From contig OZ253580.1 in NCBI GenBank assembly GCA_965263035.1, positions 352,001 to 416,000 on the forward strand: DNA of 64,000 nt, in the 5' to 3' direction. Source of the DNA: Acidobacteriota bacterium (GTDB taxonomy: Bacteria; Acidobacteriota; UBA6911; RPQK01; JAJDTT01). The notes beneath the pieces are model-generated. The model searched no databases, was not told where the DNA came from, and saw only the letters and a list, made by a program, of their open reading frames with translations. This document shows positions 1-64,000 of the stretch, one piece after another. A program made the translations under genes and the position numbers. Numbering within the stretch: the stretch's first letter is position 1; each line of letters opens with the position of its first letter.

Positions 1-463
1 AGGTGCAACACATCCGTTGCGGTTCGATGGCTCCCGTCTCCTGCAGGTGCAGAATGATCTTGCTGAGAACGCGATGCAGGACGGTGCTCTCGATCGGATC
101 GAGTCCGGCCAAGGCTGCCATCAGCGCTTCAGGGAATTCGGACTGCCGGGACAGGAGCCGGATACCGGTGGCCGTCAGCGAGATTCTGGTGGCACGGCCG
201 TCGTCAGGATCGGCCCTCTTTTCCACGAGGCCCTTGCGTTCCAGCGTGGAGATGGCGCGGCTTGCAGTCGCCTCGGTGATACCGACGAGCTTGGCCAACG
301 CCATGACTCGGTTGGGACCCCGCCGCTTGAGGAACCCCAGGATGCTGATCTGGGTGGACGTCAGACCCGATTTTTCCGCATTTCGCCATTGCTTCGATCT
401 CAGGTAGAGGCCCAACTGGAAGAACCCCGCCGCAACCTGCTCGATGTCACCGGTGTTTTGCAT
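1..463 (-). CDS. MarR-family transcriptional regulator (3' end runs off the window)
   Basis: Not in the ORF track; my translation from ATG 463 gives MQNTGDIEQV...GLTSTQISILGFLKRRGPNRVMALAKLVGITEATASRAISTLERKGLVEKRADPDDGRATRISLT, a winged-HTH with the MarR DxR motif, ending RMCCT at the window edge. Confidence 0.85.
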   Translation of the reverse strand, partial: MQNTGDIEQVAAGFFQLGLYLRSKQWRNAEKSGLTSTQISILGFLKRRGPNRVMALAKLVGITEATASRAISTLERKGLVEKRADPDDGRATRISLTATGIRLLSRQSEFPEALMAALAGLDPIESTVLHRVLSKIILHLQETGAIEPQRMCCT

Positions 464-476
464 CGCCAAGTATATA

Positions 477-510
477 TAGCATAGCTAACTATATTTGCCT
501 AGCATTGCTA
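477..510. promoter_or_regulatory. Two near-palindromic boxes, candidate MarR operators
   Basis: TAGCATAGCTA (477-487) and TAGCATTGCTA (500-510) in an AT-rich stretch just upstream of the MarR start. Confidence 0.5.
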
Positions 511-605
511 AGTATTTTTCGTGTACCTCTTGGCTCGGGTCCCGCATAGGCCCAAGTCTTCCCTGTCCCGGGTCCGAACGACCACATCGTGGAGTAGAAT
601 GAGGC

Positions 606-1373
606 ATGTTTTACGTGAGATTTTCCGCATTCCTTCTCGCCTTGGGCATCTTTGTCAGCTCAACGTGCGCCGCCATGAGCCAGGGGGGTGAAGAGCTTCT
701 GAACCGCGCCGCGGAGGCGGCCAACCGGGGCCGGAGCTCCGAGTCCGTGGAACTGGCCACGGGTGCTCTGGCCGGGAACCCGGAGTTGGCCTATGCCTAC
801 TACCTGCGGGGCCGGGAGCACTTTCGACTGGGCAAGATCACGGAATCCGTCGCCGACCTGGAGCAGTACGTCCGGCTCCGTCCCGATATGGAGCCGAGGC
901 AGTGGGAGCTGGGTCTTTCCTACTACTACGCCGGTCGGTTCCGGAAGGGAGCGAGGCAGTTCGAGCTGTATCAGACCTACCACGACAACGACGTGGAGAA
1001 CTCGGTCTGGCGCTATCTGTGCATCGCCCGGACCGAGGGTACGGAGAAGGCCCGTTCCACCCTGATGCCGATTGACAACGACCCGCGGATTCCCATGATG
1101 GCCGTCTACGACATGTTCCGGGGAGAGGGGGCGCCGCAGAAGGTCCTGGATACCGCCCGTGCCGGCGAGCCCGGCCCGGCACAACTGGAGGGACGCCTCT
1201 TCTACGCGCACCTCTATGTCGGGCTCTTCCTGCTCGCCCAGGGTGACGAGGAGGGCGGAAAAACACACATCCTGGCTGCCGAGAAGAAGCGGATCGGCCA
1301 CTACATGTGGGATGTGGCCCGCTACCAGGCCAGCCTCCTGAAGGTTCCTCATCCGGCCTCGAAGACACGATGA
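606..1373 (+). CDS. Exported TPR-repeat protein (NlpI-like)
   Basis: Signal peptide; TPR motifs (AYAYYLRGREHFRLG, LGLSYYYAG, NDVENSVW, FYAHLYVGL). Confidence 0.75.
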   Translation: MFYVRFSAFLLALGIFVSSTCAAMSQGGEELLNRAAEAANRGRSSESVELATGALAGNPELAYAYYLRGREHFRLGKITESVADLEQYVRLRPDMEPRQWELGLSYYYAGRFRKGARQFELYQTYHDNDVENSVWRYLCIARTEGTEKARSTLMPIDNDPRIPMMAVYDMFRGEGAPQKVLDTARAGEPGPAQLEGRLFYAHLYVGLFLLAQGDEEGGKTHILAAEKKRIGHYMWDVARYQASLLKVPHPASKTR

Positions 1374-2276
1374 TTGTTCCTGCGCGCTGGGATGTTCCGG
1401 AACCGATCGTGGAATTTGAGGTGCGTGCGACCGGTGGTTTTCCGATCAGCGTCCGGCGGCACGGCACCCCGGACGGGCCGCGGCTCGTTCTGAGCCACGG
1501 CAACGGGTTTTCGATCGATTCCCACTATCCCTATCTGGTCACGATTCACCGACCGTTTCGATCTCTTCATCTACGATCTCCGGAGCCACGGCTGGAACCC
1601 GGTCGGAGACCGACGTACGCACAATCTTCCAACCTTCGTCAGCGACAGCAAGTTCATTGTGCGGGATATTGACCGGCGCTTCGGGACGAAACCGATGATC
1701 GGCCTGTTTCATTCTCTTTCGTCGCTGATAGCACTCCGGCAGGCTGCGGCCGAAGACAGCTTCTCAGCCCTGGTCCTGTTCGATCCGCCCGTCTGTCCTC
1801 CTGGCGGCTTTCCCCACGACATGGAACACATAGGCCAACGGCTGGGAGAAATCGCTCGCAAGCGCCAGAACTGGTTCGAGACTCCGGAGCATTTCGCGGA
1901 GCAGCTCTCCAGCAAGAAAGTTTTCGCGCGCGTGTGCCCAGGTGGGGTGGATCTGTTTGCCCGGACGACGCTCCGCCGTTGTGCCGACGGGAGAGGTTAC
2001 GAACTTCGCTGCCCACGCGAATACGAAGCCCAGATCAACGAATATGTCTTTTGCTGGTCCATGACCGTGGACCTGGAGAGCGTTCATTGCCCCATAAAGG
2101 CCATCGGAGCCGATCCCACCGTTCCGCACTCGTACATGCCCAGCATGGACCTCAGGAAACTCCTACTCGTCGACTATGACTTCGTACCCGAGACGACCCA
2201 TTTTCTCCAGATCGAAGAGCCGGAGGTATGCGCCGCCCTGGCGGTCGAATTCCTCGAGGAGCACAGACTTGCTTAG
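1370..2276 (+). pseudogene. Alpha/beta hydrolase, frameshifted near 1535
   Basis: N-terminus LVLSHGNG; after a frame change it continues WSRFTDRFDLFIYDLRSHG and then GLFHSLS...THFLQIEEP; one extra base at TATCTGG. Confidence 0.7.
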
Positions 2277-2398
2277 CGGGGCCGATTCCCAAGCTGACGG
2301 TCAATCCGCGGCTGGCCGGCATCGACCGAGGGGTGAAGATTCTCTCCAGCTTTTTCGAACCGCTTTCGGATGCACTGCTGAACGAATTCGGATGATCG

Positions 2399-3625
2399 TC
2401 AGTCCCCCGTATCTTTCCCCTGGCTCAGCCAGTCGAGGCCGAATCGGGCCAGCGTGATGGTCTCATAGGGAGACTCATCCCCTCGTTCATACAGACACGC
2501 GATGGAACCGTCCGGCAGGACGGCCAGGCTCGAATAGGCGGACGGACCGGCGTGCAAGAGGCGCGACCCCGGCCAGGATTCCCCCTCGTCGTAGCTGAGG
2601 CGCACGGTCATCCGGACTCGCTCGGTGGCCGCGGGATTGGAGAAGAGGAGACGGCTGCGGCCTCCCGCCCCGGGCCAACTGTAGCGAAGCAGGCTCGCCT
2701 GGCAGACCGGCTCGGTCAGATGGGGATCGTCCTGCGACTCCGACCAGGTCATGCCGCCGTCGCTGCTCCAGGAGCGGCCCCGGAGGTTCCGGCCGAAGTA
2801 GGACCGGAAGTTCAGCAGAATCCGGCCGTCGGTCAACTCGGCGACCTGACACTCGTTGGCCTGAGGCTGGATGGCCCCACCGAGATGCCAGGTCTTGCCG
2901 TGGTCGTCGCTGTAGATGACGTGGGAGCCGAATCCGATCGGGGGGCCCTCGTATTGGTGAACCACCTCATCCGGATTCGATGTCGGATAGGAATAGTCGC
3001 ACGGGATCACCAGCCGGCCCGCATGGGGTCCCTGGCGAAGCTGGATCCCCACGCCGGGGCCGGTGGCATACCAGTCCCAGCCCGGTTTCTTGGTGGTCGC
3101 CGTGATCTCCCGAGGCGGCGCCCAGGTCTTCCCATCGTCCTCGCTGGAGGTGACCCACACCGTCCGGGTCCCTTGGGCTCCTGGCAACCGGATCTCCCTC
3201 AGGCCCTCGTCTCCCGGATTGTGGGTCAGCAACAACCAGATGGTGCCGGTCTCCTGGTCCACCACCGGGCAGGGGTTGCCGCAGGTGTTGCCGCCGTCGT
3301 CCCAGACCACCTGCTGGTGGCTCCAGGTCTCCCCCCCGTCGGTGGACCGTCTGATCAGGAGATCGATGTTTCCGTGGTCGCTCCGGCTGTCCTTGCGCCC
3401 TTCGCAGAAGGCCAGCAGAGTTCCCTTCCCCGTGGTCAGGAGCGCCGGGATCCGGTAGGTGTCATACCCGTCCTGCCCGCGCACGAAAAGCGGTTTCTGA
3501 TCCGGCTCGGCCGGGGTGGGAGTGGGGGTAACGGAGCAGGCTCCCCCCGGAAGCAGGATCGCGATCCACAAAACGTGGATCAGCGGGGCCGGACAACCCT
3601 CACGTCTGGAACACCAGTTCTTCAT
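2399..3625 (-). CDS. Exo-alpha-sialidase (GH33-like)
   Basis: YRIP motif, multiple Asp-boxes (SxDGGxTW), AYS motif near the C-terminus; signal peptide. Confidence 0.9.
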
Positions 3626-3816
3626 GACGGGACCCTCCTGAAACTCTCCTGGCAAGGTTCGAAAAACCTTGAGCTGACTCCGAGGGTACGTCGCTGAGAA
3701 CCTCCGCCGCAATCAGGTCTGACCCGGTGCAGCAACTGGGAGCCCTCGGACTTCAGGCAAGTGGCTGGTGCCTCGTTTGGGAATCTTCGGGAGCCTATAG
3801 TAACCTTGCGGCCATT

Positions 3817-4923
3817 ATGAAACCGGCAAGAATCCTCCTCGCCATCTTCTTCCTCGGAACGGTCGCGGCGCAAAAAGACAGCCAAGCCCCCAAGCCACAA
3901 TATGAATGGGAGCAGATCTTGATCCCGCCCGCGTCGGCCCAGGAGCCGATCCGGGACCAGTTCTCTCCCAGCCGTGCCGTAGCCTACATGGAGGAGGGAG
4001 CGCTGGCCTGGACCCGGAAGCGGGAGTGCATCGCCTGTCACACCAACGGCACCTATTTCGTGACGCGTCCTGCCCTGACCGGAACCCTGGGTCAGCCCCC
4101 GTCGGAGCTTCGAAAGTTCATCATCGAGGAACTCGACGAACTGCGGGCCATGGAGTCCCGGAAGCTTCGTTCCAGCGTCTATCCAACCCAGGTGGCCTAT
4201 GCGGCCCAGGGTCTGGCCGAATGGGACGCACACGTCACTGGCGAGCTTTCCCCGGAGACCGGGGAGGCCTTGAACCTGATGCTCGATCTCCAGGACCCGG
4301 AGGGTGGCTGGAACAACGCCGACACCTGGCCGCCGTTCGAGTCCAGCAAGTATCAATCCGCCACCGTGGCGGCAACGGCCATGGCGGCGGCTCCCGGATG
4401 GTTGGCCGCCAACGGCGACCGGGAAACGGTGCGGAAGACGAGGGAATACGTGAGGACCCGGGCGCCCCATGACTACGGCCGCCTCCTCCTGCTCTGGGTC
4501 TCCACCCGATGGCCCGGACTTCTGGAGGATGAGAAGAAGCAGGAACTGGTCGAGATGGTCTGGCGGCATCAACGCGCGGACGGGGGCTGGTCCATCCGCA
4601 CTTTCGCCACTCCCGAGACCTGGGGCCGGGGAAACCGCGCCGAGAAGCTCCGAGCCGAAGACGATTTCGACAATCCGCCCAGCGACGGCCACCAGACCGG
4701 ACTCTGCGTCCTGGTCCTGAGGCGGGCCGGAGTCCCGGCCGACGATCCGCGAATTCAGCGCGCCATCGACTGGCTCCTGTCCAACCAGCGGGAGTCGGGC
4801 CGTTGGTGGACCCGATCCCTCAACACGGACAAGTTCCATTTCATCACCTACAGCGGCACCTGCTACCCGCTGCTGGCGTTGGAGAGCTGCGGCCGGCTGG
4901 CCCTGGAAACGACGGGTCCGTGA
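3817..4923 (+). CDS. Squalene-hopene cyclase-like / prenyltransferase-repeat protein, exported
   Basis: QW repeats (LQDPEGGW, HQRADGGW, NQRESGRW); CIACH motif; signal peptide. Confidence 0.7.
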   Translation: MKPARILLAIFFLGTVAAQKDSQAPKPQYEWEQILIPPASAQEPIRDQFSPSRAVAYMEEGALAWTRKRECIACHTNGTYFVTRPALTGTLGQPPSELRKFIIEELDELRAMESRKLRSSVYPTQVAYAAQGLAEWDAHVTGELSPETGEALNLMLDLQDPEGGWNNADTWPPFESSKYQSATVAATAMAAAPGWLAANGDRETVRKTREYVRTRAPHDYGRLLLLWVSTRWPGLLEDEKKQELVEMVWRHQRADGGWSIRTFATPETWGRGNRAEKLRAEDDFDNPPSDGHQTGLCVLVLRRAGVPADDPRIQRAIDWLLSNQRESGRWWTRSLNTDKFHFITYSGTCYPLLALESCGRLALETTGP

Positions 4924-5020
4924 TCCCAGTGCGCAATCCCAACAATCCCAGGATGAAAAAGCCCCGATCCGCGCTCATCCGCCGGAATGCTCCTGATTCT
5001 TCCAACTCCCAGGTTTCATC

Positions 5021-6700
5021 GTGAGTGACTCCAAGTGGACGCGCAGGCAGGCGCTCACCTCCCTCTCGGGAAGCGGCGTTATTCTGGCTTCCTGCCGGGA
5101 GGAGACTCCCGTGGACACGGAGATGAGAATCACCGCGGAAATTCTGCAAGCGGCCCAACAGGTCATCGGCCTGGATTTCACGCTCCCGGAACGGGAGCAG
5201 ATGCTCAAGCGGGCCAATCAGAGCCTGGAATTCTTCGGAAACCTCCGGGAGTTTTCCCTGGACAATTCGGTGCCTCCCGCCATCCAGTTCGATCCCGTTC
5301 CGCGCGGGAGCGTGCCGGAACCGCCCGCCGGGAAGCCGGCCAAACTCTCGTCTCCGATCCCTGACGTTCCCGGCCGTCTGGAGGATCTGGCCTATTGGCC
5401 TCTCTCCCGTCTGGCGCCGGCAGTCAAGGCCCGGAAAGTGAGCTCCGTGGACCTGACCCGCCTCTATCTGGAGCGCCTCAGGAAATACGACGAAAAGCTC
5501 GAATGCGTCATCTCCTACACCGAGAAGTTGGCCCTGGAACAGGCGCGCCGCGCCGACCGGGAGCTGGCTCGTGGACGCTACCGGGGGCCGCTCCACGGAA
5601 TCCCCTGGGGAGCCAAGGATCTGTTGGCGGTCCGGGGATATCGAACCACCTGGGGGGCCACCTCCCATCGCGACCAGACCCTGGAATTGGACGCCACGGT
5701 GGTCCGCATGCTGGAGGACGCGGGCGCGGTGCTGATCGCCAAGCTCAGCCTGGGGGCTCTGGCCGCAGTCGACGTCTGGTACGGCGGGAAGACCCGCAAC
5801 CCCTGGAAGCTGGACGAAGGCTCGAAGGGGTCCTCGGCCGGTTCGGCCGCGGCGACTGCCACCGGCCTGGTGGGCTTCTCCATCGGATCCGAGACCATGG
5901 GGTCCATCGTCTATCCTTCCGCCACCTGCGGAGTCACGGGCCTGAGACCGACTTTCGGGCGGGTCAGCCGTCACGGCGCCATGACCCTGAGCTGGAGCCT
6001 GGACAAGCTCGGTCCCATCTGCCGCAGCGCCGAAGACTGCGCCCTGGTGTTCGCCGCCATCCACGGACTCGATCCCCACGACCGGACCACCTGCGACCGG
6101 CCCTTCGTGTGGCCCGTCGGGGACAACCTGGAGGGGCTCCGGGTGGGCGTCGCCGAGAGTCTCTTTCAGGAACAGGAGGAGGAAGCCGCCAAGGAGAACG
6201 ACGCCCGGAGCCTGGAGGTCTTCCGATCCCTGGGAGTCGACCTGGTCCCCATCGAGCTGCCGAAGCGGCCTCTTGCGCCGGAGCTGATTCTCTACACCGA
6301 GGCGGCGGCCGCCTTCGACAAGTTCACGCGGAACAACCAGGACGACCTGTTGAGGGAACAGGAGGAGAACAACTGGCCCAACATGTTCCGTCAGGCCCGG
6401 TTCGTTCCGGCCGTCGAGTACATTCAGGCCAACCGGCTGCGCTCCCTGCTCATGGAGGACATGGCCCGCCTCATGTCCGGGGTCGACGCCTACCTGGCCC
6501 CCAGCTTCAGCCAGAACGTGCGGCTCACCAACCTGACGGGGCTCCCCAGCCTCTGCCTGCCCAATGGGTTCGACCCCGAGGGCCGGCCCACCAGCATCAC
6601 CTTGACCGGACGCCTCTTCGACGAGTCCCGGATCCTGGCCCTGGGCCACGCCTACCAGCAGGTCACCGACCATCACTCCCGGCGACCTCCGGGGTTTTGA
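5021..6700 (+). CDS. Amidase-signature family protein
   Basis: GPLHGIPWGAKD, GSSAGSA, GSETMGSI; Tat-like TRRQAL leader. Confidence 0.9.
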   Translation: MSDSKWTRRQALTSLSGSGVILASCREETPVDTEMRITAEILQAAQQVIGLDFTLPEREQMLKRANQSLEFFGNLREFSLDNSVPPAIQFDPVPRGSVPEPPAGKPAKLSSPIPDVPGRLEDLAYWPLSRLAPAVKARKVSSVDLTRLYLERLRKYDEKLECVISYTEKLALEQARRADRELARGRYRGPLHGIPWGAKDLLAVRGYRTTWGATSHRDQTLELDATVVRMLEDAGAVLIAKLSLGALAAVDVWYGGKTRNPWKLDEGSKGSSAGSAAATATGLVGFSIGSETMGSIVYPSATCGVTGLRPTFGRVSRHGAMTLSWSLDKLGPICRSAEDCALVFAAIHGLDPHDRTTCDRPFVWPVGDNLEGLRVGVAESLFQEQEEEAAKENDARSLEVFRSLGVDLVPIELPKRPLAPELILYTEAAAAFDKFTRNNQDDLLREQEENNWPNMFRQARFVPAVEYIQANRLRSLLMEDMARLMSGVDAYLAPSFSQNVRLTNLTGLPSLCLPNGFDPEGRPTSITLTGRLFDESRILALGHAYQQVTDHHSRRPPGF

Positions 6701-6736
6701 TTTGAAGGTCCGGCCCGTTTCAACAACATCTGTGGA

Positions 6737-7735
6737 ATGAGAGAGATGCCCTATCCAGCTGACGAGAGACTCCAAAATATCGCAAACAGGATGAAAGCCG
6801 AACGGGATAGCGGGGCTATGCCTGTTGCGGAACCCACGACGGTCCGCGAGCTTCTGGGTTGGTTCAATTACGCGCGCCGAAGCGACAGGCTTATCAGACG
6901 GATCAGGACCAAATTCGCGGAACTGAATCTACGCACGGTCCCCGATTTCGAGCGCGAGCATATCGACGGCGACATCTCGATCGAGCTGGACATGGAGGCG
7001 ACGGGCGTCCGGAAAGAGTCGGTCGATCCGACCGTGCGTATCCGCGTACTTCCGACAGCCCGCTGCACACTGACCAGCGTGCAGCCGAACAACCCGCTCG
7101 CCAAGGCGACGACGACCATGCTGATCGAGGATTTCTCACAGCTCCCCGTGATGGTAAACGAACGCGAGGTTAAGGGTGTGGTCAGTTGGAGGTCGATCGG
7201 AACGGCGTTCACGCTAGGATGCCAGAGCGACGAGGTCCGCCACTGGATGGAGCGCCATCGGGAAATAGCCATCAACGCTCCCTTGTTCGATGCAATCAAG
7301 GACATCTGGGAACATGGATACGTTCTCGTTCGAGATGTCGACCGGACCATCTCAGGAATCGTGACGGCAAGCGATTTCGCCAGACAGTTCGCGCAGCTTG
7401 CCCAACCGTTCCTGATCATAGGCGAGATCGAGCTCCATCTGCGTAACCTCGTGAGCAAATTCACTCTCGAAGAGATGGCGGAGGCGTCCGATGATCCAAG
7501 CACATCGATCGAGGGCTCCTGGGACCTTAACTTCGGCACCTATTGCCGACTCCTTGAAAACCCGGATCGATGGGACAGGTTGGGATTGCGAGTGGACCGC
7601 GCCACCTTCATGCACAACTTGGGCCAAGTGAGGGAGATGCGAAACGAGGTGATGCATTTTGCGCCTGACGGCCTGGACCCAAACGAGGTCGAAAAGCTCG
7701 AACGCGTTGCGATGTTCCTCCGCATGTTGACCTGA
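6737..7735 (+). CDS. CBS-domain protein with C-terminal HEPN (Swt1-like) domain
   Basis: CBS pair (DFSQLPVM...GVVSWRSI; GYVLVRD...GIVTASD); C-terminal IELHLR...NFGTY...RNEVMH (Rx4H). Confidence 0.7.
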   Translation: MREMPYPADERLQNIANRMKAERDSGAMPVAEPTTVRELLGWFNYARRSDRLIRRIRTKFAELNLRTVPDFEREHIDGDISIELDMEATGVRKESVDPTVRIRVLPTARCTLTSVQPNNPLAKATTTMLIEDFSQLPVMVNEREVKGVVSWRSIGTAFTLGCQSDEVRHWMERHREIAINAPLFDAIKDIWEHGYVLVRDVDRTISGIVTASDFARQFAQLAQPFLIIGEIELHLRNLVSKFTLEEMAEASDDPSTSIEGSWDLNFGTYCRLLENPDRWDRLGLRVDRATFMHNLGQVREMRNEVMHFAPDGLDPNEVEKLERVAMFLRMLT

Positions 7736-8082
7736 AGTCCCGACGTCCCTGCCCTGTGAAACCTGTACCGGCAGGTGATTTCCCAACAGCAAAAGCACTT
7801 TCGCCAATCTCACCCACTACCCCGGAAAACAATCGAACGGCTAAAATGGAGAGCGTCTGCCAAGCTCGTCTCGGCGTCGACACAGACGGAAAGGCCGGCG
7901 TGGCAGACGGATGCGAGTCATGTGAGTGTGGGGTCCGCAAGGACCGGCAGACAAACGGATCAGGAATACTCGTAATGTTCGAAGACGCTTTTTCACCGGC
8001 CCGCGACTGGCCAGGTAATAGCAAGCCTCGCGGACATCCCGCCATCTGGCAAATGACGATCGAATGAGGAAGGAAGTAACGA

Positions 8083-8698
8083 ATGGATGCTGATCTCGGG
8101 CCGGTCCTCCCCAAACTGAGGGAGCCAACGGATAGGTTCTACGTAGAATCCGGATTCCAAGGCGCTACTCTCGGCGACTACTGGCGCTGGTCGAGTTCGA
8201 GCGTACTCGACAACACGGAGCGCGGCATTCTGGCCGAGTTTCTCGTGGCGAACGCACTGGGTCTGACTGACAAGCCGCGTGTCGAGTGGGGTTCGTACGA
8301 CCTCAAGATGCCCGACTGTACCAAGATCGAGGTCAAGAGTTCAGCGTACCTGCAGTCCTGGCGTCAAAAAAAGTATTCTACGATAGAATTCGGTATCGCC
8401 CGAACTAAGGAGGCGTGGGACGCCCACACGGGAAAGAGCCAGACGCACGACCCGCCGAAACGCATCGCCGACATCTACGTTTTCTGCCTGCTGACAACAC
8501 AGGGACAAAGCCACGGTCGACCCTCTCAATACGGAGCAGTGGGAGTTCTACGTGGTTCCAACATTTCGAATCAACGAGGAGAAACCATGTGGCCGGACAA
8601 TCGGGCTGGGGCCGCTTAAGGACTTGGCAGGCCGCCCTACCCCATACAGCGACCTCGCAGCCACGGTCACCAGGGTTGCCGCGTCAATTCCGTCGTGA
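8083..8698 (+). pseudogene. PD-(D/E)XK nuclease-like protein, frameshifted near 8500
   Basis: RGILAEFLV...YDL...IEVKSSAYLQSW...ADIYVFC; the continuation DPLNTEQWEFYVVPT lies in another frame and ends at TGA 8698. Confidence 0.65.
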
Positions 8699-8947
8699 CC
8701 CGCGCGAACCCTCGTCGGCGGTCGCCCAACGCCGCTCCGATGCCGCCCGACGCAATCAACTCCCGAGCACCAGGTCGGGCCTCCATAAAACCGGCCCGAG
8801 ATCCTGTCTCAGCACGGCCAATTGCGGGGCTGTCGCCCGGGTTCTAGACGGCGGCGCCCTCGATCGCAGTTCGTTGATGCGACCCGTTCATGGACTCAAG
8901 AGGCCCTACATCCAATCCTGTGTATTCTTGAAGGATAGGAGGTTGCC

Positions 8948-9166
8948 ATGCTGACAATCCGACTTCCGGCCGAGATTGATGCCCGTCTCGAGCGTCTCGC
9001 AGAAGAGGCAGGCAAGACCAAGAACGACTACGCCCGTGAAGCCATCCTGGAGAAGATTGAGGAGATGGAAGACTTGCAACTGGCCGGGCAGGTTTTGGAA
9101 CGAGTTCGCAAGGGGGAAGACAGAGTCTTGAGTTCCGAACAGATGTGGCGTGAGTTGGAAGATTGA
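8948..9166 (+). CDS. Ribbon-helix-helix antitoxin (RelB/StbD/CopG-like)
   Basis: MLTIRLPAEIDARLERLA..GKTKNDYAREAI...EDLQLA. Confidence 0.8.
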   Translation: MLTIRLPAEIDARLERLAEEAGKTKNDYAREAILEKIEEMEDLQLAGQVLERVRKGEDRVLSSEQMWRELED

Positions 9167-9245
9167 GTATGCTGAGAGTGTCCAGAAGCCTGTTGGAAAG
9201 CAGAATCGGCAAACTCAACAGCGTCTTCGGGATTACTTGGAATTT
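9150..9245 (+). pseudogene. Truncated RelE/StbE toxin remnant
   Basis: WKIEYAESVQKPVGKQNRQTQQRLRDYLE resembles a RelE N-terminus overlapping the antitoxin; the catalytic C-terminal part (YRVGDYR-like) is absent. Confidence 0.6.
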
Positions 9246-9299
9246 CCAATGAAACGTGGAGGAAGAGTGGGGGACAAGAATGTCCCCTGCTATGAGCCG

Positions 9300-10016
9300 T
9301 CATTCAGCGGTGGCTGGATGGACCGTCGTGGCCGGGGCCTTCCCCAGCAGGGAACCTTTTTCCAGATGATGGTTGATCCGGGCGAAAGCCGCGGCGCGGG
9401 GATCGTGTGTGACCATGACAATGGTTTTGCCGAAGTCCCGGTTCAGGGCCTCCAGCACGTTGAGGATGTCTCCAGCCGAGTCGGCGTCCAGGTCACCGGT
9501 CGGTTCGTCGGCCAGGATGAAGGTGGGATCGGTGACGATTGCCCGGGCGATCGCTACCCGCTGTTCCTCGCCTCCGCTGAGCTGGCGCGGATAGTGGCGT
9601 ATTCGGTCCGACAGGTTCACCAGTCTCAGGGCGGTCTCCACATGCTCTCGCCGTTCCTGTCGGGAGAGTGAGGTCAGCAGCAAGGGGAGTTCGACGTTCT
9701 CGAAGGCGGTCAGGACAGGGATCAGGTTGAAGTGCTGAAACACGAATCCCACGTGTTCATTGCGCCAGACAGCCAGTTCGTCTTCGCTGAGTGCAGTCAG
9801 ATCTTCTCCCAGGACCTGGAGTTGGCCGCCGGTCGGCCGGTCAATCCCGGCAATCAGGTTGAGCAGCGTGCTCTTTCCGGAGCCGGACGGTCCCATCAGG
9901 CTGATGAAGTCCTGATCGCGGATATCCAAGGTGATGTCCTTCAGAGCGACGACCTGGACCGTATCACGCTGGAACACGCGGCTCAGATTGCGCATTTCGA
10001 TCAATACCTTCGTCAT
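9300..10016 (-). CDS. ABC transporter ATP-binding protein (MacB/LolD family)
   Basis: [29 protein letters not shown]. Confidence 0.95.
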
Positions 10017-10267
10017 CCCGTGTCCTCAGCGGTAGTGTCTTCAGCCCCGGAATCGGTCCGCTTGCGAAAGAAAGTGACCTGAACATCCATCTCCGGCCGA
10101 AGGTACTCATCCGGTTCCAGAATCTGGACCTTCACCTGGATCGTGGCTCGCTGCCGGTTGGCCTCGGGTGCAATCTCTTCCAACTCACATTCGTATTCCC
10201 GCGCGGGATAGGCGATGGGAGACATCCTGCACCCGTTTTCGGGCGAGATGTTGTGAAAATCGGATTG
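10013..10267 (-). pseudogene. 3' fragment of the interrupted periplasmic adaptor (HlyD/MacA-family) gene
   Basis: QSDFHNISPENG...EIAPEANRQRATIQVKVQILEPDEYLRPEMDVQVTF is a typical MFP C-terminus; its stop overlaps the ATPase start. Confidence 0.9.
10257..10267 (+). repeat. attL core AAATCGGATTG
   Basis: Identical to 20813-20823; lies exactly at the break point of the adaptor gene. Confidence 0.9.
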
Positions 10268-10302
10268 AGGGTCGCGAAGTATAATAAGGGGGAGGACACA
10301 AC

Positions 10303-10479
10303 ATGACGACGAGGACAGCGCACGAGATTCTGATGGAGGTCCGACGGGACCCGAACGCGACGAGGGAAGATCGGGACTTCGCCTATCGAAAGTACCTGCG
10401 GGCACTCACGGTCCAGTTCAAGCCGGCCTGGAAGACGGCCATTCGGACGGTCGGGACCCGACGGGAAAGTGCCAGATGA
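10303..10479 (+). CDS. 58-aa hypothetical protein upstream of the integrase
   Basis: GGAGG RBS, ATG 10303, MTTRTAHEILMEVRRDPNATREDRDFAYRKYLRALTVQFKPAWKTAIRTVGTRRESAR; stop overlaps the integrase start (ATGA). Confidence 0.6.
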   Translation: MTTRTAHEILMEVRRDPNATREDRDFAYRKYLRALTVQFKPAWKTAIRTVGTRRESAR

Positions 10480-11504
10480 GCGGACGGGCCAACGGAAACG
10501 TTCTCCGATTCCCCGGCAGGCGGGGCTGCCTGTTCTCGGACGAGCAGATGCGGGAGATGAGGGCCGCCGACCCGGCCAAGGTCCTCCAGACGCCAGCCGC
10601 GTTGCGGCGGTCCACGTTGGAGCGCAGCTTCCTGTCGGTCAGCAACTCCACCTCCAAGACCTACAAGGCCGCGTTGCGCGGGCTCGACAAATGGCTCGAC
10701 GACCGGGACCTCGACGACGGGCTCTTGGCCGACTACGCGTTGAGCCTCCACCGGGACGGGAAGGCCCCGAGCACGATCTCGACCGTGCTGGCGGCCGCGA
10801 GGTTCCGGGCCAAGGCCCTGAGGCAGCCGAACCCCGTCGGACCGGAGACGGAAGCCGTGAGGCGTCACGTCCGGCGGGAGGGCGCCGGACGCGGCAAGGG
10901 ACAGGCCAACCCCCTGACCCGGGACGAGGTGGAGCGGGTGATCTCGACGGCGGAGCGGGACGGCTCGGTCTGGGCGATCCGGGACGCGGCGCTGGTCGCC
11001 GCCGCGTTCTACTGCGGGCTCAGGTCCGCCGAGGTCACGGCCGTCAAGGTTCGGGACCTGGAGTTCCGGGACGACGGGACCGGGCTCCTCTCGATCCGGC
11101 AGTCCAAGAGCGACCAGTTCGGGCGCGGCAAGACGGTCCCCATCCCGAGGCCGGCAGCCCGTCGGATCTCGGCGTGGCTCCGCCTCGCCGGCATCGAAGC
11201 GGGACCGGTGTTCCCGGCAATCCAGACGAACGGGATCGGCGGGGCGCCGCCGAAGGTCCTGGACAGGGCGATGCACAAGGTCCACACGGGTAGGATCATC
11301 CGGGACCGGGCCAAGGCCGCCGGGTTTCCCGGGATCAGCTCCCACTCGATGCGAAGGTCCTTCGCCCAGCACCTGAGCCGGGAGGGATACGAGACCCACG
11401 TCATCGCGGAGGCCGGTCGGTGGTCCGACCTGAGCATGGTCCTGCGGTACACGCAGGGGACCCGGGCCGCCCGGTCCGCCGTCCTCTCGGCGTTCGACGA
11501 GTAG
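10476..11504 (+). CDS. Tyrosine recombinase/integrase (Cre-like)
   Basis: RDAAL...GLRSAEV, SKSDQFG, HSMRR, GRWS...MVLRY catalytic R-K-H-R-W-Y set. Confidence 0.92.
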   Translation: MSGRANGNVLRFPGRRGCLFSDEQMREMRAADPAKVLQTPAALRRSTLERSFLSVSNSTSKTYKAALRGLDKWLDDRDLDDGLLADYALSLHRDGKAPSTISTVLAAARFRAKALRQPNPVGPETEAVRRHVRREGAGRGKGQANPLTRDEVERVISTAERDGSVWAIRDAALVAAAFYCGLRSAEVTAVKVRDLEFRDDGTGLLSIRQSKSDQFGRGKTVPIPRPAARRISAWLRLAGIEAGPVFPAIQTNGIGGAPPKVLDRAMHKVHTGRIIRDRAKAAGFPGISSHSMRRSFAQHLSREGYETHVIAEAGRWSDLSMVLRYTQGTRAARSAVLSAFDE

Positions 11505-12105
11505 ACCCCCCGGCGGGCTGTCACCGCAACACGATATGATTGTTCGCGTGGCCGATTTTCTCCTTTTCTGGCCACAAGCTGCCTCTCGGTTGGGGAGGGA
11601 ATTTGATAGCCTCCCTCCCCGATCCGCCGGGAGGGAGTATAATAGGCTATGCGGGTCGCCACCCTTCCCCCGGCGATCCGTTTCGTGGCCCCGGGAACTC
11701 GCCGATTTCATTGCACAATCTTGGTTCCCTCCCGGGGCCTTTCCCCCTTCTGTCGTGCCGTTGGGGTAAAGTGGTTTCGCAATGAAATTGGCGAGACGCT
11801 TACCGGTCGGCAACGGCCACTTGCACCCAGCGCCAATCGAGCACGCCGTTACTGGGGGGGAGATCCCGCAGCGGCAGCCCAAGATCCACGGACGGAAGCG
11901 GGCTAGGGGAGATCGTCAGGTCTCAGAGAAATCCGTCTAGTCGCGGCTGCTGACGCAGTGAAACGCGGCCCCACGACGGCCCCTGCATATCAGGGTCCGG
12001 GCAAGGATCTGCACCTCGCAAGTCTTGGAACCTTCGGGTTTCGGGCGGGGAGGGGTAGATCCTCGCCCACTCAAACCCCGCATATTCGGATTATGGGGAT
12101 TAAGG
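11505..12105. other. Inverted-repeat-rich non-coding region (candidate ncRNA, origin or packaging site)
   Basis: 17-bp stem 11698-11714/11779-11795, 10-bp stem 11687-11696/11730-11739 and further hairpins; no convincing ORF. Confidence 0.5.
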
Positions 12106-12201
12106 GGGAATGGGGAACGAGAGAGAGAAAGAGTATGTCGCCCGTCGAATCACCGTCTGGGTCAAGACCACCGAGCTAAGGGGGAAGGAGGGAGGTCGAA
12201 C

Positions 12202-12345
12202 ATGATGGACTTGTTCAGGCCGTCGTGCCGAATCCCGGGATTTACGGCCAAATCCCTCAGTGGTATCAGCCGAGGGCAAGGGGACCCCTATGAATTCTCC
12301 CCGGAAAGCAGGGGGCGGTCGTGTGGGGGGTCTTCGCACACATGA
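12202..12345 (+). CDS. 47-aa micro-ORF coupled to terL
   Basis: Strong RBS (AAGGAGGGAGG), ATG 12202, stop overlaps the terL ATG (ATGA). Confidence 0.4.
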   Translation: MMDLFRPSCRIPGFTAKSLSGISRGQGDPYEFSPESRGRSCGGSSHT

Positions 12346-13805
12346 GCCGCCGCCGGGTCGAGTGGCCCCCCTCGATAGACCTCAGGCCGTTCCAACGCCG
12401 GTTCCTGTCCAATCTGCTAAGGCCAAGCACCAGAACCGCCGTCCTCTCGATGCCGAGGGGGAACGGGAAGTCGACCTTGCTCGCCCACGTTTGCCGGAGG
12501 GTCATGGACCCCGGAGACAAGCTGTTCGCCGACGGCGAGGACGTCTACCTCGTCGCCAACAGCCTCCAGCAGGCCGTCAGGACGACGTTCGGGATCTTCC
12601 GGTCGATGATGCCGGACGACCCGTTGGCGTACCGCTTCACCGAGAACACACAGGCCGCCCAATGCCTTCACGTCCGCTCGCGGACCAAGTTGACGGTCCT
12701 CCCCGCCAGCGGCAAATCGGCCTCCGGGATCGTACGGGCCCGGCTGGTCGTCTGCGACGAGCCGGCCGCCTGGCACGCCGCCGCCGGCCTGACGATGTTC
12801 GAGTCGATCCAGGGGGCAATCGGCAAGCCGGGGTCCCGGCTGAAGGTCGTCTACATCGGCACCCGAAGTATCGGCGGCGCCGCCCCCCCGGACCCCGAGA
12901 GCTGGTGGCCGACCTTGATCCGGGAGGGGTCCCGGGGGTTGACCTACGTCCAATTTCACCAGGGGGACCCCGACCGGTGGGACCAGTGGCAGAACATCCG
13001 CCGGGCGAATCCCCTCATGAGCCTCTTCGCCGAGTCGAGGGCCGTCCTGTTGGAGGAGCGGGACAAGGCCCGGACCGATCCCCGGCTCCGTGCGGCGTTC
13101 CTCTCGGATCGGCTGAACGTCCCCCGTGGGGACTCCTCCGCGGTGCTCTTGACGGTGGACGACTGGCGGCGGGTGCTCGACCGGCCCGTGGCGCCGAGCT
13201 CGGGCCGCCCCGTCTGCGGGGTGGATTTGGGCGGCGGACGGGCCTGGTCGAGTGCCGTGGCCGTCTGGCCGGGCGGCAGGACGGAGGCGGTCGCGCTGGC
13301 CCCCGGGATACCGGACCTCGAACGGCAGGAGAAACGGGACGGGGTGACCCCGGGCACCTATCGGCGGCTGGCCGACATCGGCGCCCTCGTCGTGGCCGAA
13401 GGCCTCAGGGTGCCGCCCGTCTCCCTGCTGGTGGCTCACGTGCGGGAATGGGGACCCGCCGCCATCGTCTGCGACCGGTTCAGGTACTCCGAGTTGCAGG
13501 ACTCGAACCCCGGATGCCCGATCGTCCCACGGATCAACAGGTGGTCGAACAGCACGGAGGACATAAGGTGCCTCCGTCGCGGGTGCCTCGACGGACCGCT
13601 CTCGGTGGCCGCTGGCTCCCGGGCCCTGGTCGAGGCGAGCCTGAGGGTCGCGACCGTCGTCAACGACGATTCGGGGAACTCCCGGCTGCGGAAGTCGAGC
13701 AACAACAAGGCCCGGGACGACGTGGCCCAGAGTTGGCTGCTGGCCGCCGGCGCCAACGCCCGCAGGAGGCCCGCCAGGACGCCCAGGATCTCCTTGGTGG
13801 GCTAA
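12342..13805 (+). CDS. terL: Terminase large subunit
   Basis: LRPFQ adenine motif, PRGNGKS Walker A, VVCDE Walker B, IGT motif III, nuclease GVDLG...CDRF...RDD. Confidence 0.88.
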   Translation: MSRRRVEWPPSIDLRPFQRRFLSNLLRPSTRTAVLSMPRGNGKSTLLAHVCRRVMDPGDKLFADGEDVYLVANSLQQAVRTTFGIFRSMMPDDPLAYRFTENTQAAQCLHVRSRTKLTVLPASGKSASGIVRARLVVCDEPAAWHAAAGLTMFESIQGAIGKPGSRLKVVYIGTRSIGGAAPPDPESWWPTLIREGSRGLTYVQFHQGDPDRWDQWQNIRRANPLMSLFAESRAVLLEERDKARTDPRLRAAFLSDRLNVPRGDSSAVLLTVDDWRRVLDRPVAPSSGRPVCGVDLGGGRAWSSAVAVWPGGRTEAVALAPGIPDLERQEKRDGVTPGTYRRLADIGALVVAEGLRVPPVSLLVAHVREWGPAAIVCDRFRYSELQDSNPGCPIVPRINRWSNSTEDIRCLRRGCLDGPLSVAAGSRALVEASLRVATVVNDDSGNSRLRKSSNNKARDDVAQSWLLAAGANARRRPARTPRISLVG

Positions 13806-13920
13806 CCCGGAGAATTCATGGCATAATGACTTGAGCTTGACAATTTGAACCGCATGTGAGAGCCCGCCGCCGCTGATTGGCTGCCACCTCTTTAGCCGTG
13901 ACCACCCGGGAGGGGGAGCC

Positions 13921-14187
13921 TTGACCCGCAAAGAAGCCAACGATCGAATCTACTCGTCGCGACGGTGGCGACGCCTCCGCCTGTCGGTCCTCGACCGTGC
14001 CGGCTGGCGCTGCCGTAAGTGCGGGCGGGCCGGACGCTTGGAGGTCCACCACAAGCACCCTGTTCGCGAGGGCGGCGAAGCCTGGTGCGAATCCAACCTC
14101 CAGCCCCTCTGCCGTACCTGCCACTTCCGCACCCATGTTCCCCTGCCGGCTGACGTGGCCGAGTGGAGGGCCTTCGCCGGTGCCTAA
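13921..14187 (+). CDS. HNH endonuclease (HK97 gp74-like packaging cofactor)
   Basis: YSSRRWRRLR..VLDR..CRKC...EVHH...GG...NLQPLCRTCH. Confidence 0.9.
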   Translation: MTRKEANDRIYSSRRWRRLRLSVLDRAGWRCRKCGRAGRLEVHHKHPVREGGEAWCESNLQPLCRTCHFRTHVPLPADVAEWRAFAGA

Positions 14188-14950
14188 CTTGAGTAGGATA
14201 TGGCGGCTCCACCCATTGACCGGCGGGCAGCCCAGCAGCCACTCGCTCTCGATTTGGGTCGAGACGCTGGGGTTGCGGGGGGAGCCGTACGGGGACCGTC
14301 TGCAAAGCGCGGACCCGCCCAGTTTCATCTCCCCCGCCAGCGGCTCCGAAGAGGCGCCGTCCCCCCGGACGAAACGGGTCTACACCCTGTCCCGCATGGG
14401 CGACCCCGTGCTCGTGGACGTGGGGGACCCGATCGGCTTCGAGACGCTTCGCATACGCCACCGGGACCTGTCCACCCACTCGATCTTCAGCGACGAGGAC
14501 GGCCGGGAGTGGCATGTCGAGAAGTTCGCCGACCCCGACGGGCGGCGGCGCTGGACGCAGGTCGAGCTTGTCGCCTACCGGATCGCCCCACCAGACGAGG
14601 TCCCCTCGTTCACGGCCCCGACGGGCTGGACGCTGGAGGAGGGCGGGGACCCGGTCCAATTGCTGACCGTGTCGGCCCGTGTGCGGACCCAGGACGCCTA
14701 CCACGAATTCGTCGGGCTCCGGTTCGGCCACGTGAACGCGTGGACTGCTACCGGCTTCGTCGTCGGGGAGTACCCCGTCGAACGGCCTGACGGCCTTGAG
14801 GGGACATTGATGTTCACCCAGGGGGCCGACCCCCAGGAAGGTCTCGGGGCGGGGGAGGACTGGCCCGGAGACGGAGCCTGCCTCATCGACGGAATACTAG
14901 CGTCCCGGGCCCTGGAGCTCGGGGCCGTCATTCGAATCAAGGGAACCTAA
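14180..14950 (+). CDS. Hypothetical virion protein; N-half weakly resembles head-closure proteins
   Basis: GTG 14180 with GGAGG RBS overlapping the HNH end; LRIRHRDL...DEDGREWHVEKFADPDGRRRWTQVEL. Confidence 0.5.
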   Translation: MPNLSRIWRLHPLTGGQPSSHSLSIWVETLGLRGEPYGDRLQSADPPSFISPASGSEEAPSPRTKRVYTLSRMGDPVLVDVGDPIGFETLRIRHRDLSTHSIFSDEDGREWHVEKFADPDGRRRWTQVELVAYRIAPPDEVPSFTAPTGWTLEEGGDPVQLLTVSARVRTQDAYHEFVGLRFGHVNAWTATGFVVGEYPVERPDGLEGTLMFTQGADPQEGLGAGEDWPGDGACLIDGILASRALELGAVIRIKGT

Positions 14951-14963
14951 ATGGAGGAGTGAC

Positions 14964-16190
14964 ATGACCAAAGAAACACGCGAGGCGCTGCTGAAAGCCA
15001 GCGAGATTCGCACCAAGATCAACATGGAGCAGGCCAAGTCCGAGCCGAATTCCGAGACCCTGGAGACCCTGCGAAAGCAGTCCCTGGACGCGGAGGGGGA
15101 ACTCCGGGAGGCCCTGGCCAAGGACGAGGACGACGAGTCCATCGCCAAGACCCCGGACCGCGAGGAGCGGGACCGCCTGGAGCTGCGGTCCAAGTCCCGG
15201 TTCCATCGGTTCGTCAGGGCGGCGGTTCTCGGCAGGGAGGTTGACGGCGCGGAGGCCGAGTATGCCGACTCCCTGGGCTGCCCCGGACTGGTCCCGCTGG
15301 ACCTGTTCGAGACCCGGAGCCGGGAGCAGCGAGCGGTCACTCCGGGCCCGGCCGACGGCGACGTGAACAAGACCACGGCTCGGATCGTTCCGGCCCTCTT
15401 CGACCGGTCGGTTGCGCCGTGGCTGGGAATCGCCATGCCCACGGTCGGAACGGGCATCCAGTCCTTCCCGGTGCTGAGCACCAGCCTGACCGGCGGACCC
15501 AAGGCCGAGGACGCGGCAGCCGCGGAGACGGCGGGCGCGTTCACCGTCACCGACGCCGACCCTCGGCGGCTCACCGGCTCGTTCAAGATCCGCAAGGAGG
15601 ACATCGCCAAGATGTCGGGCCTCGAGGAGTCCCTCCGGTCCAACCTGTCCAGCGTCCTGAGCGACGAACTGGACAAGCAGGTCGTCAACGGCACCGCACC
15701 GCACCTGAACGGCATCCTTGAGCAGCTCACCAACCCCACGGCCCCGGCTGCTTCGGCGGAGAGCTTTGTCCGATACGTCACTGCCTTCGCCTCGCACATC
15801 GACGGGTTGCACGCTGTCCAGGAAACGGACGTGCGCGGTCTCGTCGGTCGGCAAACGCTCCGGCACATGGCTGCCACTTTCGGTGGCGCGGCAGTCCGTG
15901 GGGACCGCTCGGCAGCCGAGTACCTGCGCACGTCGTTCGGCGGGGTGCGGGCCACGAGGCGGATCGCGGACCCGGCGAGCAACGTCCAGCAGGTCATCAT
16001 CCGTCGGTCCAACCCGGCAGGCGACCGGGTGGCCGTGGCTCCCGTCTGGAGCGGCTTGGAGTTGATCCGCGACCCGTACACCGAGGCTGGCAAGGGCCAG
16101 ATCGTCGTGACCGGGATCGTCCTGGTCGGCGGGGTCGTCCTGCTTCGGTCCGGCGCATTCGTGCAGGACTCGTTCAGACTGGCCGCGTGA
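14964..16190 (+). CDS. HK97-fold major capsid protein
   Basis: N-terminal helical delta/scaffold-like domain; ELDKQVVNGT...LNGIL; ELIRDPYTEAGKGQIVVT...VLLRSGAF. Confidence 0.85.
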   Translation: MTKETREALLKASEIRTKINMEQAKSEPNSETLETLRKQSLDAEGELREALAKDEDDESIAKTPDREERDRLELRSKSRFHRFVRAAVLGREVDGAEAEYADSLGCPGLVPLDLFETRSREQRAVTPGPADGDVNKTTARIVPALFDRSVAPWLGIAMPTVGTGIQSFPVLSTSLTGGPKAEDAAAAETAGAFTVTDADPRRLTGSFKIRKEDIAKMSGLEESLRSNLSSVLSDELDKQVVNGTAPHLNGILEQLTNPTAPAASAESFVRYVTAFASHIDGLHAVQETDVRGLVGRQTLRHMAATFGGAAVRGDRSAAEYLRTSFGGVRATRRIADPASNVQQVIIRRSNPAGDRVAVAPVWSGLELIRDPYTEAGKGQIVVTGIVLVGGVVLLRSGAFVQDSFRLAA

Positions 16191-16738
16191 TGCCAATCAG
16201 CATCCTGAGGGGTCCCGCCGGCGCGGGCAAGTCGCAGTGGTTAAGGCGGAACGTTGGGGATGGCGAGATCATCCTCGACACCACGCCGATTTGGGCTGCG
16301 TTGACCAACGTCGAGCGGGACCCAGAGGGCCGTTACCGGGTTCGCCTCTTGGGAGAACCCGGATTGCGGGCGGCCCAATTCGCCAAGTGGAGCACCTTGG
16401 CCTTCGCAGCCAGGGAGAACCTGCCGGCTTGGTTCACCATCGCCAACTCCTCACCGGAGGCCATCACCCGCGTCCAGCAGGTCGTGGAGCGTGCCGGCGG
16501 GAGGATCGGGCGGATACGGACCGAGGACCCCGGCTTGGATACGGCCCTGGATCGGCTGGTCATCCCCAAGGCGTCCGTACCGGACGGCTGGGAGATCGTC
16601 GAGGACGGGGACGGCCGGAAGTACCTGCTCGACGAGTGCGACAACGCCCTCGCCAAGTGGTACGCCCGGAGCCCGGTTGCGGCGCGGATCGTCGCGAAGA
16701 AATACGGGCTGGCGTCCCGGCGCTCCGGGAGGAGGTAG
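16187..16738 (+). CDS. Small P-loop NTPase (AAA_33/kinase-like)
   Basis: ILRGPAGAGKSQW...GEIILDT. Confidence 0.65.
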   Translation: MMPISILRGPAGAGKSQWLRRNVGDGEIILDTTPIWAALTNVERDPEGRYRVRLLGEPGLRAAQFAKWSTLAFAARENLPAWFTIANSSPEAITRVQQVVERAGGRIGRIRTEDPGLDTALDRLVIPKASVPDGWEIVEDGDGRKYLLDECDNALAKWYARSPVAARIVAKKYGLASRRSGRR

Positions 16739-16740
16739 AC

Positions 16741-17193
16741 ATGGTGGAGAAGATTCATCGAAACGTCGAGATGGAACTGAGGGAAGGCCGCAACGGGCCC
16801 ATGCTCCACGGGACGATCGTCCAAGAGGGACGGGCCGCCACCGGTGGCCGGGCCGAGTTGTTCGCCCCCGGGAGCGTCACCTGGCCGGAGAACGGCATCG
16901 GGATCAAGGTCGGCCACGACGGGACGGAGGAGAGCCGGACCTACCCCGTGAGGTCCCCGAACGGAGAGATCAGGATCGCGGCCAAGGCCACCGAGCGGAT
17001 GGTCCGGGCCGTCCGGGAGGGCAAGACGGGGATGAGCGTCGAGTTCATCGCCTTGAGTGAGAACCGGACCAAGGGCGGGGTCAGGGAGCTCACCCGTGCC
17101 CTGGTGGACGCGGCGGCCATGACGGCGACCCCCGAGTACCAGCAGGGGCGGGCCGAGCTCCGGGCCAAGCGGGGGTACCAGATATGGCTGTGA
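16741..17193 (+). CDS. Prohead maturation protease (HK97/S78-like)
   Basis: GGAGG RBS, ATG 16741; ELFAPGS, GHD (His), GMSVEF (Ser), RELTRA..TPEY. Confidence 0.75.
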   Translation: MVEKIHRNVEMELREGRNGPMLHGTIVQEGRAATGGRAELFAPGSVTWPENGIGIKVGHDGTEESRTYPVRSPNGEIRIAAKATERMVRAVREGKTGMSVEFIALSENRTKGGVRELTRALVDAAAMTATPEYQQGRAELRAKRGYQIWL

Positions 17194-17498
17194 ATGCCTC
17201 CCAGTTGGCCCTGGCCCTACGCATCGTCGCCGACGAGGGGGATAGCCTGCCATCGGGCCAGACGGCCGTCCTGACGCGAATCCTGGCCGTTTCCGTCGCC
17301 TTGGTCGAGAAGCACGTCGGCGAGGGCGACCTCGACACGGACGTGGAGGACGAGGCCGTGATTCGCCTGTCCGCGTACTTGTTCGACACCGACCCGGTAC
17401 GGTCCAGGGGGAACGCGATGGTCAACAGCGGGTGCGCCCATCTGATCGACCAGTTCCGAACCCGGCGATCCGCCGTGGTCGAGGAGGACGACGAATGA
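17184..17498 (+). CDS. Head-tail connector/adaptor (gp6/gp15-like)
   Basis: ~100-aa helical protein, EAVIRLSAYLFD...SGCAHLIDQFR; lies among the head genes. Confidence 0.65.
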   Translation: MAVNASQLALALRIVADEGDSLPSGQTAVLTRILAVSVALVEKHVGEGDLDTDVEDEAVIRLSAYLFDTDPVRSRGNAMVNSGCAHLIDQFRTRRSAVVEEDDE

Positions 17499-18493
17499 GG
17501 TTCCAAGGCCGGGAGGTCCGGCTACCGTGGGAGCAGCGCTCCACAAGCTACTCGGAACTGATCGTGGCCGGTCTCCAGGCCCGGGCCGGGGGGGATGCCA
17601 ACGCGGACCTGCTGGCCACCGTCGAGGCGGCCTGCGGGATCTGGGAGAGGTCCCTGGCTGCTGGACGGTCATCGGTCCTCAGTCCGGCGCAACTGGCGAT
17701 GATCGGGCGCTCCCTGCTGCTCACCGGCGAGTCGGTCTGGTGGAAGTCCATGGGGTCCGGCCTGATGCCGGTCTCCCAGTGGGACCTGTCGGGCAAGTCG
17801 GCGGCCCAGAGCCGGTGGACCTACAAGCTCACCCTCTCGGTGCCGGATGGGACGATCCTCAAGGACGCCCATTCCAAACGGGTCCTCCACGTGCGGATCG
17901 GCAGCACCCCGGACCGGCCATGGGAGGGCACGAGCCCCCTGGCCCGCTCCGCGGCCACCAGGGACGCGCTGAGGGCGATCGAGGCGTCACTCCGCAAGAG
18001 CCACCAGGGACCGATCGGGGACATTTTGCCCGTGCCGGACCCCACCGACGAGAACCTGAATTCGGCGCTGCTCGGACTCAACGGCAAGACGCTGCTGGTG
18101 GAGCACTCGGAACTCGGCCTGCCGGGAGAGGGTCAGTCCGGCCGGACGACCTGGAACCCGAGACGGATCGGGCCGGCACCCTCGGAGGGAACGGTAGCGG
18201 CCCGGGAACCACTGCGACGTGACCTGCTGGAGGCTGCCGGCCTTCCCCCGAGCATGGTGGCACCGTCCACGGCCAACAGCGCCAGGGAGGGCCTGCGCCA
18301 GTTCCTCTGGACCACCGTCTCCCCGGTCGTCGGGTTGATCTCGGCGGAGTTGGAGCGGGTCGGGCTCGACCCCGAGATCGACATGAGCGGCCTGAACGCC
18401 AGCGACCTGGCGGGCCGCGCCCGGGCACTGGGCCAGATGGTCAAGGCCGGGGTTCCGCTCGACGAGGCCCGGAGGCTCACCGGCATGGAATGA
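17495..18493 (+). CDS. Portal protein (compact, 332 aa)
   Basis: VEAAC..., SLLLTGES, VLHVR...GTSPL, AGLPPSMV, TTVSP...AELE, DEARRLTG match HK97-type portal motifs. Confidence 0.75.
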   Translation: MRFQGREVRLPWEQRSTSYSELIVAGLQARAGGDANADLLATVEAACGIWERSLAAGRSSVLSPAQLAMIGRSLLLTGESVWWKSMGSGLMPVSQWDLSGKSAAQSRWTYKLTLSVPDGTILKDAHSKRVLHVRIGSTPDRPWEGTSPLARSAATRDALRAIEASLRKSHQGPIGDILPVPDPTDENLNSALLGLNGKTLLVEHSELGLPGEGQSGRTTWNPRRIGPAPSEGTVAAREPLRRDLLEAAGLPPSMVAPSTANSAREGLRQFLWTTVSPVVGLISAELERVGLDPEIDMSGLNASDLAGRARALGQMVKAGVPLDEARRLTGME

Positions 18494-18583
18494 GGAATGA
18501 GGCTTGCGGCCACTCGCCGCCGGAGGCATGGGAAAGGTGCTCCGTCAACAAGAACCTACCCACAGCATTCTCCTTTTTCGGTT

Positions 18584-18612
18584 GGGGAGGGGGGCGACCC
18601 CCTCCCCGTTTT
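18584..18612 (+). terminator. Probable intrinsic terminator after the portal gene
   Basis: GGGGAGGGGG-GCGA-CCCCCTCCCC followed by GTTTT. Confidence 0.55.
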
Positions 18613-18623
18613 CCCCCGACCTG

Positions 18624-18995
18624 ATGGCGAAGAACCCCGAGACCGCGGAGCGGATGCGGAGGCTGTGGGCCGACCCGGAGTTCCGGGCCAAGCGGTCCGC
18701 CGCCATCAAGCGGGCCCACTCGAAACCCGACCTCCGGGCCAAGCGCCGGAGGATCACCACGAAACTCTGGCGGGACCCGGCCTACCGGGAAAGGGCCAGC
18801 GCCGCTTTGAGGGAGGCCCAGAACCGGCCGGAGGTCCGGCAGAGGAAGTCGGAGTCCATCCGGCGGGCCCTGGCCGCTCCCGAGCAGCGGGAGCGCCTGG
18901 GGAGGCCGCGCAGGCGGAAGGTCAGCGACTTCGCGGCCGCGTGGTTCGGGCTGGACGAGCCCTATGTCCCGGAGGGGGGTAGTGTCCTAATTTGA
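18624..18995 (+). CDS. Basic helical 17-aa repeat protein (start uncertain; possibly 18528)
   Basis: Five units such as MRRLWADPEFRAKRSAA and TTKLWRDPAYRERASAA. Confidence 0.6.
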   Translation: MAKNPETAERMRRLWADPEFRAKRSAAIKRAHSKPDLRAKRRRITTKLWRDPAYRERASAALREAQNRPEVRQRKSESIRRALAAPEQRERLGRPRRRKVSDFAAAWFGLDEPYVPEGGSVLI

Positions 18996-19107
18996 ATCTG
19001 GCGCAGAAACTCTCCGGGCTCGGCCCTGGAGGAAGGGACCAACGGACACTCAGAGCAGCGGCGGATCAGGATCGCTTCCCGACAGCGTGATTCGGCTGGA
19101 GTCCGGT

Positions 19108-19136
19108 TTGACCATTACAATCCCGGCGCATAGAAT
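19108..19136 (+). promoter_or_regulatory. Sigma70-type promoter of the cargo operon
   Basis: TTGACC-N17-TAGAAT upstream of a GGAGG RBS and TTG 19177. Confidence 0.7.
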
Positions 19137-19176
19137 CAGCGGAAATTGACCGTTCTACCATGGGAGGAGGGTAGTT

Positions 19177-19560
19177 TTGAAGAAACAAAGAAGAACGATC
19201 AACGGTTCCGGTTCAAAATTGAAGCCACCCGAAAAGATACCTATTCAGTGGGTTCACGCAAAGGAATCTCGTTTGGTACCATATCACGGAGTGTTCGGGG
19301 GCCTCATACCCAGGGGGGATCTTCACGTCTCGATTTATGCTGAACAGATGCCCGACCCCGAGCCTGGACAGAATTTTCTCCAGCAGATTGAGGGTCAGAC
19401 AGGTCGGTACAAGGAAGAAAACAAACCCCGGAAGGCATCTCCGATCATCCGTGAGGTCCAGGTTCGATTTGTTATTCCACGCAGTCTGGTGCGCGATGTT
19501 GCGGACTGGTTCGCGCAGAAAGCGAACGAGATTGATCAATTCCCTTCTACCCCAGTGTAA
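19177..19560 (+). CDS. Hypothetical protein, cargo gene 1
   Basis: GVFGGLIPRGDLHVSIYAE...IIREVQVRF...WF; RBS present; lower GC than the head genes. Confidence 0.7.
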   Translation: MKKQRRTINGSGSKLKPPEKIPIQWVHAKESRLVPYHGVFGGLIPRGDLHVSIYAEQMPDPEPGQNFLQQIEGQTGRYKEENKPRKASPIIREVQVRFVIPRSLVRDVADWFAQKANEIDQFPSTPV

Positions 19561-19585
19561 GCAGCCGGACAGAAAAGGAGGTCCG

Positions 19586-20170
19586 ATGACCAAAGAATAC
19601 AAGATGCCCAAATCTACGGCGGATGCTTCCTCCCTTCCGACAGTATTCTTGCTAGTGGGGTCGTTCGTGGCCGTGTGTCCGCTCTACGGAAATCATATAT
19701 CACATAGGGTGGACGGGTCGGGTCCGGAATCACTGACCGCCCCGGAAGTGATTATGAAGTCAGCGACCGATTACCCCAAGGAGCCGAGAGACCCGATTGA
19801 GGGCCCACCTAACGAAGGGGCTCTTCGGATGGTCGAGGAGATTTCAGAGGACTGCGCCATGGATGATTGGGACGGTGAAGGCGCAGACCGGGTCCCCTCG
19901 GAATCGGTCGTGATTGCTCGTAATCTCGTGGCGAATCTGCCCCCCCATGCTCTTACGACCGGACTTGACATCGATGCTACCCCGTTCGGCTCTATCGACT
20001 TCGAGTGGGTGCTGGAGACGGAAGCCATGTTGAACATCCTGATTCTCCCTTCAGGAGAGCTTGGTTTTGCTTATTCCGTTCGTGAGGACGTGGGTGAAGG
20101 CAAAGTGAGATGGGAAGGCTCGATTCCGACTCCTATTGCGGCGGCACTCAACAGAGTATTTGAGCAGTGA
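19586..20170 (+). CDS. Acidic hypothetical protein with WDGxGA motif, cargo gene 2 (candidate antitoxin)
   Basis: AAGGAGG RBS, ATG 19586; DDWDGEGA...LP...IDATPFGSIDFEW. Confidence 0.7.
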   Translation: MTKEYKMPKSTADASSLPTVFLLVGSFVAVCPLYGNHISHRVDGSGPESLTAPEVIMKSATDYPKEPRDPIEGPPNEGALRMVEEISEDCAMDDWDGEGADRVPSESVVIARNLVANLPPHALTTGLDIDATPFGSIDFEWVLETEAMLNILILPSGELGFAYSVREDVGEGKVRWEGSIPTPIAAALNRVFEQ

Positions 20171-20565
20171 GTGGACGGGATTCAGCCCTTGCTCGATTTG
20201 CAGTATTCAGAAAGCAGATAACGCCGAGCCGAACGTTGCCGAAGCTATTCCGGCCAGATAAGCATAGGAAGGTTTCTGTCTTTCGGATTCAGGACAAGAC
20301 TTGCAAAGAGGTCGTATCGGTAGGGGTCGGAGTCGCAAGATCACATCGTGACTCTAGGAACTTATACGGTTGGGCGGAATTGACCTACCGACAGATTCAG
20401 AACATTGGACTATCCGTTGACGATGATGAGATTCCGAAGGACCACTCGCACATCGTGGGATGGCCTGACGATGAGGAGAGGTCTCTACGGTATCGACAGA
20501 GTCTTGCCAAACAGGCTGCGCGAATATTGCTTCCAAAACCTATTCCTGTACGGAACAGCATATAA
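20167..20565 (+). CDS. Candidate ADP-ribosyltransferase/RES-like toxin, cargo gene 3
   Basis: LAR...FRPD...VSVFR...AEL...GLSV..D...HSHIVGWP...LA pattern; basic protein; start overlaps gene 2 (GTGA). Confidence 0.55.
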   Translation: MSGRDSALARFAVFRKQITPSRTLPKLFRPDKHRKVSVFRIQDKTCKEVVSVGVGVARSHRDSRNLYGWAELTYRQIQNIGLSVDDDEIPKDHSHIVGWPDDEERSLRYRQSLAKQAARILLPKPIPVRNSI

Positions 20566-20766
20566 TTGGTGCGAGTCAGCCCTTTCCCTTTGCGGCCATC
20601 GGCAAGAGTTGGTCCACTGACCCCGCCAGACCCGCCTCCAGAATACCATCGGGTGGGCGATGAGAGAAGGGAGAACCCGGCACAGTTGAAACCCATTCCC
20701 TAGTAAGATCTAGTCGGGGTCGGCTATTAACACCCGGCCCCTCTCCCACCCCCTCGAAATTCCCGT

Positions 20767-20795
20767 TTTACAAGGTCGGACGGATGTTGTATAAT
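20767..20795 (+). promoter_or_regulatory. Outward-facing sigma70-type promoter just inside attR
   Basis: TTTACA-N17-TATAAT ending 17 bp before the att core. Confidence 0.7.
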
Positions 20796-20812
20796 TCCCT
20801 TGGTTGTCGTAT

Positions 20813-20823
20813 AAATCGGATTG
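20813..20823 (+). repeat. attR core AAATCGGATTG
   Basis: Identical to 10257-10267. Confidence 0.9.
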
Positions 20824-21726
20824 GCTGATATCCAGCTCCGCCTGCAGATCCCGCAGATCCGCCAACGCCACCAGGACGGCTCCCCCCATAAAGTAGGCCG
20901 AGACCATTTCACCGACTTCAACGACTCGTTCCAGAATGGTGCCGCTGACGGGTGCCCGGATCTCCGTCTCCTGCAGTTGGGTTTGCCAGTACCGGATGGC
21001 CGCCTGGCTTCGCTCGAGCTCGGCACGGGCAGCCTGGATCCGCTCGGTTCGGGGGCCGATCTCCAGGAGCCGGTGGTTTTTCTCGGCGACGGCAACGGCG
21101 GCCTTGGCCATGTCGCGGCGAGACCGGGCATTGTCGACCCGTTGTTGAGCGATGACACCACTTTCGATGAGTTGGCTGAAGCGACGATACTCGAGATCGG
21201 CGATGTCGAATTCGGCACGGCTTCTTTCCAGCTCCGCCTGTGCGATCTCAATCTCTTCCGGCCGTGACCCGGTTTCCAGTTCGGTGAGGCGGGCCCGTGC
21301 CGAGTGAGAATCGGCTTCTGCCTGCTGGAGTTGGGCTCGGAATTCGGCGTCCTCCAGCCGGACCAGCAATTGGCCCTTTTCGACTCGATCCGATTTATCG
21401 ACTCCGACCCAGGCGACCTTCCCCATAATTCGGGAACTGACTTCGATCCGGTGATGAGGGACGATGTAGCCCGAGACGATCAGCAACGGCCCTTCCCGAT
21501 CCGACGCCCCATCGGCCGCAGCACCGGCAGGGGCAACCGTGGCCGGGTCCGCCCGGACCTCGGCCCGCGCCGCATCGGGCGTCTGCCGGGAAAGGTTGTG
21601 GAAAAGCAGCGCAGTCAGGACGGCGCCCGCCAGGAAGGCCGCCAGTCCGATCAGCCACAAGTTGGGGGACGGCCTGGAACGCCGGCGGTTGCGGTCGATG
21701 CGCAACGCTTTCAAATCTTTTTCCAT
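20813..21726 (-). pseudogene. 5' fragment of the interrupted periplasmic adaptor (HlyD/MacA-family) gene
   Basis: TM anchor, lipoyl halves (VSSRIMGKV...VEKGQLLVRL; IRAPVSGTI), coiled coil; similarity stops at ELDISQSD, the att core. Confidence 0.9.
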
Positions 21727-22892
21727 CAGTCTCGCATCACATCGATCAAGCGCACCCGGGCGGCTCGTGCCGCCGGGAGCAAGCCACCGGCAATCCCCAC
21801 CAGGCTGACGAATAGAATCGCTTTGAAGAGAATTTCGGGAGTGATTCGAAAATGGAACAAGACTTCGCTGAAACTGGCGAAATTCGTGGTCCCCGTGGTA
21901 ATGCCGTGGACCGGCAGGGCCATGACACAACCCACGACTCCTCCCAGCAACGCCAGAAAAACGGACTCCGCCAGGAAGGATGCCAGGATGCTCCGTCTGC
22001 GAAATCCCAGTGCCCGCAAGGTCCCAATCTCTTTGAACCGGGCCATGACGGTACCGTACATCATGTTCATGGCGGCAAAGCAGGAACCGATTCCCATGAC
22101 CACCGCGATGAAGATGCCCAACGCCTTGAGTCCCACGGAGGATATCGTCTGTCCCTCGTAATATTCGGTTTGGGGAATGGCTTGCAGTTCGATGTTCCGA
22201 TCCTCCTCGATCCGTTTCGCCAGAGCCGCTCGAGCCTGTGCATTATTGGCGCGCACCAGGAAAGAGGTGTAGATCGGTCGATTCCAGGCTAACGCAATCT
22301 CGTCGTAGTCCCCCCAGATTTCGGAATCGTAGGCCGTGCCACCAGCATCGAAAATACCCACCACGGACCATTCAGTCTGCGCGATGGCCAAGGTATCGCC
22401 CAGCTTCATGTTCTTGAAGCGACGCGACAGTGAACGGCTCACGATCAGTTCCCGCACGCCTTTTGCATGGCGCCGTCCCTCGACGATCCGGACTTCCGGC
22501 CGCATTTCGAAGCCCCGGTTGCCGGTGCCGCGCACGACAATGTTCGAAGTCTCGTTTGCTCCCGCAATGCGCTCATGATTGATGACGACGATGAGCTCGC
22601 CGGAAGCCCACGGCTCATCGTCTTCGTCGCGAGCCACCTCCGGCAGAAAGCGGACCTTCGGAAAGAGGTTCCGGTCCAGATAGCTGTTGGTCTCGTTCTG
22701 GGAACCTTGCCGAATGACCACCAGGTCATTGGGGTTTCCGGTGTTGACGAAGGTCGAGTCGAGGCCTTCGATGAGGGCCATCATCGCGACCAGAATGGCC
22801 ACTGTGAACCCAATTCCCAATGCGGTCATCAGGGTGCCGACTCGCCTTACCCAGAGACTCCGCAGGTTGTATCGAATGGGGATCTTCATCAC
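21726..22892 (-). CDS. ABC transporter permease (MacB/FtsX family)
   Basis: EIGTLRALGF motif; 4-TM topology with a large periplasmic domain. Confidence 0.92.
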   Translation of the reverse strand: MMKIPIRYNLRSLWVRRVGTLMTALGIGFTVAILVAMMALIEGLDSTFVNTGNPNDLVVIRQGSQNETNSYLDRNLFPKVRFLPEVARDEDDEPWASGELIVVINHERIAGANETSNIVVRGTGNRGFEMRPEVRIVEGRRHAKGVRELIVSRSLSRRFKNMKLGDTLAIAQTEWSVVGIFDAGGTAYDSEIWGDYDEIALAWNRPIYTSFLVRANNAQARAALAKRIEEDRNIELQAIPQTEYYEGQTISSVGLKALGIFIAVVMGIGSCFAAMNMMYGTVMARFKEIGTLRALGFRRRSILASFLAESVFLALLGGVVGCVMALPVHGITTGTTNFASFSEVLFHFRITPEILFKAILFVSLVGIAGGLLPAARAARVRLIDVMRD

Positions 22893-22966
22893 GCTCTATC
22901 CGCGCCGGTTACGAACCGTGTTCCAACCGCCGTCTTGGTGCTGCGTCCGTCCTTCACCACGAACCG

Positions 22967-24118
22967 CTAGCCCACACTTTGCAATGCTGCGAGAGTCGGA
23001 CGCCGGGCCGCCTGCCAAGCGGGCAGGCCGGCGGCGAGTAGTCCGATCACGGCTCCAATCAAAATGCAGACCGCGATCGTGGAGAATTGGACTTCGAAAT
23101 TCTGGATGAACCCGTTGCTGATGGCCTGCATCGGCACGTACTGGAAAATCAGGCGAGCGCTCAGCGCGCCGAAGCCTGCTCCGCTCATTGCCAAGAAAAG
23201 CGACTCACTCAACAACAAACCCAAAACCTGCGCCTTCCGGAAACCCAGGGTCTTGAGAATCCCAATCTCCCGTACGCGCTCGCGGATGGACATGGCCATG
23301 GTGTTCGCCGCTACCAGACTGACGGCAAAGATCACGGCCAGACAGATGCTGCTGATCAGAAACTGGACGTTCCCCAGCATGGAGACAAACCCCATGATGA
23401 AGGCTTTCTCAGTTTCAGTCTTGGTGGGAGCCATCGAGTTCTTGAAGAGGCCGTCCACGTCCTCGGCGATGGCCGACAACATCTCGGCTGAAGAGGCCCG
23501 GATCGTGAAGGTCCCGGTAACGCCTCTGTCGTCCAACGTTTCATTGAAGTAATCCCAATGGAAATAGATGCTGCCGCCCTCATCGCCCCCGCCCTGGTAG
23601 ATGGCGCGGATCTTCAACTCCATTTCGGTCGGGAAGAGATTGCTGCCGGTATGAATCGTCTGCCCCAGCTGCCAGCCGAACCGGTCGGCCACGACTTTGC
23701 CCACCAGCGCACCGGAACGATCCTGCAGAAAGGCTTCTTTCTGCTCGTCGGGAACGATGATATCGGGATAGACCCGAAAGAAATCGTCAGTATCGGAGGC
23801 AAACTGCGCCAAGCTGACCTCAGTGCCGTTATGGTTAAAGAGGCCGCCAAACCACATCGATCCGATCACGGCTTCCACACCGTCGACGGCGGCGATTTTT
23901 TCCCGATAGGAGGTGGGCAGCGTGTTGAACAGGGAGATCTTGTGCCGGACGATGAGCCGCAAGGCCGAGTCCGGGGTCTCGGGTGGACTGCTCAACTCGT
24001 CGAGCACCGTCATCAGAGTGGCCACCAGGAAAATCGATGCTCCGATGCTACTCGTCGTCAACAGAGTCCTGAGCTTGTTTCGGAACAGATTCCTGGCGAG
24101 CAGTCTGAAGAACTTCAT
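22967..24118 (-). CDS. ABC transporter permease (MacB/FtsX family)
   Basis: RNLFRNKLRT, ERVREIGILKTLGF. Confidence 0.92.
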   Translation of the reverse strand: MKFFRLLARNLFRNKLRTLLTTSSIGASIFLVATLMTVLDELSSPPETPDSALRLIVRHKISLFNTLPTSYREKIAAVDGVEAVIGSMWFGGLFNHNGTEVSLAQFASDTDDFFRVYPDIIVPDEQKEAFLQDRSGALVGKVVADRFGWQLGQTIHTGSNLFPTEMELKIRAIYQGGGDEGGSIYFHWDYFNETLDDRGVTGTFTIRASSAEMLSAIAEDVDGLFKNSMAPTKTETEKAFIMGFVSMLGNVQFLISSICLAVIFAVSLVAANTMAMSIRERVREIGILKTLGFRKAQVLGLLLSESLFLAMSGAGFGALSARLIFQYVPMQAISNGFIQNFEVQFSTIAVCILIGAVIGLLAAGLPAWQAARRPTLAALQSVG

Positions 24119-24411
24119 GTTCGTACTCGGCACCCCGGTCCAGGAGCCTGCGCCGCAGAAATTGAGCTACTGCGAAAGCGGTAGAATCGGTCCATATTTC
24201 CTCGATTTCTCGGCGAATAGAACAACTATGCACCTCCAAATCGAGAAAATCTGGCCTCGATTCCCCACTTTCTCGCTACGATCATTTCTACCGCACAGAC
24301 TCCTAGCCCGAAGTTCTCAACCGGCCGCTGAGTATGTGCCGAAAATGATTTTATCTTGAGTCGACGACCGGCGTTCAATTGGAGTCTCGCCAGCCGTGAC
24401 CGAGTCGGGGG

Positions 24412-25671
24412 TCATGGCTCCTTCGGGTTCGTCACTTCCCTGTAATTCGCCGGCAGCCCCGTCACCTGGGGCAGCGCCTCCAGTTGTTGGCGGAGCCGTT
24501 TCTGGACCTCGGGAGCGGCACCGGCCCGTCCCACCGACGGGTGCTCATGGGACCGGTAGAAGTTGCCCGGCTCCACGTACAGCTTGACCCCGTATTTCTG
24601 GCAGAGAGGACCGTAGTCCCTGCGAATGGCGTGCACCAACTGGGGCAGCCCGAGGCCGGTCTCCTGATTCTGCAGGTACCCCCAGGTGCGCTGGATGCGT
24701 TCCGGATAGCGCGAACGGACCCGGGTGATGTGGCCCAGGACCAGGTCGTCGATGATTCCCTCCTGGATCCACCGCCGCCATTGGATCCTCATGTTTCCGA
24801 AGGGAGGCCCGATGTGCTCACCCTGCTGGACGCCGATGGAGAGCTTCTGTCCCTTCGTCTTCAGGTGAGCCTTCAACTCCCGGAGAAAGAGGGTGAGGTA
24901 CTCGCCCCGGAGCTCGCGCCACTTTTCCACGTCGAAGTCCTGCCGCATGATGTCCCGGCCGTAACGGCGCTTGTACTCCTCCACGATGGGCTCGTTGAAA
25001 CCGTATTGATCCGCGTGGTCCGGCGGCAGGCCGTGGGACCGGATGCTCAGAAAGACCCCGTCGAAATCGAACCCGTCCGAAAAGGTCCGGATGATCTTGT
25101 TGATCATGTAGTCGCGCACCTCGGGGTAGGCGTACTCCATGACGTGCCACTGGTACTTGCGGCCGTTGGTGGTCAGGCTCCGGTCGTGGACCAGGAACCG
25201 CGGGTTCGCCTTGGTGAACTTGGAGTGCCACGGCCAGAAGGCCCGCCCGGTGGGACCGAAGTCGAACACGTTCACGTCCGGAGGCCGCCCCTCGTCGGTG
25301 GGTGCGATCCACATGAAGACCTCGATTCCCGCGGCCTTCAGCGCATCCACGGCGGTCTTGACGAGCCCCTCCTTCCAGGCCCGCCGGGTGATCTTGATCC
25401 ACTCCCGCAGGTACTCGTTCTTTCCGTCCACGGTGATGTCGGCATACAGAACCACCCGGAAGTCGTCGACGCGGAACAGGACCTTGTCGATGCCGTTCCG
25501 CTTCCAGTTCCGGGTCGCCTCCAACACCTTCTCGGGGGTGTCCAGCTTGGCCACCCCTGTCGCCATGTGGATCACATCGCCCCAACTGATGGTGAGAAAC
25601 TTCTCCTTTTCCTGGCCCCAGGCGGTTCCGGCCAAACTGAGTCCCATCAGAAGCAAAGTCCAAGCTCTCAT
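24412..25671 (-). CDS. Exported glycoside hydrolase-like TIM-barrel protein (GHL10/DUF187-like)
   Basis: Signal peptide; YAYPEVRDY...FDFDGVFL...YKRRYG...WRELR. Confidence 0.55.
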   Translation of the reverse strand: MRAWTLLLMGLSLAGTAWGQEKEKFLTISWGDVIHMATGVAKLDTPEKVLEATRNWKRNGIDKVLFRVDDFRVVLYADITVDGKNEYLREWIKITRRAWKEGLVKTAVDALKAAGIEVFMWIAPTDEGRPPDVNVFDFGPTGRAFWPWHSKFTKANPRFLVHDRSLTTNGRKYQWHVMEYAYPEVRDYMINKIIRTFSDGFDFDGVFLSIRSHGLPPDHADQYGFNEPIVEEYKRRYGRDIMRQDFDVEKWRELRGEYLTLFLRELKAHLKTKGQKLSIGVQQGEHIGPPFGNMRIQWRRWIQEGIIDDLVLGHITRVRSRYPERIQRTWGYLQNQETGLGLPQLVHAIRRDYGPLCQKYGVKLYVEPGNFYRSHEHPSVGRAGAAPEVQKRLRQQLEALPQVTGLPANYREVTNPKEP

Positions 25672-25715
25672 GATTGATTCCTCCTACACCCAATCGGGGT
25701 GCAATCCGACTTTCG

Positions 25716-26141
25716 TCACTGAGGTTCGTAAACGCGGACGGTCTCCCGGTCGGAATCGACTTCCACCCAGTCCCCGTCTGCGATCCAGCTCAGGTCCGCG
25801 GGTTCGACCTGAATCACGGGGATCCCGGCGATGACGCACCCAAGCACCGAAGGCGGGTCCGCCTCCAGGTTGATGAGGGCGGCCGGGGCCGTTCCCTCCA
25901 TGCCGGCGACCCGGACGTGCATGGTGTTGCCCGACGAGCCGGTGCCCGAGGGCATGACCAGCACCCTTCCCGACAGGTTCCGGTCGTAGAGCGGATGCTC
26001 AACGTCGATCACCTTGCCGCTGGCCGGATCGAATTCCGACCGGAAACAGAGAGGCGTGTCGCTCACCATGGCCCGGCCCGTGGCCTGTCCCGGTACGATC
26101 CTCTTCCCGCGGATGACCTGTTTCTCTTTCAGACGAGCCAC
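25716..26141 (-). CDS. Aconitase X swivel subunit (DUF126)
   Basis: G.A.G.A.VS, HPL..., GSSG motif. Confidence 0.85.
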   Translation of the reverse strand: MARLKEKQVIRGKRIVPGQATGRAMVSDTPLCFRSEFDPASGKVIDVEHPLYDRNLSGRVLVMPSGTGSSGNTMHVRVAGMEGTAPAALINLEADPPSVLGCVIAGIPVIQVEPADLSWIADGDWVEVDSDRETVRVYEPQ

Positions 26142-27370
26142 CTTCCCGTGACGGCCGCATCGATGCAGCCCTCAAGGGGCAGGACCCCGGTGCGCGAGGC
26201 CAACGCGCTGCGGCCGTAGAACGCCTGCTTGAAGGAGTTGGAGACGTAATTGCGCGGACGCGCATGCCCCAGGGCGCCGGGACAGATATCCGAGAGGATG
26301 TGCCCTCCCGACTCCTCGATCACCCCGGCGTAGCCCAGCCGTTGGGCGTCGACCAGCGTGTCCCGGGAGGTGCAGACGATCAGCTTCACTCCCGGAGCCA
26401 CCCGCTGGCGGGCCAACACCCGGGAGATCTCCCGGAGCTCGTCCAGGGAACTGAAGGGACAACCCAGAGCCACCGTGTCGATGGGCTCTCCCTTCTCCAT
26501 CCGGTTCATCTTCCGGTACGTGGTCCGGAGATCGACCCGGTCGAAGGTCAGCGATTCGACGGGCTGGTGCGGGTCCAGGGCTTCATCCACCGTGGGGGCC
26601 TCGGGAGTCAAGCCGGCGATATGGAACATGGTGGTGCCGCGGCCGGCGTAAGGCAACGAGGCGGAGAGTTGCTTCGCCTCGGCGGGCGCGATCTCCTCGA
26701 TCCCCTCGAACACCGGAATTCGCGAGCCGGCTTTCTCCCCCACGTAGTAGCCGAGGGCGCCCCAGTCGCTGACCGAATTCATCTCCACCTGGAGCTCCAC
26801 CCGCACTGCCGCCTTGCGATATTGGTCCAGGAGGACGCCGAACTCGGGAACCCAACCCAGGAAAGCCGCGGCCAGCGAGCTCTCCATGCCGTTGCGGTTG
26901 GTACGGGCTCCCATCATGGCGTTAGAGTAGACCACCGCCGAAGACTCAGTCCAGGCGCAGATCTCGCCGAACTTGGGAACCGCTCCCACTTGGTACGGAG
27001 CACAGGACCAGGTGGTCCGCACCCCGGCGCGAGCGGCCATGGCATGCAGCTCCTGCTGGAAGCTCAACTCTTTTTCCGTCAGGCCCTTCTCCCGCAGGGC
27101 GGCCAGGTCGGTGCAGTTGGCGTGGGTCATGGTGATGCACTTGACCCGGTGGCTGCAGAGCTCTCGAAACTCGTCCAGGTAGGTGTCCAGCGTCCGCTCC
27201 GAAATTCCCTTCAGGCAAGGCGTGCGCAGGATGCAGTGGACGTTGGTGACGGGCACGAGCCGAGTGGCGCCCAACGCCTCTCCCCAAAGGATCGACCATT
27301 CGAGATATCTGGCCAGAAGGTCTCCACGCTCACCTCCCAGGACGGCCTTCTGTTCCTCCGTCAACCTCAT
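26129..27370 (-). CDS. Aconitase X catalytic subunit (DUF521)
   Basis: SCAPY, AWTESSAV..NA..GARTN, FHI.G.TPEA, LGCP, DIC. Confidence 0.88.
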   Translation of the reverse strand: MRLTEEQKAVLGGERGDLLARYLEWSILWGEALGATRLVPVTNVHCILRTPCLKGISERTLDTYLDEFRELCSHRVKCITMTHANCTDLAALREKGLTEKELSFQQELHAMAARAGVRTTWSCAPYQVGAVPKFGEICAWTESSAVVYSNAMMGARTNRNGMESSLAAAFLGWVPEFGVLLDQYRKAAVRVELQVEMNSVSDWGALGYYVGEKAGSRIPVFEGIEEIAPAEAKQLSASLPYAGRGTTMFHIAGLTPEAPTVDEALDPHQPVESLTFDRVDLRTTYRKMNRMEKGEPIDTVALGCPFSSLDELREISRVLARQRVAPGVKLIVCTSRDTLVDAQRLGYAGVIEESGGHILSDICPGALGHARPRNYVSNSFKQAFYGRSALASRTGVLPLEGCIDAAVTGRWLV

Positions 27371-27407
27371 TCGGGCTAGCTCTCGATATGACCGTTCCCT
27401 GTCCTCA

Positions 27408-28364
27408 TCAAAATCCCCTCGCCTTGTCGCAGACGAACCGCAGCGGTTCTCCGGCCAGGTAGCGCTTCAGGTTCTCCTTGAAGATCTCCCGGCGGCGCTC
27501 CCACATCTGGGGGGAGTCGGCCGAGACGTGGGGCGAGATGATCACGTTGGGCAGATCCCAGAGCGGACTCTCCGGGACCGGCGGCTCGGGGTCGGTGGCG
27601 TCCAACGCGGCGCCGCCCAGGTGTCCGGAGCAAATCGCCTCGGCCAGGGCGTCCTCGTCGACGATCCCCCCACGCGAAACCACGATCAGGCGGGCACCCC
27701 GCTTCAGACGATCCAGGCGGCCGGCGTCGATCAGCCCACGCGTGGATTCGACCAGCGGCGCCGTCACCACGAACCAGTCGCTGAGGGCCAGCATGTCGTC
27801 CAGGCGGTCGAGGCCCCACACCTCCCGCACGCCGGGCGGGGGCTCCATCTGCACGACGTCCACGCCGTAGACTTCCATGTCGAATCCGGCGGCCCGCTGG
27901 GCCACGGCCTTTCCGATGTCGCCCATGGCCAGGATCCCCAGGGTGGTGCCGGCCAGCTCGGTCATGGCGCCGAAATATTTGTTGGTGTCCCAGCGGCACA
28001 CCCGTTGGTCTTCCACCAGGTCGGGGACGCGGTGGGCGAAGGCCAGAACCATGGCCAGTGCGTGGTCCGCCATTGCGATGACGTGGGTCTCCCGGGCGTT
28101 GGTCATCACCACGTCGCTTTCGACAAGCCCTGGGGCACTGCTGAGAACATGGTCAAAGCCGATCCCCACGAAGTGAAACCAACGGAGCTTGCGAGCGGCC
28201 TCAAGGGCTTCCCCCGTGATCACACCGAACTGGACTTCGGCATCGGGGGCCTCCCGCAGCTGTTCTTCCGGTGTGTAGGCGGTTCGAAATTCGACCTGCG
28301 GGAAGTTCTTCCTCAAGTCTTCGACAAAATCGGGTCCGATTCTGTGAGCGATGACGACTTTCAT
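27408..28364 (-). CDS. D-2-hydroxyacid dehydrogenase family protein
   Basis: MGDIG, SRGGIVDE, LDA..PEP, ISPH. Confidence 0.9.
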   Translation of the reverse strand: MKVVIAHRIGPDFVEDLRKNFPQVEFRTAYTPEEQLREAPDAEVQFGVITGEALEAARKLRWFHFVGIGFDHVLSSAPGLVESDVVMTNARETHVIAMADHALAMVLAFAHRVPDLVEDQRVCRWDTNKYFGAMTELAGTTLGILAMGDIGKAVAQRAAGFDMEVYGVDVVQMEPPPGVREVWGLDRLDDMLALSDWFVVTAPLVESTRGLIDAGRLDRLKRGARLIVVSRGGIVDEDALAEAICSGHLGGAALDATDPEPPVPESPLWDLPNVIISPHVSADSPQMWERRREIFKENLKRYLAGEPLRFVCDKARGF

Positions 28365-28402
28365 GAAATGAATGACTCCATCTACAGCGCGAGCCGTGTG
28401 GG

Positions 28403-29536
28403 TCAACCCGAAGCTCCGGCCGCGCCCGGGTCCGACGCGAAGACGATCACTCCCCTCGCCACTCGGCCCGTCTCCATGTCCTCGAAGGCCTGGGGCAACT
28501 GCTCCAGGGTATAACGCCGGGTAATCAACTCGTCCAGTTGGAGCCGTCCCGCCCGGTACAGTTCGATCAACCTGGGCAGATCCAGGCGCGGCCGGACCGA
28601 GCCCACGAAGGAGCCCAGGAGCCGCTTGTTCTGCAAGACCAGGGTGGCGGAAGAAATGGGGACCTCCTCCTTGAAGCCGTACAACCCGACGATAGTGGCA
28701 GTGCCTCCCGGACGGGCAGCCTCCAGGGCCTGGGGAACGGTCCGCGGCGAGCCGACGCTGTCGAACACGTACTCGGCCCCGCCTCCGGTGATCTGGCGCA
28801 GGCGCTCCAGGGCGTCCTCACTTCCCGCGTCGATGGTGTGGGTGGCGCCCATTTGGCGGGCGAACTGCAGCTTGCGGTCCACCAGGTCCAGGGCCACGAT
28901 AGGGTTGCACCCGGCCAGACGGCAACCCTGGACGATGCACAGGCCCACGCCGCCGCAGCCGATGACAGCCGCCGGCAGGCCGGGCCGGGCCCGGGCCGTG
29001 TTGATGACGGCACCGACTCCGGTGGCCGCCGCGCACCCGGCCACCGCCGCCGCCTCGAAAGGGACGTCGTCGGGAAAGGGAACGGCGCTGGCCTCGTCGA
29101 TGACGGCATATTCCGACATGGTGGCCGCTCCCACCATGTGCTTGAGCATGGTCCCATCCAGCGTGCTCAGGCGGGACGTCCCATCCAGCATCATGGCCTT
29201 GAAGGTGGTCTCAGGCAGACGTTCGCACAGATTGTGGCGGCCGCTCAGACAGGTGGGACACCTCTCACAGGCCGGCAGCCAGTTCACCATGACCCGGTCG
29301 CCCGCCCGAACCGACTGGACCCGGCTGCCCACCGCCTCCACCACTCCGGCTCCCTCGTGTCCGATGACCAGGGGAGGAGTGGCCCGGAGTTCCCCCTTGT
29401 AGGTGTGGAGGTCGGAGTGGCAGACCCCCGCGGCCCGCATCCGGATCAGGACCTCGGTGGGCTGCGGCGGCGCCAGCTCCACTTCCCCGATCTCCAGGCG
29501 GCCCGCCTGAAGCGAATACGCGGCCTTGGTCCTCAT
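28403..29536 (-). CDS. Zn-dependent alcohol dehydrogenase
   Basis: GVCHSD, GHEGAG, C..C..C.......C, GCGGVG. Confidence 0.92.
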   Translation of the reverse strand: MRTKAAYSLQAGRLEIGEVELAPPQPTEVLIRMRAAGVCHSDLHTYKGELRATPPLVIGHEGAGVVEAVGSRVQSVRAGDRVMVNWLPACERCPTCLSGRHNLCERLPETTFKAMMLDGTSRLSTLDGTMLKHMVGAATMSEYAVIDEASAVPFPDDVPFEAAAVAGCAAATGVGAVINTARARPGLPAAVIGCGGVGLCIVQGCRLAGCNPIVALDLVDRKLQFARQMGATHTIDAGSEDALERLRQITGGGAEYVFDSVGSPRTVPQALEAARPGGTATIVGLYGFKEEVPISSATLVLQNKRLLGSFVGSVRPRLDLPRLIELYRAGRLQLDELITRRYTLEQLPQAFEDMETGRVARGVIVFASDPGAAGASG

Positions 29537-31608
29537 GGGCGGCTTCCTCCCCCAGCCTCTCCGGCGCCGGCGCGATACTTCTCGAACCAGGCCAGGATAT
29601 AGCTGACCTTGGCGACCATATGGCTGGGACGCTGGGCGATGCCGTGGGACGCCCCGGGAATCCGCACCATGGCCGTGTCCACCTTCCGCAGCTTGAGGGC
29701 CTGATAGTACTGTTCCGTCTCCGAGATGGGTGTCCGCAGGTCCGACTCTCCGGTGAGCAGCATGGTGGGCGTCGTGACGTTTCCCACCAGGGAGAGCGGC
29801 GAATACTTCCAATAGGTTTCGAATCCCTCCCACACCGGAGCCGGCATCCAATACTTGCTGAAGGTGACATAGATGTCGCTGGTTCCGCTGATGCTGATCC
29901 AGTTGATGACCGGTTTGGAGGCCACCGCCGCCCGGAAACGGCCGGTTTTACCCACGATCCAGGCGGTGAGCACGCCTCCTCCCGATCCGCCGGTGACGAA
30001 CAGGTTGTTCGGATCGACGTAGCCCTTCTCCAGCACGAAGTCCACGCCCGCAATCAGATCGTCGTAGTCCTGGCTCGGATAGTTCTGGTGGATGAGGTTG
30101 GCGAACTGGGCGCCGTAACCGGTGCTGCCGCGGGGATTCGTATAGAGCACGACGTACCCTGCCGAGGCCATCAGCTGGAGCTCGGCACTGAAGTAGGGCC
30201 CGTAGTAGGCGTAGGGACCTCCATGGATCTCCAGGATCAGAGGATACTTCCGAGACGGGTCGAAGTCGGGCGGCCTGATGATCCAGCCATCGATGCGACG
30301 GCCATCCGCCGAGGACGAATAGGTGACCTGTTCCACCGGGCCAAGCGCCTTGTGGACCAGCAGGTCTTCGTTCAAACGGGTCAGGCGGCGGGCTCGACCC
30401 GTGGCTGGGGCGAAACCCACGTCCGGTGGTCTCTGGGTCGATGCGGCCGTGTAGACAATCCCCTCCTTTCCGGCGCGAAAGGCTCCTGCTCCATAGGGCC
30501 GCCCCAGGGAGAGGCCGCCCAGGTTCGTGACCACCGTCTCGATCTCGCCGTCGAGGCTGACCAGCGCCACCCGAGTCGAGCCCTGGTGGCCGTATTGGAC
30601 ATAGATGCTCTTGCCGTCGGGATGCCACTGGGGACTGGAGACGGAACGGTCCAGGTCCCGAGTCAGTGCCCGCGGCCGTCCGCCATCCCGGTCCATGACG
30701 TAGAGGACGCTGTTGGCGTAGCTCAATCCCTGGTCGTCATACCCGGTGTAGGCGATGATCTTGCCATCCGGCGAAACGGCCGGGTCCGAGTCGGGTCCCT
30801 TTCTCCGGGTCAAGGTCCGGATCTGACCCGTGACGGACACTTCATGGATCTCCGACTCCCGAGGCTCATACTCCCAATTCGGGGAGCGATTGGAGCTGAT
30901 CAGGATGCCGGTGCTCTCGGGCAGCCAGACCGGTGGACCCGAATTGTATTCCCCTCGCGTGAGCTGCCGGGGTGTGCCTCCGTCCTCATTCAGGAGAAAG
31001 AGCTGGACATTCCCCTCCTCCACCAGGCCTTGGCCGTCCCGGCGGTATTGCACACTTTGGATTTCCCGGGGCAGAGGGGCCCATTTGGCGCCCTCCGGCG
31101 GGGACGGCAGCTGCACCATGGGTTGCCGTTTACCGGGAACGAATTGGGTGAACGCGATCCACTTCCCATCCGGGGACCAGGCCGGGTTCGAAGGCGCCCG
31201 CGTCAGATGGGTGAGCCGGGAGGTCTGCCGCGTGTCCATCCACATCACGTAGAGTTGCGGACTCCCTTCGGCATCGGAGATGTAGAGAAGCCGCCGCCCG
31301 TCCGACGAGAGGCGGGGAGAGGAATATCGGGCCCCTCCGGCGAGAAGCGGGCGATGACCGCTTCCGTCCAGATCGATGGTCCAGACGCTGCTCCGGCGCC
31401 GGTCCGTCATCAGGTCCATGGAGTTGCGCATGTAGATCACGCGACCACCGTCCGGCGTGAAACGCGGATCGGAAGCCCATTCCAACTCGAAGACGTCCTG
31501 GGGCTCGAATCGCTCCAGTTCCCGGGCCAGGAGCCGCACCTGGAGGGACGAGGCAAACCAGACCGTCAGGGTGGCAATAAGAAATAAGAAGGATCGACGC
31601 ATCACCAT
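29533..31608 (-). CDS. S9-family peptidase (acylaminoacyl peptidase-like)
   Basis: Beta-propeller repeats; HGGP, GGSGGG nucleophile, DLRTP, SHG. Confidence 0.92.
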   Translation of the reverse strand: MVMRRSFLFLIATLTVWFASSLQVRLLARELERFEPQDVFELEWASDPRFTPDGGRVIYMRNSMDLMTDRRRSSVWTIDLDGSGHRPLLAGGARYSSPRLSSDGRRLLYISDAEGSPQLYVMWMDTRQTSRLTHLTRAPSNPAWSPDGKWIAFTQFVPGKRQPMVQLPSPPEGAKWAPLPREIQSVQYRRDGQGLVEEGNVQLFLLNEDGGTPRQLTRGEYNSGPPVWLPESTGILISSNRSPNWEYEPRESEIHEVSVTGQIRTLTRRKGPDSDPAVSPDGKIIAYTGYDDQGLSYANSVLYVMDRDGGRPRALTRDLDRSVSSPQWHPDGKSIYVQYGHQGSTRVALVSLDGEIETVVTNLGGLSLGRPYGAGAFRAGKEGIVYTAASTQRPPDVGFAPATGRARRLTRLNEDLLVHKALGPVEQVTYSSSADGRRIDGWIIRPPDFDPSRKYPLILEIHGGPYAYYGPYFSAELQLMASAGYVVLYTNPRGSTGYGAQFANLIHQNYPSQDYDDLIAGVDFVLEKGYVDPNNLFVTGGSGGGVLTAWIVGKTGRFRAAVASKPVINWISISGTSDIYVTFSKYWMPAPVWEGFETYWKYSPLSLVGNVTTPTMLLTGESDLRTPISETEQYYQALKLRKVDTAMVRIPGASHGIAQRPSHMVAKVSYILAWFEKYRAGAGEAGGGSRP

Positions 31609-31927
31609 GACCCCATCCACATCGGCGCTACTCGGCACCTCTCGATGAACCGCTAACATTCTGCGCTTCGACTTCGGACTCCACAAGAGCCGGAGAGGAA
31701 AGAGAAACGAGGAGAGAGGACAGAGATAAGAAGCCGGTGTTGGTCGACTACGGGGCAGGTCGGTCGGTTTTGAAGTATGTGGCTCGGGCGTCCCTGACAA
31801 GCTACGTTGTTGGTTCTCTCCACCACCGTACAATCGCCACCTTCTTCACTCTTTTTCCTCTTTCCCCTTTCCTCTTTCCTGCTTTCCCTCCGTTGCCGGC
31901 TTCCGGGGCTTGGTGTAACTTGTGCCC

Positions 31928-32980
31928 ATGATTCGTACAATCGAATGGACCGACGAGGGCGTGGTCATGATCGACCAGCGCCTGCTTCCGACCCAGGAGA
32001 TCTACAACACCTACACCACCGTCGACGGGGTGGCCGAGGCCATCCGGAGCATGGTGATCCGGGGAGCCCCCGCCATCGGCGTGGCCACCGCCATGGGTTT
32101 GGCGCTGGGGGTGAAGAACCTGACGTCCGAGGAGGACCTGGAATCGGAATGGCACGGGATTTGCGAAACCATCCGGGTGACCCGGCCCACCGCCAGGAAC
32201 CTGTTCTGGGCCATTGAACGGATGGACCGGGTGTTCCGGGCCCACTGCGGTTCCCTGGCCGAAGTTCAGGACGCCCTGGCTAGGGAAGCCCAAGAGATGC
32301 ACCGGGAGGACATCGAGACCAACCGGCGCATCGGCCGGCACGGACAGCAGTTGCTCTCGCAAGGCTCGACGGTGCTGACCCACTGCAATGCCGGCGCCCT
32401 GGCCACGGCCGGATACGGAACGGCGCTGGGGGTCATCCGCGCGGCAGTCGAGGCGGGTAAGGGCATCCAGGTCTTCGCCGACGAGACCCGGCCTTTTCTG
32501 CAAGGGGCGCGCCTCACCTCCTGGGAGATGGTCCGGGAAAACATCCCCTGTACGCTCATCACCGACAACATGGCCGGGTACTTCATGCAATCGGGAAGGA
32601 TCCAGGCCGTGGTGGTGGGCGCCGACCGGATCGCCGCCAATGGCGACACGGCCAACAAAATCGGCACCTACAGCGTGGCCGTGTTGGCCAGAGAGCACGG
32701 GATCCCCTTCTACGTGGCGGCCCCCCTCTCCACCATCGATATGGGCACACCCACAGGCGCCCAGATCCCCATCGAGCAGCGGGACGTGGCCGAGATCACG
32801 CGGATGGCCGGACAGGATCTGGCTCCCAAGAGGGTCCAGGTCGCCAATCCCGCCTTCGACGTGACCCCCAACCGGCTGGTCGACGGCATCATCACCGAGG
32901 AGGGCGTGGCCCGTCCGCCTTACGGCGAGTCATTGGCCGGTTTCTACCGGAAGGCTGCTGGTGATCGTTCTGGGGATTGA
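31928..32980 (+). CDS. mtnA: Methylthioribose-1-phosphate isomerase
   Basis: [42 protein letters not shown]. Confidence 0.95.
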
Positions 32981-34001
32981 GACCAGCTGCGACGAGACCG
33001 CGGCGGCCCTGGTCGAAGACGGACGACGGATCCTTTCCAGCGTGGTGGCCTCCCAAGTGGATGTCCACGCCGTCTACGGCGGCGTCGTCCCGGAGCTGGC
33101 CAGCCGGGAACACGCGTCCAACCTCAACACCATCGTCGATCTCTGCCTGGAACAGGCCTGGAAAGATGAAACGGCCTGGGATCGGGTGGACGGAATCGCC
33201 GTGACCCGGGGCCCGGGTCTGGTGGGAGCGTTGCTGGTCGGAATGGCCTACGCCAAGGCGCTGGCCTTCGCACTGGAGATTCCCATGGTGGGGGTCAACC
33301 ACCTGGAGGGGCATATCCGTTCCGTCTCTCTGGAGCACCCGGGCGCGGAGCTGCCGGCGCTGGCTCTGGTGGTGTCGGGCGGGCACACCAGCCTCTTTCT
33401 TCTGGACCATGAGAATTCCTGCCGGGAGATCTCCCGGACTCGCGACGACGCCGCCGGCGAAGCCCTCGACAAGCTCTCCAAGGCGCTGGGCCTAGGATAT
33501 CCCGGGGGTCCCGTCATCGATCGTCTGGCCCCGCTGGGGAACCCGAAGGCGGTGAGGTTTTCGCTCCCGAGAATCAAGAGCGGAGAGCTGGACTTCAGCT
33601 TCAGCGGAATCAAGACAGCCGCCTTGCGTCATTGCCGGTTGCACGGAATTCGACCCGTGGAGCCTGAATCGGCGAAGCATCCGGAACGGATGCCGGAGAA
33701 GGTGTTGGACCTGGTGGCCAGTTACCAGAAGTGCGTGGTGGATCAACTCCTGGACCGGATCGAGAAGGCCTGGAAACAACACGACGTGCGGTCCATTCAG
33801 ATTTCAGGCGGCGTCTCGGCCAACAGCGAACTCCGCCGCCGGGCAGCGGACCATTTCCGTGACCGGGCTCCCGTCTACTTTCCTTCCCTGCTTCTTTCCA
33901 CCGACAACGCGGCCATGATTGCCGCCACCGGACACCGGCGACTCGCCGCGGGAGAGAAGGATTCGTGGGACCTGACCGCCGAGCCAAACCTGCCCCTCTG
34001 A
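32961..34001 (+). CDS. tsaD: tRNA N6-adenosine threonylcarbamoyltransferase
   Basis: [40 protein letters not shown]. Confidence 0.95.
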
Positions 34002-34149
34002 TCCCTGTTTCTCCGTTGCGCCGCCTGCGAAGCGTTTTCGTGTTTTCGCTCCAACTGTCGTTTGGTTGACTGATGCACCTCTCCCAACGGGGAATCTTCG
34101 GATTCGCCTCCCCAAAGTCGCGGCCGAGGCCACATGACCGGAAAAGGCT

Positions 34150-34419
34150 ATGGACCAGGACTACCGAAACTTCGTTGAGCAGCTGACCGAAACCCGGCGC
34201 CATTTCGACGTGGTGGGCGAAGCCTTACGGGACGAGATCCAGATCGTGGCCGAAGGAGAGATGAACCTGGAAAAGGGCCTCGGGGGTATCCGTCAGGAAA
34301 TGACGGTGGAACTCTCTCAGGTCAAGGCCATGCTCCGGCTGTCCCACGCCGATCTGAAGCACCGCATCTCCTGTCTGGAAAGGACCGTGGAGGCGTTGAT
34401 CCGGGAATCGAACCTCTGA
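34150..34419 (+). CDS. Small coiled-coil hypothetical protein
   Basis: 89-aa helical ORF filling the intergenic space. Confidence 0.6.
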   Translation: MDQDYRNFVEQLTETRRHFDVVGEALRDEIQIVAEGEMNLEKGLGGIRQEMTVELSQVKAMLRLSHADLKHRISCLERTVEALIRESNL

Positions 34420-34494
34420 CGGGTCCGAAGTAGTCTTCCCTTCGAAGACCGGCGCGGTTGTTCTTGCCGGCCGGCAAGTGGAGTGAGACCAGTC

Positions 34495-36033
34495 CTACTC
34501 GGTGCCGATGGCGGCCAAGATGCCTTCCAATGCCTGGTTGACCTTGGACTTGCTGTGCGCCTCCAGGGAGTCGTCGTAGTCCGTGAGTCTGGCCAGAACC
34601 AGGTTGCGGGACGGAATCACCACCGTGCTCTGTCCACCGGCCCCGGCCGCGTAGTAGGCGTCCTCCGGAGCCGCCCAGTTCCTCTTGGTGTTGACCCACC
34701 ACATGCCGCCGTACCGGGACACGCTCTCGCCCCGGTTCTCCTCGTTCTTCCACGCCGGGGCCGGAGTCTGAACGAAGTCGACGAACTCCTCAGAAAGGAG
34801 GCGTTTGCCCTGCCACATCCCGCGCTGCAGATAGAGGAGACCGATGCGGGCCCAGTCCCGCGGCGTTCCGTGCTCGTAGCCGGACAAGACGAAGTTTCCG
34901 TAGGGGTCCGTGTCCAGGACCATGCGCCGGATCCCGATCTGGTCGAACAGCGCCCGCTGGGGGTAGGTCAGATACTCCTGGCCCTGTTCCTGGACGATCC
35001 GTTTGACGATGTAGCCCAAGGTCAGGGGATCGCAGTTGCGGTAGCGGCCCACCGTGTTGGGCGGGAACTGGAGGGGCCGGCTCACCACGTAGCGAAAGAC
35101 GTCGACGGCGCCTACATAGGGGTAGTAGTGATCCGGGTACTCGGGCCCCACCTCCGATCGCCCTTCGGGACTGGTCACCAGCCTCTCGTAGAGCGTGAAC
35201 TCGAGTCCGCTGGACATCCGCATCAGGTCGGCGATGGTGATCTTGGACCGTTCGTCGCCGGGCCCCTGCCATTCGGGGACCGGAGCCGGATCCTCCAGTT
35301 TCAGCAGGCCCTCCTGCTCGAGGCGGCCGATGAGCGTCCCGGTCAGGCTCTTCCCCTGGGACCAACTCTCCATCAACGTGTTCTTGGTGATGCCTTCGGC
35401 GTAGCGCTCGGCCACCAGCCGGCCCTTGTAGACGACGACCAGGCCGGCGGTTCGAGACGGCGGCTCGAAGGCCACCTCCACCGCCGCCTTCAGCTTCGCC
35501 CCGTCCACCTCGGGGGGCAGCGGATCTTCCGGCAGGAGATCCCCCATGGGCCAGGGCAGGGTATCCGCACCGGGCAGAGAGGTTCGAACGGGAACCGGGT
35601 CGAAATAGATGCCGTCGTGGTCCTCGGGATGAATGATGCAACCTTGGTCCCCATAGAGCTTGGCCGTCCGCGTGAGGGACCCACGCAGAGTGGCCCGCAC
35701 CAGACGGTTCTCATGGTCGATGGACTCAGTGACCTGCGCCATGTCCTCAGCCGGGAGACGCACCAATGCCCGCGTGACTCTTCGGCTGTGTTCGATCGCC
35801 ACGTCGTCTTCCATTTTCGAGACGAAGACCGACGAGCAGAGAAGCTTGGCGTAACCCGCCACGCCCAGGCTGCCGATATCCTGGTCCTTGGCTTCCGGGA
35901 TGGGTTTGGACGCGGGCTCGTCGCCGGGGCCGGCGCAGGAGGTGCCTGGAAACAAGCCAATCATCAGAACCAAAAGGAATGAACCAGCAGAGACGATGGA
36001 ACGACACGTGGAAGACAATTTCTCTTGAGACAT
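34495..36033 (-). CDS. Serine hydrolase (beta-lactamase/AmpC-like family)
   Basis: SQGK (SxxK), LMRMSSGL, YRN, AAGAGGQ. Confidence 0.85.
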   Translation of the reverse strand: MSQEKLSSTCRSIVSAGSFLLVLMIGLFPGTSCAGPGDEPASKPIPEAKDQDIGSLGVAGYAKLLCSSVFVSKMEDDVAIEHSRRVTRALVRLPAEDMAQVTESIDHENRLVRATLRGSLTRTAKLYGDQGCIIHPEDHDGIYFDPVPVRTSLPGADTLPWPMGDLLPEDPLPPEVDGAKLKAAVEVAFEPPSRTAGLVVVYKGRLVAERYAEGITKNTLMESWSQGKSLTGTLIGRLEQEGLLKLEDPAPVPEWQGPGDERSKITIADLMRMSSGLEFTLYERLVTSPEGRSEVGPEYPDHYYPYVGAVDVFRYVVSRPLQFPPNTVGRYRNCDPLTLGYIVKRIVQEQGQEYLTYPQRALFDQIGIRRMVLDTDPYGNFVLSGYEHGTPRDWARIGLLYLQRGMWQGKRLLSEEFVDFVQTPAPAWKNEENRGESVSRYGGMWWVNTKRNWAAPEDAYYAAGAGGQSTVVIPSRNLVLARLTDYDDSLEAHSKSKVNQALEGILAAIGTE

Positions 36034-36093
36034 GCGGCGTACTCTACTACGCCCCTGCGAAACAAGTCCCGCACACCCGAGAGGCCGGCCGAG

Positions 36094-37134
36094 TCACACG
36101 AAATCGGACGGCTGCAGATCCTGGGCGATGGGACGAAACGAGAACCAGCGCGCGACGGAATCCGCCGGCACTCGGCGCGAAACCTGTACCCACTCCCGCT
36201 TCCGGAGGAAGCGCTTCCTGAGCCTCCACACCTCCCGGAAGGCGCCCGACGAAGATCGCTCGCGCAGAAGCACGTACGCAATGATCCCCAGATCCCGAAT
36301 CCACATGTAAGGCAGACATCGGCGCCTGACCGCCGGGTCCAGGTTCTTGATCCTCATCAGGTAGCGGTTCTTGAGCGAATGGTAGTTGATGTGGGAGGCG
36401 AGACGAGCGCGTCGAGAGGGGAGGACCCGGCGCAGGTGCAGCCCCTGGGCAGCCGGCTCGTAGAGAGCCCGCCACCCCCGGAGTTGAGCCCTCCAGGCCA
36501 GGTCCGCGTCCTCCCGGTAGGCGAAGAAGTCCTCATCCAGGTATTCGTCCCGGTACCGGACGTCCTCCAGCATCTCCCGGGTGCAGAGGAGGGCGGCGCC
36601 GCTGATTCCGAACACCAGTTGGCGGCGATCGTACTGGCCCCGGTCCGGTTGCTGGCTGCCCCGGTCGAAGTGCCGCTGAGTCGGAGTGAAATAGATGCCG
36701 GTCGTGTCCAGCACCGGGTATCCACCTGCATGAACGGTCCGGCCCGCGGCGTCCATGCGATAGAGCTTCCCCCCCGCCATTCCCACGCGCTTCACGCCGG
36801 CCATGGAATCGATCAGCGTCTTCAGATACCCCTTGGAGAGAACAACGTCGGGATTCAGGATGAGGACGTGATCGAACCCCCCTTGGCGAAGGTGGAAATT
36901 GTGGCCGTGGCTGAATCCACGGTTCTGGCTGGAGCGGTGCAGCCGGGCCCCGTGGTTCAGCGCCACCCGGCAGCTGTCGTCATGGGAGGCATTGTCGTAG
37001 ACGCGGATCCGGACCGGAACCTCCTGCTCCCGCACCGAGCGCAGACAGGCATCCAGGTGCGCCTCGCTGTCGTAGGTGACGATGCTGACCAGGACGGGAA
37101 GACTGCCCATTTCGAAAATCACCTCTGACGCCAT
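36094..37134 (-). CDS. Glycosyltransferase family 2
   Basis: SIVTY, DNASHD, NRGF, LNPD, FFAYREDADL; start 37134 or 37110. Confidence 0.9.
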   Translation of the reverse strand: MASEVIFEMGSLPVLVSIVTYDSEAHLDACLRSVREQEVPVRIRVYDNASHDDSCRVALNHGARLHRSSQNRGFSHGHNFHLRQGGFDHVLILNPDVVLSKGYLKTLIDSMAGVKRVGMAGGKLYRMDAAGRTVHAGGYPVLDTTGIYFTPTQRHFDRGSQQPDRGQYDRRQLVFGISGAALLCTREMLEDVRYRDEYLDEDFFAYREDADLAWRAQLRGWRALYEPAAQGLHLRRVLPSRRARLASHINYHSLKNRYLMRIKNLDPAVRRRCLPYMWIRDLGIIAYVLLRERSSSGAFREVWRLRKRFLRKREWVQVSRRVPADSVARWFSFRPIAQDLQPSDFV

Positions 37135-38003
37135 CGGCCGATCACGCCACGCCGCACCAGGGCTCCCAGCCGAATCAGGGGCCGCAGGAGCGGATAGGCC
37201 AGCTTGTGGTGCTTGGCCAGATACCGGAGCATGTTGCGGGTGTAGATCTCCACGAAAGCGGCGTATCCCAACCGATCCAGGGAAGAGCCGCCCAGATGGG
37301 TCCCGACCCGGAGCTGGGGAAAATGAAGGATCTCCCAGCCGGCGTCCAGAAGCCTGCGGCAGAAGTCCACGTCCTCGAACCAGGCTGGATGGAACCGGCG
37401 GTCGAAACCGCCGACGGCTTCCCAGGCCCGGCGCCTCAGCATCCAGAAAGCGGCCGCCGGCTGTTCCACTTTCAGCGCCTGCACGGAGGAACCGTCCCCC
37501 GCAGGACCGGCACTGCCGGGATCTCTCCTGCGGTCCAGACCGGAGAACGCCAGCAGCTCGTCCAGGAAGACGGCGTCCCGGAGCAGGCTCCACGGATTGG
37601 GAAGAGGACGAATCTGGGGTGTCCTTGGGGAGAGGGAGAGAAGAGTCCCGGTGGCGATCCCGCAACGCGGCCATTCATCGACCTCGTGAAAGAGGGTTTC
37701 CACCGCCTCGGCATCAAGGGTCAGGTCGGGGTTCAACAGCAGGACCCAGGGCGTCGAGACCCGGGCGATTCCCCGGTTGGCCGCGCCGGCGAAGCCCAGA
37801 TTCTCCCCGGCCTCCACCAGTTCGACCCCGTCCCTTCCCCGGGCCGGACCGGCGCTGCCGTCCTGAGACGCATTGTCGACCACCACGACCTGGCCCATGC
37901 CGCTCCGGAGCGGCTCCAGAGATTCCAGCAGCTTCTCCAGGCAGGAACCGCTGTTCCAGTTGACGACGACGGCGCTCAGCCCCAAGCAGTCGGCCATGGG
38001 CAA
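37119..38003 (-). CDS. Glycosyltransferase family 2
   Basis: VVVNWN, DNASQD, NLGF, LNPD, FEDVDF. Confidence 0.9.
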   Translation of the reverse strand: MPMADCLGLSAVVVNWNSGSCLEKLLESLEPLRSGMGQVVVVDNASQDGSAGPARGRDGVELVEAGENLGFAGAANRGIARVSTPWVLLLNPDLTLDAEAVETLFHEVDEWPRCGIATGTLLSLSPRTPQIRPLPNPWSLLRDAVFLDELLAFSGLDRRRDPGSAGPAGDGSSVQALKVEQPAAAFWMLRRRAWEAVGGFDRRFHPAWFEDVDFCRRLLDAGWEILHFPQLRVGTHLGGSSLDRLGYAAFVEIYTRNMLRYLAKHHKLAYPLLRPLIRLGALVRRGVIGRWRQR

Positions 38004-38006
38004 TCA

Positions 38007-39311
38007 TCAGACCGACGGGCCGTCCCCGTCCCGAAAACGGCGGAACCTGGGCGTGACCGCCCAGCGCATCATGCCGTAGACCAGGTCCGGACTGGTCAAA
38101 TCCAGGATGTAGGCGTTGTCGATCCAATCCTCGATGGTGTGTTCCCAGATGTTCCCCCGGGCGACGGCTGTGGAAATGGAATAGCTGCCCGGCCGCAACT
38201 CGGGGATCCGGAACTGGAAGCTCGCCGACAGCACGTCTCCCGTCCGAGCCGGCGGCAGGTCCAGTCCCGCATAGGAGGTGTTGGAAGAGGTGATCTCCAC
38301 GCCCATGCGGTCCCGAACCGTGAAGCCGACGATGGGGTTCTCCAGATCCCTCAGGATCCGGACCGAGATCAGCAGGTGGACCTCCTCTCCGACCTGCGCT
38401 TGATTCAGGACCCGTCCGCCGGGAGAGTGGAGCAGGACCCCCATGATGCGGGCGCCCCCCTCGCCGTAGCGGTTGTGCACGTGAGGAACGGTGCGGACGA
38501 TCTGGAGGCGGTCATCCTCGCCGGCGCCGCTCCATTGGAGCCTGTCTCCCTCCTCTCCCGCTTGTCTCCGTGCGACCAGGGCCTGATACCGCTGGACCAC
38601 CCGTTCCGGCGAGCCGTCTTCCAGCATTCTCCCCCCTTCCAAAAGAATGGCCCGGTCGCAGAACTGGGTGATCGCCTGCAGATCGTGGCTGACGAAGAGA
38701 ATGGTCTTGCCCAGGCTGCTCAGATGACGGATTCGCTGGATGCAGCGGTGCTGGAATATGAGGTCGCCCACCGCCAGGGCCTCGTCCACCAGCAGGATAT
38801 CCGGGTCCACGTGGACGGCCACGGAGAAGGCCAGCCTCATGAACATCCCGGTGGAATAGACCTTGACCGGTTGGTCGATGAAATCGCCGATCCGGGCAAA
38901 CTCCAGAACGTCGTCCTGGCGTTCCTCCATCTGCCGCTTGTTGAATCCCATGACGGCGCCGGCCATGAGCATGTTCTCCCGGCCCGTGAACTCGGGGTTG
39001 AACCCGGAACCCAGCTCCAGCAGGGCGGAGACCGTGCCTCGGACCGCCAGGTCGCCTGCGGTCTGCCGGTGGATCCCGGCCAGTAGCTGCAGCAGCGTGC
39101 TCTTGCCCGATCCGTTCCGGCCCACGACGCCCAGAGTGGTCCCGGCGGCCACTTCCAGATCGATCTCCCTCAGGGCCCAGAATTCCCGGTGCAGGTGTTT
39201 CCGTTCTCCCAGGAACAGCTCCAGGAACTTGTGGCTGGGCCGTTCGTAGATCCGGTATTTCTTGGAAACGCGCCTCAGGCTGACGACCGGCGCCGGCAAC
39301 TCAGAGGGCAT
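38007..39311 (-). CDS. wzt: Polysaccharide ABC transporter ATPase with C-terminal carbohydrate-binding domain
   Basis: FWAL, GRNGSGKST, YSTGM, DEALAVGD; Wzt-C extension. Confidence 0.9.
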   Translation of the reverse strand: MPSELPAPVVSLRRVSKKYRIYERPSHKFLELFLGERKHLHREFWALREIDLEVAAGTTLGVVGRNGSGKSTLLQLLAGIHRQTAGDLAVRGTVSALLELGSGFNPEFTGRENMLMAGAVMGFNKRQMEERQDDVLEFARIGDFIDQPVKVYSTGMFMRLAFSVAVHVDPDILLVDEALAVGDLIFQHRCIQRIRHLSSLGKTILFVSHDLQAITQFCDRAILLEGGRMLEDGSPERVVQRYQALVARRQAGEEGDRLQWSGAGEDDRLQIVRTVPHVHNRYGEGGARIMGVLLHSPGGRVLNQAQVGEEVHLLISVRILRDLENPIVGFTVRDRMGVEITSSNTSYAGLDLPPARTGDVLSASFQFRIPELRPGSYSISTAVARGNIWEHTIEDWIDNAYILDLTSPDLVYGMMRWAVTPRFRRFRDGDGPSV

Positions 39312-40116
39312 CGGCGAACTCCCGCTTCATCCCTCTGAAGACCAGGCCCCCCAGGAAGAAAGTCGCCAGCGAGAGCCCGGCCAGGGCCAGCCACGACTCG
39401 GGCGCCGGTATCCGGCCCTCCAGCAGCAGCAACCGGTAACCCTCCACAACGTGGGTCAGAGGATTGAGCCGCAGCCAGGGCTGGAACCGGGGCGGCACCA
39501 TCTCCACCTGGTAGAAGATGGGAGTGAACCAGAACCAGAAGACGAGAAGCACCGACAACACCTGTGCGGTGTCTCTCAGGAAGACCTGCAAAGCCGCCGC
39601 CAGCCAGCCCAGGCCCAGCGCCAGCAACATCAGCCAGAAGCTCCACGCCGGCAACAAACAGACGGTCCAGGTCAGCAGGTCGAGATACACGAGCAGAGCC
39701 AGAAGCACCGTCAGCCCGAACAGATGCGTCACCAGGTTGGAGATGGCCAGAGTCAGGGGCAACACCTCCGAGGGAAAGAGAGTCTTCTGAATGAGGTTCC
39801 TCTGCTCCACGACCGAAGTGCAGGAGCGCTGCAAGGTGTCCTGGAAGTAGAGCCAGGGCAAGAGTCCACAAAAGAGAAATACGGCGAAGCTGTCGGTCCT
39901 GCCCAGGAGGGGCCGGACCTGGAAGATGACCTGAAAGACGAAGGTATAGGCCGCCAACAGAACCAGGGGATGGAGAACCGACCAGCAGAGCCCCATGACC
40001 GAGCCCACGTAACGGCTCCTCAGGTCCCGCCTCACGAAGGTCCAGATCAGGTGCCTCCTCACCACGAGTTGGGTGAGGAAGCTGGACAGGATTTGAAACG
40101 GCACCGTGATCTTCAC
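39301..40116 (-). CDS. wzm: Polysaccharide ABC transporter permease
   Basis: RDLRSRY.GS..G..W, TPIFY, LNP. Confidence 0.9.
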   Translation of the reverse strand: MKITVPFQILSSFLTQLVVRRHLIWTFVRRDLRSRYVGSVMGLCWSVLHPLVLLAAYTFVFQVIFQVRPLLGRTDSFAVFLFCGLLPWLYFQDTLQRSCTSVVEQRNLIQKTLFPSEVLPLTLAISNLVTHLFGLTVLLALLVYLDLLTWTVCLLPAWSFWLMLLALGLGWLAAALQVFLRDTAQVLSVLLVFWFWFTPIFYQVEMVPPRFQPWLRLNPLTHVVEGYRLLLLEGRIPAPESWLALAGLSLATFFLGGLVFRGMKREFADAL

Positions 40117-40172
40117 TCGGGAAATGACCTCACTGCGGCCCGCGCCAACTCCTTCCCTTCCCGGCTGTATGG

Positions 40173-40195
40173 TAACAGTCCGTGGTGAAAGTCCC
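40173..40195 (+). repeat. Solo IS/MITE-type end
   Basis: TAACAGTCCGTGGTGAAAGTCCC, identical to 48462-48484. Confidence 0.65.
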
Positions 40196-40306
40196 GCATA
40201 GCACCGAGACCGGGGGCGCTCTCAAATGGTGGCCCCTCTGCTATCATCGGCGGCGACTGTGGATCGCTTCGACGGACTCGGGGCGATGGCCGGTGGAGAG
40301 GGGATA

Positions 40307-41104
40307 GTGACAGAGAACATCCTGGCCCTGGATTTCGATGGCGTGATCTGCGACAGCGCCCGGGAATGCCTTTACACGGCATACGCGTGCTACGGACCCG
40401 TGGCGGGATTCCCTCCCGCATCGAACCTGAGGGAGATCTCCCCGAGCGTGCAGGGACCCTTCTTCCGAATGCGGCCCTTTGTCCGGGACGGCAAAGACTA
40501 TATCGTCATCCTGAATCTCATCCTGGGCCAGGAGGCGGTTTCGCGGCAGCAGGACTTCGACCGTCGCTCCCAGAAACTCCTGCCGGATCTCTGCGCTTCC
40601 ATGGGAGTCTCCAACCCCCGGACATTGGAGGAGGTGTTCCAGGAGCACCGAAGAACACTGCGCCAACGGGACGAGGCGGCGTGGATGGAGATGAACCCTC
40701 TCTATACCGGAGTGGAAGACGGCCTGCGATCCTGCCGGAGCCACTTCGACCGGATCTACGTCACCACCTCCAAGCCCAGCGACGCGGCGGTCAAGATCCT
40801 CCATTATTACAAGATCGATCTCGCCACCGACCACGTCTACGGGTATGACCGGGTCCGGCGGGCCCGGGGCAAGAATGGGCACTTGACCCACCTTCATGAC
40901 CTGACCGGCACACCCTACTCCCACATCCACTTCGTCGACGACCAGGTCTCTCACCTGCAATCGGCGTCGGAACTGGGAGTCGGCTGTTACCACGCCACGT
41001 GGGGATACACGACTCCAGAGCAGGTCAAGGACGGGATTTCGGCCTCGGTGATCCCTCTACACGAAGATTCGGTGGCCGCCTGGATGCGCCGGCGGCTGGA
41101 TTGA
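40307..41104 (+). CDS. HAD-superfamily hydrolase
   Basis: LDFDGVICDS, TSK, FVDD, WGY. Confidence 0.85.
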   Translation: MTENILALDFDGVICDSARECLYTAYACYGPVAGFPPASNLREISPSVQGPFFRMRPFVRDGKDYIVILNLILGQEAVSRQQDFDRRSQKLLPDLCASMGVSNPRTLEEVFQEHRRTLRQRDEAAWMEMNPLYTGVEDGLRSCRSHFDRIYVTTSKPSDAAVKILHYYKIDLATDHVYGYDRVRRARGKNGHLTHLHDLTGTPYSHIHFVDDQVSHLQSASELGVGCYHATWGYTTPEQVKDGISASVIPLHEDSVAAWMRRRLD

Positions 41105-41114
41105 AAGCTGTCGA

Positions 41115-41402
41115 TCAGGACGTCTCACCCTGCCGCGTCTCGGCCTCTCGGGCTGGAGGCGGCCTTTCGGCGTTTTGATCCCGCAGGGAGCGCAGCTCCC
41201 GGACCAGTTCCTGCTGTACCCGGGTCTGCTCCTGGACCGCCCGGATGACCGAGTCCAGGCGCGGCTTGATTCCGAAAATCGCGAACGGAACCAGGCACCA
41301 GATCAGCGCCAGCACGACCAGCAAGCCCAGAATCAGAACAAACGAGCTTCCCAGGATGAAACCCAAGATGTCCATGATCGGCTCGGCATCCATCGGAGAC
41401 AC
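41115..41402 (-). CDS. Small membrane protein
   Basis: Hydrophobic N-terminus, PFAIFGIKPRLD, coiled coil. Confidence 0.6.
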   Translation of the reverse strand: MSPMDAEPIMDILGFILGSSFVLILGLLVVLALIWCLVPFAIFGIKPRLDSVIRAVQEQTRVQQELVRELRSLRDQNAERPPPAREAETRQGETS

Positions 41403-41459
41403 TCCCGAAAACGGCTGACTGATCGTACTCAGCCGGAATTCGAAGGAACCAGCATTGCT

Positions 41460-42320
41460 CTAACCGGCCGGTTCCAGAACGTGGGCGAATTCCTCACGCC
41501 GGACCTGATCTCCGAACAGGACCGGTGCACACCCTTCCAGGTCGTAGAGGAACATGGCCCGGGTAGCCTGTTCCGGATCGACGTCCCGTACCAGAAGCTC
41601 CTCCTCTCCCAGTCCGGTTTCTCCCACGACCCGGCCGTCCGGGGCCACCACCAGGCTGGTGCTGTTCTGATGCTCTTCGTAACAGCAGTTGCAGGATGCG
41701 ACCCAGACCGTGTTCTCGGCCGCTCGAGCCACGATCAGGGAACGGTGAATCGGGATCTTCCAAGCGGCAGGACGGGTGGTGTTGTTCTGAGGGTGAAAGA
41801 TCAGCTGGGCTCCCTGGGAGACACACTCTCGCGTCGATTCGGGAAAGCGGAATCCCTCAAAGCAGATGACCACCCCCACCCGGACTCCCCACAGCTCGTA
41901 GGTCTCGAATCGGGTCCCCGAAGTATAGGCGGTGGCGTCCAGAGGAGTCAGCCGGGCCTTGTGGTGGGTCCCCAGAATCCGTCCCTTCTCCGAGACGACC
42001 AGAGCCGAGTTGTAGGGTTTTCCCAGGACCGGATCCTCCGGGTTGGGAATCTCGGTCCCCAGGATGCAGGCCATTCCCAATTCTCCGCAGCGCTGCGCCA
42101 CCTGCCGATGGAGTCGGGAAAGGTGGTCCACCGGCACCGGCCGCTCTGGTGGGGGCGGCGCCACGTCGACGCGGTAGCCGACGGTGTGGGTCTCGGGAAA
42201 GCAGAGGATCTGCACGCCCTGAGCCGCGGCCTCCTCCATGAACCGAAAGATGGTCCGGGCATTGATCTGAAGGTCATCCACCTGCTTGGCCTGAGCCAAC
42301 CCAATCCTGATTGAAGCCAT
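41460..42320 (-). CDS. Carbon-nitrogen hydrolase family protein
   Basis: FPE, HHK, ICFE catalytic E-K-C triad; RAAEN. Confidence 0.9.
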   Translation of the reverse strand: MASIRIGLAQAKQVDDLQINARTIFRFMEEAAAQGVQILCFPETHTVGYRVDVAPPPPERPVPVDHLSRLHRQVAQRCGELGMACILGTEIPNPEDPVLGKPYNSALVVSEKGRILGTHHKARLTPLDATAYTSGTRFETYELWGVRVGVVICFEGFRFPESTRECVSQGAQLIFHPQNNTTRPAAWKIPIHRSLIVARAAENTVWVASCNCCYEEHQNSTSLVVAPDGRVVGETGLGEEELLVRDVDPEQATRAMFLYDLEGCAPVLFGDQVRREEFAHVLEPAG

Positions 42321-42443
42321 TATCGCCTCCCCCGCCTGCCTCGAATCCTACCATTTCTCTCCACTCTTTCCTCTTTACTCTTTTCTCTTTACTCTTTTCT
42401 CTTTACTCTCCGAACGGTTTATTCTGAAAACGGGAGGACCAAC

Positions 42444-43196
42444 ATGAACAGGATCGATCTGACAGGAAAGAATGCGGTCGTCACCGGTGGAGCTCGGGGC
42501 ATCGGCTATGCCATTGCCCGTCGCATCTTGGAATCGGGAGCGGCCTGCTGTATTTGGGACGTCAATGAAGAGGGCGCGGCCGCGGCCGCGGACCGACTCG
42601 GGGAAAGGGGAGCATGCAGCTTCCGGGCGGTCGACCTGACCCGGGCGGATCAGGTCGATGCCGCTGCCGAAAGCACCCGCGGCGAGCTGGGGTCCATCGA
42701 CATCCTGGTGAACAACGCCGGCATCGCCGGCGCCGCCAAGCGCCTTTGGGAGTACGACCCGGGGGAATGGCACCGGGTCATCGAGGTCGACCTGTACGGC
42801 GTCTACCACTGCTGCCGCTCGGTGGTCCCCATAATGCTGGAGCAGGGCTGGGGCCGGATCGTGAGCATCGCCTCCATCGCGGGCAAGGAGGGCAATCCCA
42901 ACGCCTCGCACTACAGCGCGGCCAAGGCCGGCGTCATCGGTCTGACCAAGGCCCTGGGCAAGGAATTGGCCACCAGCGGGATTCTGGTCAATTGCGTCAC
43001 ACCGGCCGTGATCGAGACCGACATGCTGAAACAGCTGACCCAGCAGCACATCGACTACATGCGCTCGAAGATCCCCATGGACCGTTTCGGGAAGACCGAA
43101 GAAGTGGCGGCGCTGGTGACTTGGCTCGCGTCTGGAGACTGCTCCTTCAGCACCGGCGGCGTGTTCGATATCTCAGGCGGGCGAGCCACCTATTAG
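42444..43196 (+). CDS. SDR-family oxidoreductase
   Basis: TGGARGIG, NNAG, YSAAK. Confidence 0.92.
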   Translation: MNRIDLTGKNAVVTGGARGIGYAIARRILESGAACCIWDVNEEGAAAAADRLGERGACSFRAVDLTRADQVDAAAESTRGELGSIDILVNNAGIAGAAKRLWEYDPGEWHRVIEVDLYGVYHCCRSVVPIMLEQGWGRIVSIASIAGKEGNPNASHYSAAKAGVIGLTKALGKELATSGILVNCVTPAVIETDMLKQLTQQHIDYMRSKIPMDRFGKTEEVAALVTWLASGDCSFSTGGVFDISGGRATY

Positions 43197-43564
43197 ATCA
43201 ATACAGACTTGTAGCGATGGCGCTTGCGGCCTTCCATTCCTGGCTCAGCCGTGGCGCGGCGCCGTTGGAATCAGGTGCCACAAAATGCGAAGGGCCCCGG
43301 CCTGGGGTCAGGCGCGGGGCCCAGAAAGGATATGGTTTCGGTGGCGTTGGGTCTCCTTCCGTGGGGAAACCCTACTTGACACCACTGGACAAGAGTGACT
43401 TCCGTTAGGAGGACGCCACCTCCGCCATACCATGTTTATCTAATTCCACTGAGTCACCTCCTTTCCGGGCAATACCCTCAATCAGCAGGGCCCATCCTGC
43501 TCGGTCCCGTTGGCCGCCCAAGACCGTGGAACCGCCACCGCTTCAGCTTCGAAGCCTGTGGAAC

Positions 43565-44458
43565 TCAGTCATGTTCGACGATCGAACGTCCGCTTGTCAA
43601 ATAGCGGCCAGCAAACCCGTCGATGCTGACTCCGACCCGTCCCGGCAGGAACTTTTGGGCCACCTGAACCATTCGGTCCCTGTAGGCAAGACGGGTGGAT
43701 TGCTCGTCGATTTGCTTCATGGCCCTAGGCAACGCCGTCTTCAGAGTCCGGGACCCGTCCCGTGTGCCATCTCCCTCGATGAAATGGTCGATCACGACCC
43801 GATCCGCGGCTTCACCGATGCGCCGGAAAAAGCGTTCCGGGGCCCGGATCGGCAGCAGCGGAGAAACGGTGATCACGGTAAAGAGACCGAGCCGTCTGAG
43901 CCGGCGCGCGACTTCGAAACGGCGGTCGACGGAACTGGCGTGCGGGGGCAGGCCCGGGAGCGCGTCGAGATCGGTCTCGATGGAGATATGGACCCGCAGC
44001 CGGCAGCGCCGGGAGATTTCCAGACAGAGGTCTTCGTAGTCCATCACCCGGTGGGAGTGGGTCTGGAGCACCAGCAAGTCGGGTGGCTGCTCCAACATGG
44101 CCTCCAGGACGCTGCCGGTCACGCGATAGCGGAACTCCTGGGGCAGGAAAGGCTCGGTGGAACTGGACAGAAAGACCCCGAACCGCCCTCGGTGGCGCCG
44201 AGCCCAGTTCCTTTCCCGCCGCCAATGCCTCCGATATGAAGCGGCCGCGTTCTCCCGGACCTCCAGAAAACTCCCCCAGGCACGACCCCGGGTCACATAG
44301 GGATTGTGCCGGACGTAGCAACCGACGCCGCAGAGAGAGTTGCCGAAACTGCAGCCCCGATAGGGTTGGAGCGAATGGGAAGTGACGGTCTTGAGGAAAC
44401 CGGTGGTCCGGGTGAGGACGTTTCCCACTTCCCGCAGGGCGACTTCCATCTTTCCCAC
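43565..44458 (-). CDS. Radical SAM protein (SplB/Rv2578c-like)
   Basis: LQPYRGC...C...CY, SSSTEP.., SIETD, PLLP. Confidence 0.75.
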   Translation of the reverse strand: MGKMEVALREVGNVLTRTTGFLKTVTSHSLQPYRGCSFGNSLCGVGCYVRHNPYVTRGRAWGSFLEVRENAAASYRRHWRRERNWARRHRGRFGVFLSSSTEPFLPQEFRYRVTGSVLEAMLEQPPDLLVLQTHSHRVMDYEDLCLEISRRCRLRVHISIETDLDALPGLPPHASSVDRRFEVARRLRRLGLFTVITVSPLLPIRAPERFFRRIGEAADRVVIDHFIEGDGTRDGSRTLKTALPRAMKQIDEQSTRLAYRDRMVQVAQKFLPGRVGVSIDGFAGRYLTSGRSIVEHD

Positions 44459-44495
44459 TCCGGCCCGCCGTCTCCAGCGAGTTCGGGACGGATCT

Positions 44496-45095
44496 TCAGT
44501 TGATGGTGCTCTGACCCGGCGTCGGCAGATCGTTGGGGAGGACGTTTCGGTTCACCGCCTGGTCCAGATCGATGACGTAGGTGTGGCGAGACTCCAACAG
44601 AGCCGGCGAATGGGTGGCCGTGACGATGCGCATGTTCTTCTGATCCACCAACTCCATGAGCATCTTGAGCACCCGGCGCTGGTTCGACTGGGACAGGGCC
44701 ATCTCCGGCTCGTCCAACAGGAGCACCGTCCCGTCCGGCAGCTTGGGAAACGAATCCTTGAACAGCGACAGCATGACCTGACCATGACTGGCGGACCGCA
44801 GGAACTCCAACATTTGCGGCTCATCCTTGAAGAGGTGCAACTGGTTCCGGGGGTTGTGCTGCTCGGCGTCGAAGAGACGGACTTCCTTGACCTCCAGGTC
44901 CCGGGTTTCGAGACGGTACGAGAAGTTTTCCAACGTCTCACCCTTGAGGGCGTAGTAGATGGAATGAAGGAGCGTCGACTTGCCGGACCCGTTCTCGCCG
45001 CTCAGCATGATGAGAGGATGACGCAGGTCGATGATCATGGGCATGTGAAAGTTCAGGTTCATGAAGATGGGATGCGTGAGAATTTTCAGATACAT
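44496..45095 (-). CDS. ABC-like AAA ATPase
   Basis: GENGSGKST, SHGQ, LLDEPE.ALS, ATHSP. Confidence 0.85.
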   Translation of the reverse strand: MYLKILTHPIFMNLNFHMPMIIDLRHPLIMLSGENGSGKSTLLHSIYYALKGETLENFSYRLETRDLEVKEVRLFDAEQHNPRNQLHLFKDEPQMLEFLRSASHGQVMLSLFKDSFPKLPDGTVLLLDEPEMALSQSNQRRVLKMLMELVDQKNMRIVTATHSPALLESRHTYVIDLDQAVNRNVLPNDLPTPGQSTIN

Positions 45096-45561
45096 GGTTC
45101 GCTCGTTTCGACGGGGATGATGCCAGCGGCGGAGTTCGCCGCCGGACGGGACCGGAGCCCCATGTTAGGGAGCGTGCCGGGACCCGTCAAGGACAGACCA
45201 GCAGCATGGGTCGTGAGCACGTGAAGTGTCCGGTCCGAGCCGGGCGAGGTCAGGATGAGCTCTTTTCGCCATAAGGAGAGGAGGAGAATGCTATCCCTTC
45301 ACCGACCGGACAGATCAGGTGTCAAAAAACCGGACTTGCAACTGTCTTGAAGTAACCCTTTCGGAGTCATCTCCTTCGATTGGACCACTGGTCTAAAGCC
45401 TGTTCCGGCGCGTTCCTTGCCACGAACCGTCGCAGAGGCGTATTTTGAAGCATTGATCGATAATGTCCAGCGAGCGCGCATCCGATCGCTGTGACTAGAC
45501 CGGTGCCACTGGCGAGCAGGCGTGACGGAAGCATTTTGAACCGCGAGAGCAGGAGTTGGCC

Positions 45562-46527
45562 ATGACGGAAGCGCCGAATGGTTTCATGCGGCAATTCGAG
45601 GCAAAGGGCTACGTGGTGCTGAAGGGAATTTTGGACCCGGAGCAGGATCTCCAACCCATCCTGGACCATTACGGACGGCTTCTGGAAGATCTGAGCCGCC
45701 AGTTAGTGGACGAGGGGGGTCTCTCCAGAAGCTACGACGGCCTGCCTTTCGGGCCGCGTCTGGCGGCCGTCGTCAGCGAGACCGGAGGTGCCTTCTTCCA
45801 GCGGATGGAAATCTCGCTGCCTCAGAGCGGGGTCGACCGCGACACCCCGATTCATCATCCGCCCGAGGTGTTCCATCTTCTCAGACACCCGAGACTCCTG
45901 GATGCGGTCGAAGGTTTCATCGGTCCCGAAATCTACTCCAATCCGGTCCAACACATCCGCATCAAGCCGCCCCAGCGCCTGCTGTCCGAGGACGTGCAGT
46001 CGAATTCCCTGGTCTCGCGCACCTTCTGGCATCAGGACCAGGGCGTCGTGACGCCGGACGCCGACACCACCAAGATGCTGACGGTCTGGGTTCCGGTCAC
46101 TGATTCCACCAGAGAGAACGGTTGCCTGATGGTGGTGCCGGGCAGTCACAGACGGGGATTGGCCGTGCACTGCCTTTCTCCGGGAAAGTTCCAGATACCC
46201 GACCGGCTCATCGGCGCCGGGGCCATCCCGCTACCCATGAAGGCGGGCGACGTGCTCTTCATGCACAAGCTGACCATGCACAGCTCCCTTCCCAATCGGA
46301 GCGACCAGCTGCGATGGAGCTTCGATCTTCGTTACAATCCCACCGGGCAGGCCACCGGGCGCTCCTGGTTTCCGGGCTTCGTGGCGCGGAGCCGTTCCCA
46401 TCCCGAATCGGAACTCCGGGACCCGGCAGCCTGGGCCGAAAGCTGGCGCCAAGCCAGGGACTACCTGGCCGAAGTCGATAATCCCAAGTTTCAACGCTGG
46501 GTCGAAGGCGACCCCCGCTGCGCCTGA
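45562..46527 (+). CDS. Phytanoyl-CoA dioxygenase (PhyH) family protein
   Basis: WHQD, NGCL..VPGSH, GDVLF..H.S..N.S...RWS.D.RY. Confidence 0.9.
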   Translation: MTEAPNGFMRQFEAKGYVVLKGILDPEQDLQPILDHYGRLLEDLSRQLVDEGGLSRSYDGLPFGPRLAAVVSETGGAFFQRMEISLPQSGVDRDTPIHHPPEVFHLLRHPRLLDAVEGFIGPEIYSNPVQHIRIKPPQRLLSEDVQSNSLVSRTFWHQDQGVVTPDADTTKMLTVWVPVTDSTRENGCLMVVPGSHRRGLAVHCLSPGKFQIPDRLIGAGAIPLPMKAGDVLFMHKLTMHSSLPNRSDQLRWSFDLRYNPTGQATGRSWFPGFVARSRSHPESELRDPAAWAESWRQARDYLAEVDNPKFQRWVEGDPRCA

Positions 46528-46560
46528 AGTGTTTCTGACTCTCAAATTCCCGGGAGCAGA

Positions 46561-48338
46561 CTATCCGGCCGGATGAAAGCTCCACAAACGCGGGATGAAG
46601 ATCACGGAGAGGATCCAGAACAGGATGCTCAATGGCACCCCGGTGCGCAGGAAGTCGGTGTACTTGTAGCCGCCCGGGTTGTAGATCATGGTGTTCGTCT
46701 GGTAACCGACCGGTGTGGAAAACCCGGTCGAGGCGGCGAAGGTGATGGCCATCAGAAAGGGCCGCGGGTCGACTCCGATCTGTTCGGACGTCGAGATGGC
46801 GATGGGCGCCAACAGCACGGCCGCGGCATTGTTGCTCATGGTATCGGTCATCACCGAGGTCATCAGATAGACGACAGCCAGCACCGCGACCGGTCCCATC
46901 CCACCCACCATGCCCACCGCGCTCTCGGCGATGAAGCCGGCCGCGCCGCTCTTCTGCATGGCGATCCCCAGAGGAAGGATGCCGGCAAGGAGGACTATGA
47001 CCTGCCAGTTGACGGCGCTATAGAGTTCATCCAATCGCAGACAGCGCGTCAGCACCAGCGTCAGACAACCGAGTAGCGCCGTGACCAGGATGGGAAAGAC
47101 GTTGAAGGCGGCGAGTCCGACGACCGCGACCAGAATGCCCAGCACCAGGGGGGCCTTGTGCCGCAGGGGGGTCCCCGGCACCTCGTCGAGCACGATGAAG
47201 TTTTCGTTGCCCCGGAGTTCCGTGATCTGGGCCTCGTGGGCCTGAATCAACAGGGCGTCCCCAAGACCGAACCGGATGGAGTTGAGCTTGTCGAGAATCG
47301 TCTCTCCCCGCCGCTGGATCGCCAAAACCAGCGCCTTGTGCCGGTTGCGGAAATCCAACTCCTTGAGATTGTGGCCAATCAGCTCCGATCCCGGCGCCAC
47401 CAGAGCCTGGACGAGCCGCAGGTCCCCGGTCTGTAGCGTCTCGTCCCGCAGCTTGAAGTCGACGTTGAGCTCGAGCCGCATCGAGTCCCGGAGGCGCATC
47501 AGCTCGTCGATCCGGCCGCGGACGAGCAGCACGTGGTCGGCCTTGAGGACCTGGCGCAGGGGCGCCCAGACATCCTCGCCGACACGCAGGATTCGAAGGA
47601 CCGTGACGTCATGCTCCTCTCCCAGCCGGCTCTCCAGGACGGACTTGCCGATCAGCGGCGAGTCGTGGCGAATCCGCATCTCGGTGACGTACTCACCCAG
47701 CTGATAGCCGTGGCGAGTGCCGGCGCCTGGCGCTCGGGGAGCAACCAGCGTCCCAGAAGCAGGAAGAAGAGGGCCCCGGCCACGAACAGGATCAGTCCCA
47801 TACGGCTGAACTCGAACCTGCTGAACGCCCCGTACCCGGCCTGCTCGGAGATGGAGCTGACCAACAGATTGGTCGAGGTGCCGACCAGCGTGCAGACGCC
47901 GCCGAACTGGGAAGCGTAGGAGAGCGGGATGAGCAGTTTGGAGGCGGCAATCTGGCGTCGAGTGGCGACGATCATCACCAGCGGTATGAACACGGCGACG
48001 GCCGCCGTGTTGTTGACGAACGCCGACATGACGGTGATCGTCCCCATGATCACGACCAGCGCCGTGAAGTAGCTCCGGCTGAAGCGCAGCATCAGACGCC
48101 CCACTACGGCCGTGGCGCCCGTCTTTTGTAGTCCCGCGCTGAGGATGAACATTGCCGCGACGGTCACGGTCGCCGGATTGCTCAAGCCGGAGATGCCCTC
48201 TTGAGGCGTGACAAGACCCAGGGCGAGCAGGGTGCCGAGCACCAGCAACGCGACGAAATCGATGGAGTACTTCTCGGAGACGAAGAGGGCGACCGCTCAG
48301 ACCAGGATCGCCAGCACCAGGATTGCGTCGATGGACAT
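46561..48338 (-). pseudogene. SLC13/TrkA-C family permease, disrupted
   Basis: In-frame TGA at 48297-48299 and a frameshift near 47705; SAFVNNTA, GTSTNL, TPVGYQTN motifs. Confidence 0.8.
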
Positions 48339-48460
48339 CGCGGAGAATCTATCACGGCGTCCCGGGGGAAACTTCGCCGTCACCGGGACCACTGACGATC
48401 CGATCGCTGGGCGGGGTGCGATCATCGCGCCCTCCGGTGAGGACTGCAGGCTGCTGCGGG

Positions 48461-48628
48461 TTAACAGTCCGTGGTGAAAGTCCCACGAGCACCGAAACCG
48501 TTCCTGCGCCCGCCGGACCAGGCGCAACGGAGGGAGCATACCGGGAGTACGTGAGCCGATAGCAACGCAGTCCGCGCACGATGCAGGGACGGTCGAATGC
48601 CGTGACGACTTTTGCCACGGGCTGTTAA
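48461..48628. mobile_element. MITE-like element (168 bp) with 22-bp imperfect terminal inverted repeats
   Basis: TTAACAGTCCGTGGTGAAAGTC ... GACTTTTGCCACGGGCTGTTAA (19/22 match); no transposase. Confidence 0.7.
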
Positions 48629-48698
48629 GGACGAGTGTCCTCAAGGGGCGACGACGAGCGCCGCCCCTTCGGAGTCGTCTCCAACGCCTTGACGACGC

Positions 48699-51600
48699 TT
48701 AGAAGATGTACTTCACGCCCAGCATGATCCGTCTGGGCCAGGTCACGTCCCTCTGAACCAACCCGAAGCTGCCGCTGGTGGGGTTGGTCACCACGGGGCC
48801 GAAGCTGGCGTGGTTGAAGGCATTCAGGAACTGGGCTTGAAAGCGAAGCCGGTGTCCCTCGGTGATGAACGTGTCCTTGATGACGCTGATGTCCCAGAAG
48901 TCGACGGGTGCGGAACGAAGATTGCTGAAGCGGAAGGGGAAGGTCCGCTTGTGGGTCCCCTCGGGCGCCCTGCTGGGATTCGTCTCGAACCCGGCGTTGG
49001 TGTTGAACCATTTCTCCACGGTCCCGCCGGACAAAGGCAGCTTCTTGGGGTCGAAGCCCGAAGTGGTGAAGACGTTTCCGAAATTCAGGGGAAATCCGCT
49101 CTGGAGCTGCCACACTCCGGAGACCTGCCAGCCGCCCAGCCAATGGCCGCGTCCGAAGGGCACCTTCCAGATTCCCGTGAGCTTGAAGTTGTGGGTCCGG
49201 TCCGCGGTCGCCACCACTTCGTAGGGGACCGGATCGCTGGCGTTGAGGAACTGTCGGGCCTCCATGAACTTGGACCAGCTGTAGCCCAGCATGTAGCTGA
49301 TGCCTCGGCTCAACCGCCGCTCCAGCCGGGTCTCCAGCGCGTGATACCAAGCGTAGTTCTGATTGGTCTGGCTCAGACTCACCCCCCGGAAGTGAGGATA
49401 CGGCTTGAGCAGATCGCTGCGGCTGATGTTGGCGGTGTTCAACCCCGTCCCCGGGAGCAGTCCGGCGAAGGGATTGGCAAAAGACGCGCCCAGGAACGCG
49501 ATGTTGGCTTCGTTGCGCTGGCTCGACGTGCTCAGGTACCGGCCCGGCAGTAGGTTCAGATTCCGTGAGCCGAAACCGCCCGTCGCCCGGGTTCCGACGT
49601 AACCCACCTCCAGCAGCGTGTCGGCCGGCAGCATACGCTGGATGGTCAGAGACCAGCGCTGGTTGTAGGGGATCTTGATCTGGTTCCGGTCGAAGAAGCT
49701 CACGCTCTGACCCAGGTTGGTGGCCAATCCCATGCTGTTACCGATGGGCTCCTTGATCCCGCTGGGAAATGGATCTTCGAAGCTGGCGACGTAAGTGACG
49801 CCGTTGTCGAAGCTGGGAACCAGGTCGGTCGATTGACTGAAGCCGGTCAGGATGGGACGGAACCGGTTTCCAAAGATACCCACCGGCTCATGAAACAGCC
49901 CGTAGCCGCCGCGCAGCACCGTGTCCTCGCCGAAGCGGTAGGCGAAGCCGAAGCGGGGAGCGAAGAGGTTCGAGGGAACGTCCCACAGCGCCCGTCCGAC
50001 TCCGCCGACCCCGGCATAGGTGATCCCTCCCTTGACCTGGAAGTCGCCAGGAGAGATCTCGGGGATGGGACTGGTGCCGTAGGCGGCTGCGGCTGCGGCT
50101 GCGATGGGGCTGTCGGCCCCGAAGTCGAAGCTGCTCACGCTCCGGTCGAAGCGCTCCGTCACCGGAGCGAAGTATTCCCAGCGAATCCCGATGTTGAAGG
50201 TCAATTCGGGAGTCGCCCGCCAATTGTCCTGGATGAAGATCCCGTAGTAGTTGGTGTGGGCGGCGAAGTTGGCGTTCCGGTTGATGAAACCGCTGGAGGG
50301 TTGCCCCAGCAGGAAAGCGGCGAAGCCCTGCCCCTGGGCACAGGGTGAGGTGTTCAGCGGCCCGTTGGTGAAATCGCAGCCGAAACGGAAGACCGGGTTG
50401 GCCCAGGTGAAGCTGGCCTGGTTGGTCAGGCTGCTTCGGAACTCCATACCCAACTTGACGTTGTGGTTGCCGCGGTTGAGATCGGTCGAGGTCTCGGCGG
50501 TATGGACCATGGTGCGGTAGAGGGCGTTTCGGGTCTCGTCGTGGATGCCGCTGAAGCCTTGGATCTGGATGTGGGGGAGCGCCGTCTCGGTCGGGTCCAC
50601 CTGACTCAGCATGTTCTCGGAGAAAGGAAGGGTGGCCAAGTCGAAGAAACCGGAGGGATGATTCGTCTTCTTCATGCTCTTGGCGTAGGCGGGATACCCT
50701 CCCCGGTTGAAGCTGTAGCGAAAATTGAGGATGGTCGTGGGACTCACGGTCCAGACGTCGTCCAGCCCGAAGTTCCACCGTTTGATGGCCTGCCAGAAAC
50801 CGGTGGCCAAGTTGCCGTAGTAGTCCCGCCATTCACCCGACCAGTTGCCCAGGAGGGCGTAGCTCCCGAAGAGCCGGTTGCTGGGACTGAAGGTGTGGTC
50901 CACCCGGGAAAAGTACTGGGTCCACCCGGTGGGAGACGGAGTCACGGGCTGGAAGTTCCGGGTTCCGTCGCCTCCTCCGGCCACGTTGGGCTCGGGCCAG
51001 AATTCCAGCAGCTTCTGGGAAATGGGGTGGATCTGGCTCGAGGGAATGATGTTGTTGGGAATGGGCATTCGCGAAAAGAACCCGTCCCCGGTCGCCTGGA
51101 TCGTATTGGGATCGTAGATCTGGTATTCGGGACCGGCGTCCAGCAATGCCGACAGGTCCCCCCGCAACATGGCGGGGGTGGGCACGGTCCGGGTCCCGTA
51201 GAACTCGGTGGTCTCCTGGAAAGTGCTCTCGAAGGTGAAGGCGAAGAAGGTCTTGTCCTTGAAGACGGGACCGTTGACTCCGCCGCCGTGCCGCCGATAG
51301 AAGGAGGGCACCTTGTCGGCACCGGCACGGTTGTCGAAGAAGCCGGCGGCATTCCAGTCGCTCTTGCGCCAGAATCCGTAGACCGATCCGTGCCATTTGT
51401 TGGTGCCCGTCTTCATGGTCACGTCCATGGTGGTCCCCGAGTGGTGTCCCTTGGTGGCGTCGTAGTCGTGGGAGATCTTCATCTCCTGGACGGCCTCGGT
51501 GGAGGGCTGCACCTGGGCCTGCTGGCTGCCGCCGACGGCGTTGCCCACGTTGTTGATGCCGTTGAGAGTGAAACCGATGGCGTTTCCCCGAGTCCCGTGG

Positions 51601-52154
51601 AAATAGAAGCCGGTGGCGATGGACCAACCCGGTTCGTCCCACTTCCAGCCGCCACCCGGCGGGCTGGAGGCTCCGGGCGCCAGGATCAGCAGGTGACTCG
51701 GATTCCCTTGAGCCAGCGGCAGCGTCTCGATCAGCTCGTTGTCGATGAGATTGCTCAGCGTAGCGTTGCTGCTCTGAAGCAGGGGCGCCCGGGCCTGGAC
51801 CGTCACCTCCTCGGTGACCTCGCCCACCTCCAGCGTGTAGTCCCGAATCAGACTCTCACCCGTCCGCAATTGGACCGGCTGCTTAATGGTCTTGAATCCG
51901 GGAAGTGATACGGTCAGCTCGTATTCTCCCGGGTCCATGTAGTTGATCCGGTACGAGCCGGTGTCGTTGCTGACGGTGGAAAGATCCACTCCGGTGGCGA
52001 CGTTGGCGGCGGTCACCGACACGCCGGGAATGACGCCGCCGGTGTCGTCCACCACGCGGCCGCCGATGGAGCCGCGGGTTCTCTGAGCCCAGACGGGACT
52101 CCACGCCAACACGGCGACCAGCAGAAAAAGGACCAAGCCCTTCCGCTCGCTCAT
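48699..52154 (-). CDS. TonB-dependent receptor with carboxypeptidase-regulatory-like N-domain
   Basis: IGGRVVD.TG.VIPG, KTGTN.WHG, FAPRFGFAY, NAFNH, C-terminal GVKYIF. Confidence 0.92.
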   Translation of the reverse strand: MSERKGLVLFLLVAVLAWSPVWAQRTRGSIGGRVVDDTGGVIPGVSVTAANVATGVDLSTVSNDTGSYRINYMDPGEYELTVSLPGFKTIKQPVQLRTGESLIRDYTLEVGEVTEEVTVQARAPLLQSSNATLSNLIDNELIETLPLAQGNPSHLLILAPGASSPPGGGWKWDEPGWSIATGFYFHGTRGNAIGFTLNGINNVGNAVGGSQQAQVQPSTEAVQEMKISHDYDATKGHHSGTTMDVTMKTGTNKWHGSVYGFWRKSDWNAAGFFDNRAGADKVPSFYRRHGGGVNGPVFKDKTFFAFTFESTFQETTEFYGTRTVPTPAMLRGDLSALLDAGPEYQIYDPNTIQATGDGFFSRMPIPNNIIPSSQIHPISQKLLEFWPEPNVAGGGDGTRNFQPVTPSPTGWTQYFSRVDHTFSPSNRLFGSYALLGNWSGEWRDYYGNLATGFWQAIKRWNFGLDDVWTVSPTTILNFRYSFNRGGYPAYAKSMKKTNHPSGFFDLATLPFSENMLSQVDPTETALPHIQIQGFSGIHDETRNALYRTMVHTAETSTDLNRGNHNVKLGMEFRSSLTNQASFTWANPVFRFGCDFTNGPLNTSPCAQGQGFAAFLLGQPSSGFINRNANFAAHTNYYGIFIQDNWRATPELTFNIGIRWEYFAPVTERFDRSVSSFDFGADSPIAAAAAAAYGTSPIPEISPGDFQVKGGITYAGVGGVGRALWDVPSNLFAPRFGFAYRFGEDTVLRGGYGLFHEPVGIFGNRFRPILTGFSQSTDLVPSFDNGVTYVASFEDPFPSGIKEPIGNSMGLATNLGQSVSFFDRNQIKIPYNQRWSLTIQRMLPADTLLEVGYVGTRATGGFGSRNLNLLPGRYLSTSSQRNEANIAFLGASFANPFAGLLPGTGLNTANISRSDLLKPYPHFRGVSLSQTNQNYAWYHALETRLERRLSRGISYMLGYSWSKFMEARQFLNASDPVPYEVVATADRTHNFKLTGIWKVPFGRGHWLGGWQVSGVWQLQSGFPLNFGNVFTTSGFDPKKLPLSGGTVEKWFNTNAGFETNPSRAPEGTHKRTFPFRFSNLRSAPVDFWDISVIKDTFITEGHRLRFQAQFLNAFNHASFGPVVTNPTSGSFGLVQRDVTWPRRIMLGVKYIF

Positions 52155-52311
52155 GATTTCCCCCTCTCTACAAGACCAATAGGAAAGAAGCCGGGATGCG
52201 ACTTGCCTCAAGCCTAATCACCATCAAGGTCCAGAGTCAAGAGATGGCACCGGACCGTATCCGATTCCAGGTCCGGACCGGCCATTGCCGCCGCGTTGTA
52301 GAGTAGGTGAG

Positions 52312-53394
52312 ATGCGGGCAGGCCTGAGTCTACGGGTTCTGGGGTCGCTCCTGATGGCTATTGCCGCCGTCAAACTGCTGGACTGGTCCTTGGTCCAGCT
52401 CAACGCCCGGAAGATCGTCCTTCCCCAGTTCGACGTCCGCTTGATTCCGACCCACGATCCCCGGGTGACGAAACGGCTGGCCAGCGTCCTCAGGTACGAG
52501 CGGCCGCCGCGAATCATCTTTACGGGAGACTCCCGGACCAAGTGCGGTTTCGACCCGGAGGTGATCGGCCGCACCCTGGGCGTTCGGCCCGAAACCTTCT
52601 TCAACTTCGGTACCGGCTCGCAGACGGTCCATTTCACGCGCCAGGTATTCCTGCCCGAGCTCCTCCTGGGCAACGGCATCCGGACCGAGACCCTGGTATT
52701 CGGGGTGAGTCCCGATTGGCTCCTGACGACGGACAAGTCGGAACGACTGATCCGCCACTACCGGGAGTCGCTGCACTACCGGATGGCGCATCCCGATTCC
52801 GGCTCGGACGATCCGTTCGGGACGGCCGTCTCCCATTTCCTGGCCCGCCATCTGGCCCTTTACCGCTACCGTTCCGACCTCATCCATCAGGAGGTGATCC
52901 CGGACCTGAAGTGCTGGTTTCTGGGAGACTGCCACGTCACTCCCTACGTCGACGCCTCCATGACTTTCCGGGAGGCGGAACGGGTGGCCGGCCTGCAGAC
53001 TCGATATGGGTGGCACAGCGATCTGTGGGCCTTGCTGACCAGCGGCGAGTACCGGAGCGAGGGGGACCGGCCCCGTTTCACGGAAGAGAATGCAGTCGAC
53101 AGGAATAATCTGTCAGGGCTGATCGATGAGGTCAGAGACGCCGGGATCAATCCGGTCTTCCTGATCATGCCCCTGCACCCTTCGTTCCTCCGGGTCCACG
53201 AGCCGGCCACCTCCCGAAACAAGCGCCTGCTGGAATCTCTGGCCGAAGAGAAAGGGGTCGACGTTCTGTACCCTCTCCAGGATTACTCCGACGCCAGTCT
53301 CTTCACGGATGGGCACCACCTCTCCCCTACCGGCGCGGCATGGTTCAGCGCCGACATCGCCCCTCGGCTCAGACCGTACCTGTCCGGCCGTTGA
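52312..53394 (+). CDS. SGNH/GDSL-like membrane-anchored protein
   Basis: FTGDSR, FNFG, DGHHL..GA. Confidence 0.65.
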   Translation: MRAGLSLRVLGSLLMAIAAVKLLDWSLVQLNARKIVLPQFDVRLIPTHDPRVTKRLASVLRYERPPRIIFTGDSRTKCGFDPEVIGRTLGVRPETFFNFGTGSQTVHFTRQVFLPELLLGNGIRTETLVFGVSPDWLLTTDKSERLIRHYRESLHYRMAHPDSGSDDPFGTAVSHFLARHLALYRYRSDLIHQEVIPDLKCWFLGDCHVTPYVDASMTFREAERVAGLQTRYGWHSDLWALLTSGEYRSEGDRPRFTEENAVDRNNLSGLIDEVRDAGINPVFLIMPLHPSFLRVHEPATSRNKRLLESLAEEKGVDVLYPLQDYSDASLFTDGHHLSPTGAAWFSADIAPRLRPYLSGR

Positions 53395-53606
53395 ATTTCC
53401 CCGCCGCAACACAAAATGATCCAACCTCGGGCGCCATGCCGAACTGAGTCCGCCGACTCTGCTATTTTAAGATCTCGTCGCGGTTATATTTACGGACCCT
53501 TGATGTGGGCGCCGGCGATGGAAGAGGGGAGAATCGTGATCAGCCGCCGCAAGTCGACGTGTGCCTCTCGGTCGATCGTGAGAACGGTCAAGAGAGGTTC
53601 GACGAT

Positions 53607-54575
53607 ATGAAGCTGGTCGTCACGGGGAGCAACGGCTTCATCGGCCAGAACACCTGCCGGAGGCTGATCGACCTGGGCCATCAGGTCATCGGCGTCGACG
53701 ACCTGTCCGAGGGTTCCTCCAGGCGCCCGGTGGATGGGGTCCGGTACCACGTCCGATGCGTCACCGATACGGAGTGGCTCCGCCGCCTGTTCCGGGAAAC
53801 CAAGCCTTCTGGGGTGATCCATTTGGCGGCCGTGCCGCGGGTCTCCTATTCGGTCCAGGAACCTCTGAGGAGCGCCACGCCCAATCTGACCGGGACCATC
53901 TCGGTGCTGAATGCGATGCTCAAGGCGGGTCTCGTGGGAGAGAGCCGGCTGGTCTTCGCCAGCAGCAGCTCCGTGTACGGCGGCGCCGACACCCTGCCCA
54001 CGCCCGAGACGCACCCCTGCAATCCACAGTCGCCGTATGCTCTGACCAAGCTGCAGGGGGAGCAGTGGTGCCGGATGTTCCACCACCTCTACGGTCTGGA
54101 CGTGGTGAGTCTGCGCTACTTCAACGTGTTCGGGCCCGGGGCCCGTTTCGGCGGGGCCTATTCCACGGTGTTGCCAGCGTGGCTCCATCATCTGTACGTG
54201 GATCCCTCATACCAGCCTTACCTGGAAGGGGACGGCACGCAGACGCGGGACTTCTGCTTCATCGACAACGTGGTCCAGGCCAACGTCGCCGCGGCGGAGC
54301 GGACCGGTGGCTTTTCGGCTGAAGTGCTGAACATCGGGCAGGGACAGGCCTACTCCCTGCTCGAACTCCACCAGGCCTTGGAGCGGATCAGCGGCAGGAA
54401 GCTCCCGCTCGAACGCCGGCCACCCCGCACCGCCGACGTGGCCCACACCCAGGCCGACATCTCTCAGGCGCGGGCCGAGCTGGGTTTCAATCCGACCAGC
54501 GACTTCCAGACCGAGCTCACTCGGACCGCGGACTGGTACCGGGAACGCCGGCCGGCGCCCGGCGGGAACGCCTGA
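53607..54575 (+). CDS. NAD-dependent epimerase/dehydratase
   Basis: TGSNGFIG, ASSSSVYG, YALTK, LRYFNVFGP, GDGTQTRDF. Confidence 0.92.
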   Translation: MKLVVTGSNGFIGQNTCRRLIDLGHQVIGVDDLSEGSSRRPVDGVRYHVRCVTDTEWLRRLFRETKPSGVIHLAAVPRVSYSVQEPLRSATPNLTGTISVLNAMLKAGLVGESRLVFASSSSVYGGADTLPTPETHPCNPQSPYALTKLQGEQWCRMFHHLYGLDVVSLRYFNVFGPGARFGGAYSTVLPAWLHHLYVDPSYQPYLEGDGTQTRDFCFIDNVVQANVAAAERTGGFSAEVLNIGQGQAYSLLELHQALERISGRKLPLERRPPRTADVAHTQADISQARAELGFNPTSDFQTELTRTADWYRERRPAPGGNA

Positions 54576-54631
54576 CAAGCCGCCATGGCGAGCGGACCCG
54601 GATCCCAGCGAAGACGATCAGACCTCAGCCG

Positions 54632-56012
54632 ATGATCGAGTGGTTCCGACATCTCGGCGCTTCCCTCTCCCGCTTCACCGAACGCTGGGTGCCCGATTCG
54701 TGGGTGATCTGCATGTTTTTGACGGGCGCGGCACTGCTGCTGGCGGTGGCCGGCGCCGGCGTGGGGGTGGAGGCGGCGGTCCTGGCCTGGGGGACGGGCA
54801 TGTGGGCCCTGCTGGAACTGGCGATGCAATTCGCCATCGCCATAGGTAGCCTCCCACGCCTGCGTGTCGTCGCGGCCGGTCTACCGGCTGCTGGATCGCA
54901 TCGCCCGGATTCCCGACTCCGAGCGACCGCTTCAGGCCGTGCTCCTTGCGGGCCTGTTCTCTCTGGTCACCGGATACCTCAACTGGGCCTTCTGCATCGT
55001 CGGCGGCGCCCTCTTTGTTCCCTTCCTCTGCCGTCACAATCCGAAGGCGGACGTCCGAATTCTCATCGTCGGCGCCTACCTGGGAATGGGGACGGTGTGG
55101 CACTGCGGACTTTCGGCTTCGGCGCCCCTCATCATGGCCACTCCGGGGAATCCACTTCTGGAGCCGGCTGCGGGCCAGCCGGTGGTTGATCGCCTGCTTC
55201 CGGTCACCGAGACGCTGTTCTCCCCTTTCAACCTGGTCTACACGATCGGGATCGCCGCCGTCGGGCTGGCGGCCCTCCTTCTGCTGCACCCCGGACGAGA
55301 TCGGATCACGCTCACTCGGGAGCAGGTGGAAGCCATTCTGCCTCGGCCTCCCGTACTTCCGGAGAGGATCTCGACACCGGCCGGAGCTTTGGAACGCTTC
55401 CGGGGCTGGGTTGCGCTGGCCGTGGTCCTGATCCTCTACCCCTTGGGCCATACCCTGGTGACTCGTGGCTTCGGGACGGCCTGGACCATCAACGGCTACA
55501 ACATGGTGTTTCTGGGAGCGGCCCTGCTGCTCCATGGGCGTCCCGATTCCTTCGTCCAGGCCTGCCGCAAAGGTGCGGGGGCGACGTGGGGAATCATCCT
55601 GCAGTTCCCCTTCTATGCCGGCATCTTCGGGGTGATGAACAACACCACGTTGGGTGCCTGGCTGGGAGGGTTGTTCGCCAAGCTGGCCAGCGCGGGCACC
55701 TATCCGATCGTGGTCTACGTCTACTCGGGTTTCATGAACCTCTTCGTTCCCTCGGGAGGCTCCAAGTGGATGATCGAGGCCCCTTTCCTGATCCCCGCCG
55801 GCGAGGAGCTGGGTGTTTCGGTGACTACCATCCTGCTTTGCTATGCCTATGGCGACTCCACCACGAACCTGATCCAGCCCTTCTGGGCCATCCCCATCCT
55901 GTCCCTGACGCGGATGCGATTCGGCGACGTAGTAGGCTACTCCTCCCTGGTGGGTCTGGCCTGCTTCTGCTTCAGCCTGATCGCCATGCTCCTGATCCCG
56001 ATCCGGCTCTAG
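54632..56012 (+). pseudogene. Short-chain fatty acid transporter (AtoE/TIGR00366-like), frameshifted at ~54844
   Basis: Extra A in ATAGGTA; motifs WHCGLSASAPL, QFPFYAGI, NLFVPSGG, NLIQPFWA. Confidence 0.8.
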
Positions 56013-56181
56013 GAGCGAGGGTTTTCAACCCCCGAATGGGAGCGGGGGGTTGTAACCCCCGATTCTTGAGATGGTGGGGGACAAGGCTATCCCCCCTCCC
56101 ATGGCGCGTTGACCGGGATGCCCGGCCGGGAATAGACTCGATTCGAGCAGATCATTTCATGGCCTTGCCAGGAAGCAGCCG

Positions 56182-57642
56182 GTGAATTTGAATCAAGCCC
56201 TCCATCCGGAGTGGACGCGGCGCCATTTCTTCTCTCGGACCACCTTGGGTGTGGGGACGGCGGCTCTGGCGTCGTTGTTACCTCCCGAGCTGGCGGCCGG
56301 TTCCGTGGACAGCGGAGCCGGGAAAAGGGGCCTGCCCGGCCTTCCTCACTTCGCTCCCCGCGCCAAGCGGGTCATCTTCCTCTACCAGTCGGGTGGACCC
56401 TCCCAACTGGACCTGTTCGACTACAAGCCCCGGCTCCAGGCGCTGAGAGGCACCGATCTCCCCGCCTCCATCCGCATGGGCCAGCGCATCACGGGAATGA
56501 CATCGCGGCAGGCTCAACTCCCGCTGGTCCCCTCCCTCTTCAAGTTCGAACAACACGGCCAGTCCGGGACCTGGGTCAGCGAGCTTATGCCTCACACCTC
56601 CCGGATCGTGGACGAACTGCTGGTGGTGAAGACGGTGCACACAGACGCCATCAACCACGATCCGGCCATGACCTTTATTCAGACCGGAAGCCAGCAGCCG
56701 GGGCGGCCCAGCATGGGCGCTTGGCTGAGCTACGGCCTGGGAAGCGAGAACGACAGCCTGCCCAGCTTCGTGGTCCTGGTCTCCAAGGGGGAGATTCGGG
56801 CCATGCAGCCCATCATGTCCCGGATGTGGGGAAGCGCTTTCCTCCCCTCCAACCATCAGGGCGTGAGATTCCTCGGCCGTGGCGATCCGGTGCTGTATCT
56901 CTCAAATCCGCCTGGCATCAACACGGCCACCCGGCGGCGGATGATGGACGGAATCGGAGAGTTGAACCGGATCCGGATGGATACTTTGGGCGATCCCGAG
57001 ATCTCCGCCCGCATCTCCCAGTACGAGATGGCTTTTCGGATGCAGGCCTCGGTCCCCGAGTTGACCGATCTCTCCCTGGAACCGGAGCGCACTTTCGATC
57101 TCTACGGTCCCGACGCCAGGAGACCGGGGACCTATGCCGCCAACTGCCTGCTGGCCCGGCGTCTCAGCGAGAAGGGGGTCCGCTTCGTGCAACTCTTCCA
57201 CCGGGGTTGGGACCAGCATCTGGACCTCCCCAGCGCCATCCGGGAGCAGTGCACTGCCACCGATCAGGCCACGGCCGCGCTGGTGACGGACCTGAAGCAA
57301 CGAGGTCTACTTGAGGAGACTCTGGTGATTTGGGGCGGCGAATTCGGAAGAACGGCCTACTGCCAGGGCCAGCTCACCGAGGACAACTACGGGCGCGACC
57401 ATCATCCCCGGTGCTTCACCATGTGGATGGCAGGCGGCGGCATGAAGGCAGGAACGGTCTACGGAGAGACCGACGACTTCGGCTACAACGTGGTCCGGGA
57501 CCCGGTTCACGTCCACGACTTCCAGGCCACGGTCCTGCACGCCCTGGGCATCGACCACACCCGGCTCACGTACAAATTCCAAGGCCGCCACCACCGGCTG
57601 ACCGACATCCACGGAAGAGTGGTGGAGGATTTCCTGGCCTGA
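56182..57642 (+). CDS. DUF1501 domain protein
   Basis: Tat RRHFF, GGPSQLDLFDYKP, GWDQH, GGEFGRT, GRDHHP. Confidence 0.9.
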   Translation: MNLNQALHPEWTRRHFFSRTTLGVGTAALASLLPPELAAGSVDSGAGKRGLPGLPHFAPRAKRVIFLYQSGGPSQLDLFDYKPRLQALRGTDLPASIRMGQRITGMTSRQAQLPLVPSLFKFEQHGQSGTWVSELMPHTSRIVDELLVVKTVHTDAINHDPAMTFIQTGSQQPGRPSMGAWLSYGLGSENDSLPSFVVLVSKGEIRAMQPIMSRMWGSAFLPSNHQGVRFLGRGDPVLYLSNPPGINTATRRRMMDGIGELNRIRMDTLGDPEISARISQYEMAFRMQASVPELTDLSLEPERTFDLYGPDARRPGTYAANCLLARRLSEKGVRFVQLFHRGWDQHLDLPSAIREQCTATDQATAALVTDLKQRGLLEETLVIWGGEFGRTAYCQGQLTEDNYGRDHHPRCFTMWMAGGGMKAGTVYGETDDFGYNVVRDPVHVHDFQATVLHALGIDHTRLTYKFQGRHHRLTDIHGRVVEDFLA

Positions 57643-57703
57643 GACAGGCGTCAACATCGGGTGAAGATCACGCGGTTGGCCACTCCCCGGATTTTTGATT
57701 TTC

Positions 57704-58825
57704 CTACGATCGCGGCCGGCCGGACGCCGTGTAATCCCCCGGACGCCAAGTGGCCACGCGCATCTCGTAGTGGAAGTCCTCCGAGACCTGAGTGTAGTAG
57801 GCGGTGACGGCCTGGCCGTCAGCCAGCTGCACGCTGCTGGGATACCCGCAGTCGGCCCGGGGACAATCGGCAATACGGATGGGCGGGCTCCAGGTCTTAC
57901 CCTTGTCCTCGCTGAGCCGGACGTCCACGCCGAAGTTGTTCCAACAGCGGTTCCCATAGCTGAGGAGAACGCGTCCGTCCGAGAGTGCGGCCAAGTTGCC
58001 CGTCACCTGCAGGGGCAGACTCAGTGGCATCTTCCGCTGCCAGGTGCGGGCGTCGTCGCTGGAAACGAACAGTTTCAAATGAACGTCGCGCCTCTCCTTG
58101 AACTCTCTCGAGGCGGCCAACCAGTGTCCTCCCCCCAGATGCAGGATATCGGTCTCGTTTCCGCCCGGATTCAAGGGAACCGGATCGCCCCAGGTCCAGC
58201 CGTCGTCGCGGCTGCGAAGCAGGTAGGCTTCCCGCAGGTCATCCCGCCGGAGGTAGACCGCCGCGCACAGAGATCCGTCTTCTGCGATGCGAATATTGCC
58301 GAACGCGATGAACTCATTGTCTTTGCCGGCTGGAGACTCGGGAGGCGCGGGGAAGTCCCGGCTCACCTCCCAGGTCCGGCCGCCGTCGGACGAGCGGCAG
58401 ACCCAGGCCCGGATCACCCGCCGGTGAGGCCCGCTCAGGACACCCTTGGGAGCCCGGCCCCCCCAACCGCTGCACAGGACCACCAGATCACCGTTGGCGG
58501 CGAAACCGGCTGCGCAGTTCATCCGGGCCGTGGTGGGCTCATGTTCGGCCGGCCGGCTGCGAAAGCGCCAGGTCCGGCCGTCATCCTCGCTGGCCCAGCA
58601 GTCCAGGTCCCCCTCCCAGAGCCCGTGACAGGGTTGGTTGTAAAGGAATGCGACCAGGGTTCCGTCCTCCAGGCGCTTGAGATTGGGCCAGGCGCAGACC
58701 TTCTGGATGGCCGTCCGAATTCGGCTGCCCGAAGGACCTCCGGCGGTGTGGGCCGACGTTGGAGAGACCAGCGACGGCAGGATCAGCGAAGCCGCGCCGG
58801 CTTGAAGCGCTTCCCTTCGATTCAT
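57704..58825 (-). CDS. Sialidase-family / Asp-box protein (Tat-exported)
   Basis: MNRREAL; five SxDxGxTW-like boxes; DCGYPS. Confidence 0.8.
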   Translation of the reverse strand: MNRREALQAGAASLILPSLVSPTSAHTAGGPSGSRIRTAIQKVCAWPNLKRLEDGTLVAFLYNQPCHGLWEGDLDCWASEDDGRTWRFRSRPAEHEPTTARMNCAAGFAANGDLVVLCSGWGGRAPKGVLSGPHRRVIRAWVCRSSDGGRTWEVSRDFPAPPESPAGKDNEFIAFGNIRIAEDGSLCAAVYLRRDDLREAYLLRSRDDGWTWGDPVPLNPGGNETDILHLGGGHWLAASREFKERRDVHLKLFVSSDDARTWQRKMPLSLPLQVTGNLAALSDGRVLLSYGNRCWNNFGVDVRLSEDKGKTWSPPIRIADCPRADCGYPSSVQLADGQAVTAYYTQVSEDFHYEMRVATWRPGDYTASGRPRS

Positions 58826-58999
58826 GGAGTCCACTCCCGATTGGATTCGGTGCCGCTGCGGGAGGCGCCAGTATAGCAGCCGGCTGCGAAAGTCCGATTC
58901 GGCGTTGCTTCCATAGGATGGTTCACTTGCCGCTTGGCATATGCCCGTGATATACAATGGTCGCATTGAGACGGTGCAGGTCAGAGTCGGAGTGCAAGT

Positions 59000-59233
59000 A
59001 TGGAAACTACTGCCAAGCTGTTCGTAAATGGTCGCAGTCAAGCCGTTCGGATCCCCAAAGCGTTTCGTTTCGAGGGCGTCGATGAAGTGATCATCCGTAA
59101 GGACGGAGAAGCCCTGATCTTGTTGCCTGCTCGCAAGAGTTGGAAATCCTACGCCGAGGAAGCTCCGACCGTGGGCGACGATTTTATGGAGTCCAGACCA
59201 GAGCTGATGGATAGGCATCGAGTCACGTTTTGA
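59000..59233 (+). CDS. vapB: VapB antitoxin (AbrB-type)
   Basis: TAKLFVNGRSQAVRIPKAFRF. Confidence 0.92.
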   Translation: METTAKLFVNGRSQAVRIPKAFRFEGVDEVIIRKDGEALILLPARKSWKSYAEEAPTVGDDFMESRPELMDRHRVTF

Positions 59234-59643
59234 TGCGGTATATGCTGGATACTGACATCTGCAGCTACGTGATTCGCGAGAAAGATCCGCAACTGCTGGC
59301 GACCTTTCAAGCAAGAGCGCATTCGGGTGCGGAAATATCGATTTCCGCCATCACCTATGCTGAGTTGCGACTTAGCGCCGAGAGGTCTCAACGCGTCAAG
59401 AGTTACAAACGAGCCATCCGGCTGTTTTGCGATCGACTGAACCGCATCATGGCGTGGGACGCAAAGGCAGCGGAGGAGTTCGGAACGCTGCAGGCAGAGT
59501 TGTTCAGAATCGGAACGCCCATCGGCGGCAATGACGCCATGATCGCCGCGCACGCTCTCAGTATCGACTGTGTTTTGGTGACCAACAACCGGAAACACTT
59601 CTCCAGAGTTCCCGGACTCAAGATCGAAAACTGGATCACTTGA
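59233..59643 (+). CDS. vapC: VapC PIN-domain toxin
   Basis: YMLDTDICSY, AEL, GTPIGGNDAMIAAHA, LVTNN..F.RVPGL..ENW. Confidence 0.92.
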   Translation: MRYMLDTDICSYVIREKDPQLLATFQARAHSGAEISISAITYAELRLSAERSQRVKSYKRAIRLFCDRLNRIMAWDAKAAEEFGTLQAELFRIGTPIGGNDAMIAAHALSIDCVLVTNNRKHFSRVPGLKIENWIT

Positions 59644-59664
59644 TTCACATCAGAAAGAGACCCC

Positions 59665-60501
59665 ATGCCCGAACATCGCAAGACCAGCATCGGAATTGAC
59701 AACCCCTGGTACCCGGAGGGGGGACCGGGGCGGCACCTCAAGGCCCGGCTCAAGCGGGGTGAGGTGTTGATCGGCCCCATGCTGGAGGCGTATGCCCACC
59801 CGTCCCTGGTCAAGCTGTTCCAGCACGCGGGATTCGACTTCGTCTACATCGAGTACGAGCACAGCCTCTTCGGCCTGCAGGATCTGGCGGACACCATTCT
59901 CTCGGCCCGGGACAACGGTCTGCCCGTCATCGCCAAGACGCCACAATTGGAGCGTCAGGAGGTCTCGAAGCTGCTGGAGGCGGGAGTGGTGGGCATCCAG
60001 CTTCCCCGGACCGAGACCCGGGAGCAGGTCCAGAAGTTGCTGAGCTACCTGAAGTTTCCACCGGAGGGAACCCGGGCCGTGGCGCCGGGATGGGGCAACA
60101 GCGACTACCGGCACGTCACCGATTGGCAGGGCTGGATGGACGAACAGGACCAGGAGACCGCGGTGGTGGTGCATCTGGAAACGGTCCGCGGATACGAGAA
60201 CGCTGAGGAGATCCTGAGCCTGCCCGGGGTGGACATGTGTTACGTGGGCCCGGGAGATACTTCCATCGAGTTCGGACACCCGGGCGACTACGATCACCCT
60301 GCGGTGCGGGGCCCCATGGAGACGGTCCTGGAGCTCTGCAAGAAGTACGGCGTGGCCTTCGGCACCACCCCGTCGAGCGGCGGCGCCGCCGGCGAGTGGG
60401 CCCGCAAGGGAGCCACCTTCTTCGAAGCCGAATCGGAATTGGGATTCATCCGGACCGGGGCCGCAGCCCTGCTGGACGACTACCGGGCAAACATCAGATA
60501 A
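59665..60501 (+). CDS. HpcH/HpaI aldolase family protein
   Basis: GFDFVYIEYEH, FPPEGTR, LET..G..N..EI, VGPGD. Confidence 0.88.
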   Translation: MPEHRKTSIGIDNPWYPEGGPGRHLKARLKRGEVLIGPMLEAYAHPSLVKLFQHAGFDFVYIEYEHSLFGLQDLADTILSARDNGLPVIAKTPQLERQEVSKLLEAGVVGIQLPRTETREQVQKLLSYLKFPPEGTRAVAPGWGNSDYRHVTDWQGWMDEQDQETAVVVHLETVRGYENAEEILSLPGVDMCYVGPGDTSIEFGHPGDYDHPAVRGPMETVLELCKKYGVAFGTTPSSGGAAGEWARKGATFFEAESELGFIRTGAAALLDDYRANIR

Positions 60502-60505
60502 GGAT

Positions 60506-60585
60506 TGGAGCGGCGGTTTCCAACCGCCGAACTCCAGAGTGACAATTTGGCGCTGAAGAATGGGCGATTGGAAATCGCCCCTCCT
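60506..60585. repeat. REP-like palindromic repeat between convergent genes
   Basis: GGAGCGGCGGTTTCCAACCGCC ... GGCGATTGGAAATCGCCCCTCC. Confidence 0.55.
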
Positions 60586-60586
60586 G

Positions 60587-61255
60587 TCAGACCCGCTCCA
60601 CCGCTTCGGGACAGCGGACTCCCGTCCCGCCCAGACCGCAGTAGCCCGCAGGATTCTTGGCCAGATACTGCTGGTGGTAGTCCTCGGCGTAGAAATAATC
60701 GGGAGCCGGCAGGACCTCCGTGGTGACCCGACCGTATTCGGCCGCAGTCAGCTCCTGTTGGAACGGGTCCCTCGAGGCCACGGCCAAGTCATTCTGACGA
60801 TCGGAACCGGTGTAGATTCCTGAGCGGTACTGGGTCCCCACGTCGTTGCCCTGGCGCATACCCTGGGTCGGATCGTGGTTTTCCCAGAAGATTCGGAGCA
60901 TTTCTCCATAGCTCGTCCGCGTGGGATCGAAGACCACCAGGACCACTTCGTTGTGACCGGTCAGGCCGCTGCACACCTCCTGGTAGGTGGGGTTGGGGGT
61001 GCAACCACCAGCGTAGCCGACGGAGGTCGAGAAGACCCCGGAAGCCTCCCAGAACTTCCGCTCCGCGCCCCAGAAACACCCCAGTCCAAAGAGAGCCGTC
61101 TCCATCCCGTCCGGGAACGGGGGCAGGAGAGAACTGCCCAAGACAAAATGCCGGGCGGGAACCGGCATGCGGTCATTCCGGCCCGGAAGCGAATCCTCCG
61201 GTTTCGGCATTCTGAGCTTGCTGGAAAAGTCCCAAAAGATCATGTTCTCTCCCAC
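60587..61255 (-). CDS. msrA: Peptide methionine sulfoxide reductase A
   Basis: [39 protein letters not shown]. Confidence 0.95.
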
Positions 61256-61303
61256 ATTCCGGCGCGCCGTCCGGGAGCCGGTGATGCTGTTTCGAGTTCC
61301 TGC

Positions 61304-63649
61304 CTATTCCTCGGACCGCCGCAAGAAGACGTCGCTGGTGGCGACCGCCACGACCGCAGCGGAGATTCGATAGTCGTTCTCTTCCAGAGCGCGCCGCACC
61401 GACAGCACCGTGTAGAAGTCGCCGGACTGGAGCTCCCGGGTCAGGGCGTATACGACCAGATTCTCGGCAAAGTTCCGGACGAACGTCCGCCTCCGATGTT
61501 CCCGGAGCAGGTAGCGCTTCAGGTCCTGCAGACCCCGCACCAGGGTGCCGTCCGGCAATGGCTCGGGATCCGACACCGGATCCTGGCGCCGGCGTCCGAT
61601 GGCGTCGAACTCCTCCAGCGCCAAACCCAGAGGATCGATGCGGTTGTGACAACCGGCGCAGCGCGTGTCCTGGCGGTGCCTCTCCATCACCTCGCGCAAA
61701 CTCAACTCGGACCCGTCCCCGTCCTGGGAGTCCTCCAGCTTGCCCGTCTCCACCGGCGGCGGCAGCGTGGGCGTGCCCAGGATCTCATCCAGGATGTAGG
61801 CGCCGCGCTCGATGGCGCTGCGGCGATTCGGGTGGGAGGTGAGACTCAGGATGCCCGCCATGCCCAGCAGGCCGCCGCGGCTGTCGCTCTCGGACAACGA
61901 AACCTTCCGGAAGGCGTCGCCTTCGATCCCCTTCATGCCGTAGAAGTCGGCGAGCTCTCCGTTGACGAAGGTGAAGTCCGAGTCCAGGAGATTCAGGATG
62001 CTCAAATCCTGCCGAATGATCTCCTCGACGAAGCTTCGGATCTCTCCGTACATGGCCCCCTGAAGCGACTCGGAGAACGTGGGGAACTGCTCCCGCGAGA
62101 CGTTCAGATGGTCCCTCACCTTGTTGAACCTGAGCCACTGGCCCACGAACTGGGTGGCCAGAGCCGCGGCCCGGGGATCCCGCAGCATTCGCTTCACCTG
62201 GGCCGCCAGGACAACCGGGTCGTGGAGCCGTTCCTCCAGTGCCAGCCGGAAAAGCTCCCAATCAGGCGGTCCTGACCATATGAAGTAGGAGAGACGCGAC
62301 GCCACCGCGTGGTGCCCAAGCGGCCCGGTGGCCTTGGACGGCTTCCGTTTCTTGTCGCTCCAGTTGATCTGCTTCCTCTCCCAGCCGTGCTCTTCGGCCA
62401 GATAGACGAACTGGGGCGAGGCCAGAATGCCCTGCACCACCTTGCGGGCAGCGGTCTGGCGATCCATCCCCTCCCGGATCCGATTGTCCAGAAAAGCGGT
62501 CAGACCTCTGACTTCCGGCTCCCTCAACGGCCGGCGGTAGGCCCGTTCGGCAAAAACCAGCAGATGGTGCAGGGCCCGGGTGCGCCAAGCATCGGCCGGA
62601 AGCGGATCCGGAGTTACAACAGAATCCGGCGGCCCGAATCGGAGACCCCGGTCCGGGTCCAGGATGGCGTGGGAGGCGATCCGGTCGCCCGCTTGCATGT
62701 ACCGCGTCAGCTTGGTGGGCGACAACTGCATCTCATGACCCCGATTCGCGAAGCCGCCGTCGCTGGCCACGCCCCCCGGTTGGGTGAGGCGGCTCAGGTC
62801 CAGGTCGAGTCCGGTCAAGTCGCGAACCGTGTTGTCATACTCGTAGGGAGTCAACTGCCGCAGACGGGCATTGCTGGCCCGGGAGGATTCGGGGGTCACC
62901 CTCTCCTCCAGCGCCCGCTCGTACCACCTGGCGAAGAGCTCCCGCTCCCGTTCCGACGGCTGGTGCTTCTGGGCGGGATGGGGCATGGAACCGGTGGTGA
63001 TGGCCCGGGTCACGTTGCCCCAGGTCTTGTGCCATTTACGCAGCTCGTCATCGAACCGCATCTCGACACTTTCTTGCAGGTCGAGCCCCCCTTCCCGTGT
63101 GGCGTTGTCATGACAGCCGTAGCAGTAGTGCTTCAGGAAAGGGTGGATGTGCTCCTTGAACTTCAACTCCGAGGCGGGTCCTTGGAACTCCACGTAAGGG
63201 ATGGCCGGCTCGGAGGCCTTCTCGGCCGAAAGGTCCGCCGGTTCCGGCCAGGAGGACGCCCGGTCGATCCAGTCGGCCAGCAGGGCGATCTGCTCCGCCG
63301 TGGGCCGGGGAAGACCCTTGGGGGGCATGGTCTCAGGATGGTCCGGAGGCAGGCTGAGACGCTGGATCAGACGGCTTCCGGCCGAATTTCCGGCAATCAT
63401 CACCCGGCCGCTGTCACTGCCCCGAAGGGCGTTTTCGAACCGATCCAGCCGCAGGCCTCCCTGCGGGTTCTGCCCGCCATGGCAGCTCTGGCAGTATCGG
63501 CTGAGGAGGGGCCGGATCTTGGCGTCCCAGTCGCCGGGCGGCGGGGCCGGACGGCCCAGCACGCTTAGCCCCGCCGCACCCAGGAGCAGAGCCCACAGGA
63601 ATCCGCAGGTTCGGATACGGGACGAGCAACGTCCGGGAGCGGACGTCAT
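61304..63649 (-). CDS. DUF1592/DUF1588 planctomycete-type cytochrome c domain protein
   Basis: CQSCH, CYGCH, CAGCH; RLSYFIW..PPD, FVGQWL, IDPLG. Confidence 0.88.
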   Translation of the reverse strand: MTSAPGRCSSRIRTCGFLWALLLGAAGLSVLGRPAPPPGDWDAKIRPLLSRYCQSCHGGQNPQGGLRLDRFENALRGSDSGRVMIAGNSAGSRLIQRLSLPPDHPETMPPKGLPRPTAEQIALLADWIDRASSWPEPADLSAEKASEPAIPYVEFQGPASELKFKEHIHPFLKHYCYGCHDNATREGGLDLQESVEMRFDDELRKWHKTWGNVTRAITTGSMPHPAQKHQPSERERELFARWYERALEERVTPESSRASNARLRQLTPYEYDNTVRDLTGLDLDLSRLTQPGGVASDGGFANRGHEMQLSPTKLTRYMQAGDRIASHAILDPDRGLRFGPPDSVVTPDPLPADAWRTRALHHLLVFAERAYRRPLREPEVRGLTAFLDNRIREGMDRQTAARKVVQGILASPQFVYLAEEHGWERKQINWSDKKRKPSKATGPLGHHAVASRLSYFIWSGPPDWELFRLALEERLHDPVVLAAQVKRMLRDPRAAALATQFVGQWLRFNKVRDHLNVSREQFPTFSESLQGAMYGEIRSFVEEIIRQDLSILNLLDSDFTFVNGELADFYGMKGIEGDAFRKVSLSESDSRGGLLGMAGILSLTSHPNRRSAIERGAYILDEILGTPTLPPPVETGKLEDSQDGDGSELSLREVMERHRQDTRCAGCHNRIDPLGLALEEFDAIGRRRQDPVSDPEPLPDGTLVRGLQDLKRYLLREHRRRTFVRNFAENLVVYALTRELQSGDFYTVLSVRRALEENDYRISAAVVAVATSDVFLRRSEE

Positions 63650-63659
63650 GACGGCCTCC

Positions 63660-64000
63660 TCAACCGGAAAGCGTGGACCCGAGTGAATCGGTGGCTTCCT
63701 TGAACCGGTCCATAGGGGCTCCCATGTTCTCGGCCAGCGACAGAAAGAGCTGAGACATGGATCCGCCCTGGAAATCGATGGCTCGGCCGGTCTTGATCCG
63801 GCCGCCCGCACTTCCGGCCAACAGGATGGGATACTGGTTGCAGGTGTGGCGATTCCCGTCCCACATGCCGGAGCCGATCATGACCATGGAATGATCCAGC
63901 AGGGTTCCCTCCCCTTCCTTCACCTCGTCCATCTTCTGGAGCAGATAGGTGTACTCGGAGACGTGCCAGCGGTTGATGAGATGATACTGGTGCAGCGAAC
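63660..64000 (-). CDS. DUF1552 domain protein (5' part outside the window)
   Basis: EGEGTLLDHSMV..GS.M.DGN.H...YPILLAG; usual partner of DUF1592 genes. Confidence 0.8.
   Translation of the reverse strand, partial: SLHQYHLINRWHVSEYTYLLQKMDEVKEGEGTLLDHSMVMIGSGMWDGNRHTCNQYPILLAGSAGGRIKTGRAIDFQGGSMSQLFLSLAENMGAPMDRFKEATDSLGSTLSG

Follow-up and report, generated by a model that had tools for sequence, protein, structure and literature searches.

An integrative element carrying phage head genes splits the adaptor gene of a MacAB-like transporter operon in an Acidobacteriota genome

Introduction

When a mobile element sits inside a gene that its exact excision would restore, does the arrangement serve as a genetic switch, or is it the mark of a recent insertion? 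The question is raised by a locus of a soil-type Acidobacteriota bacterium (GCA_965263035.1), in which an integrated element, hereafter E1, interrupts the adaptor gene of a MacAB-like ABC transporter operon; coordinates below are those of the window, the whole 64-kb stretch of DNA analysed (OZ253580.1:352001-416000). The original prediction, made from the window, left both options standing. Gene-interrupting, excisable elements that act as switches include skin in sigK and SPbeta in spsM of Bacillus. The Listeria comK prophage (PMC7397523) and the Sa3int phages in hlb of S. aureus (PMC6597384, PMC12607152) are reported to be further elements of this kind.

Results

E1 is bounded by AAATCGGATTG, an exact 11-bp direct repeat with copies at 10257-10267 and 20813-20823, the only two in the 64-kb window, where 0.03 copies are expected and none of 100 shuffles contained two or more. 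On neither side do the bases beside the two copies agree, which fixes the length of the repeat at exactly 11 bp; it is quasi-palindromic, as had been noted, with inverted arms AATC and GATT around a single G. The 10,545 bp between the copies (10268-20812, plus strand) split the adaptor of a permease-permease-adaptor-ATPase operon that lies on the minus strand, opposite to the genes of the element.

In transcriptional order, the operon comprises permease 1 (22967-24133, 388 aa; Pfam FtsX, 8.3e-18, and MacB_PCD, 2.3e-9), permease 2 (21726-22892, 388 aa; MacB_PCD, 2.2e-17, and FtsX, 5.5e-13; a layout shared by the congeners), the adaptor 5' part, E1, the adaptor 3' part and a 238-aa ABC ATPase (9300-10016; ABC_tran, 8.3e-35; LolD/DevA/MacB-like). 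The stop codon of permease 2 overlaps the adaptor start and the ATPase start overlaps the adaptor stop, and the insert cuts the ATPase gene off from the rest of the operon by 10.5 kb. The operon resembles MacAB-type exporters in its MacB_PCD and FtsX permeases, HlyD-family adaptor, MacB/LolD-like ATPase and overlapping genes, but it has two permease genes and a separate ATPase, whereas MacB is a fusion. Identity with MacA or MacB at the equivalog level was rejected (57.5 bits against 342 for the MacA model; 209.5 against 966 for the MacB model with the ATPase), and the ATPase fell below every NCBIfam equivalog cut-off.

The adaptor 5' part (20824-21726, minus strand; Pfam HlyD_D23 and HlyD_3) starts with the ATG at 21726 and, together with the attL-like core copy that joins it (20813-20823, an exact 11-mer), holds codons 1-304 and 2 nt; over residues 1-304 it matches the uninterrupted 385-aa protein of G007, the nearest congener, at 93% identity. 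Past the core, the frame (ORF 20710-21930) continues for another 34, unrelated codons before it stops at 20710 (tail at 20710-20812, minus strand), a tail with no counterpart in the adaptor proteins of the congeners. The original prediction was thus right that E1 supplies no replacement 3' end: the adaptor is cut at codon 305 and lacks its final 81 residues. The adaptor 3' part (10013-10256, minus strand), joined by the attR-like core copy (10257-10267, again an exact 11-mer), contains the last nucleotide of codon 305, codons 306-385 and the stop, matches HlyD_D23 at profile positions 152-212 and aligns with the C-terminus of the congeners' adaptor. Both halves are intact, as claimed, with no stops or frameshifts and 80-93% identity to intact orthologues, and their 914 and 244 nt add up to 1158 nt.

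Frame restoration was judged against the natural intact genes of the congeners. All eight carry an uninterrupted adaptor of the predicted length and junction (385 aa, reading ...ISQSDFHNISP... across the site), which bears out the proposal that exact recombination at the core restores the frame. G007, 93% identical, has the identical 11-bp core at the same place. The operon is widely kept: 30 of the 41 genomes of the order, the present one included, have a full-length match at 48% identity or more.

Contigs assembled from sequencing runs contain both states of the site. The interrupted locus is covered by a single, independent short-read contig of run X1 (9000-22500), and contigs of run X5, from another study, cross both junctions, each with 0 differences. 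In public run X6, also from another study, a contig of depth 94 skips E1 and connects 10256 with 20813, the two sides sharing 11 letters; the strain concerned is about 2-3% diverged and its site is empty. In run X3, which probably comes from the source sample, two contigs stop precisely at 20813-20842, the branch point expected for empty-site sequence, and some cells or co-resident strains may therefore be without the insert. The empty-site joint was absent among the contigs listed for X1, X3 and X5, assembled contigs being prone to drop rare variants.

Comparison of codon changes, which the original prediction had proposed as a check, did not come out in favour of maintenance: the adaptor on the branch of this genome has 7 non-synonymous and 5 synonymous changes, compared with 9:20 in the flanking permease and ATPase genes and 5:11 in the G007 adaptor, a pattern that leans towards relaxation, with counts too small for significance.

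E1 has a G+C content of 68-73% over 10.5-19 kb, compared with 56-63% in the flanks, and its genes all lie on the plus strand. At the left end, a 58-codon ORF (10303-10479; coding-like GC3, no Pfam match) overlaps the start of an inward-facing gene for a 342-aa tyrosine integrase (10476-11504; Pfam Phage_integrase, 3.3e-18; PHROG integrase, 8.3e-31). The integrase scored 66.5 bits with PF00589 (cut-off 27.1) over profile positions 3-167 of 172, and its translation contains GLRSAE, HSMRR and LRY, which we take to be the conserved Arg, His-x-x-Arg and Tyr motifs of tyrosine recombinases; no relative above 48% identity was found in 76 genomes of the order. There follows a stretch of about 0.8 kb of lower G+C with no convincing ORF (11505-12320), in which three ORFs tried had no Pfam match and no Rfam match was found.

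The head-packaging module begins with the large terminase subunit, TerL (12321-13805, 494 aa; PHROG terminase large subunit, 3.7e-35), and an 88-aa HNH endonuclease (13921-14187; Pfam HNH, 5.9e-9, 36.4 bits against a cut-off of 21.4), whose gene has positional counterparts in the HNH genes of sibling element E4 and of locus L059. An ORF of uncertain start (14396-14950; coding-like GC3, no match in Pfam, PHROG, NCBIfam or PADLOC) precedes a 408-aa HK97-type major capsid protein (14964-16190; Pfam Phage_capsid, 1.9e-9; PHROG major head, 3e-5). The next gene encodes a 183-aa P-loop protein (16187-16738), which has tblastn matches in E4, E5b, E6, L049, L050 and L059 and is conserved beside the capsid gene both in siblings and in distant elements. 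It was assigned to no family and has one weak PHROG match to a small terminase (7.8e-4). A 150-aa ORF (16741-17193) is assigned by position to the prohead-protease slot of E3 and E4, where Peptidase_S78 was matched at 1.8e-13 and 6.4e-5, respectively; the E1 ORF itself had no Pfam match, and its BLASTP comparison with the E3 protease was not significant. The portal protein (17432-18493; Pfam Phage_portal, 6.8e-11; PHROG portal, 1.2e-8) may start upstream of 17432, its frame being open from 17246. It is followed by a basic repeat-rich protein (18504-18995) with two database relatives, the product of the window itself and a 269-aa protein with PF01541; the small ORFs at 17184-17498 and 18504-18995 had no family match in Pfam or PHROG and almost no relatives. 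Near the right end, two cargo ORFs of 194 and 132 aa (19586-20565) have a G+C content of 52-56% and no match in PADLOC or Pfam searches; the 194-aa product has four relatives, none named.

The integrase, TerL, HNH, capsid, P-loop and portal genes are all full length and free of stops. Searches with Pfam, PHROG, NCBIfam and PADLOC found no tail, holin/lysis or defence families in E1, and only about 3.3 kb of it is without assignment, which leaves no space for tail genes. Small terminase, head-tail connector, regulator and replication genes were not detected with Pfam, PHROG or NCBIfam. Genes for a tape measure (PF10145) and a sheath (PF04984) were not found in the genome, so a resident helper is not evident.

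A strong match to the sigma-70 promoter consensus (TTTACA, 17 nt, TATAAT; 20767-20795, plus strand) lies 17 nt inside the right end of E1 and points outward. It agrees at 11 of 12 positions, for which the background rate is 0.003 per kb per strand. Outward sites of this kind, which are consensus matches rather than mapped starts, lie 7-30 nt from the integrase-distal boundary in three of the six elements described below (E1, E5b and E6; background for at least 10 of 12 matches, 0.016 per kb per strand) and were not found in E3, E4 and E5a. The integrase gene lies within about 25-300 nt of the opposite end in all six, and in E1 the integrase operon starts 35 nt from the left end.

E1 is one of six sibling elements in this genome, each of 9.2-12.2 kb, the two longest of which each contain a 1.7-1.8-kb multi-copy IS-like insert. 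They share integrase, TerL, capsid and portal, and in most cases the P-loop protein as well, with identities of 25-53%. All six are missing from each of the five congeners tested, and E1 from all eight. Four are inserted within protein-coding genes, one at a start codon and one in an intergenic site. Apart from E1 in the adaptor, comparison with the congeners places two of them in SSF symporter genes, another in an ORF of at least 743 aa and a fourth at the start of a luciferase-like monooxygenase gene, the fifth being the intergenic one; no target is a tRNA gene. The three other siblings within genes split otherwise intact ones, with halves 88-96% identical to the proteins of congeners. A sibling region near 17-23 kb of the genome is degraded, with a stop in the capsid gene and TerL in pieces.

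Beyond this genome, the compact module is also present in L050, L052, L057 and L059, with host genes and a recombinase at its flanks, and its range takes in other Acidobacteriota, Alphaproteobacteria and one Dehalococcoidia MAG; TerL, capsid and portal follow one another in the same order in 8 of the 11 loci from other taxa. Compared with deposited phages, TerL reaches at most 23% identity and the capsid has no match.

Discussion

The elements described here form a family of integrative elements of about 10 kb that combine a tyrosine integrase with a head-packaging module (TerL, HNH, HK97-type capsid, P-loop protein, portal and probably a protease), and in which neither tail or lysis genes nor recognisable replication genes were found. 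In kind, E1 appears to be a capsid-forming, phage-satellite-like element. Like the capsid-forming PICIs (cfPICI) as defined for SatelliteFinder (PMC10085698), E1 is an integrative island of small size that carries genes for integrase, HNH, TerL, portal and capsid and none for tail or holin, and several copies can share one genome. By contrast with the cfPICI model in the same source, an AlpA/MerR/Stl regulator, a primase-replicase, a small terminase and a head-tail adaptor or connector were not detected in E1 with Pfam, PHROG and NCBIfam profiles. The gene order of E1, TerL-HNH-capsid-P-loop-(protease)-portal, also differs, as do the hosts of its family: cfPICI with all 11 core components are described there from Proteobacteria only, with variants in Firmicutes (PMC10085698). 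E1 also shares with the Streptomyces satellites of the Mulch and Flayer systems the possession of its own encapsidation genes (PMC10690885).

How did the adaptor gene come to be split? The integrase would have recombined the 11-bp core of a circular element with the identical 11 bp in the adaptor gene, which would have doubled the core and cut the adaptor at codon 305; exact excision would then repair the gene as a side effect of site-specific integration. We consider it likely that E1 is a recent, lineage-specific and probably inactivating insertion of an intact mobile element, and that repair by excision is a by-product rather than a host-programmed switch. The transporter is presumably off or crippled, since its adaptor ends in 34 foreign codons in place of its last 81 residues and its ATPase gene lies 10.5 kb away. 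Recency is favoured by the empty site in all eight congeners and the X6 strain, the G+C contrast with the flanks, the integrase relatives at no more than 48% identity and the five lineage-specific siblings. Neither an excised circle nor packaged DNA nor a particle was seen, and our case for the mobility of E1 is drawn from comparison.

A promoter that reads towards the integrase gene only after excision and circularisation is described for the clc island of Pseudomonas (Pcirc), and several IS circles have junction promoters of this type. The outward sites of E1, E5b and E6 resemble these junction promoters, here as consensus matches only. In E1, the site at 20767-20795 would be the sole strong promoter-like site able to serve the integrase, and it would face that gene in the excised circle only, in which case the integrase would be strongly made from the circle, whether excised or newly arrived, and would fall nearly silent upon integration.

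It is rather unlikely that E1 is instead a decayed prophage unable to excise, with the adaptor a young pseudogene. E1 could be defective, because the searches turned up neither a small terminase nor a connector, regulator or replication gene, and a 0.8-kb stretch beside the integrase looks non-coding; the missing tail and lysis genes, the visibly degraded sibling region and the lack of an excision product in assembled contigs would fit as well. However, its integrase, TerL, HNH, capsid, P-loop and portal genes are full length, the six elements and those in other phyla hold the same gene set and size, which random decay would not yield, and six lineage-specific insertions point to recent activity.

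A reversible switch of the active-lysogeny type, the second option of the original prediction, appears quite improbable. The element would be kept in the adaptor and excise by condition or at a steady low rate, turning the exporter back on until reintegration or loss, with on/off variation in the population. The exact in-frame restoration, the two undamaged and well-conserved halves, the wide conservation of the operon in the order and the three siblings that split intact genes are all compatible with this scheme, and the X3 contigs that break at the core boundary might come from empty-site molecules in the source sample, but equally from a co-resident strain without the insert. E1 shares with the comK prophage, Sa3int, skin and SPbeta the form of an integrase element in an ORF with a short duplicated core, no replacement gene end and a frame restored by exact excision. 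In those systems, however, the element is found in the same gene in one strain after another, and its excision is linked with a host programme or niche, whereas the E1 site is empty in all eight congeners and in the close X6 strain, and excision was not seen in assembled contigs, from which rare variants are lost. The integrase, moreover, is apparently cut off from a strong promoter when integrated, and the codon changes, few as they are, lean towards relaxation. Thus, with the site not conserved and no excision product among the contigs, a host-programmed switch finds no positive support, and of the two original options the recent insertion is the favoured one.

Undamaged halves in a widely kept operon would also suit selection for reversibility.

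That the insert was misjoined into the operon during assembly is a negligible prospect, nothing having been found in its favour, against contigs from X1 and X5 with 0 differences and a clean 11-bp target duplication at the junctions.

To conclude, the splitting of the adaptor gene is best read as the recent arrival of a probably intact mobile element, whose exact excision would mend the transporter as a by-product of site-specific integration. The insertion event is an ordinary one, and the element family to which E1 belongs is moderately novel.

An integrated element splits the adaptor gene of an ABC transporter operon

We identified an element of 10,545 bp, E1 (10268–20812), whose plus-strand genes separate the two parts of the adaptor gene in a MacAB-like ABC transporter operon on the minus strand. 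Two FtsX/MacB_PCD permease genes (22967–24133 and 21726–22892) are followed by the 5′ part of the HlyD-family adaptor gene, which reads from 21726 to an 11-bp core and then through 34 unrelated codons that end in a stop at 20710. On the other side of E1 lie the remaining 244 nt of the adaptor gene (10256–10013), next to the ABC ATPase gene (10016–9300), the start of which overlaps the adaptor stop. The window contains exactly two copies of the core, AAATCGGATTG, at 10257–10267 and 20813–20823, compared with 0.03 matches expected by chance and two copies in none of 100 shuffles; because the neighboring bases of the two copies differ on both sides, the repeat is exactly 11 bp long. An assembly artefact is excluded by the assembled (Logan) contigs of two public sequencing runs from different studies, one of which (X1, short reads, possibly the source of the window's DNA) covers 9000–22500 and the other (X5) crosses both junctions, in each case with no difference.

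The original prediction placed the two core copies at these positions, gave the operon order as permease-permease-adaptor-ATPase, described an unrelated tail on the integrated adaptor and two intact halves, and held that joining the halves restores the reading frame. All of this was borne out. No damage was found in either half, and the frame, which we judged by comparing both adaptor pieces with natural intact genes rather than with a constructed joined gene, is correct, as is the arithmetic: the orthologous operon, which the prediction proposed to examine in relatives, is uninterrupted in all eight same-genus genomes, each with a 385-aa adaptor that reads ...ISQSDFHNISP... across the site and a permease-adaptor-ATPase layout with overlapping stops and starts. 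The adaptor of the nearest congener (G007) is 93% identical and carries the identical 11-bp core at the site, and the core site of the remaining congeners differs at synonymous positions. Full-length matches to the operon with at least 48% identity were detected in 30 of 41 genomes of the order, counting the source genome.

The empty site was also recovered from a run of a third study (X6), in which ~2–3% of the flank positions differ from the window. A contig with a depth of 94 runs straight from 10256 to 20813, the two sides having 11 letters in common; the gene is thus uninterrupted in a close relative, and the contig matches the inferred boundaries exactly. Depths in this run were 108–220 for the flanks and 0–12 for element-like contigs, which are more diverged.

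In the integrated state, the adaptor is cut short by 81 residues at its C-terminus, a segment that Pfam assigns to the end part of the barrel-sandwich domain, and the ATPase has lost translational coupling to the rest of the operon, so that the pump is probably off. None of the transporter components reached an NCBIfam equivalog cut-off. At the left end of E1, a weak promoter-like match on the minus strand (10309–10281; TCGTCA, 17 nt, TATTAT; 9 of 12) points outward, to the stranded 3′ part of the adaptor gene and the ATPase gene; it could keep the ATPase expressed, at a match level within chance expectation.

E1 encodes a capsid and packaging module and no recognizable tail

All recognized E1 genes are full length and lie on the plus strand. 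A 58-codon ORF starts 35 nt inside the left end and reads inward with the gene for a tyrosine integrase (10476–11504), which is followed by genes for the large terminase TerL (12321–13805), an HNH endonuclease (13921–14187), an HK97-type major capsid protein (14964–16190) and a portal (17432–18493), all assigned by family searches. For the longer ORF that overlaps the HNH gene in another frame (13997–14950), a candidate HNH assignment drew only sub-threshold Atlas leads (best 0.78) and was rejected in favor of 13921–14187; tblastx comparisons of the element regions yielded mostly noise except for the HNH signal. The capsid gene is followed by a gene for a P-loop protein (16187–16738) and a 150-codon ORF (16741–17193), which holds the position of a Peptidase_S78 prohead protease in two related elements and showed no tie to that family in Pfam or in a BLASTP comparison with the protease of one of them (E3). 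The product of 18504–18995 is basic, carries repeated motifs rich in Pro, Glu, Arg and Lys and has, besides itself, a single database relative, a 269-aa protein with PF01541; it may be a DNA-binding protein in place of a small terminase or regulator. The right 1.8 kb of E1 (52–56% G+C) contains two ORFs with no assigned family, and the body of the element has 68–73% G+C vs 56–63% in the flanks.

Family profiles detected no tail, lysis, replication, regulator or small-terminase match in the E1 ORFs searched, PADLOC found nothing in nine E1 ORFs, and Rfam found nothing in 9000–22000. Typical tail modules are larger than the ~3.3 kb of E1 that carries no assignment, which is therefore too little to hold one.

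Five sibling elements in the same genome

The source genome contains five further elements with integrase, TerL, capsid, usually the P-loop protein, and portal genes in conserved order, encoding proteins 25–53% identical to those of E1, as well as one additional, visibly degraded region. Their boundaries were determined by searching the 20-kb stretches around each against five congeners, all five of which lack every one of these elements. On contig C1, they occupy ~1782764–1794500 (E3; ~11.7 kb), ~4878305–4887605 (~9.3 kb), ~5098870–5108053 (~9.2 kb), ~5137178–5149366 (E5b; ~12.2 kb) and ~5348769–5358661 (~9.9 kb). GC3-based gene calling performed poorly on those with lower G+C. The 11.7- and 12.2-kb elements each harbor an IS-like, multi-copy insert of 1.7–1.8 kb (~11828–13600 of stretch L062, within E3, and ~14346–16007 of L064, within E5b) that is 82–86% identical to copies in two congeners (G005 and G007). 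In another stretch around a sibling (L061, 19404–19580; C1 ~5364.4 kb), we observed a repeat of ~165 bp that is present in very many copies, at 83–99% identity, in all five congeners searched.

No tRNA gene was found at the corresponding empty sites of the siblings in congeners. The elements at ~5098870–5108053 and ~5348769–5358661 each interrupt a sodium:solute symporter gene; the two genes differ, and so does the insertion point along the protein. The other three lie in an uncharacterized ORF (at least 743 aa), at the very start of a luciferase-like monooxygenase gene, within its first codons, and in one intergenic spacer. Thus, with E1 counted, four of the six insertions split a gene (three among the siblings, with one further sibling at a start codon) and three of the six targets are transporter components. 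The halves of the sibling-split genes are 88–96% identical to the congener's protein. Two symporter targets among five would be rare by chance from the gene count, as a post hoc observation, and may be explained by tolerance of insertions in a redundant family: PF00474 has 49 matches in this genome, intact genes and fragments combined.

The E1 core (C1 362257) resembles that of E3, AAATGCCGGTTTT (C1 1782755), which is an exact 13-bp repeat. The integrases of the two elements are 45% identical and, judging from this resemblance, may share a recognition motif.

Related head-only modules across phyla

Members of the integrase clade (E ≤ 1e-40) are present in all eight congeners and in none of the 67 other genomes of the order. 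No close relative of the E1 integrase itself was identified, the best match in 76 genomes of the order being 48% identical, and JGI metagenome contigs likewise contained no close relative, with two loci at 31–32%. Of 401 genomes sampled across the phylum, 6 matched the capsid profile, the source genome among them, with at most four candidates scored per genome; these integrase and capsid tallies, like that for the operon, include genome G016, on which none of the conclusions rests. A TerL alignment search recovered 11 loci in named MAGs (Bryobacterales, Vicinamibacterales, a Dehalococcoidia bacterium, Alphaproteobacteria and Paracoccaceae), eight of which have collinear TerL, capsid and portal genes. 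Four loci were scanned with Pfam (60 of 84 called ORFs, omitting those furthest from the module). In each, a module of ~10–11 kb lies between host genes and adjoins a recombinase, which is a tyrosine integrase in three and a large serine recombinase in one (16493–18085 of L052, from a Vicinamibacterales MAG); hence, the head module moves between recombinase types. An HTH_36 or AAA_25 gene is located near the recombinase in two of the four, and no tail families were detected among the ORFs scanned. In deposited phage genomes, TerL identity did not exceed 23% and no match to the capsid protein was found, and in IMG/VR a related TerL was found on only two fragmentary contigs (7.3 and 5.9 kb).

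Random decay is disfavored by the constancy of gene set and size, both among copies and between phyla. This constancy points to a class of compact elements that would build their own DNA-filled heads and rely on another source for the remaining functions. Searches of the source genome for tape-measure (PF10145) and sheath (PF04984) genes, two families and too few to exclude a helper, found neither, so that any helper is not obviously a resident one.

Capsid-forming PICIs (cfPICIs), as defined in PMC10085698, are the closest described class. Like them, E1 has integrase, HNH, TerL, portal and capsid genes and no tail genes; unlike them, it has no detected regulator, primase-replicase or small terminase, and the candidates for a head-tail connector, 17184–17498 and 18504–18995, have too few database relatives to align. 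E1 thus probably works like a cfPICI-type satellite and, for lack of the regulator, primase-replicase and small terminase, is not classed as a member. It also differs from marine VEIMEs, which, according to PMC9618062, encode no major capsid genes. As far as the literature searched shows, the element family has not been described for these phyla.

A putative integrase promoter at the far end

No promoter-like site precedes the 58-codon ORF and the integrase gene of E1. The best promoter match in 15.6 kb (20767–20795; TTTACA, 17 nt, TATAAT; 11 of 12) is on the integrase's strand, 17 nt inside the right end and pointing outward, and circularization of E1 would place it ~60 nt upstream of the 58-codon ORF. 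Outward sites no more than 30 nt from the integrase-distal end are present in siblings E5b (11 of 12) and E6 (10 of 12) and were not found by the same scan in E3, E4 or E5a, against a background of 0.016 matches of at least 10 of 12 per kb per strand. In all six elements, the integrase gene starts ~25–300 nt from an end and reads inward. If this consensus match is a functional promoter, most integrase expression would come from the circle, with a low level from the integrated copy, and in integrated E1 the promoter would read antisense into the truncated adaptor and permease genes. Such an arrangement is known for the clc island and for the junctions of IS circles.

A probable recent insertion rather than a demonstrated switch

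The original prediction offered either a recent insertion or an excision-controlled transporter. The evidence favors the first: an intact site-specific element has inserted in this lineage only, probably recently. A role as an excision switch for the transporter is not demonstrated. The undamaged adaptor halves favor a switch, or at least do not speak against it, as does the wide occurrence of the operon in the order. X3 is a run from the sample that also gave X1; two of its consecutive contigs, one with its end at 20842 and the other with its start at 20813, share a 30-nt overlap that begins at the first base of the core, which would be the branch point of an empty-site sequence. This break could stem from excised molecules or from a co-resident strain with no insert; no joint, empty-site contig is listed in X3, and assembled contigs drop rare variants.

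However, the site is empty in all eight congeners and in the X6 strain, the base composition of E1 is foreign, no close relative of its integrase was found among the genomes examined, and the five siblings are equally lineage-specific, two of them in a gene family with enough members to fit the survival of insertions where paralogues make them tolerable. What defines switch elements is that they stay paired with one gene and that a host program governs their excision, as in the Bacillus cases. Unlike known switch elements, among them the comK prophage (PMC7397523) and Sa3int phages (PMC6597384, PMC12607152), E1 has not kept its pairing with the adaptor across congeners. Selection on the halves, another proposed check, gave a partial answer: branch-specific non-synonymous/synonymous codon changes were 7/5 in the interrupted adaptor, 9/20 in the flanking permease and ATPase genes and 5/11 in the intact adaptor of G007, a hint of relaxed constraint from small counts that is far from significant.

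The gene-splitting event is thus of a known kind, an ordinary outcome of site-specific integration, and on present evidence it is no new switch; reversibility comes with being an element of this type and is not a demonstrated function. A more ambitious joint reading would see E1 and its siblings as undescribed cross-phylum satellites of ~10 kb, tail-less and capsid-forming, that sit inside protein-coding rather than tRNA genes, fire a far-end integrase promoter only from the circle and, by exact excision, turn host membrane-transport genes reversibly on and off at the population level. We consider this full combination improbable.

To conclude, recent insertion by an intact element best accounts for the split gene, and the wider and more interesting result is the element family: compact, head-only, often inserted in genes, spanning phyla and possibly carrying a circle-junction promoter. 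A single genome carries six intact head-only elements of ~10 kb, four of which split genes, and the compact module is common to other Acidobacteriota, Alphaproteobacteria and a Dehalococcoidia MAG, with a capsid gene unmatched in deposited phages. If these elements are capsid-forming satellites, they extend this lifestyle to soil phyla in which SatelliteFinder reported none. If true, this would also provide a test case for integrase expression across a circle junction and would mean that much of the lineage-specific gene disruption in slow-growing soil bacteria can come from satellites.

Follow-up and report, generated by a model that had tools for sequence, protein, structure and literature searches.

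By the definition printed in PMC10085698, cfPICIs encode their own TerL, HNH, HK97-type capsid, prohead protease, portal and head-tail connector and have no tail or holin genes. The survey described there comprises 969 cfPICI from Proteobacteria and Firmicutes, and its SatelliteFinder model requires nine or more of the 11 core components and excludes tail and holin genes. The Streptomyces 'satellite viruses' MulchRoom and MiniFlayer carry their own packaging and capsid genes and an adaptor with no obvious replicase, as described in PMC10690885, where replication is proposed to be outsourced to the helper; the MulchRoom annotation includes a tyrosine integrase. PICMIs and marine VEIMEs are small integrative, helper-reliant satellites, some of which are described as having no known replication genes (PMC10803314, PMC9618062). 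According to the account in PMC9618062 they have no major capsid gene; helper capsids package them as concatemers.

The element described here is a discrete unit of 10,556 bp at positions 10257-20823 of the window, which is the whole 64,000-nucleotide stretch that was analysed, and it is flanked by two copies of AAATCGGATTG (Table 1). The N-terminal part of the interrupted adaptor gene belongs to an ORF at 20710-21930 that reads '...AELDISQSD' as far as the core, and the C-terminal part belongs to an ORF at 10013-10267 that reads 'QSDFHNISPENG...QVTFF'. An ABC ATPase gene lies downstream of the interrupted gene, at 9300-10016. Orthologues of the N-terminal part are present in all eight other genomes of the genus with 78-91% identity. 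In the 91% orthologue (L050) the gene is unbroken and reads '...ELDISQSDFHNISPDNGC...', the core is present once, and the sequences on either side of it agree with the outer flanks of attR and attL; the exact 11-mer is present in one of the five orthologous loci fetched. A contig from metagenome run X6 (depth 93.6) joins 10256 to 20813 and 'skips 10556'; 11 letters can be assigned to either side, and the shorter side measures only 22 letters. Because the direct repeats, the uninterrupted orthologue and the X6 contig that skips exactly 10,556 bp agree, this is a precise mobile unit, a tyrosine recombinase element that recombined via its 11-bp core into a macA-like efflux-pump gene. The initial annotation had proposed a discrete integrated element with identical 11-bp ends, and the two cores and the empty site in L050 bear it out. 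No circle (attP) junction was found among the assembled metagenome contigs, which cannot show rare forms, and in the same contigs the depth over the element is not in excess of the flanks.

Table 1. Features of the element and of the gene that it interrupts (window positions).
Feature	Position	Strand	Evidence or remark
Target gene, C-terminal part (adaptor)	10013..10256	-	interrupted gene; L050 comparison
attL core AAATCGGATTG	10257..10267	.	identical 11-mer at opposite end
ORF1, 58 aa	10303..10479	+	Shine-Dalgarno GGGGGAGG upstream; ATGA overlap with integrase start
Tyrosine recombinase (integrase), 342 aa	10476..11504	+	PF00589 3.3e-18; phrog_1 8.3e-31
Non-coding region, 816 bp	11505..12320	.	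palindromes, TATAAT, 17-nt inverted repeat
Doubtful ORF, 47 aa	12202..12345	+	ATGA-coupled to TerL ATG 12342; GGAGGGAGG 6 nt upstream; contains cos-like motif
GGGGACCCCT	12280..12289	+	candidate cos or terminase-recognition motif
Large terminase TerL	12321..13805	+	phrog_9 3.7e-35, residues 18-478; start GTG 12321 or ATG 12342
HNH endonuclease, 88 aa	13921..14187	+	PF01844 5.9e-9; phrog_589 6.7e-20
Protein of up to 256 aa	14180..14950	+	conserved position between HNH and capsid; fast-evolving
Predicted HK97-type major capsid protein, 408 aa	14964..16190	+	PF05065 1.9e-9, 37.7 bits vs 24.2 cut-off
P-loop kinase, 182-183 aa	16187..16738	+	polynucleotide-kinase-like fold; Walker A
Prohead protease (S78/HK97 gp4 type), 150 aa	16741..17193	+	homology via L024
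Putative head-tail adaptor (HK97 gp6-like), 104 aa	17184..17498	+	AlphaFold2 pLDDT 87.6, pTM 0.78; VIA-align
Predicted portal protein, 332 aa	17495..18493	+	PF04860 6.8e-11, 42.4 bits vs 39.1 cut-off; phrog_12 1.2e-8
Basic repeat protein, stand-alone	18537..18995	+	putative DNA binder; its repeats are of a type attached to GIY-YIG, HNH and Mom enzymes
Three low-GC cargo genes	19177..20565 (19177-19560, 19586-20170, 20167-20565)	+	sigma-70-like site 19108-19136
attR core AAATCGGATTG	20813..20823	.	second copy of 11-bp direct repeat
Target gene, N-terminal part (MacA/HlyD-type adaptor)	20824..21930	-	interrupted gene; orthologue comparison

All genes of the element lie on the plus strand, several overlap by ATGA or GTGA, and most of the head and packaging genes have Shine-Dalgarno sites. 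The eight recognised core genes are all full length compared with relatives, and third-position GC is 0.83-0.94 in those that the ORF caller scored; the intact, translationally coupled, same-strand frames of the initial annotation stand. The element encodes TerL, HNH, an HK97-type capsid protein, an S78-type protease, a portal and a gp6-like adaptor. Translated TerL shows the motifs GNGKST and LVVCDE, and no Pfam family scores above its cut-off for this protein. The capsid and portal identities are predictions, both of them from Pfam and PHROG matches. The capsid protein has a charged N-terminal region and 293 homologues, the best 120 of them at 50% identity or more. The PF04860 match to the portal covers the C-terminal third only, and a whole-genome scan with the portal family scores it at 25.4 bits, below the cut-off.

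The protease, the connector and the P-loop protein have no direct family hit. The protease is 33% identical over 135 aa (E 5e-8) to L024:4504-5013, with the HD and GxSxEF positions aligned, and that homologue matches PF04586 (1.9e-18). VIA-align of the connector model gives the SaPI1 neck (9mu2_A, Z 8.7), the neck of phage Milano (Z 8.6) and HK97 gp6 (3jvo_A, Z 8.3), values that the method's own note places within the chance range of Z 8-9 for helical proteins. Neck or portal-tail entries of phages, GTAs or satellites make up 26 of the 27 top rows, and Foldseek is empty at E <= 0.001; the predicted fold supports a gp6-like adaptor. The Walker A motif GPAGAGKS of the P-loop protein is invariant in 6/6 paralogues, and its best AlphaFold2 model (pLDDT 80.9; 58.9-63.5 for the other four) matches T4 Pnk (2ia5_D) in Foldseek with E 2.4e-5 and TM 0.49. 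The labels given earlier to capsid, portal, TerL, HNH and integrase are supported by family matches, and those of protease, connector and P-loop protein gained indirect support from a homologue and predicted folds. The protein encoded between HNH and capsid has only two homologues (93% and 85% identity; 232 and 256 aa), and Pfam, PHROG, PADLOC and Atlas give no lead to its function.

The repeat protein matches 1,895 library proteins at E <= 1e-3, which are mostly longer and are matched in 2-8 stretches. Ten top hits were scanned, and GIY-YIG was found in one, HNH in one and Mom plus a REase domain in two. The kinase in the head operon and this repeat protein, a putative DNA binder that stands alone, are additional components, either conserved or specific to the lineage. 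The cargo genes have a GC content of 0.54-0.55 compared with 0.65-0.70 in the head module, they have no match in Pfam, PHROG or PADLOC, and their homologues lie at 2,907-2,909 kb of the genome, inside a decayed island.

A rare motif, GGGGACCCC, occurs directly upstream of terL across lineages, against a background of 110 copies of the 9-mer on both strands of 6.2 Mb. It adjoins terL in the same orientation in E2, L030, L031, L032, L033 and L042, and it is a candidate cos site because three linear virome contigs (L024, L025 and L029) have it 19-20 nt from their 3' end as well. The 9-mer is found beside terL or at contig ends in 9 of the 24 sequences examined. Most sister elements in the same genome do not have the motif upstream of terL, and two have look-alikes only, GGGGCTCCCC and GGGGAACCCC.

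It counts against the satellite reading that neither a TerS nor a head-closure gene is recognised, since cos packaging and head stability would ordinarily depend on them. As for TerS, a 'terS' label comes solely from a weak match of phrog_4581 (E 7.8e-4) to the P-loop protein; this family also covers HNH, and TerS proteins are diverse. Speculatively, the repeat protein is a candidate for the missing DNA-recognition (TerS-like) role. The head-completion family has no match in the element, whereas the relative L032 has PF05521. The initial annotation saw no tail, lysis, repressor, AlpA, primase/Rep or TerS gene, and likewise none of these families was detected in the element with Pfam, PHROGs or PADLOC. 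Here 'absent' means 'not recognised', because ORF1, the gene between HNH and capsid, the repeat protein and the three cargo genes have no family.

Compared with the cfPICI model, 7 of the 11 components (integrase, TerL, HNH, capsid, protease, portal and adaptor) are recognised from family, homologue and fold matches, which is below 9. Of the two head-tail joining proteins of the model, the adaptor has support from its predicted fold; no holin family was found, and Pfam and PHROG recognise neither a regulator nor a primase-replicase. The element resembles the prototype cfPICI, EcCIEDL933 of E. coli O157:H7, as an integrase-bearing island of about 10-15 kb with its own head and packaging genes. 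The relative order capsid-protease-portal is also the same (annotation NZ_CP008957.1:1680329-1694760), and the gene order does not set the element apart from cfPICIs as the initial annotation had it. Nor is the element cut off from this type: its relatives L032 and L033, with capsids 54-55% identical, have a left arm of the same kind, with a P4-type integrase in both, AlpA and iterons in L032 and a VapE primase/helicase in L033. The element differs from cfPICIs in having no recognised regulator, primase-replicase, TerS or head-closure gene, in the PNK-like kinase inside its head operon, in an integrase with no recognised arm-binding domain whose target lies inside a protein gene and not beside one, and in a host that is probably of the Acidobacteriota. 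Only TerL (23.5% over 268 aa, E 6.5e-6) and HNH (E 5e-5) are detected against EcCIEDL933 by tblastn, and hhalign gives no support for the capsid and connector.

The initial annotation took the element for a candidate new satellite family; capsid-encoding satellites with no replicase have been published before, namely MulchRoom and MiniFlayer (PMC10690885), which share with the element capsid and packaging genes and the lack of a recognised replicase. MulchRoom differs in its size of 14.8 kb, its 1.6-kb direct terminal repeats, its TerS, scaffolding protein and stopper, and the lack of a protease, whereas the element has HNH, the cos-like motif, a protease and the charged N-terminal capsid region, with no TerS or stopper recognised. 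Contigs of the element's lineage end at the short motif and not at kilobase repeats, and MulchRoom, which is in the phage collection, is unmatched by the element's TerL or capsid (tblastn, E <= 1e-5). Unlike PICMIs and VEIMEs, the element brings its own head. This head is like that of HK97-type tailed phages, with direct matches to Phage_capsid and Phage_portal, Peptidase_S78 via a homologue, HNH-assisted packaging genes and a gp6-like adaptor, but the element has no recognised tail, lysis or replication module, and its length is roughly one quarter of that of a typical phage genome.

ORF1, the integrase and the 816-bp non-coding gap occupy the left end of the element. ORF1 has no match in Pfam, PHROG or PADLOC and may be an excision or regulatory factor. 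The integrase, whose HxxR motif and C-terminal LRY are readable, has paralogues in six sister elements. The gap contains nested GGGAGGGA/TCCCTCCC palindromes with TATAAT at 11586-11650 and an inverted repeat of 17 nt at 11698-11714 and 11779-11795; it has no third-position GC signal and no Rfam match, and a promoter/operator and an origin would most probably lie here. The 47-aa ORF at its end is unlikely to be a gene; run X6 includes a variant (depth 2.5) that is without 12164-12263 and so without the start of this ORF. The AlpA family has four matches in the genome and none within the element, whose ORFs have no regulator hit of the AlpA, MerR or Stl type, and VapE has no match in the genome.

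Because AlpA, iterons or a VapE primase are present in close relatives, their absence here may be no more than a loss in this copy. The element would then be an immobilised derivative of a cfPICI-like satellite that has lost its left arm (regulator, origin, Rep and TerS), carries 816 bp of non-coding DNA instead, has intact head genes only through recency, and is no longer inducible, copied or packaged. The PF03090 replicase of L037 and the lack of a circle junction in the assembled contigs also favour this loss, as do decayed copies in the same genome, which include E1, with a stop codon in its capsid gene and an IS insertion, and an island at 2,899-2,932 kb of which only a portal fragment is left. 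We nevertheless consider it unlikely. The architecture with no recognised Rep/AlpA recurs in six sister elements and in other species (L039, L041 and L042, in elements of about 10 kb), and only 1 of the 46 accessory ORFs scanned is a replicase. The gap holds no pseudogene remnant, neither of the Rep, AlpA, VapE and PrimPol genes of the relatives nor of their ORFs upstream of terL, and the full-length core genes and the retained cos-like motif also argue against decay. Recent insertion is indicated by the empty site of close relatives.

The full head and packaging set with no tail gene could instead belong to an element that makes tail-less, DNA-filled particles on its own, either GTA-like or carried in vesicles, and does not depend on the tail of a helper. 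In agreement with this, no prophage carrying a tape-measure or HK97-type portal family was found in the genome. This explanation is nevertheless very improbable. The element encodes a gp6-like adaptor, a kind of protein known to link the portal with the neck and tail, its relatives also encode a head-completion protein or a neck-terminator domain, and no lysis or release gene is recognised. To our knowledge, tail-less heads have no infection route. GTAs are domesticated head-tail clusters with no integrase or att sites, whereas the element has an integrase and att repeats, occurs as several diverged copies per genome, and is missing from the corresponding site in relatives.

Seven paralogous elements are present in the genome, with 8 capsid matches at 7 loci, and TerL relatives are present in four of the eight other genomes of the genus. 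L032 measures 10,747 bp and is bounded by 15-nt repeats, at a tRNA-Ser gene. Among the 119 capsid homologues listed, 32 are on contigs of 9.0-12.1 kb and 9 on contigs of 12.1-20 kb (hand count). Free forms exist in IMG/VR as ten related contigs of 6.5-11.7 kb, three of which have circular-type terminal overlaps of 99-127 nt. Related genomes and viromes had been suggested as the place to look for the same synteny, and what they hold is elements of about 9-12 kb and not pieces of full-length prophages; the element is not a one-off deletion remnant. An origin by deletion from a full-length prophage is hardly credible, as the loci that share the capsid are all units of about 9-12 kb or fragments of such units, nothing among 50,697 phage records matches the capsid, and the nearest cultured-phage TerL proteins are only 21-23% identical, although L040, in which only ORFs were called, has a distant TerL relative (~32% identity) within a long same-strand, phage-looking cluster.

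Most likely, the element is a reduced capsid-forming satellite that spreads by borrowing tail, lysis, replication and regulator functions from a helper phage. A helper would trigger excision, and replication would depend on helper or host functions, since no replication gene of the element's own is recognised. TerL and HNH would then cut at the putative cos site, where GGGGACCCCT lies ~40 nt ahead of terL, and fill a small self-made head sized for ~10.5 kb. The adaptor on the portal would receive the helper's head-closure protein and tail, and lysis functions would also come from the helper. The tape-measure family has no match in the genome and the portal family matches only inside these elements or at the portal-fragment locus, therefore the helper would come from outside. 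Packaging of the 10,556-bp genome and helper dependence are thus what we infer for an integrated, apparently intact capsid-forming phage satellite, a reading to which we assign a probability of roughly 0.6, and which would represent a lineage living in a probably acidobacterial genus and in related soil bacteria.

The element is bounded by two copies of the 11-mer AAATCGGATTG and splits a minus-strand gene for a HlyD/MacA-type adaptor, which lies upstream of an adjoining ABC ATPase gene. Every plausible gene between the two copies is carried on the plus strand. The N-terminal part of the split gene runs as '...AELDISQSD' to the core and the C-terminal part reads 'QSDFHNISPENG...QVTFF'. Orthologues of the N-terminal part are present in 8/8 other genomes of the genus with identities of 78–91%, and in the closest of these (locus L050, 91%) the adaptor gene is uninterrupted and features the core once, flanked by the outer flanks of attR and attL of the element. 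The exact 11-mer core is found in one of the five orthologous loci fetched. A contig assembled from sequencing run X6 (depth 93.6) joins position 10256 to 20813 and skips 10556 letters, with 11 letters that fit both sides and a shorter side of only 22 letters. In this run the flanks of the element have a depth of ~90–140x, while element-like pieces, which are 90–99% alike, reach only 2.5–10x; run X5 features the identical element at the same site. Based on the 11-bp repeats, the empty site in L050, and the X6 junction, the mobile unit is 10,556 bp, which bears out the initial annotation of a discrete element with identical 11-bp ends and all genes on one strand, and the site shows that a tyrosine recombinase integrated the element via the 11-bp core. 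No circle joint, in which the right end goes back to the left, was found among the assembled contigs of the sequencing runs, the sole data type used, and the runs listed for the element include no RNA run. Run X6 also contains, at a depth of only 2.5x, a variant that is devoid of 100 bp of the gap between the integrase and terL genes (12164–12263) and keeps the candidate cos motif at 12280. Additionally, the right end of the element features a strong sigma-70-like site that is directed outward, antisense to the split adaptor gene.

Features of the element, its relatives, and its host genome (C1). Positions without a prefix are those of the window; C1 and L prefixes denote the host genome and related loci or contigs.
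Feature	Position	Strand	Evidence or remark
ABC ATPase gene	9300-10016		adjoins split adaptor gene
11-mer, left copy	10257-10267
Integrase	10476..11504	+	PF00589 3.3e-18
Gap	11505-12320	.	without third-position GC signal; nested GGGAGGGA/TCCCTCCC palindromes around TATAAT; 17-nt inverted repeat
TerL	12321..13805	+	phrog_9 3.7e-35
Second 9-mer copy	12963-12971	+	inside terL
HNH protein	13921-14187	+	PF01844
Gene between HNH and capsid	14180-14950	+
Capsid	14964..16190	+	PF05065, 37.7 bits vs cut-off 24.2
P-loop protein	16187-16738	+	Walker A invariant in 6/6 paralogues
Protease	16741..17193	+	33% identity (E 5e-8) to a relative's ORF matching Peptidase_S78 at 1.9e-18
Head-tail adaptor, 104 aa	17184..17498	+	confident helical model, pLDDT 87.6
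Portal	17495..18493	+	PF04860, 42.4 bits vs 39.1, C-terminal third only
Repeat protein	18537..18995	+
Sigma-70-like site	20767-20795		TTTACA, 17 nt, TATAAT; 11/12 matches
11-mer, right copy	20813-20823
9-mer, the element	41 nt upstream of terL GTG start	same orientation
9-mer, L031	72 nt upstream of called terL start	same orientation
9-mer, L032	42 nt upstream of called terL start	same orientation
9-mer, L030	206 nt upstream of called terL start	same orientation
9-mer, L033	25 nt downstream of called terL start	same orientation
9-mer, L042	216 nt downstream of called terL start	same orientation
Iteron-like array	L032:7265-7391		about 25-nt units (GGGCGGACCTGACGTCCGCCAAG)
Large ORF between adaptor and portal	L024:5266-8391, L025:5408-9025, L029:4937-7990, L030:6-2582, L026:6179-8269, L028:5821-7905		no Pfam match; weak PHROG match (1.4e-5), named 'virion structural protein'
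Other head-only paralogues (six)	C1: 17445-22715, 1785878-1794452, 4879694-4887252, 5099131-5106036, 5137191-5144189, 5351871-5358445		outside the window
Insertion sequence, 1.77 kb	C1: 22690-24463, 1790827-1792599, 5145349-5147122, ~14 others		470-aa transposase
Decayed composite island	C1: 2,899,000-2,932,000		parts duplicated at 2,061-2,120 kb

Upstream of the integrase gene is a 58-aa ORF, and the two overlap in an ATGA at the integrase start. An Rfam scan of 9000–22000 at E <= 1, which includes the gap, gave no match, and no tRNA is found in the window. A tblastn search of the element for remnants of genes known from relatives (18 queries: Rep, AlpA, VapE, PrimPol, HCP, neck proteins, and the ORFs preceding terL) gave no match better than E 0.03. 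The protease is without a direct family match. The adaptor assignment is based on VIA-align comparison of the predicted model, in which the closest structures are a neck chain of SaPI1 (Z 8.7), the neck of phage Milano (Z 8.6), and HK97 gp6 (Z 8.3), and 26/27 top rows are neck or portal-tail entries of phages, GTAs, or satellites; such Z values are easily reached by helical models. Foldseek on the same model gave nothing at E <= 0.001. The P-loop protein, with one confident model of five (pLDDT 80.9), has T4 polynucleotide kinase as its best Foldseek matches (E 2.4e-5, TM about 0.5), which suggests a kinase-like fold. In PDB sequence searches the adaptor, TerL, and portal profiles gave 0 matches, the P-loop profile gave Walker-A-level matches only (E >= 0.04), and the capsid profile gave one weak match (9lbm_F, E 0.0065). 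The profile phrog_4581, named 'terminase small subunit', aligns through its positions 45–108 to the HNH protein and through 124–166 to the P-loop protein; since it matches both, some phages seem to fuse both domains. The gene between HNH and capsid has only two homologues, which are near-identical, and gave no Atlas lead (best score 0.79). A word-based search with the repeat protein found only itself; its repeats, putatively NUMOD3-like and DNA-binding, recur in 1,895 library proteins, most of which are longer, and the domains recognised in 10 top matches scanned are GIY-YIG (1), HNH (1), and Mom plus an REase domain (2). The three low-GC cargo genes have no match in Pfam, PHROG, or PADLOC, and PADLOC gave no match for 7 unassigned proteins.

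The terL-proximal end of the gap features a candidate cos site. In six related IMG/VR contigs the first called terL start codon lies 32–61 nt from the first base of the contig, and three of these six (L024, L025, and L029) end 19–20 nt past the 9-mer GGGGACCCC. The same 9-mer is found near terL in the element and in five relatives; the terL starts called in L033 and L042 probably lie too far upstream, so the 9-mer would precede the gene there too. The 9-mer lies near terL or at a contig end in 9/24 sequences examined, a count in which L024 and L025 are close kin, from sub-lineages with unrelated flanking DNA. Its background is 110 copies on both strands of the 6.2-Mb host genome. Look-alikes are present in two sister elements and none in most. 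From these positions we infer that the 9-mer may be the recognition part of a terminase site that is cut about 20 nt downstream. The rare 9-mer also occurs on the same strand inside terL of the element, and L033 features two further copies on that strand.

The host genome features a family of paralogous elements. The capsid protein matches 8 places at 7 loci, and tblastn with all proteins of the element determined that each locus is compact and consists of integrase, TerL, capsid, protease, and portal, usually with HNH and often with the P-loop protein, at protein identities of 25–55%. One of these elements is broken, with a stop codon in the capsid gene and scattered terL fragments. The lists of att repeats were too noisy to bound the sister elements, except for a plausible 13-mer pair in one (E3). 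VapE is absent from the genome and AlpA is absent from all seven elements. A 1.77-kb insertion sequence is present in ~17 genomic copies, 3 of which lie within or next to three of the seven satellite-like elements, many more than expected from the ~1% of the genome that these elements occupy. Additionally, a decayed composite island has at one end AlpA and a P4-type integrase, which shares 57.6% identity with the integrase of the related locus L032, and at the opposite end a portal fragment of 102 aa; large helicase-like genes and homologues of the three cargo genes lie inside.

TerL relatives are present in 4/8 other genomes of the genus and in 7/41 genomes overall, own genome counted. Three fetched loci (L039, L041, and L042) have the same architecture in about 10 kb, a fourth (L037) is rearranged, and in a fifth (L040) a distant TerL (about 32% identity) is located in an apparent full phage cluster that does not share the capsid. 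The reading that the element is a deletion remnant of a prophage, which the initial annotation named as its own refutation, is very unlikely, as the element is one of a family with paralogues, same-genus TerL relatives, and units of ~10 kb. The capsid profile at E <= 1e-20 matched 3/301 genomes of an even sample of the phylum, all of the element's genus, and the family is thus patchy within genomes. A large protein database contains 293 capsid homologues; by hand count, the 119 non-self capsid matches listed include 32 on contigs of 9.0–12.1 kb, 9 on 12.1–20 kb, and 30 below 9 kb. The peak at 9.0–12.1 kb could reflect free replicons or assemblies broken at element borders. Ten related IMG/VR contigs are 6.5–11.7 kb long, and the ends of three of these overlap, by 99 nt in L030, 127 nt in L034, and 99 nt in L035, which implies circles of about 11.6, 10.1, and 9.0 kb, respectively. 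Among cultured phages no capsid relative was found and TerL matches are at most 21–23% identical; a JGI metagenome scan with the capsid alignment found no relative.

Several relatives feature genes that point to capsid-forming PICIs (cf-PICIs). With a closer capsid alignment as query, three genome loci with capsids 54–58% identical were found, two in Vicinamibacterales MAGs and one in a MAG labelled Spirochaetia, and in one Vicinamibacterales relative a gene beside the locus shares 80% identity with a gene of the host genome. Judged from these sequences, an acidobacterial host would fit the Vicinamibacterales relatives. L032 lies between two 15-nt repeats at a distance of 10,747 bp, the right one within the 3' end of a tRNA-Ser gene. 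Its integrase is of the P4 type, with Arm-DNA-bind_3, Phage_int_M, and Phage_integrase domains; L032 further features an AlpA/HTH_17 protein, a head module with an added head-completion protein, and an iteron-like array. The array, which is likely a replication origin, is located upstream of terL with an unassigned ORF on either side. L033 encodes a VapE primase/helicase (PF05272 3e-54), L034 a neck-terminator domain, and the circular L035, which is without an integrase, a PrimPol-like protein whose score equals the Pfam cut-off. In the elements of the host genome and the genus, the interval from integrase to terL contains only small ORFs that are unassigned; the only families among 46 such ORFs scanned are Replicase (1, in L037), DUF4145, Phage_HCP, NikA-like, and weak MipA. 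An IMG/VR sub-lineage has a 700–1,200-aa ORF between adaptor and portal, which may be genuine or a high-GC artefact.

The cfPICI model of SatelliteFinder (PMC10085698) has 11 core components and accepts elements with at least 9. The element features 7/11 and is therefore not classified as a cfPICI, a type for which three origins have been reported. In the prototype EcCIEDL933 the annotated order is integrase, HTH, ..., DUF927, ssb, ..., capsid, protease, portal, head closure, connector, HNH, one hypothetical gene, TerS, TerL. The initial annotation had presumed a gene order distinct from cf-PICIs; this does not hold, as EcCIEDL933 also runs capsid-protease-portal. Similarity between EcCIEDL933 and the element is detectable in TerL and HNH only, and hhalign of the capsid and adaptor profiles against EcCIEDL933 proteins, with single-sequence templates of low sensitivity, gave probabilities under 1%. 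MulchRoom and MiniFlayer are a precedent for capsid-encoding satellites without a replicase, according to PMC10690885. They differ from the element in gene set and genome ends and gave no match in the tblastn searches with its TerL and capsid. VEIMEs are without capsid genes according to PMC9618062, whereas the element encodes a capsid.

The tape-measure family PF10145, the one family used in the tail search, was not found in the host genome, and the portal family PF04860 matches 4 times, with three matches within the satellite-like elements and the fourth at a portal-fragment locus near 5,648 kb. A helper is thus probably not resident. Such a helper would trigger excision and would lend the head-closure, tail, and lysis functions.

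The element is real and precisely bounded, and is apparently an intact capsid-forming satellite of reduced gene content. A broader reading, to which we assign a probability of roughly 0.35, is that it belongs to an undescribed lineage of 9–12-kb 'head-only' soil-bacterial replicons with three forms and three defining traits, some sub-lineages of which are true satellite viruses. The three forms would be chromosomal islands, circular episomes, and linear cos-ended virion DNA. The traits would be a conserved candidate cos signal, GGGGACCCCT, adjoining terL, a polynucleotide-kinase-like enzyme in the head operon, and sub-lineages, the element's included, that shed regulator, replicase, TerS, and head-closure genes. 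Such sub-lineages would encode only their own integrase, head, and motor and would obtain replication, neck completion, tail, and lysis from a probably non-resident helper.

Phage satellites that build their own heads are found mainly in Proteobacteria and Firmicutes, with one system in Actinomycetota, and the same head-building strategy is now seen in a probably acidobacterial soil lineage, with up to seven diverged copies in one genome and matching free genomes of 9–12 kb in virus catalogues. To our knowledge, few phages of Acidobacteriota have been isolated, and a literature search, which was not exhaustive, found no report of such satellites in this phylum. Experiments could start from its att site, which is known exactly and has a natural empty allele, from the candidate cos motif, for which a cut is predicted about 20 nt downstream, from its minimal small-capsid gene set, and from the conserved PNK-like kinase of the head operon, which may act in head assembly or packaging. 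If the versions without replicase or TerS are mobile, they would mark the lower limit of the gene content of capsid-forming satellites.
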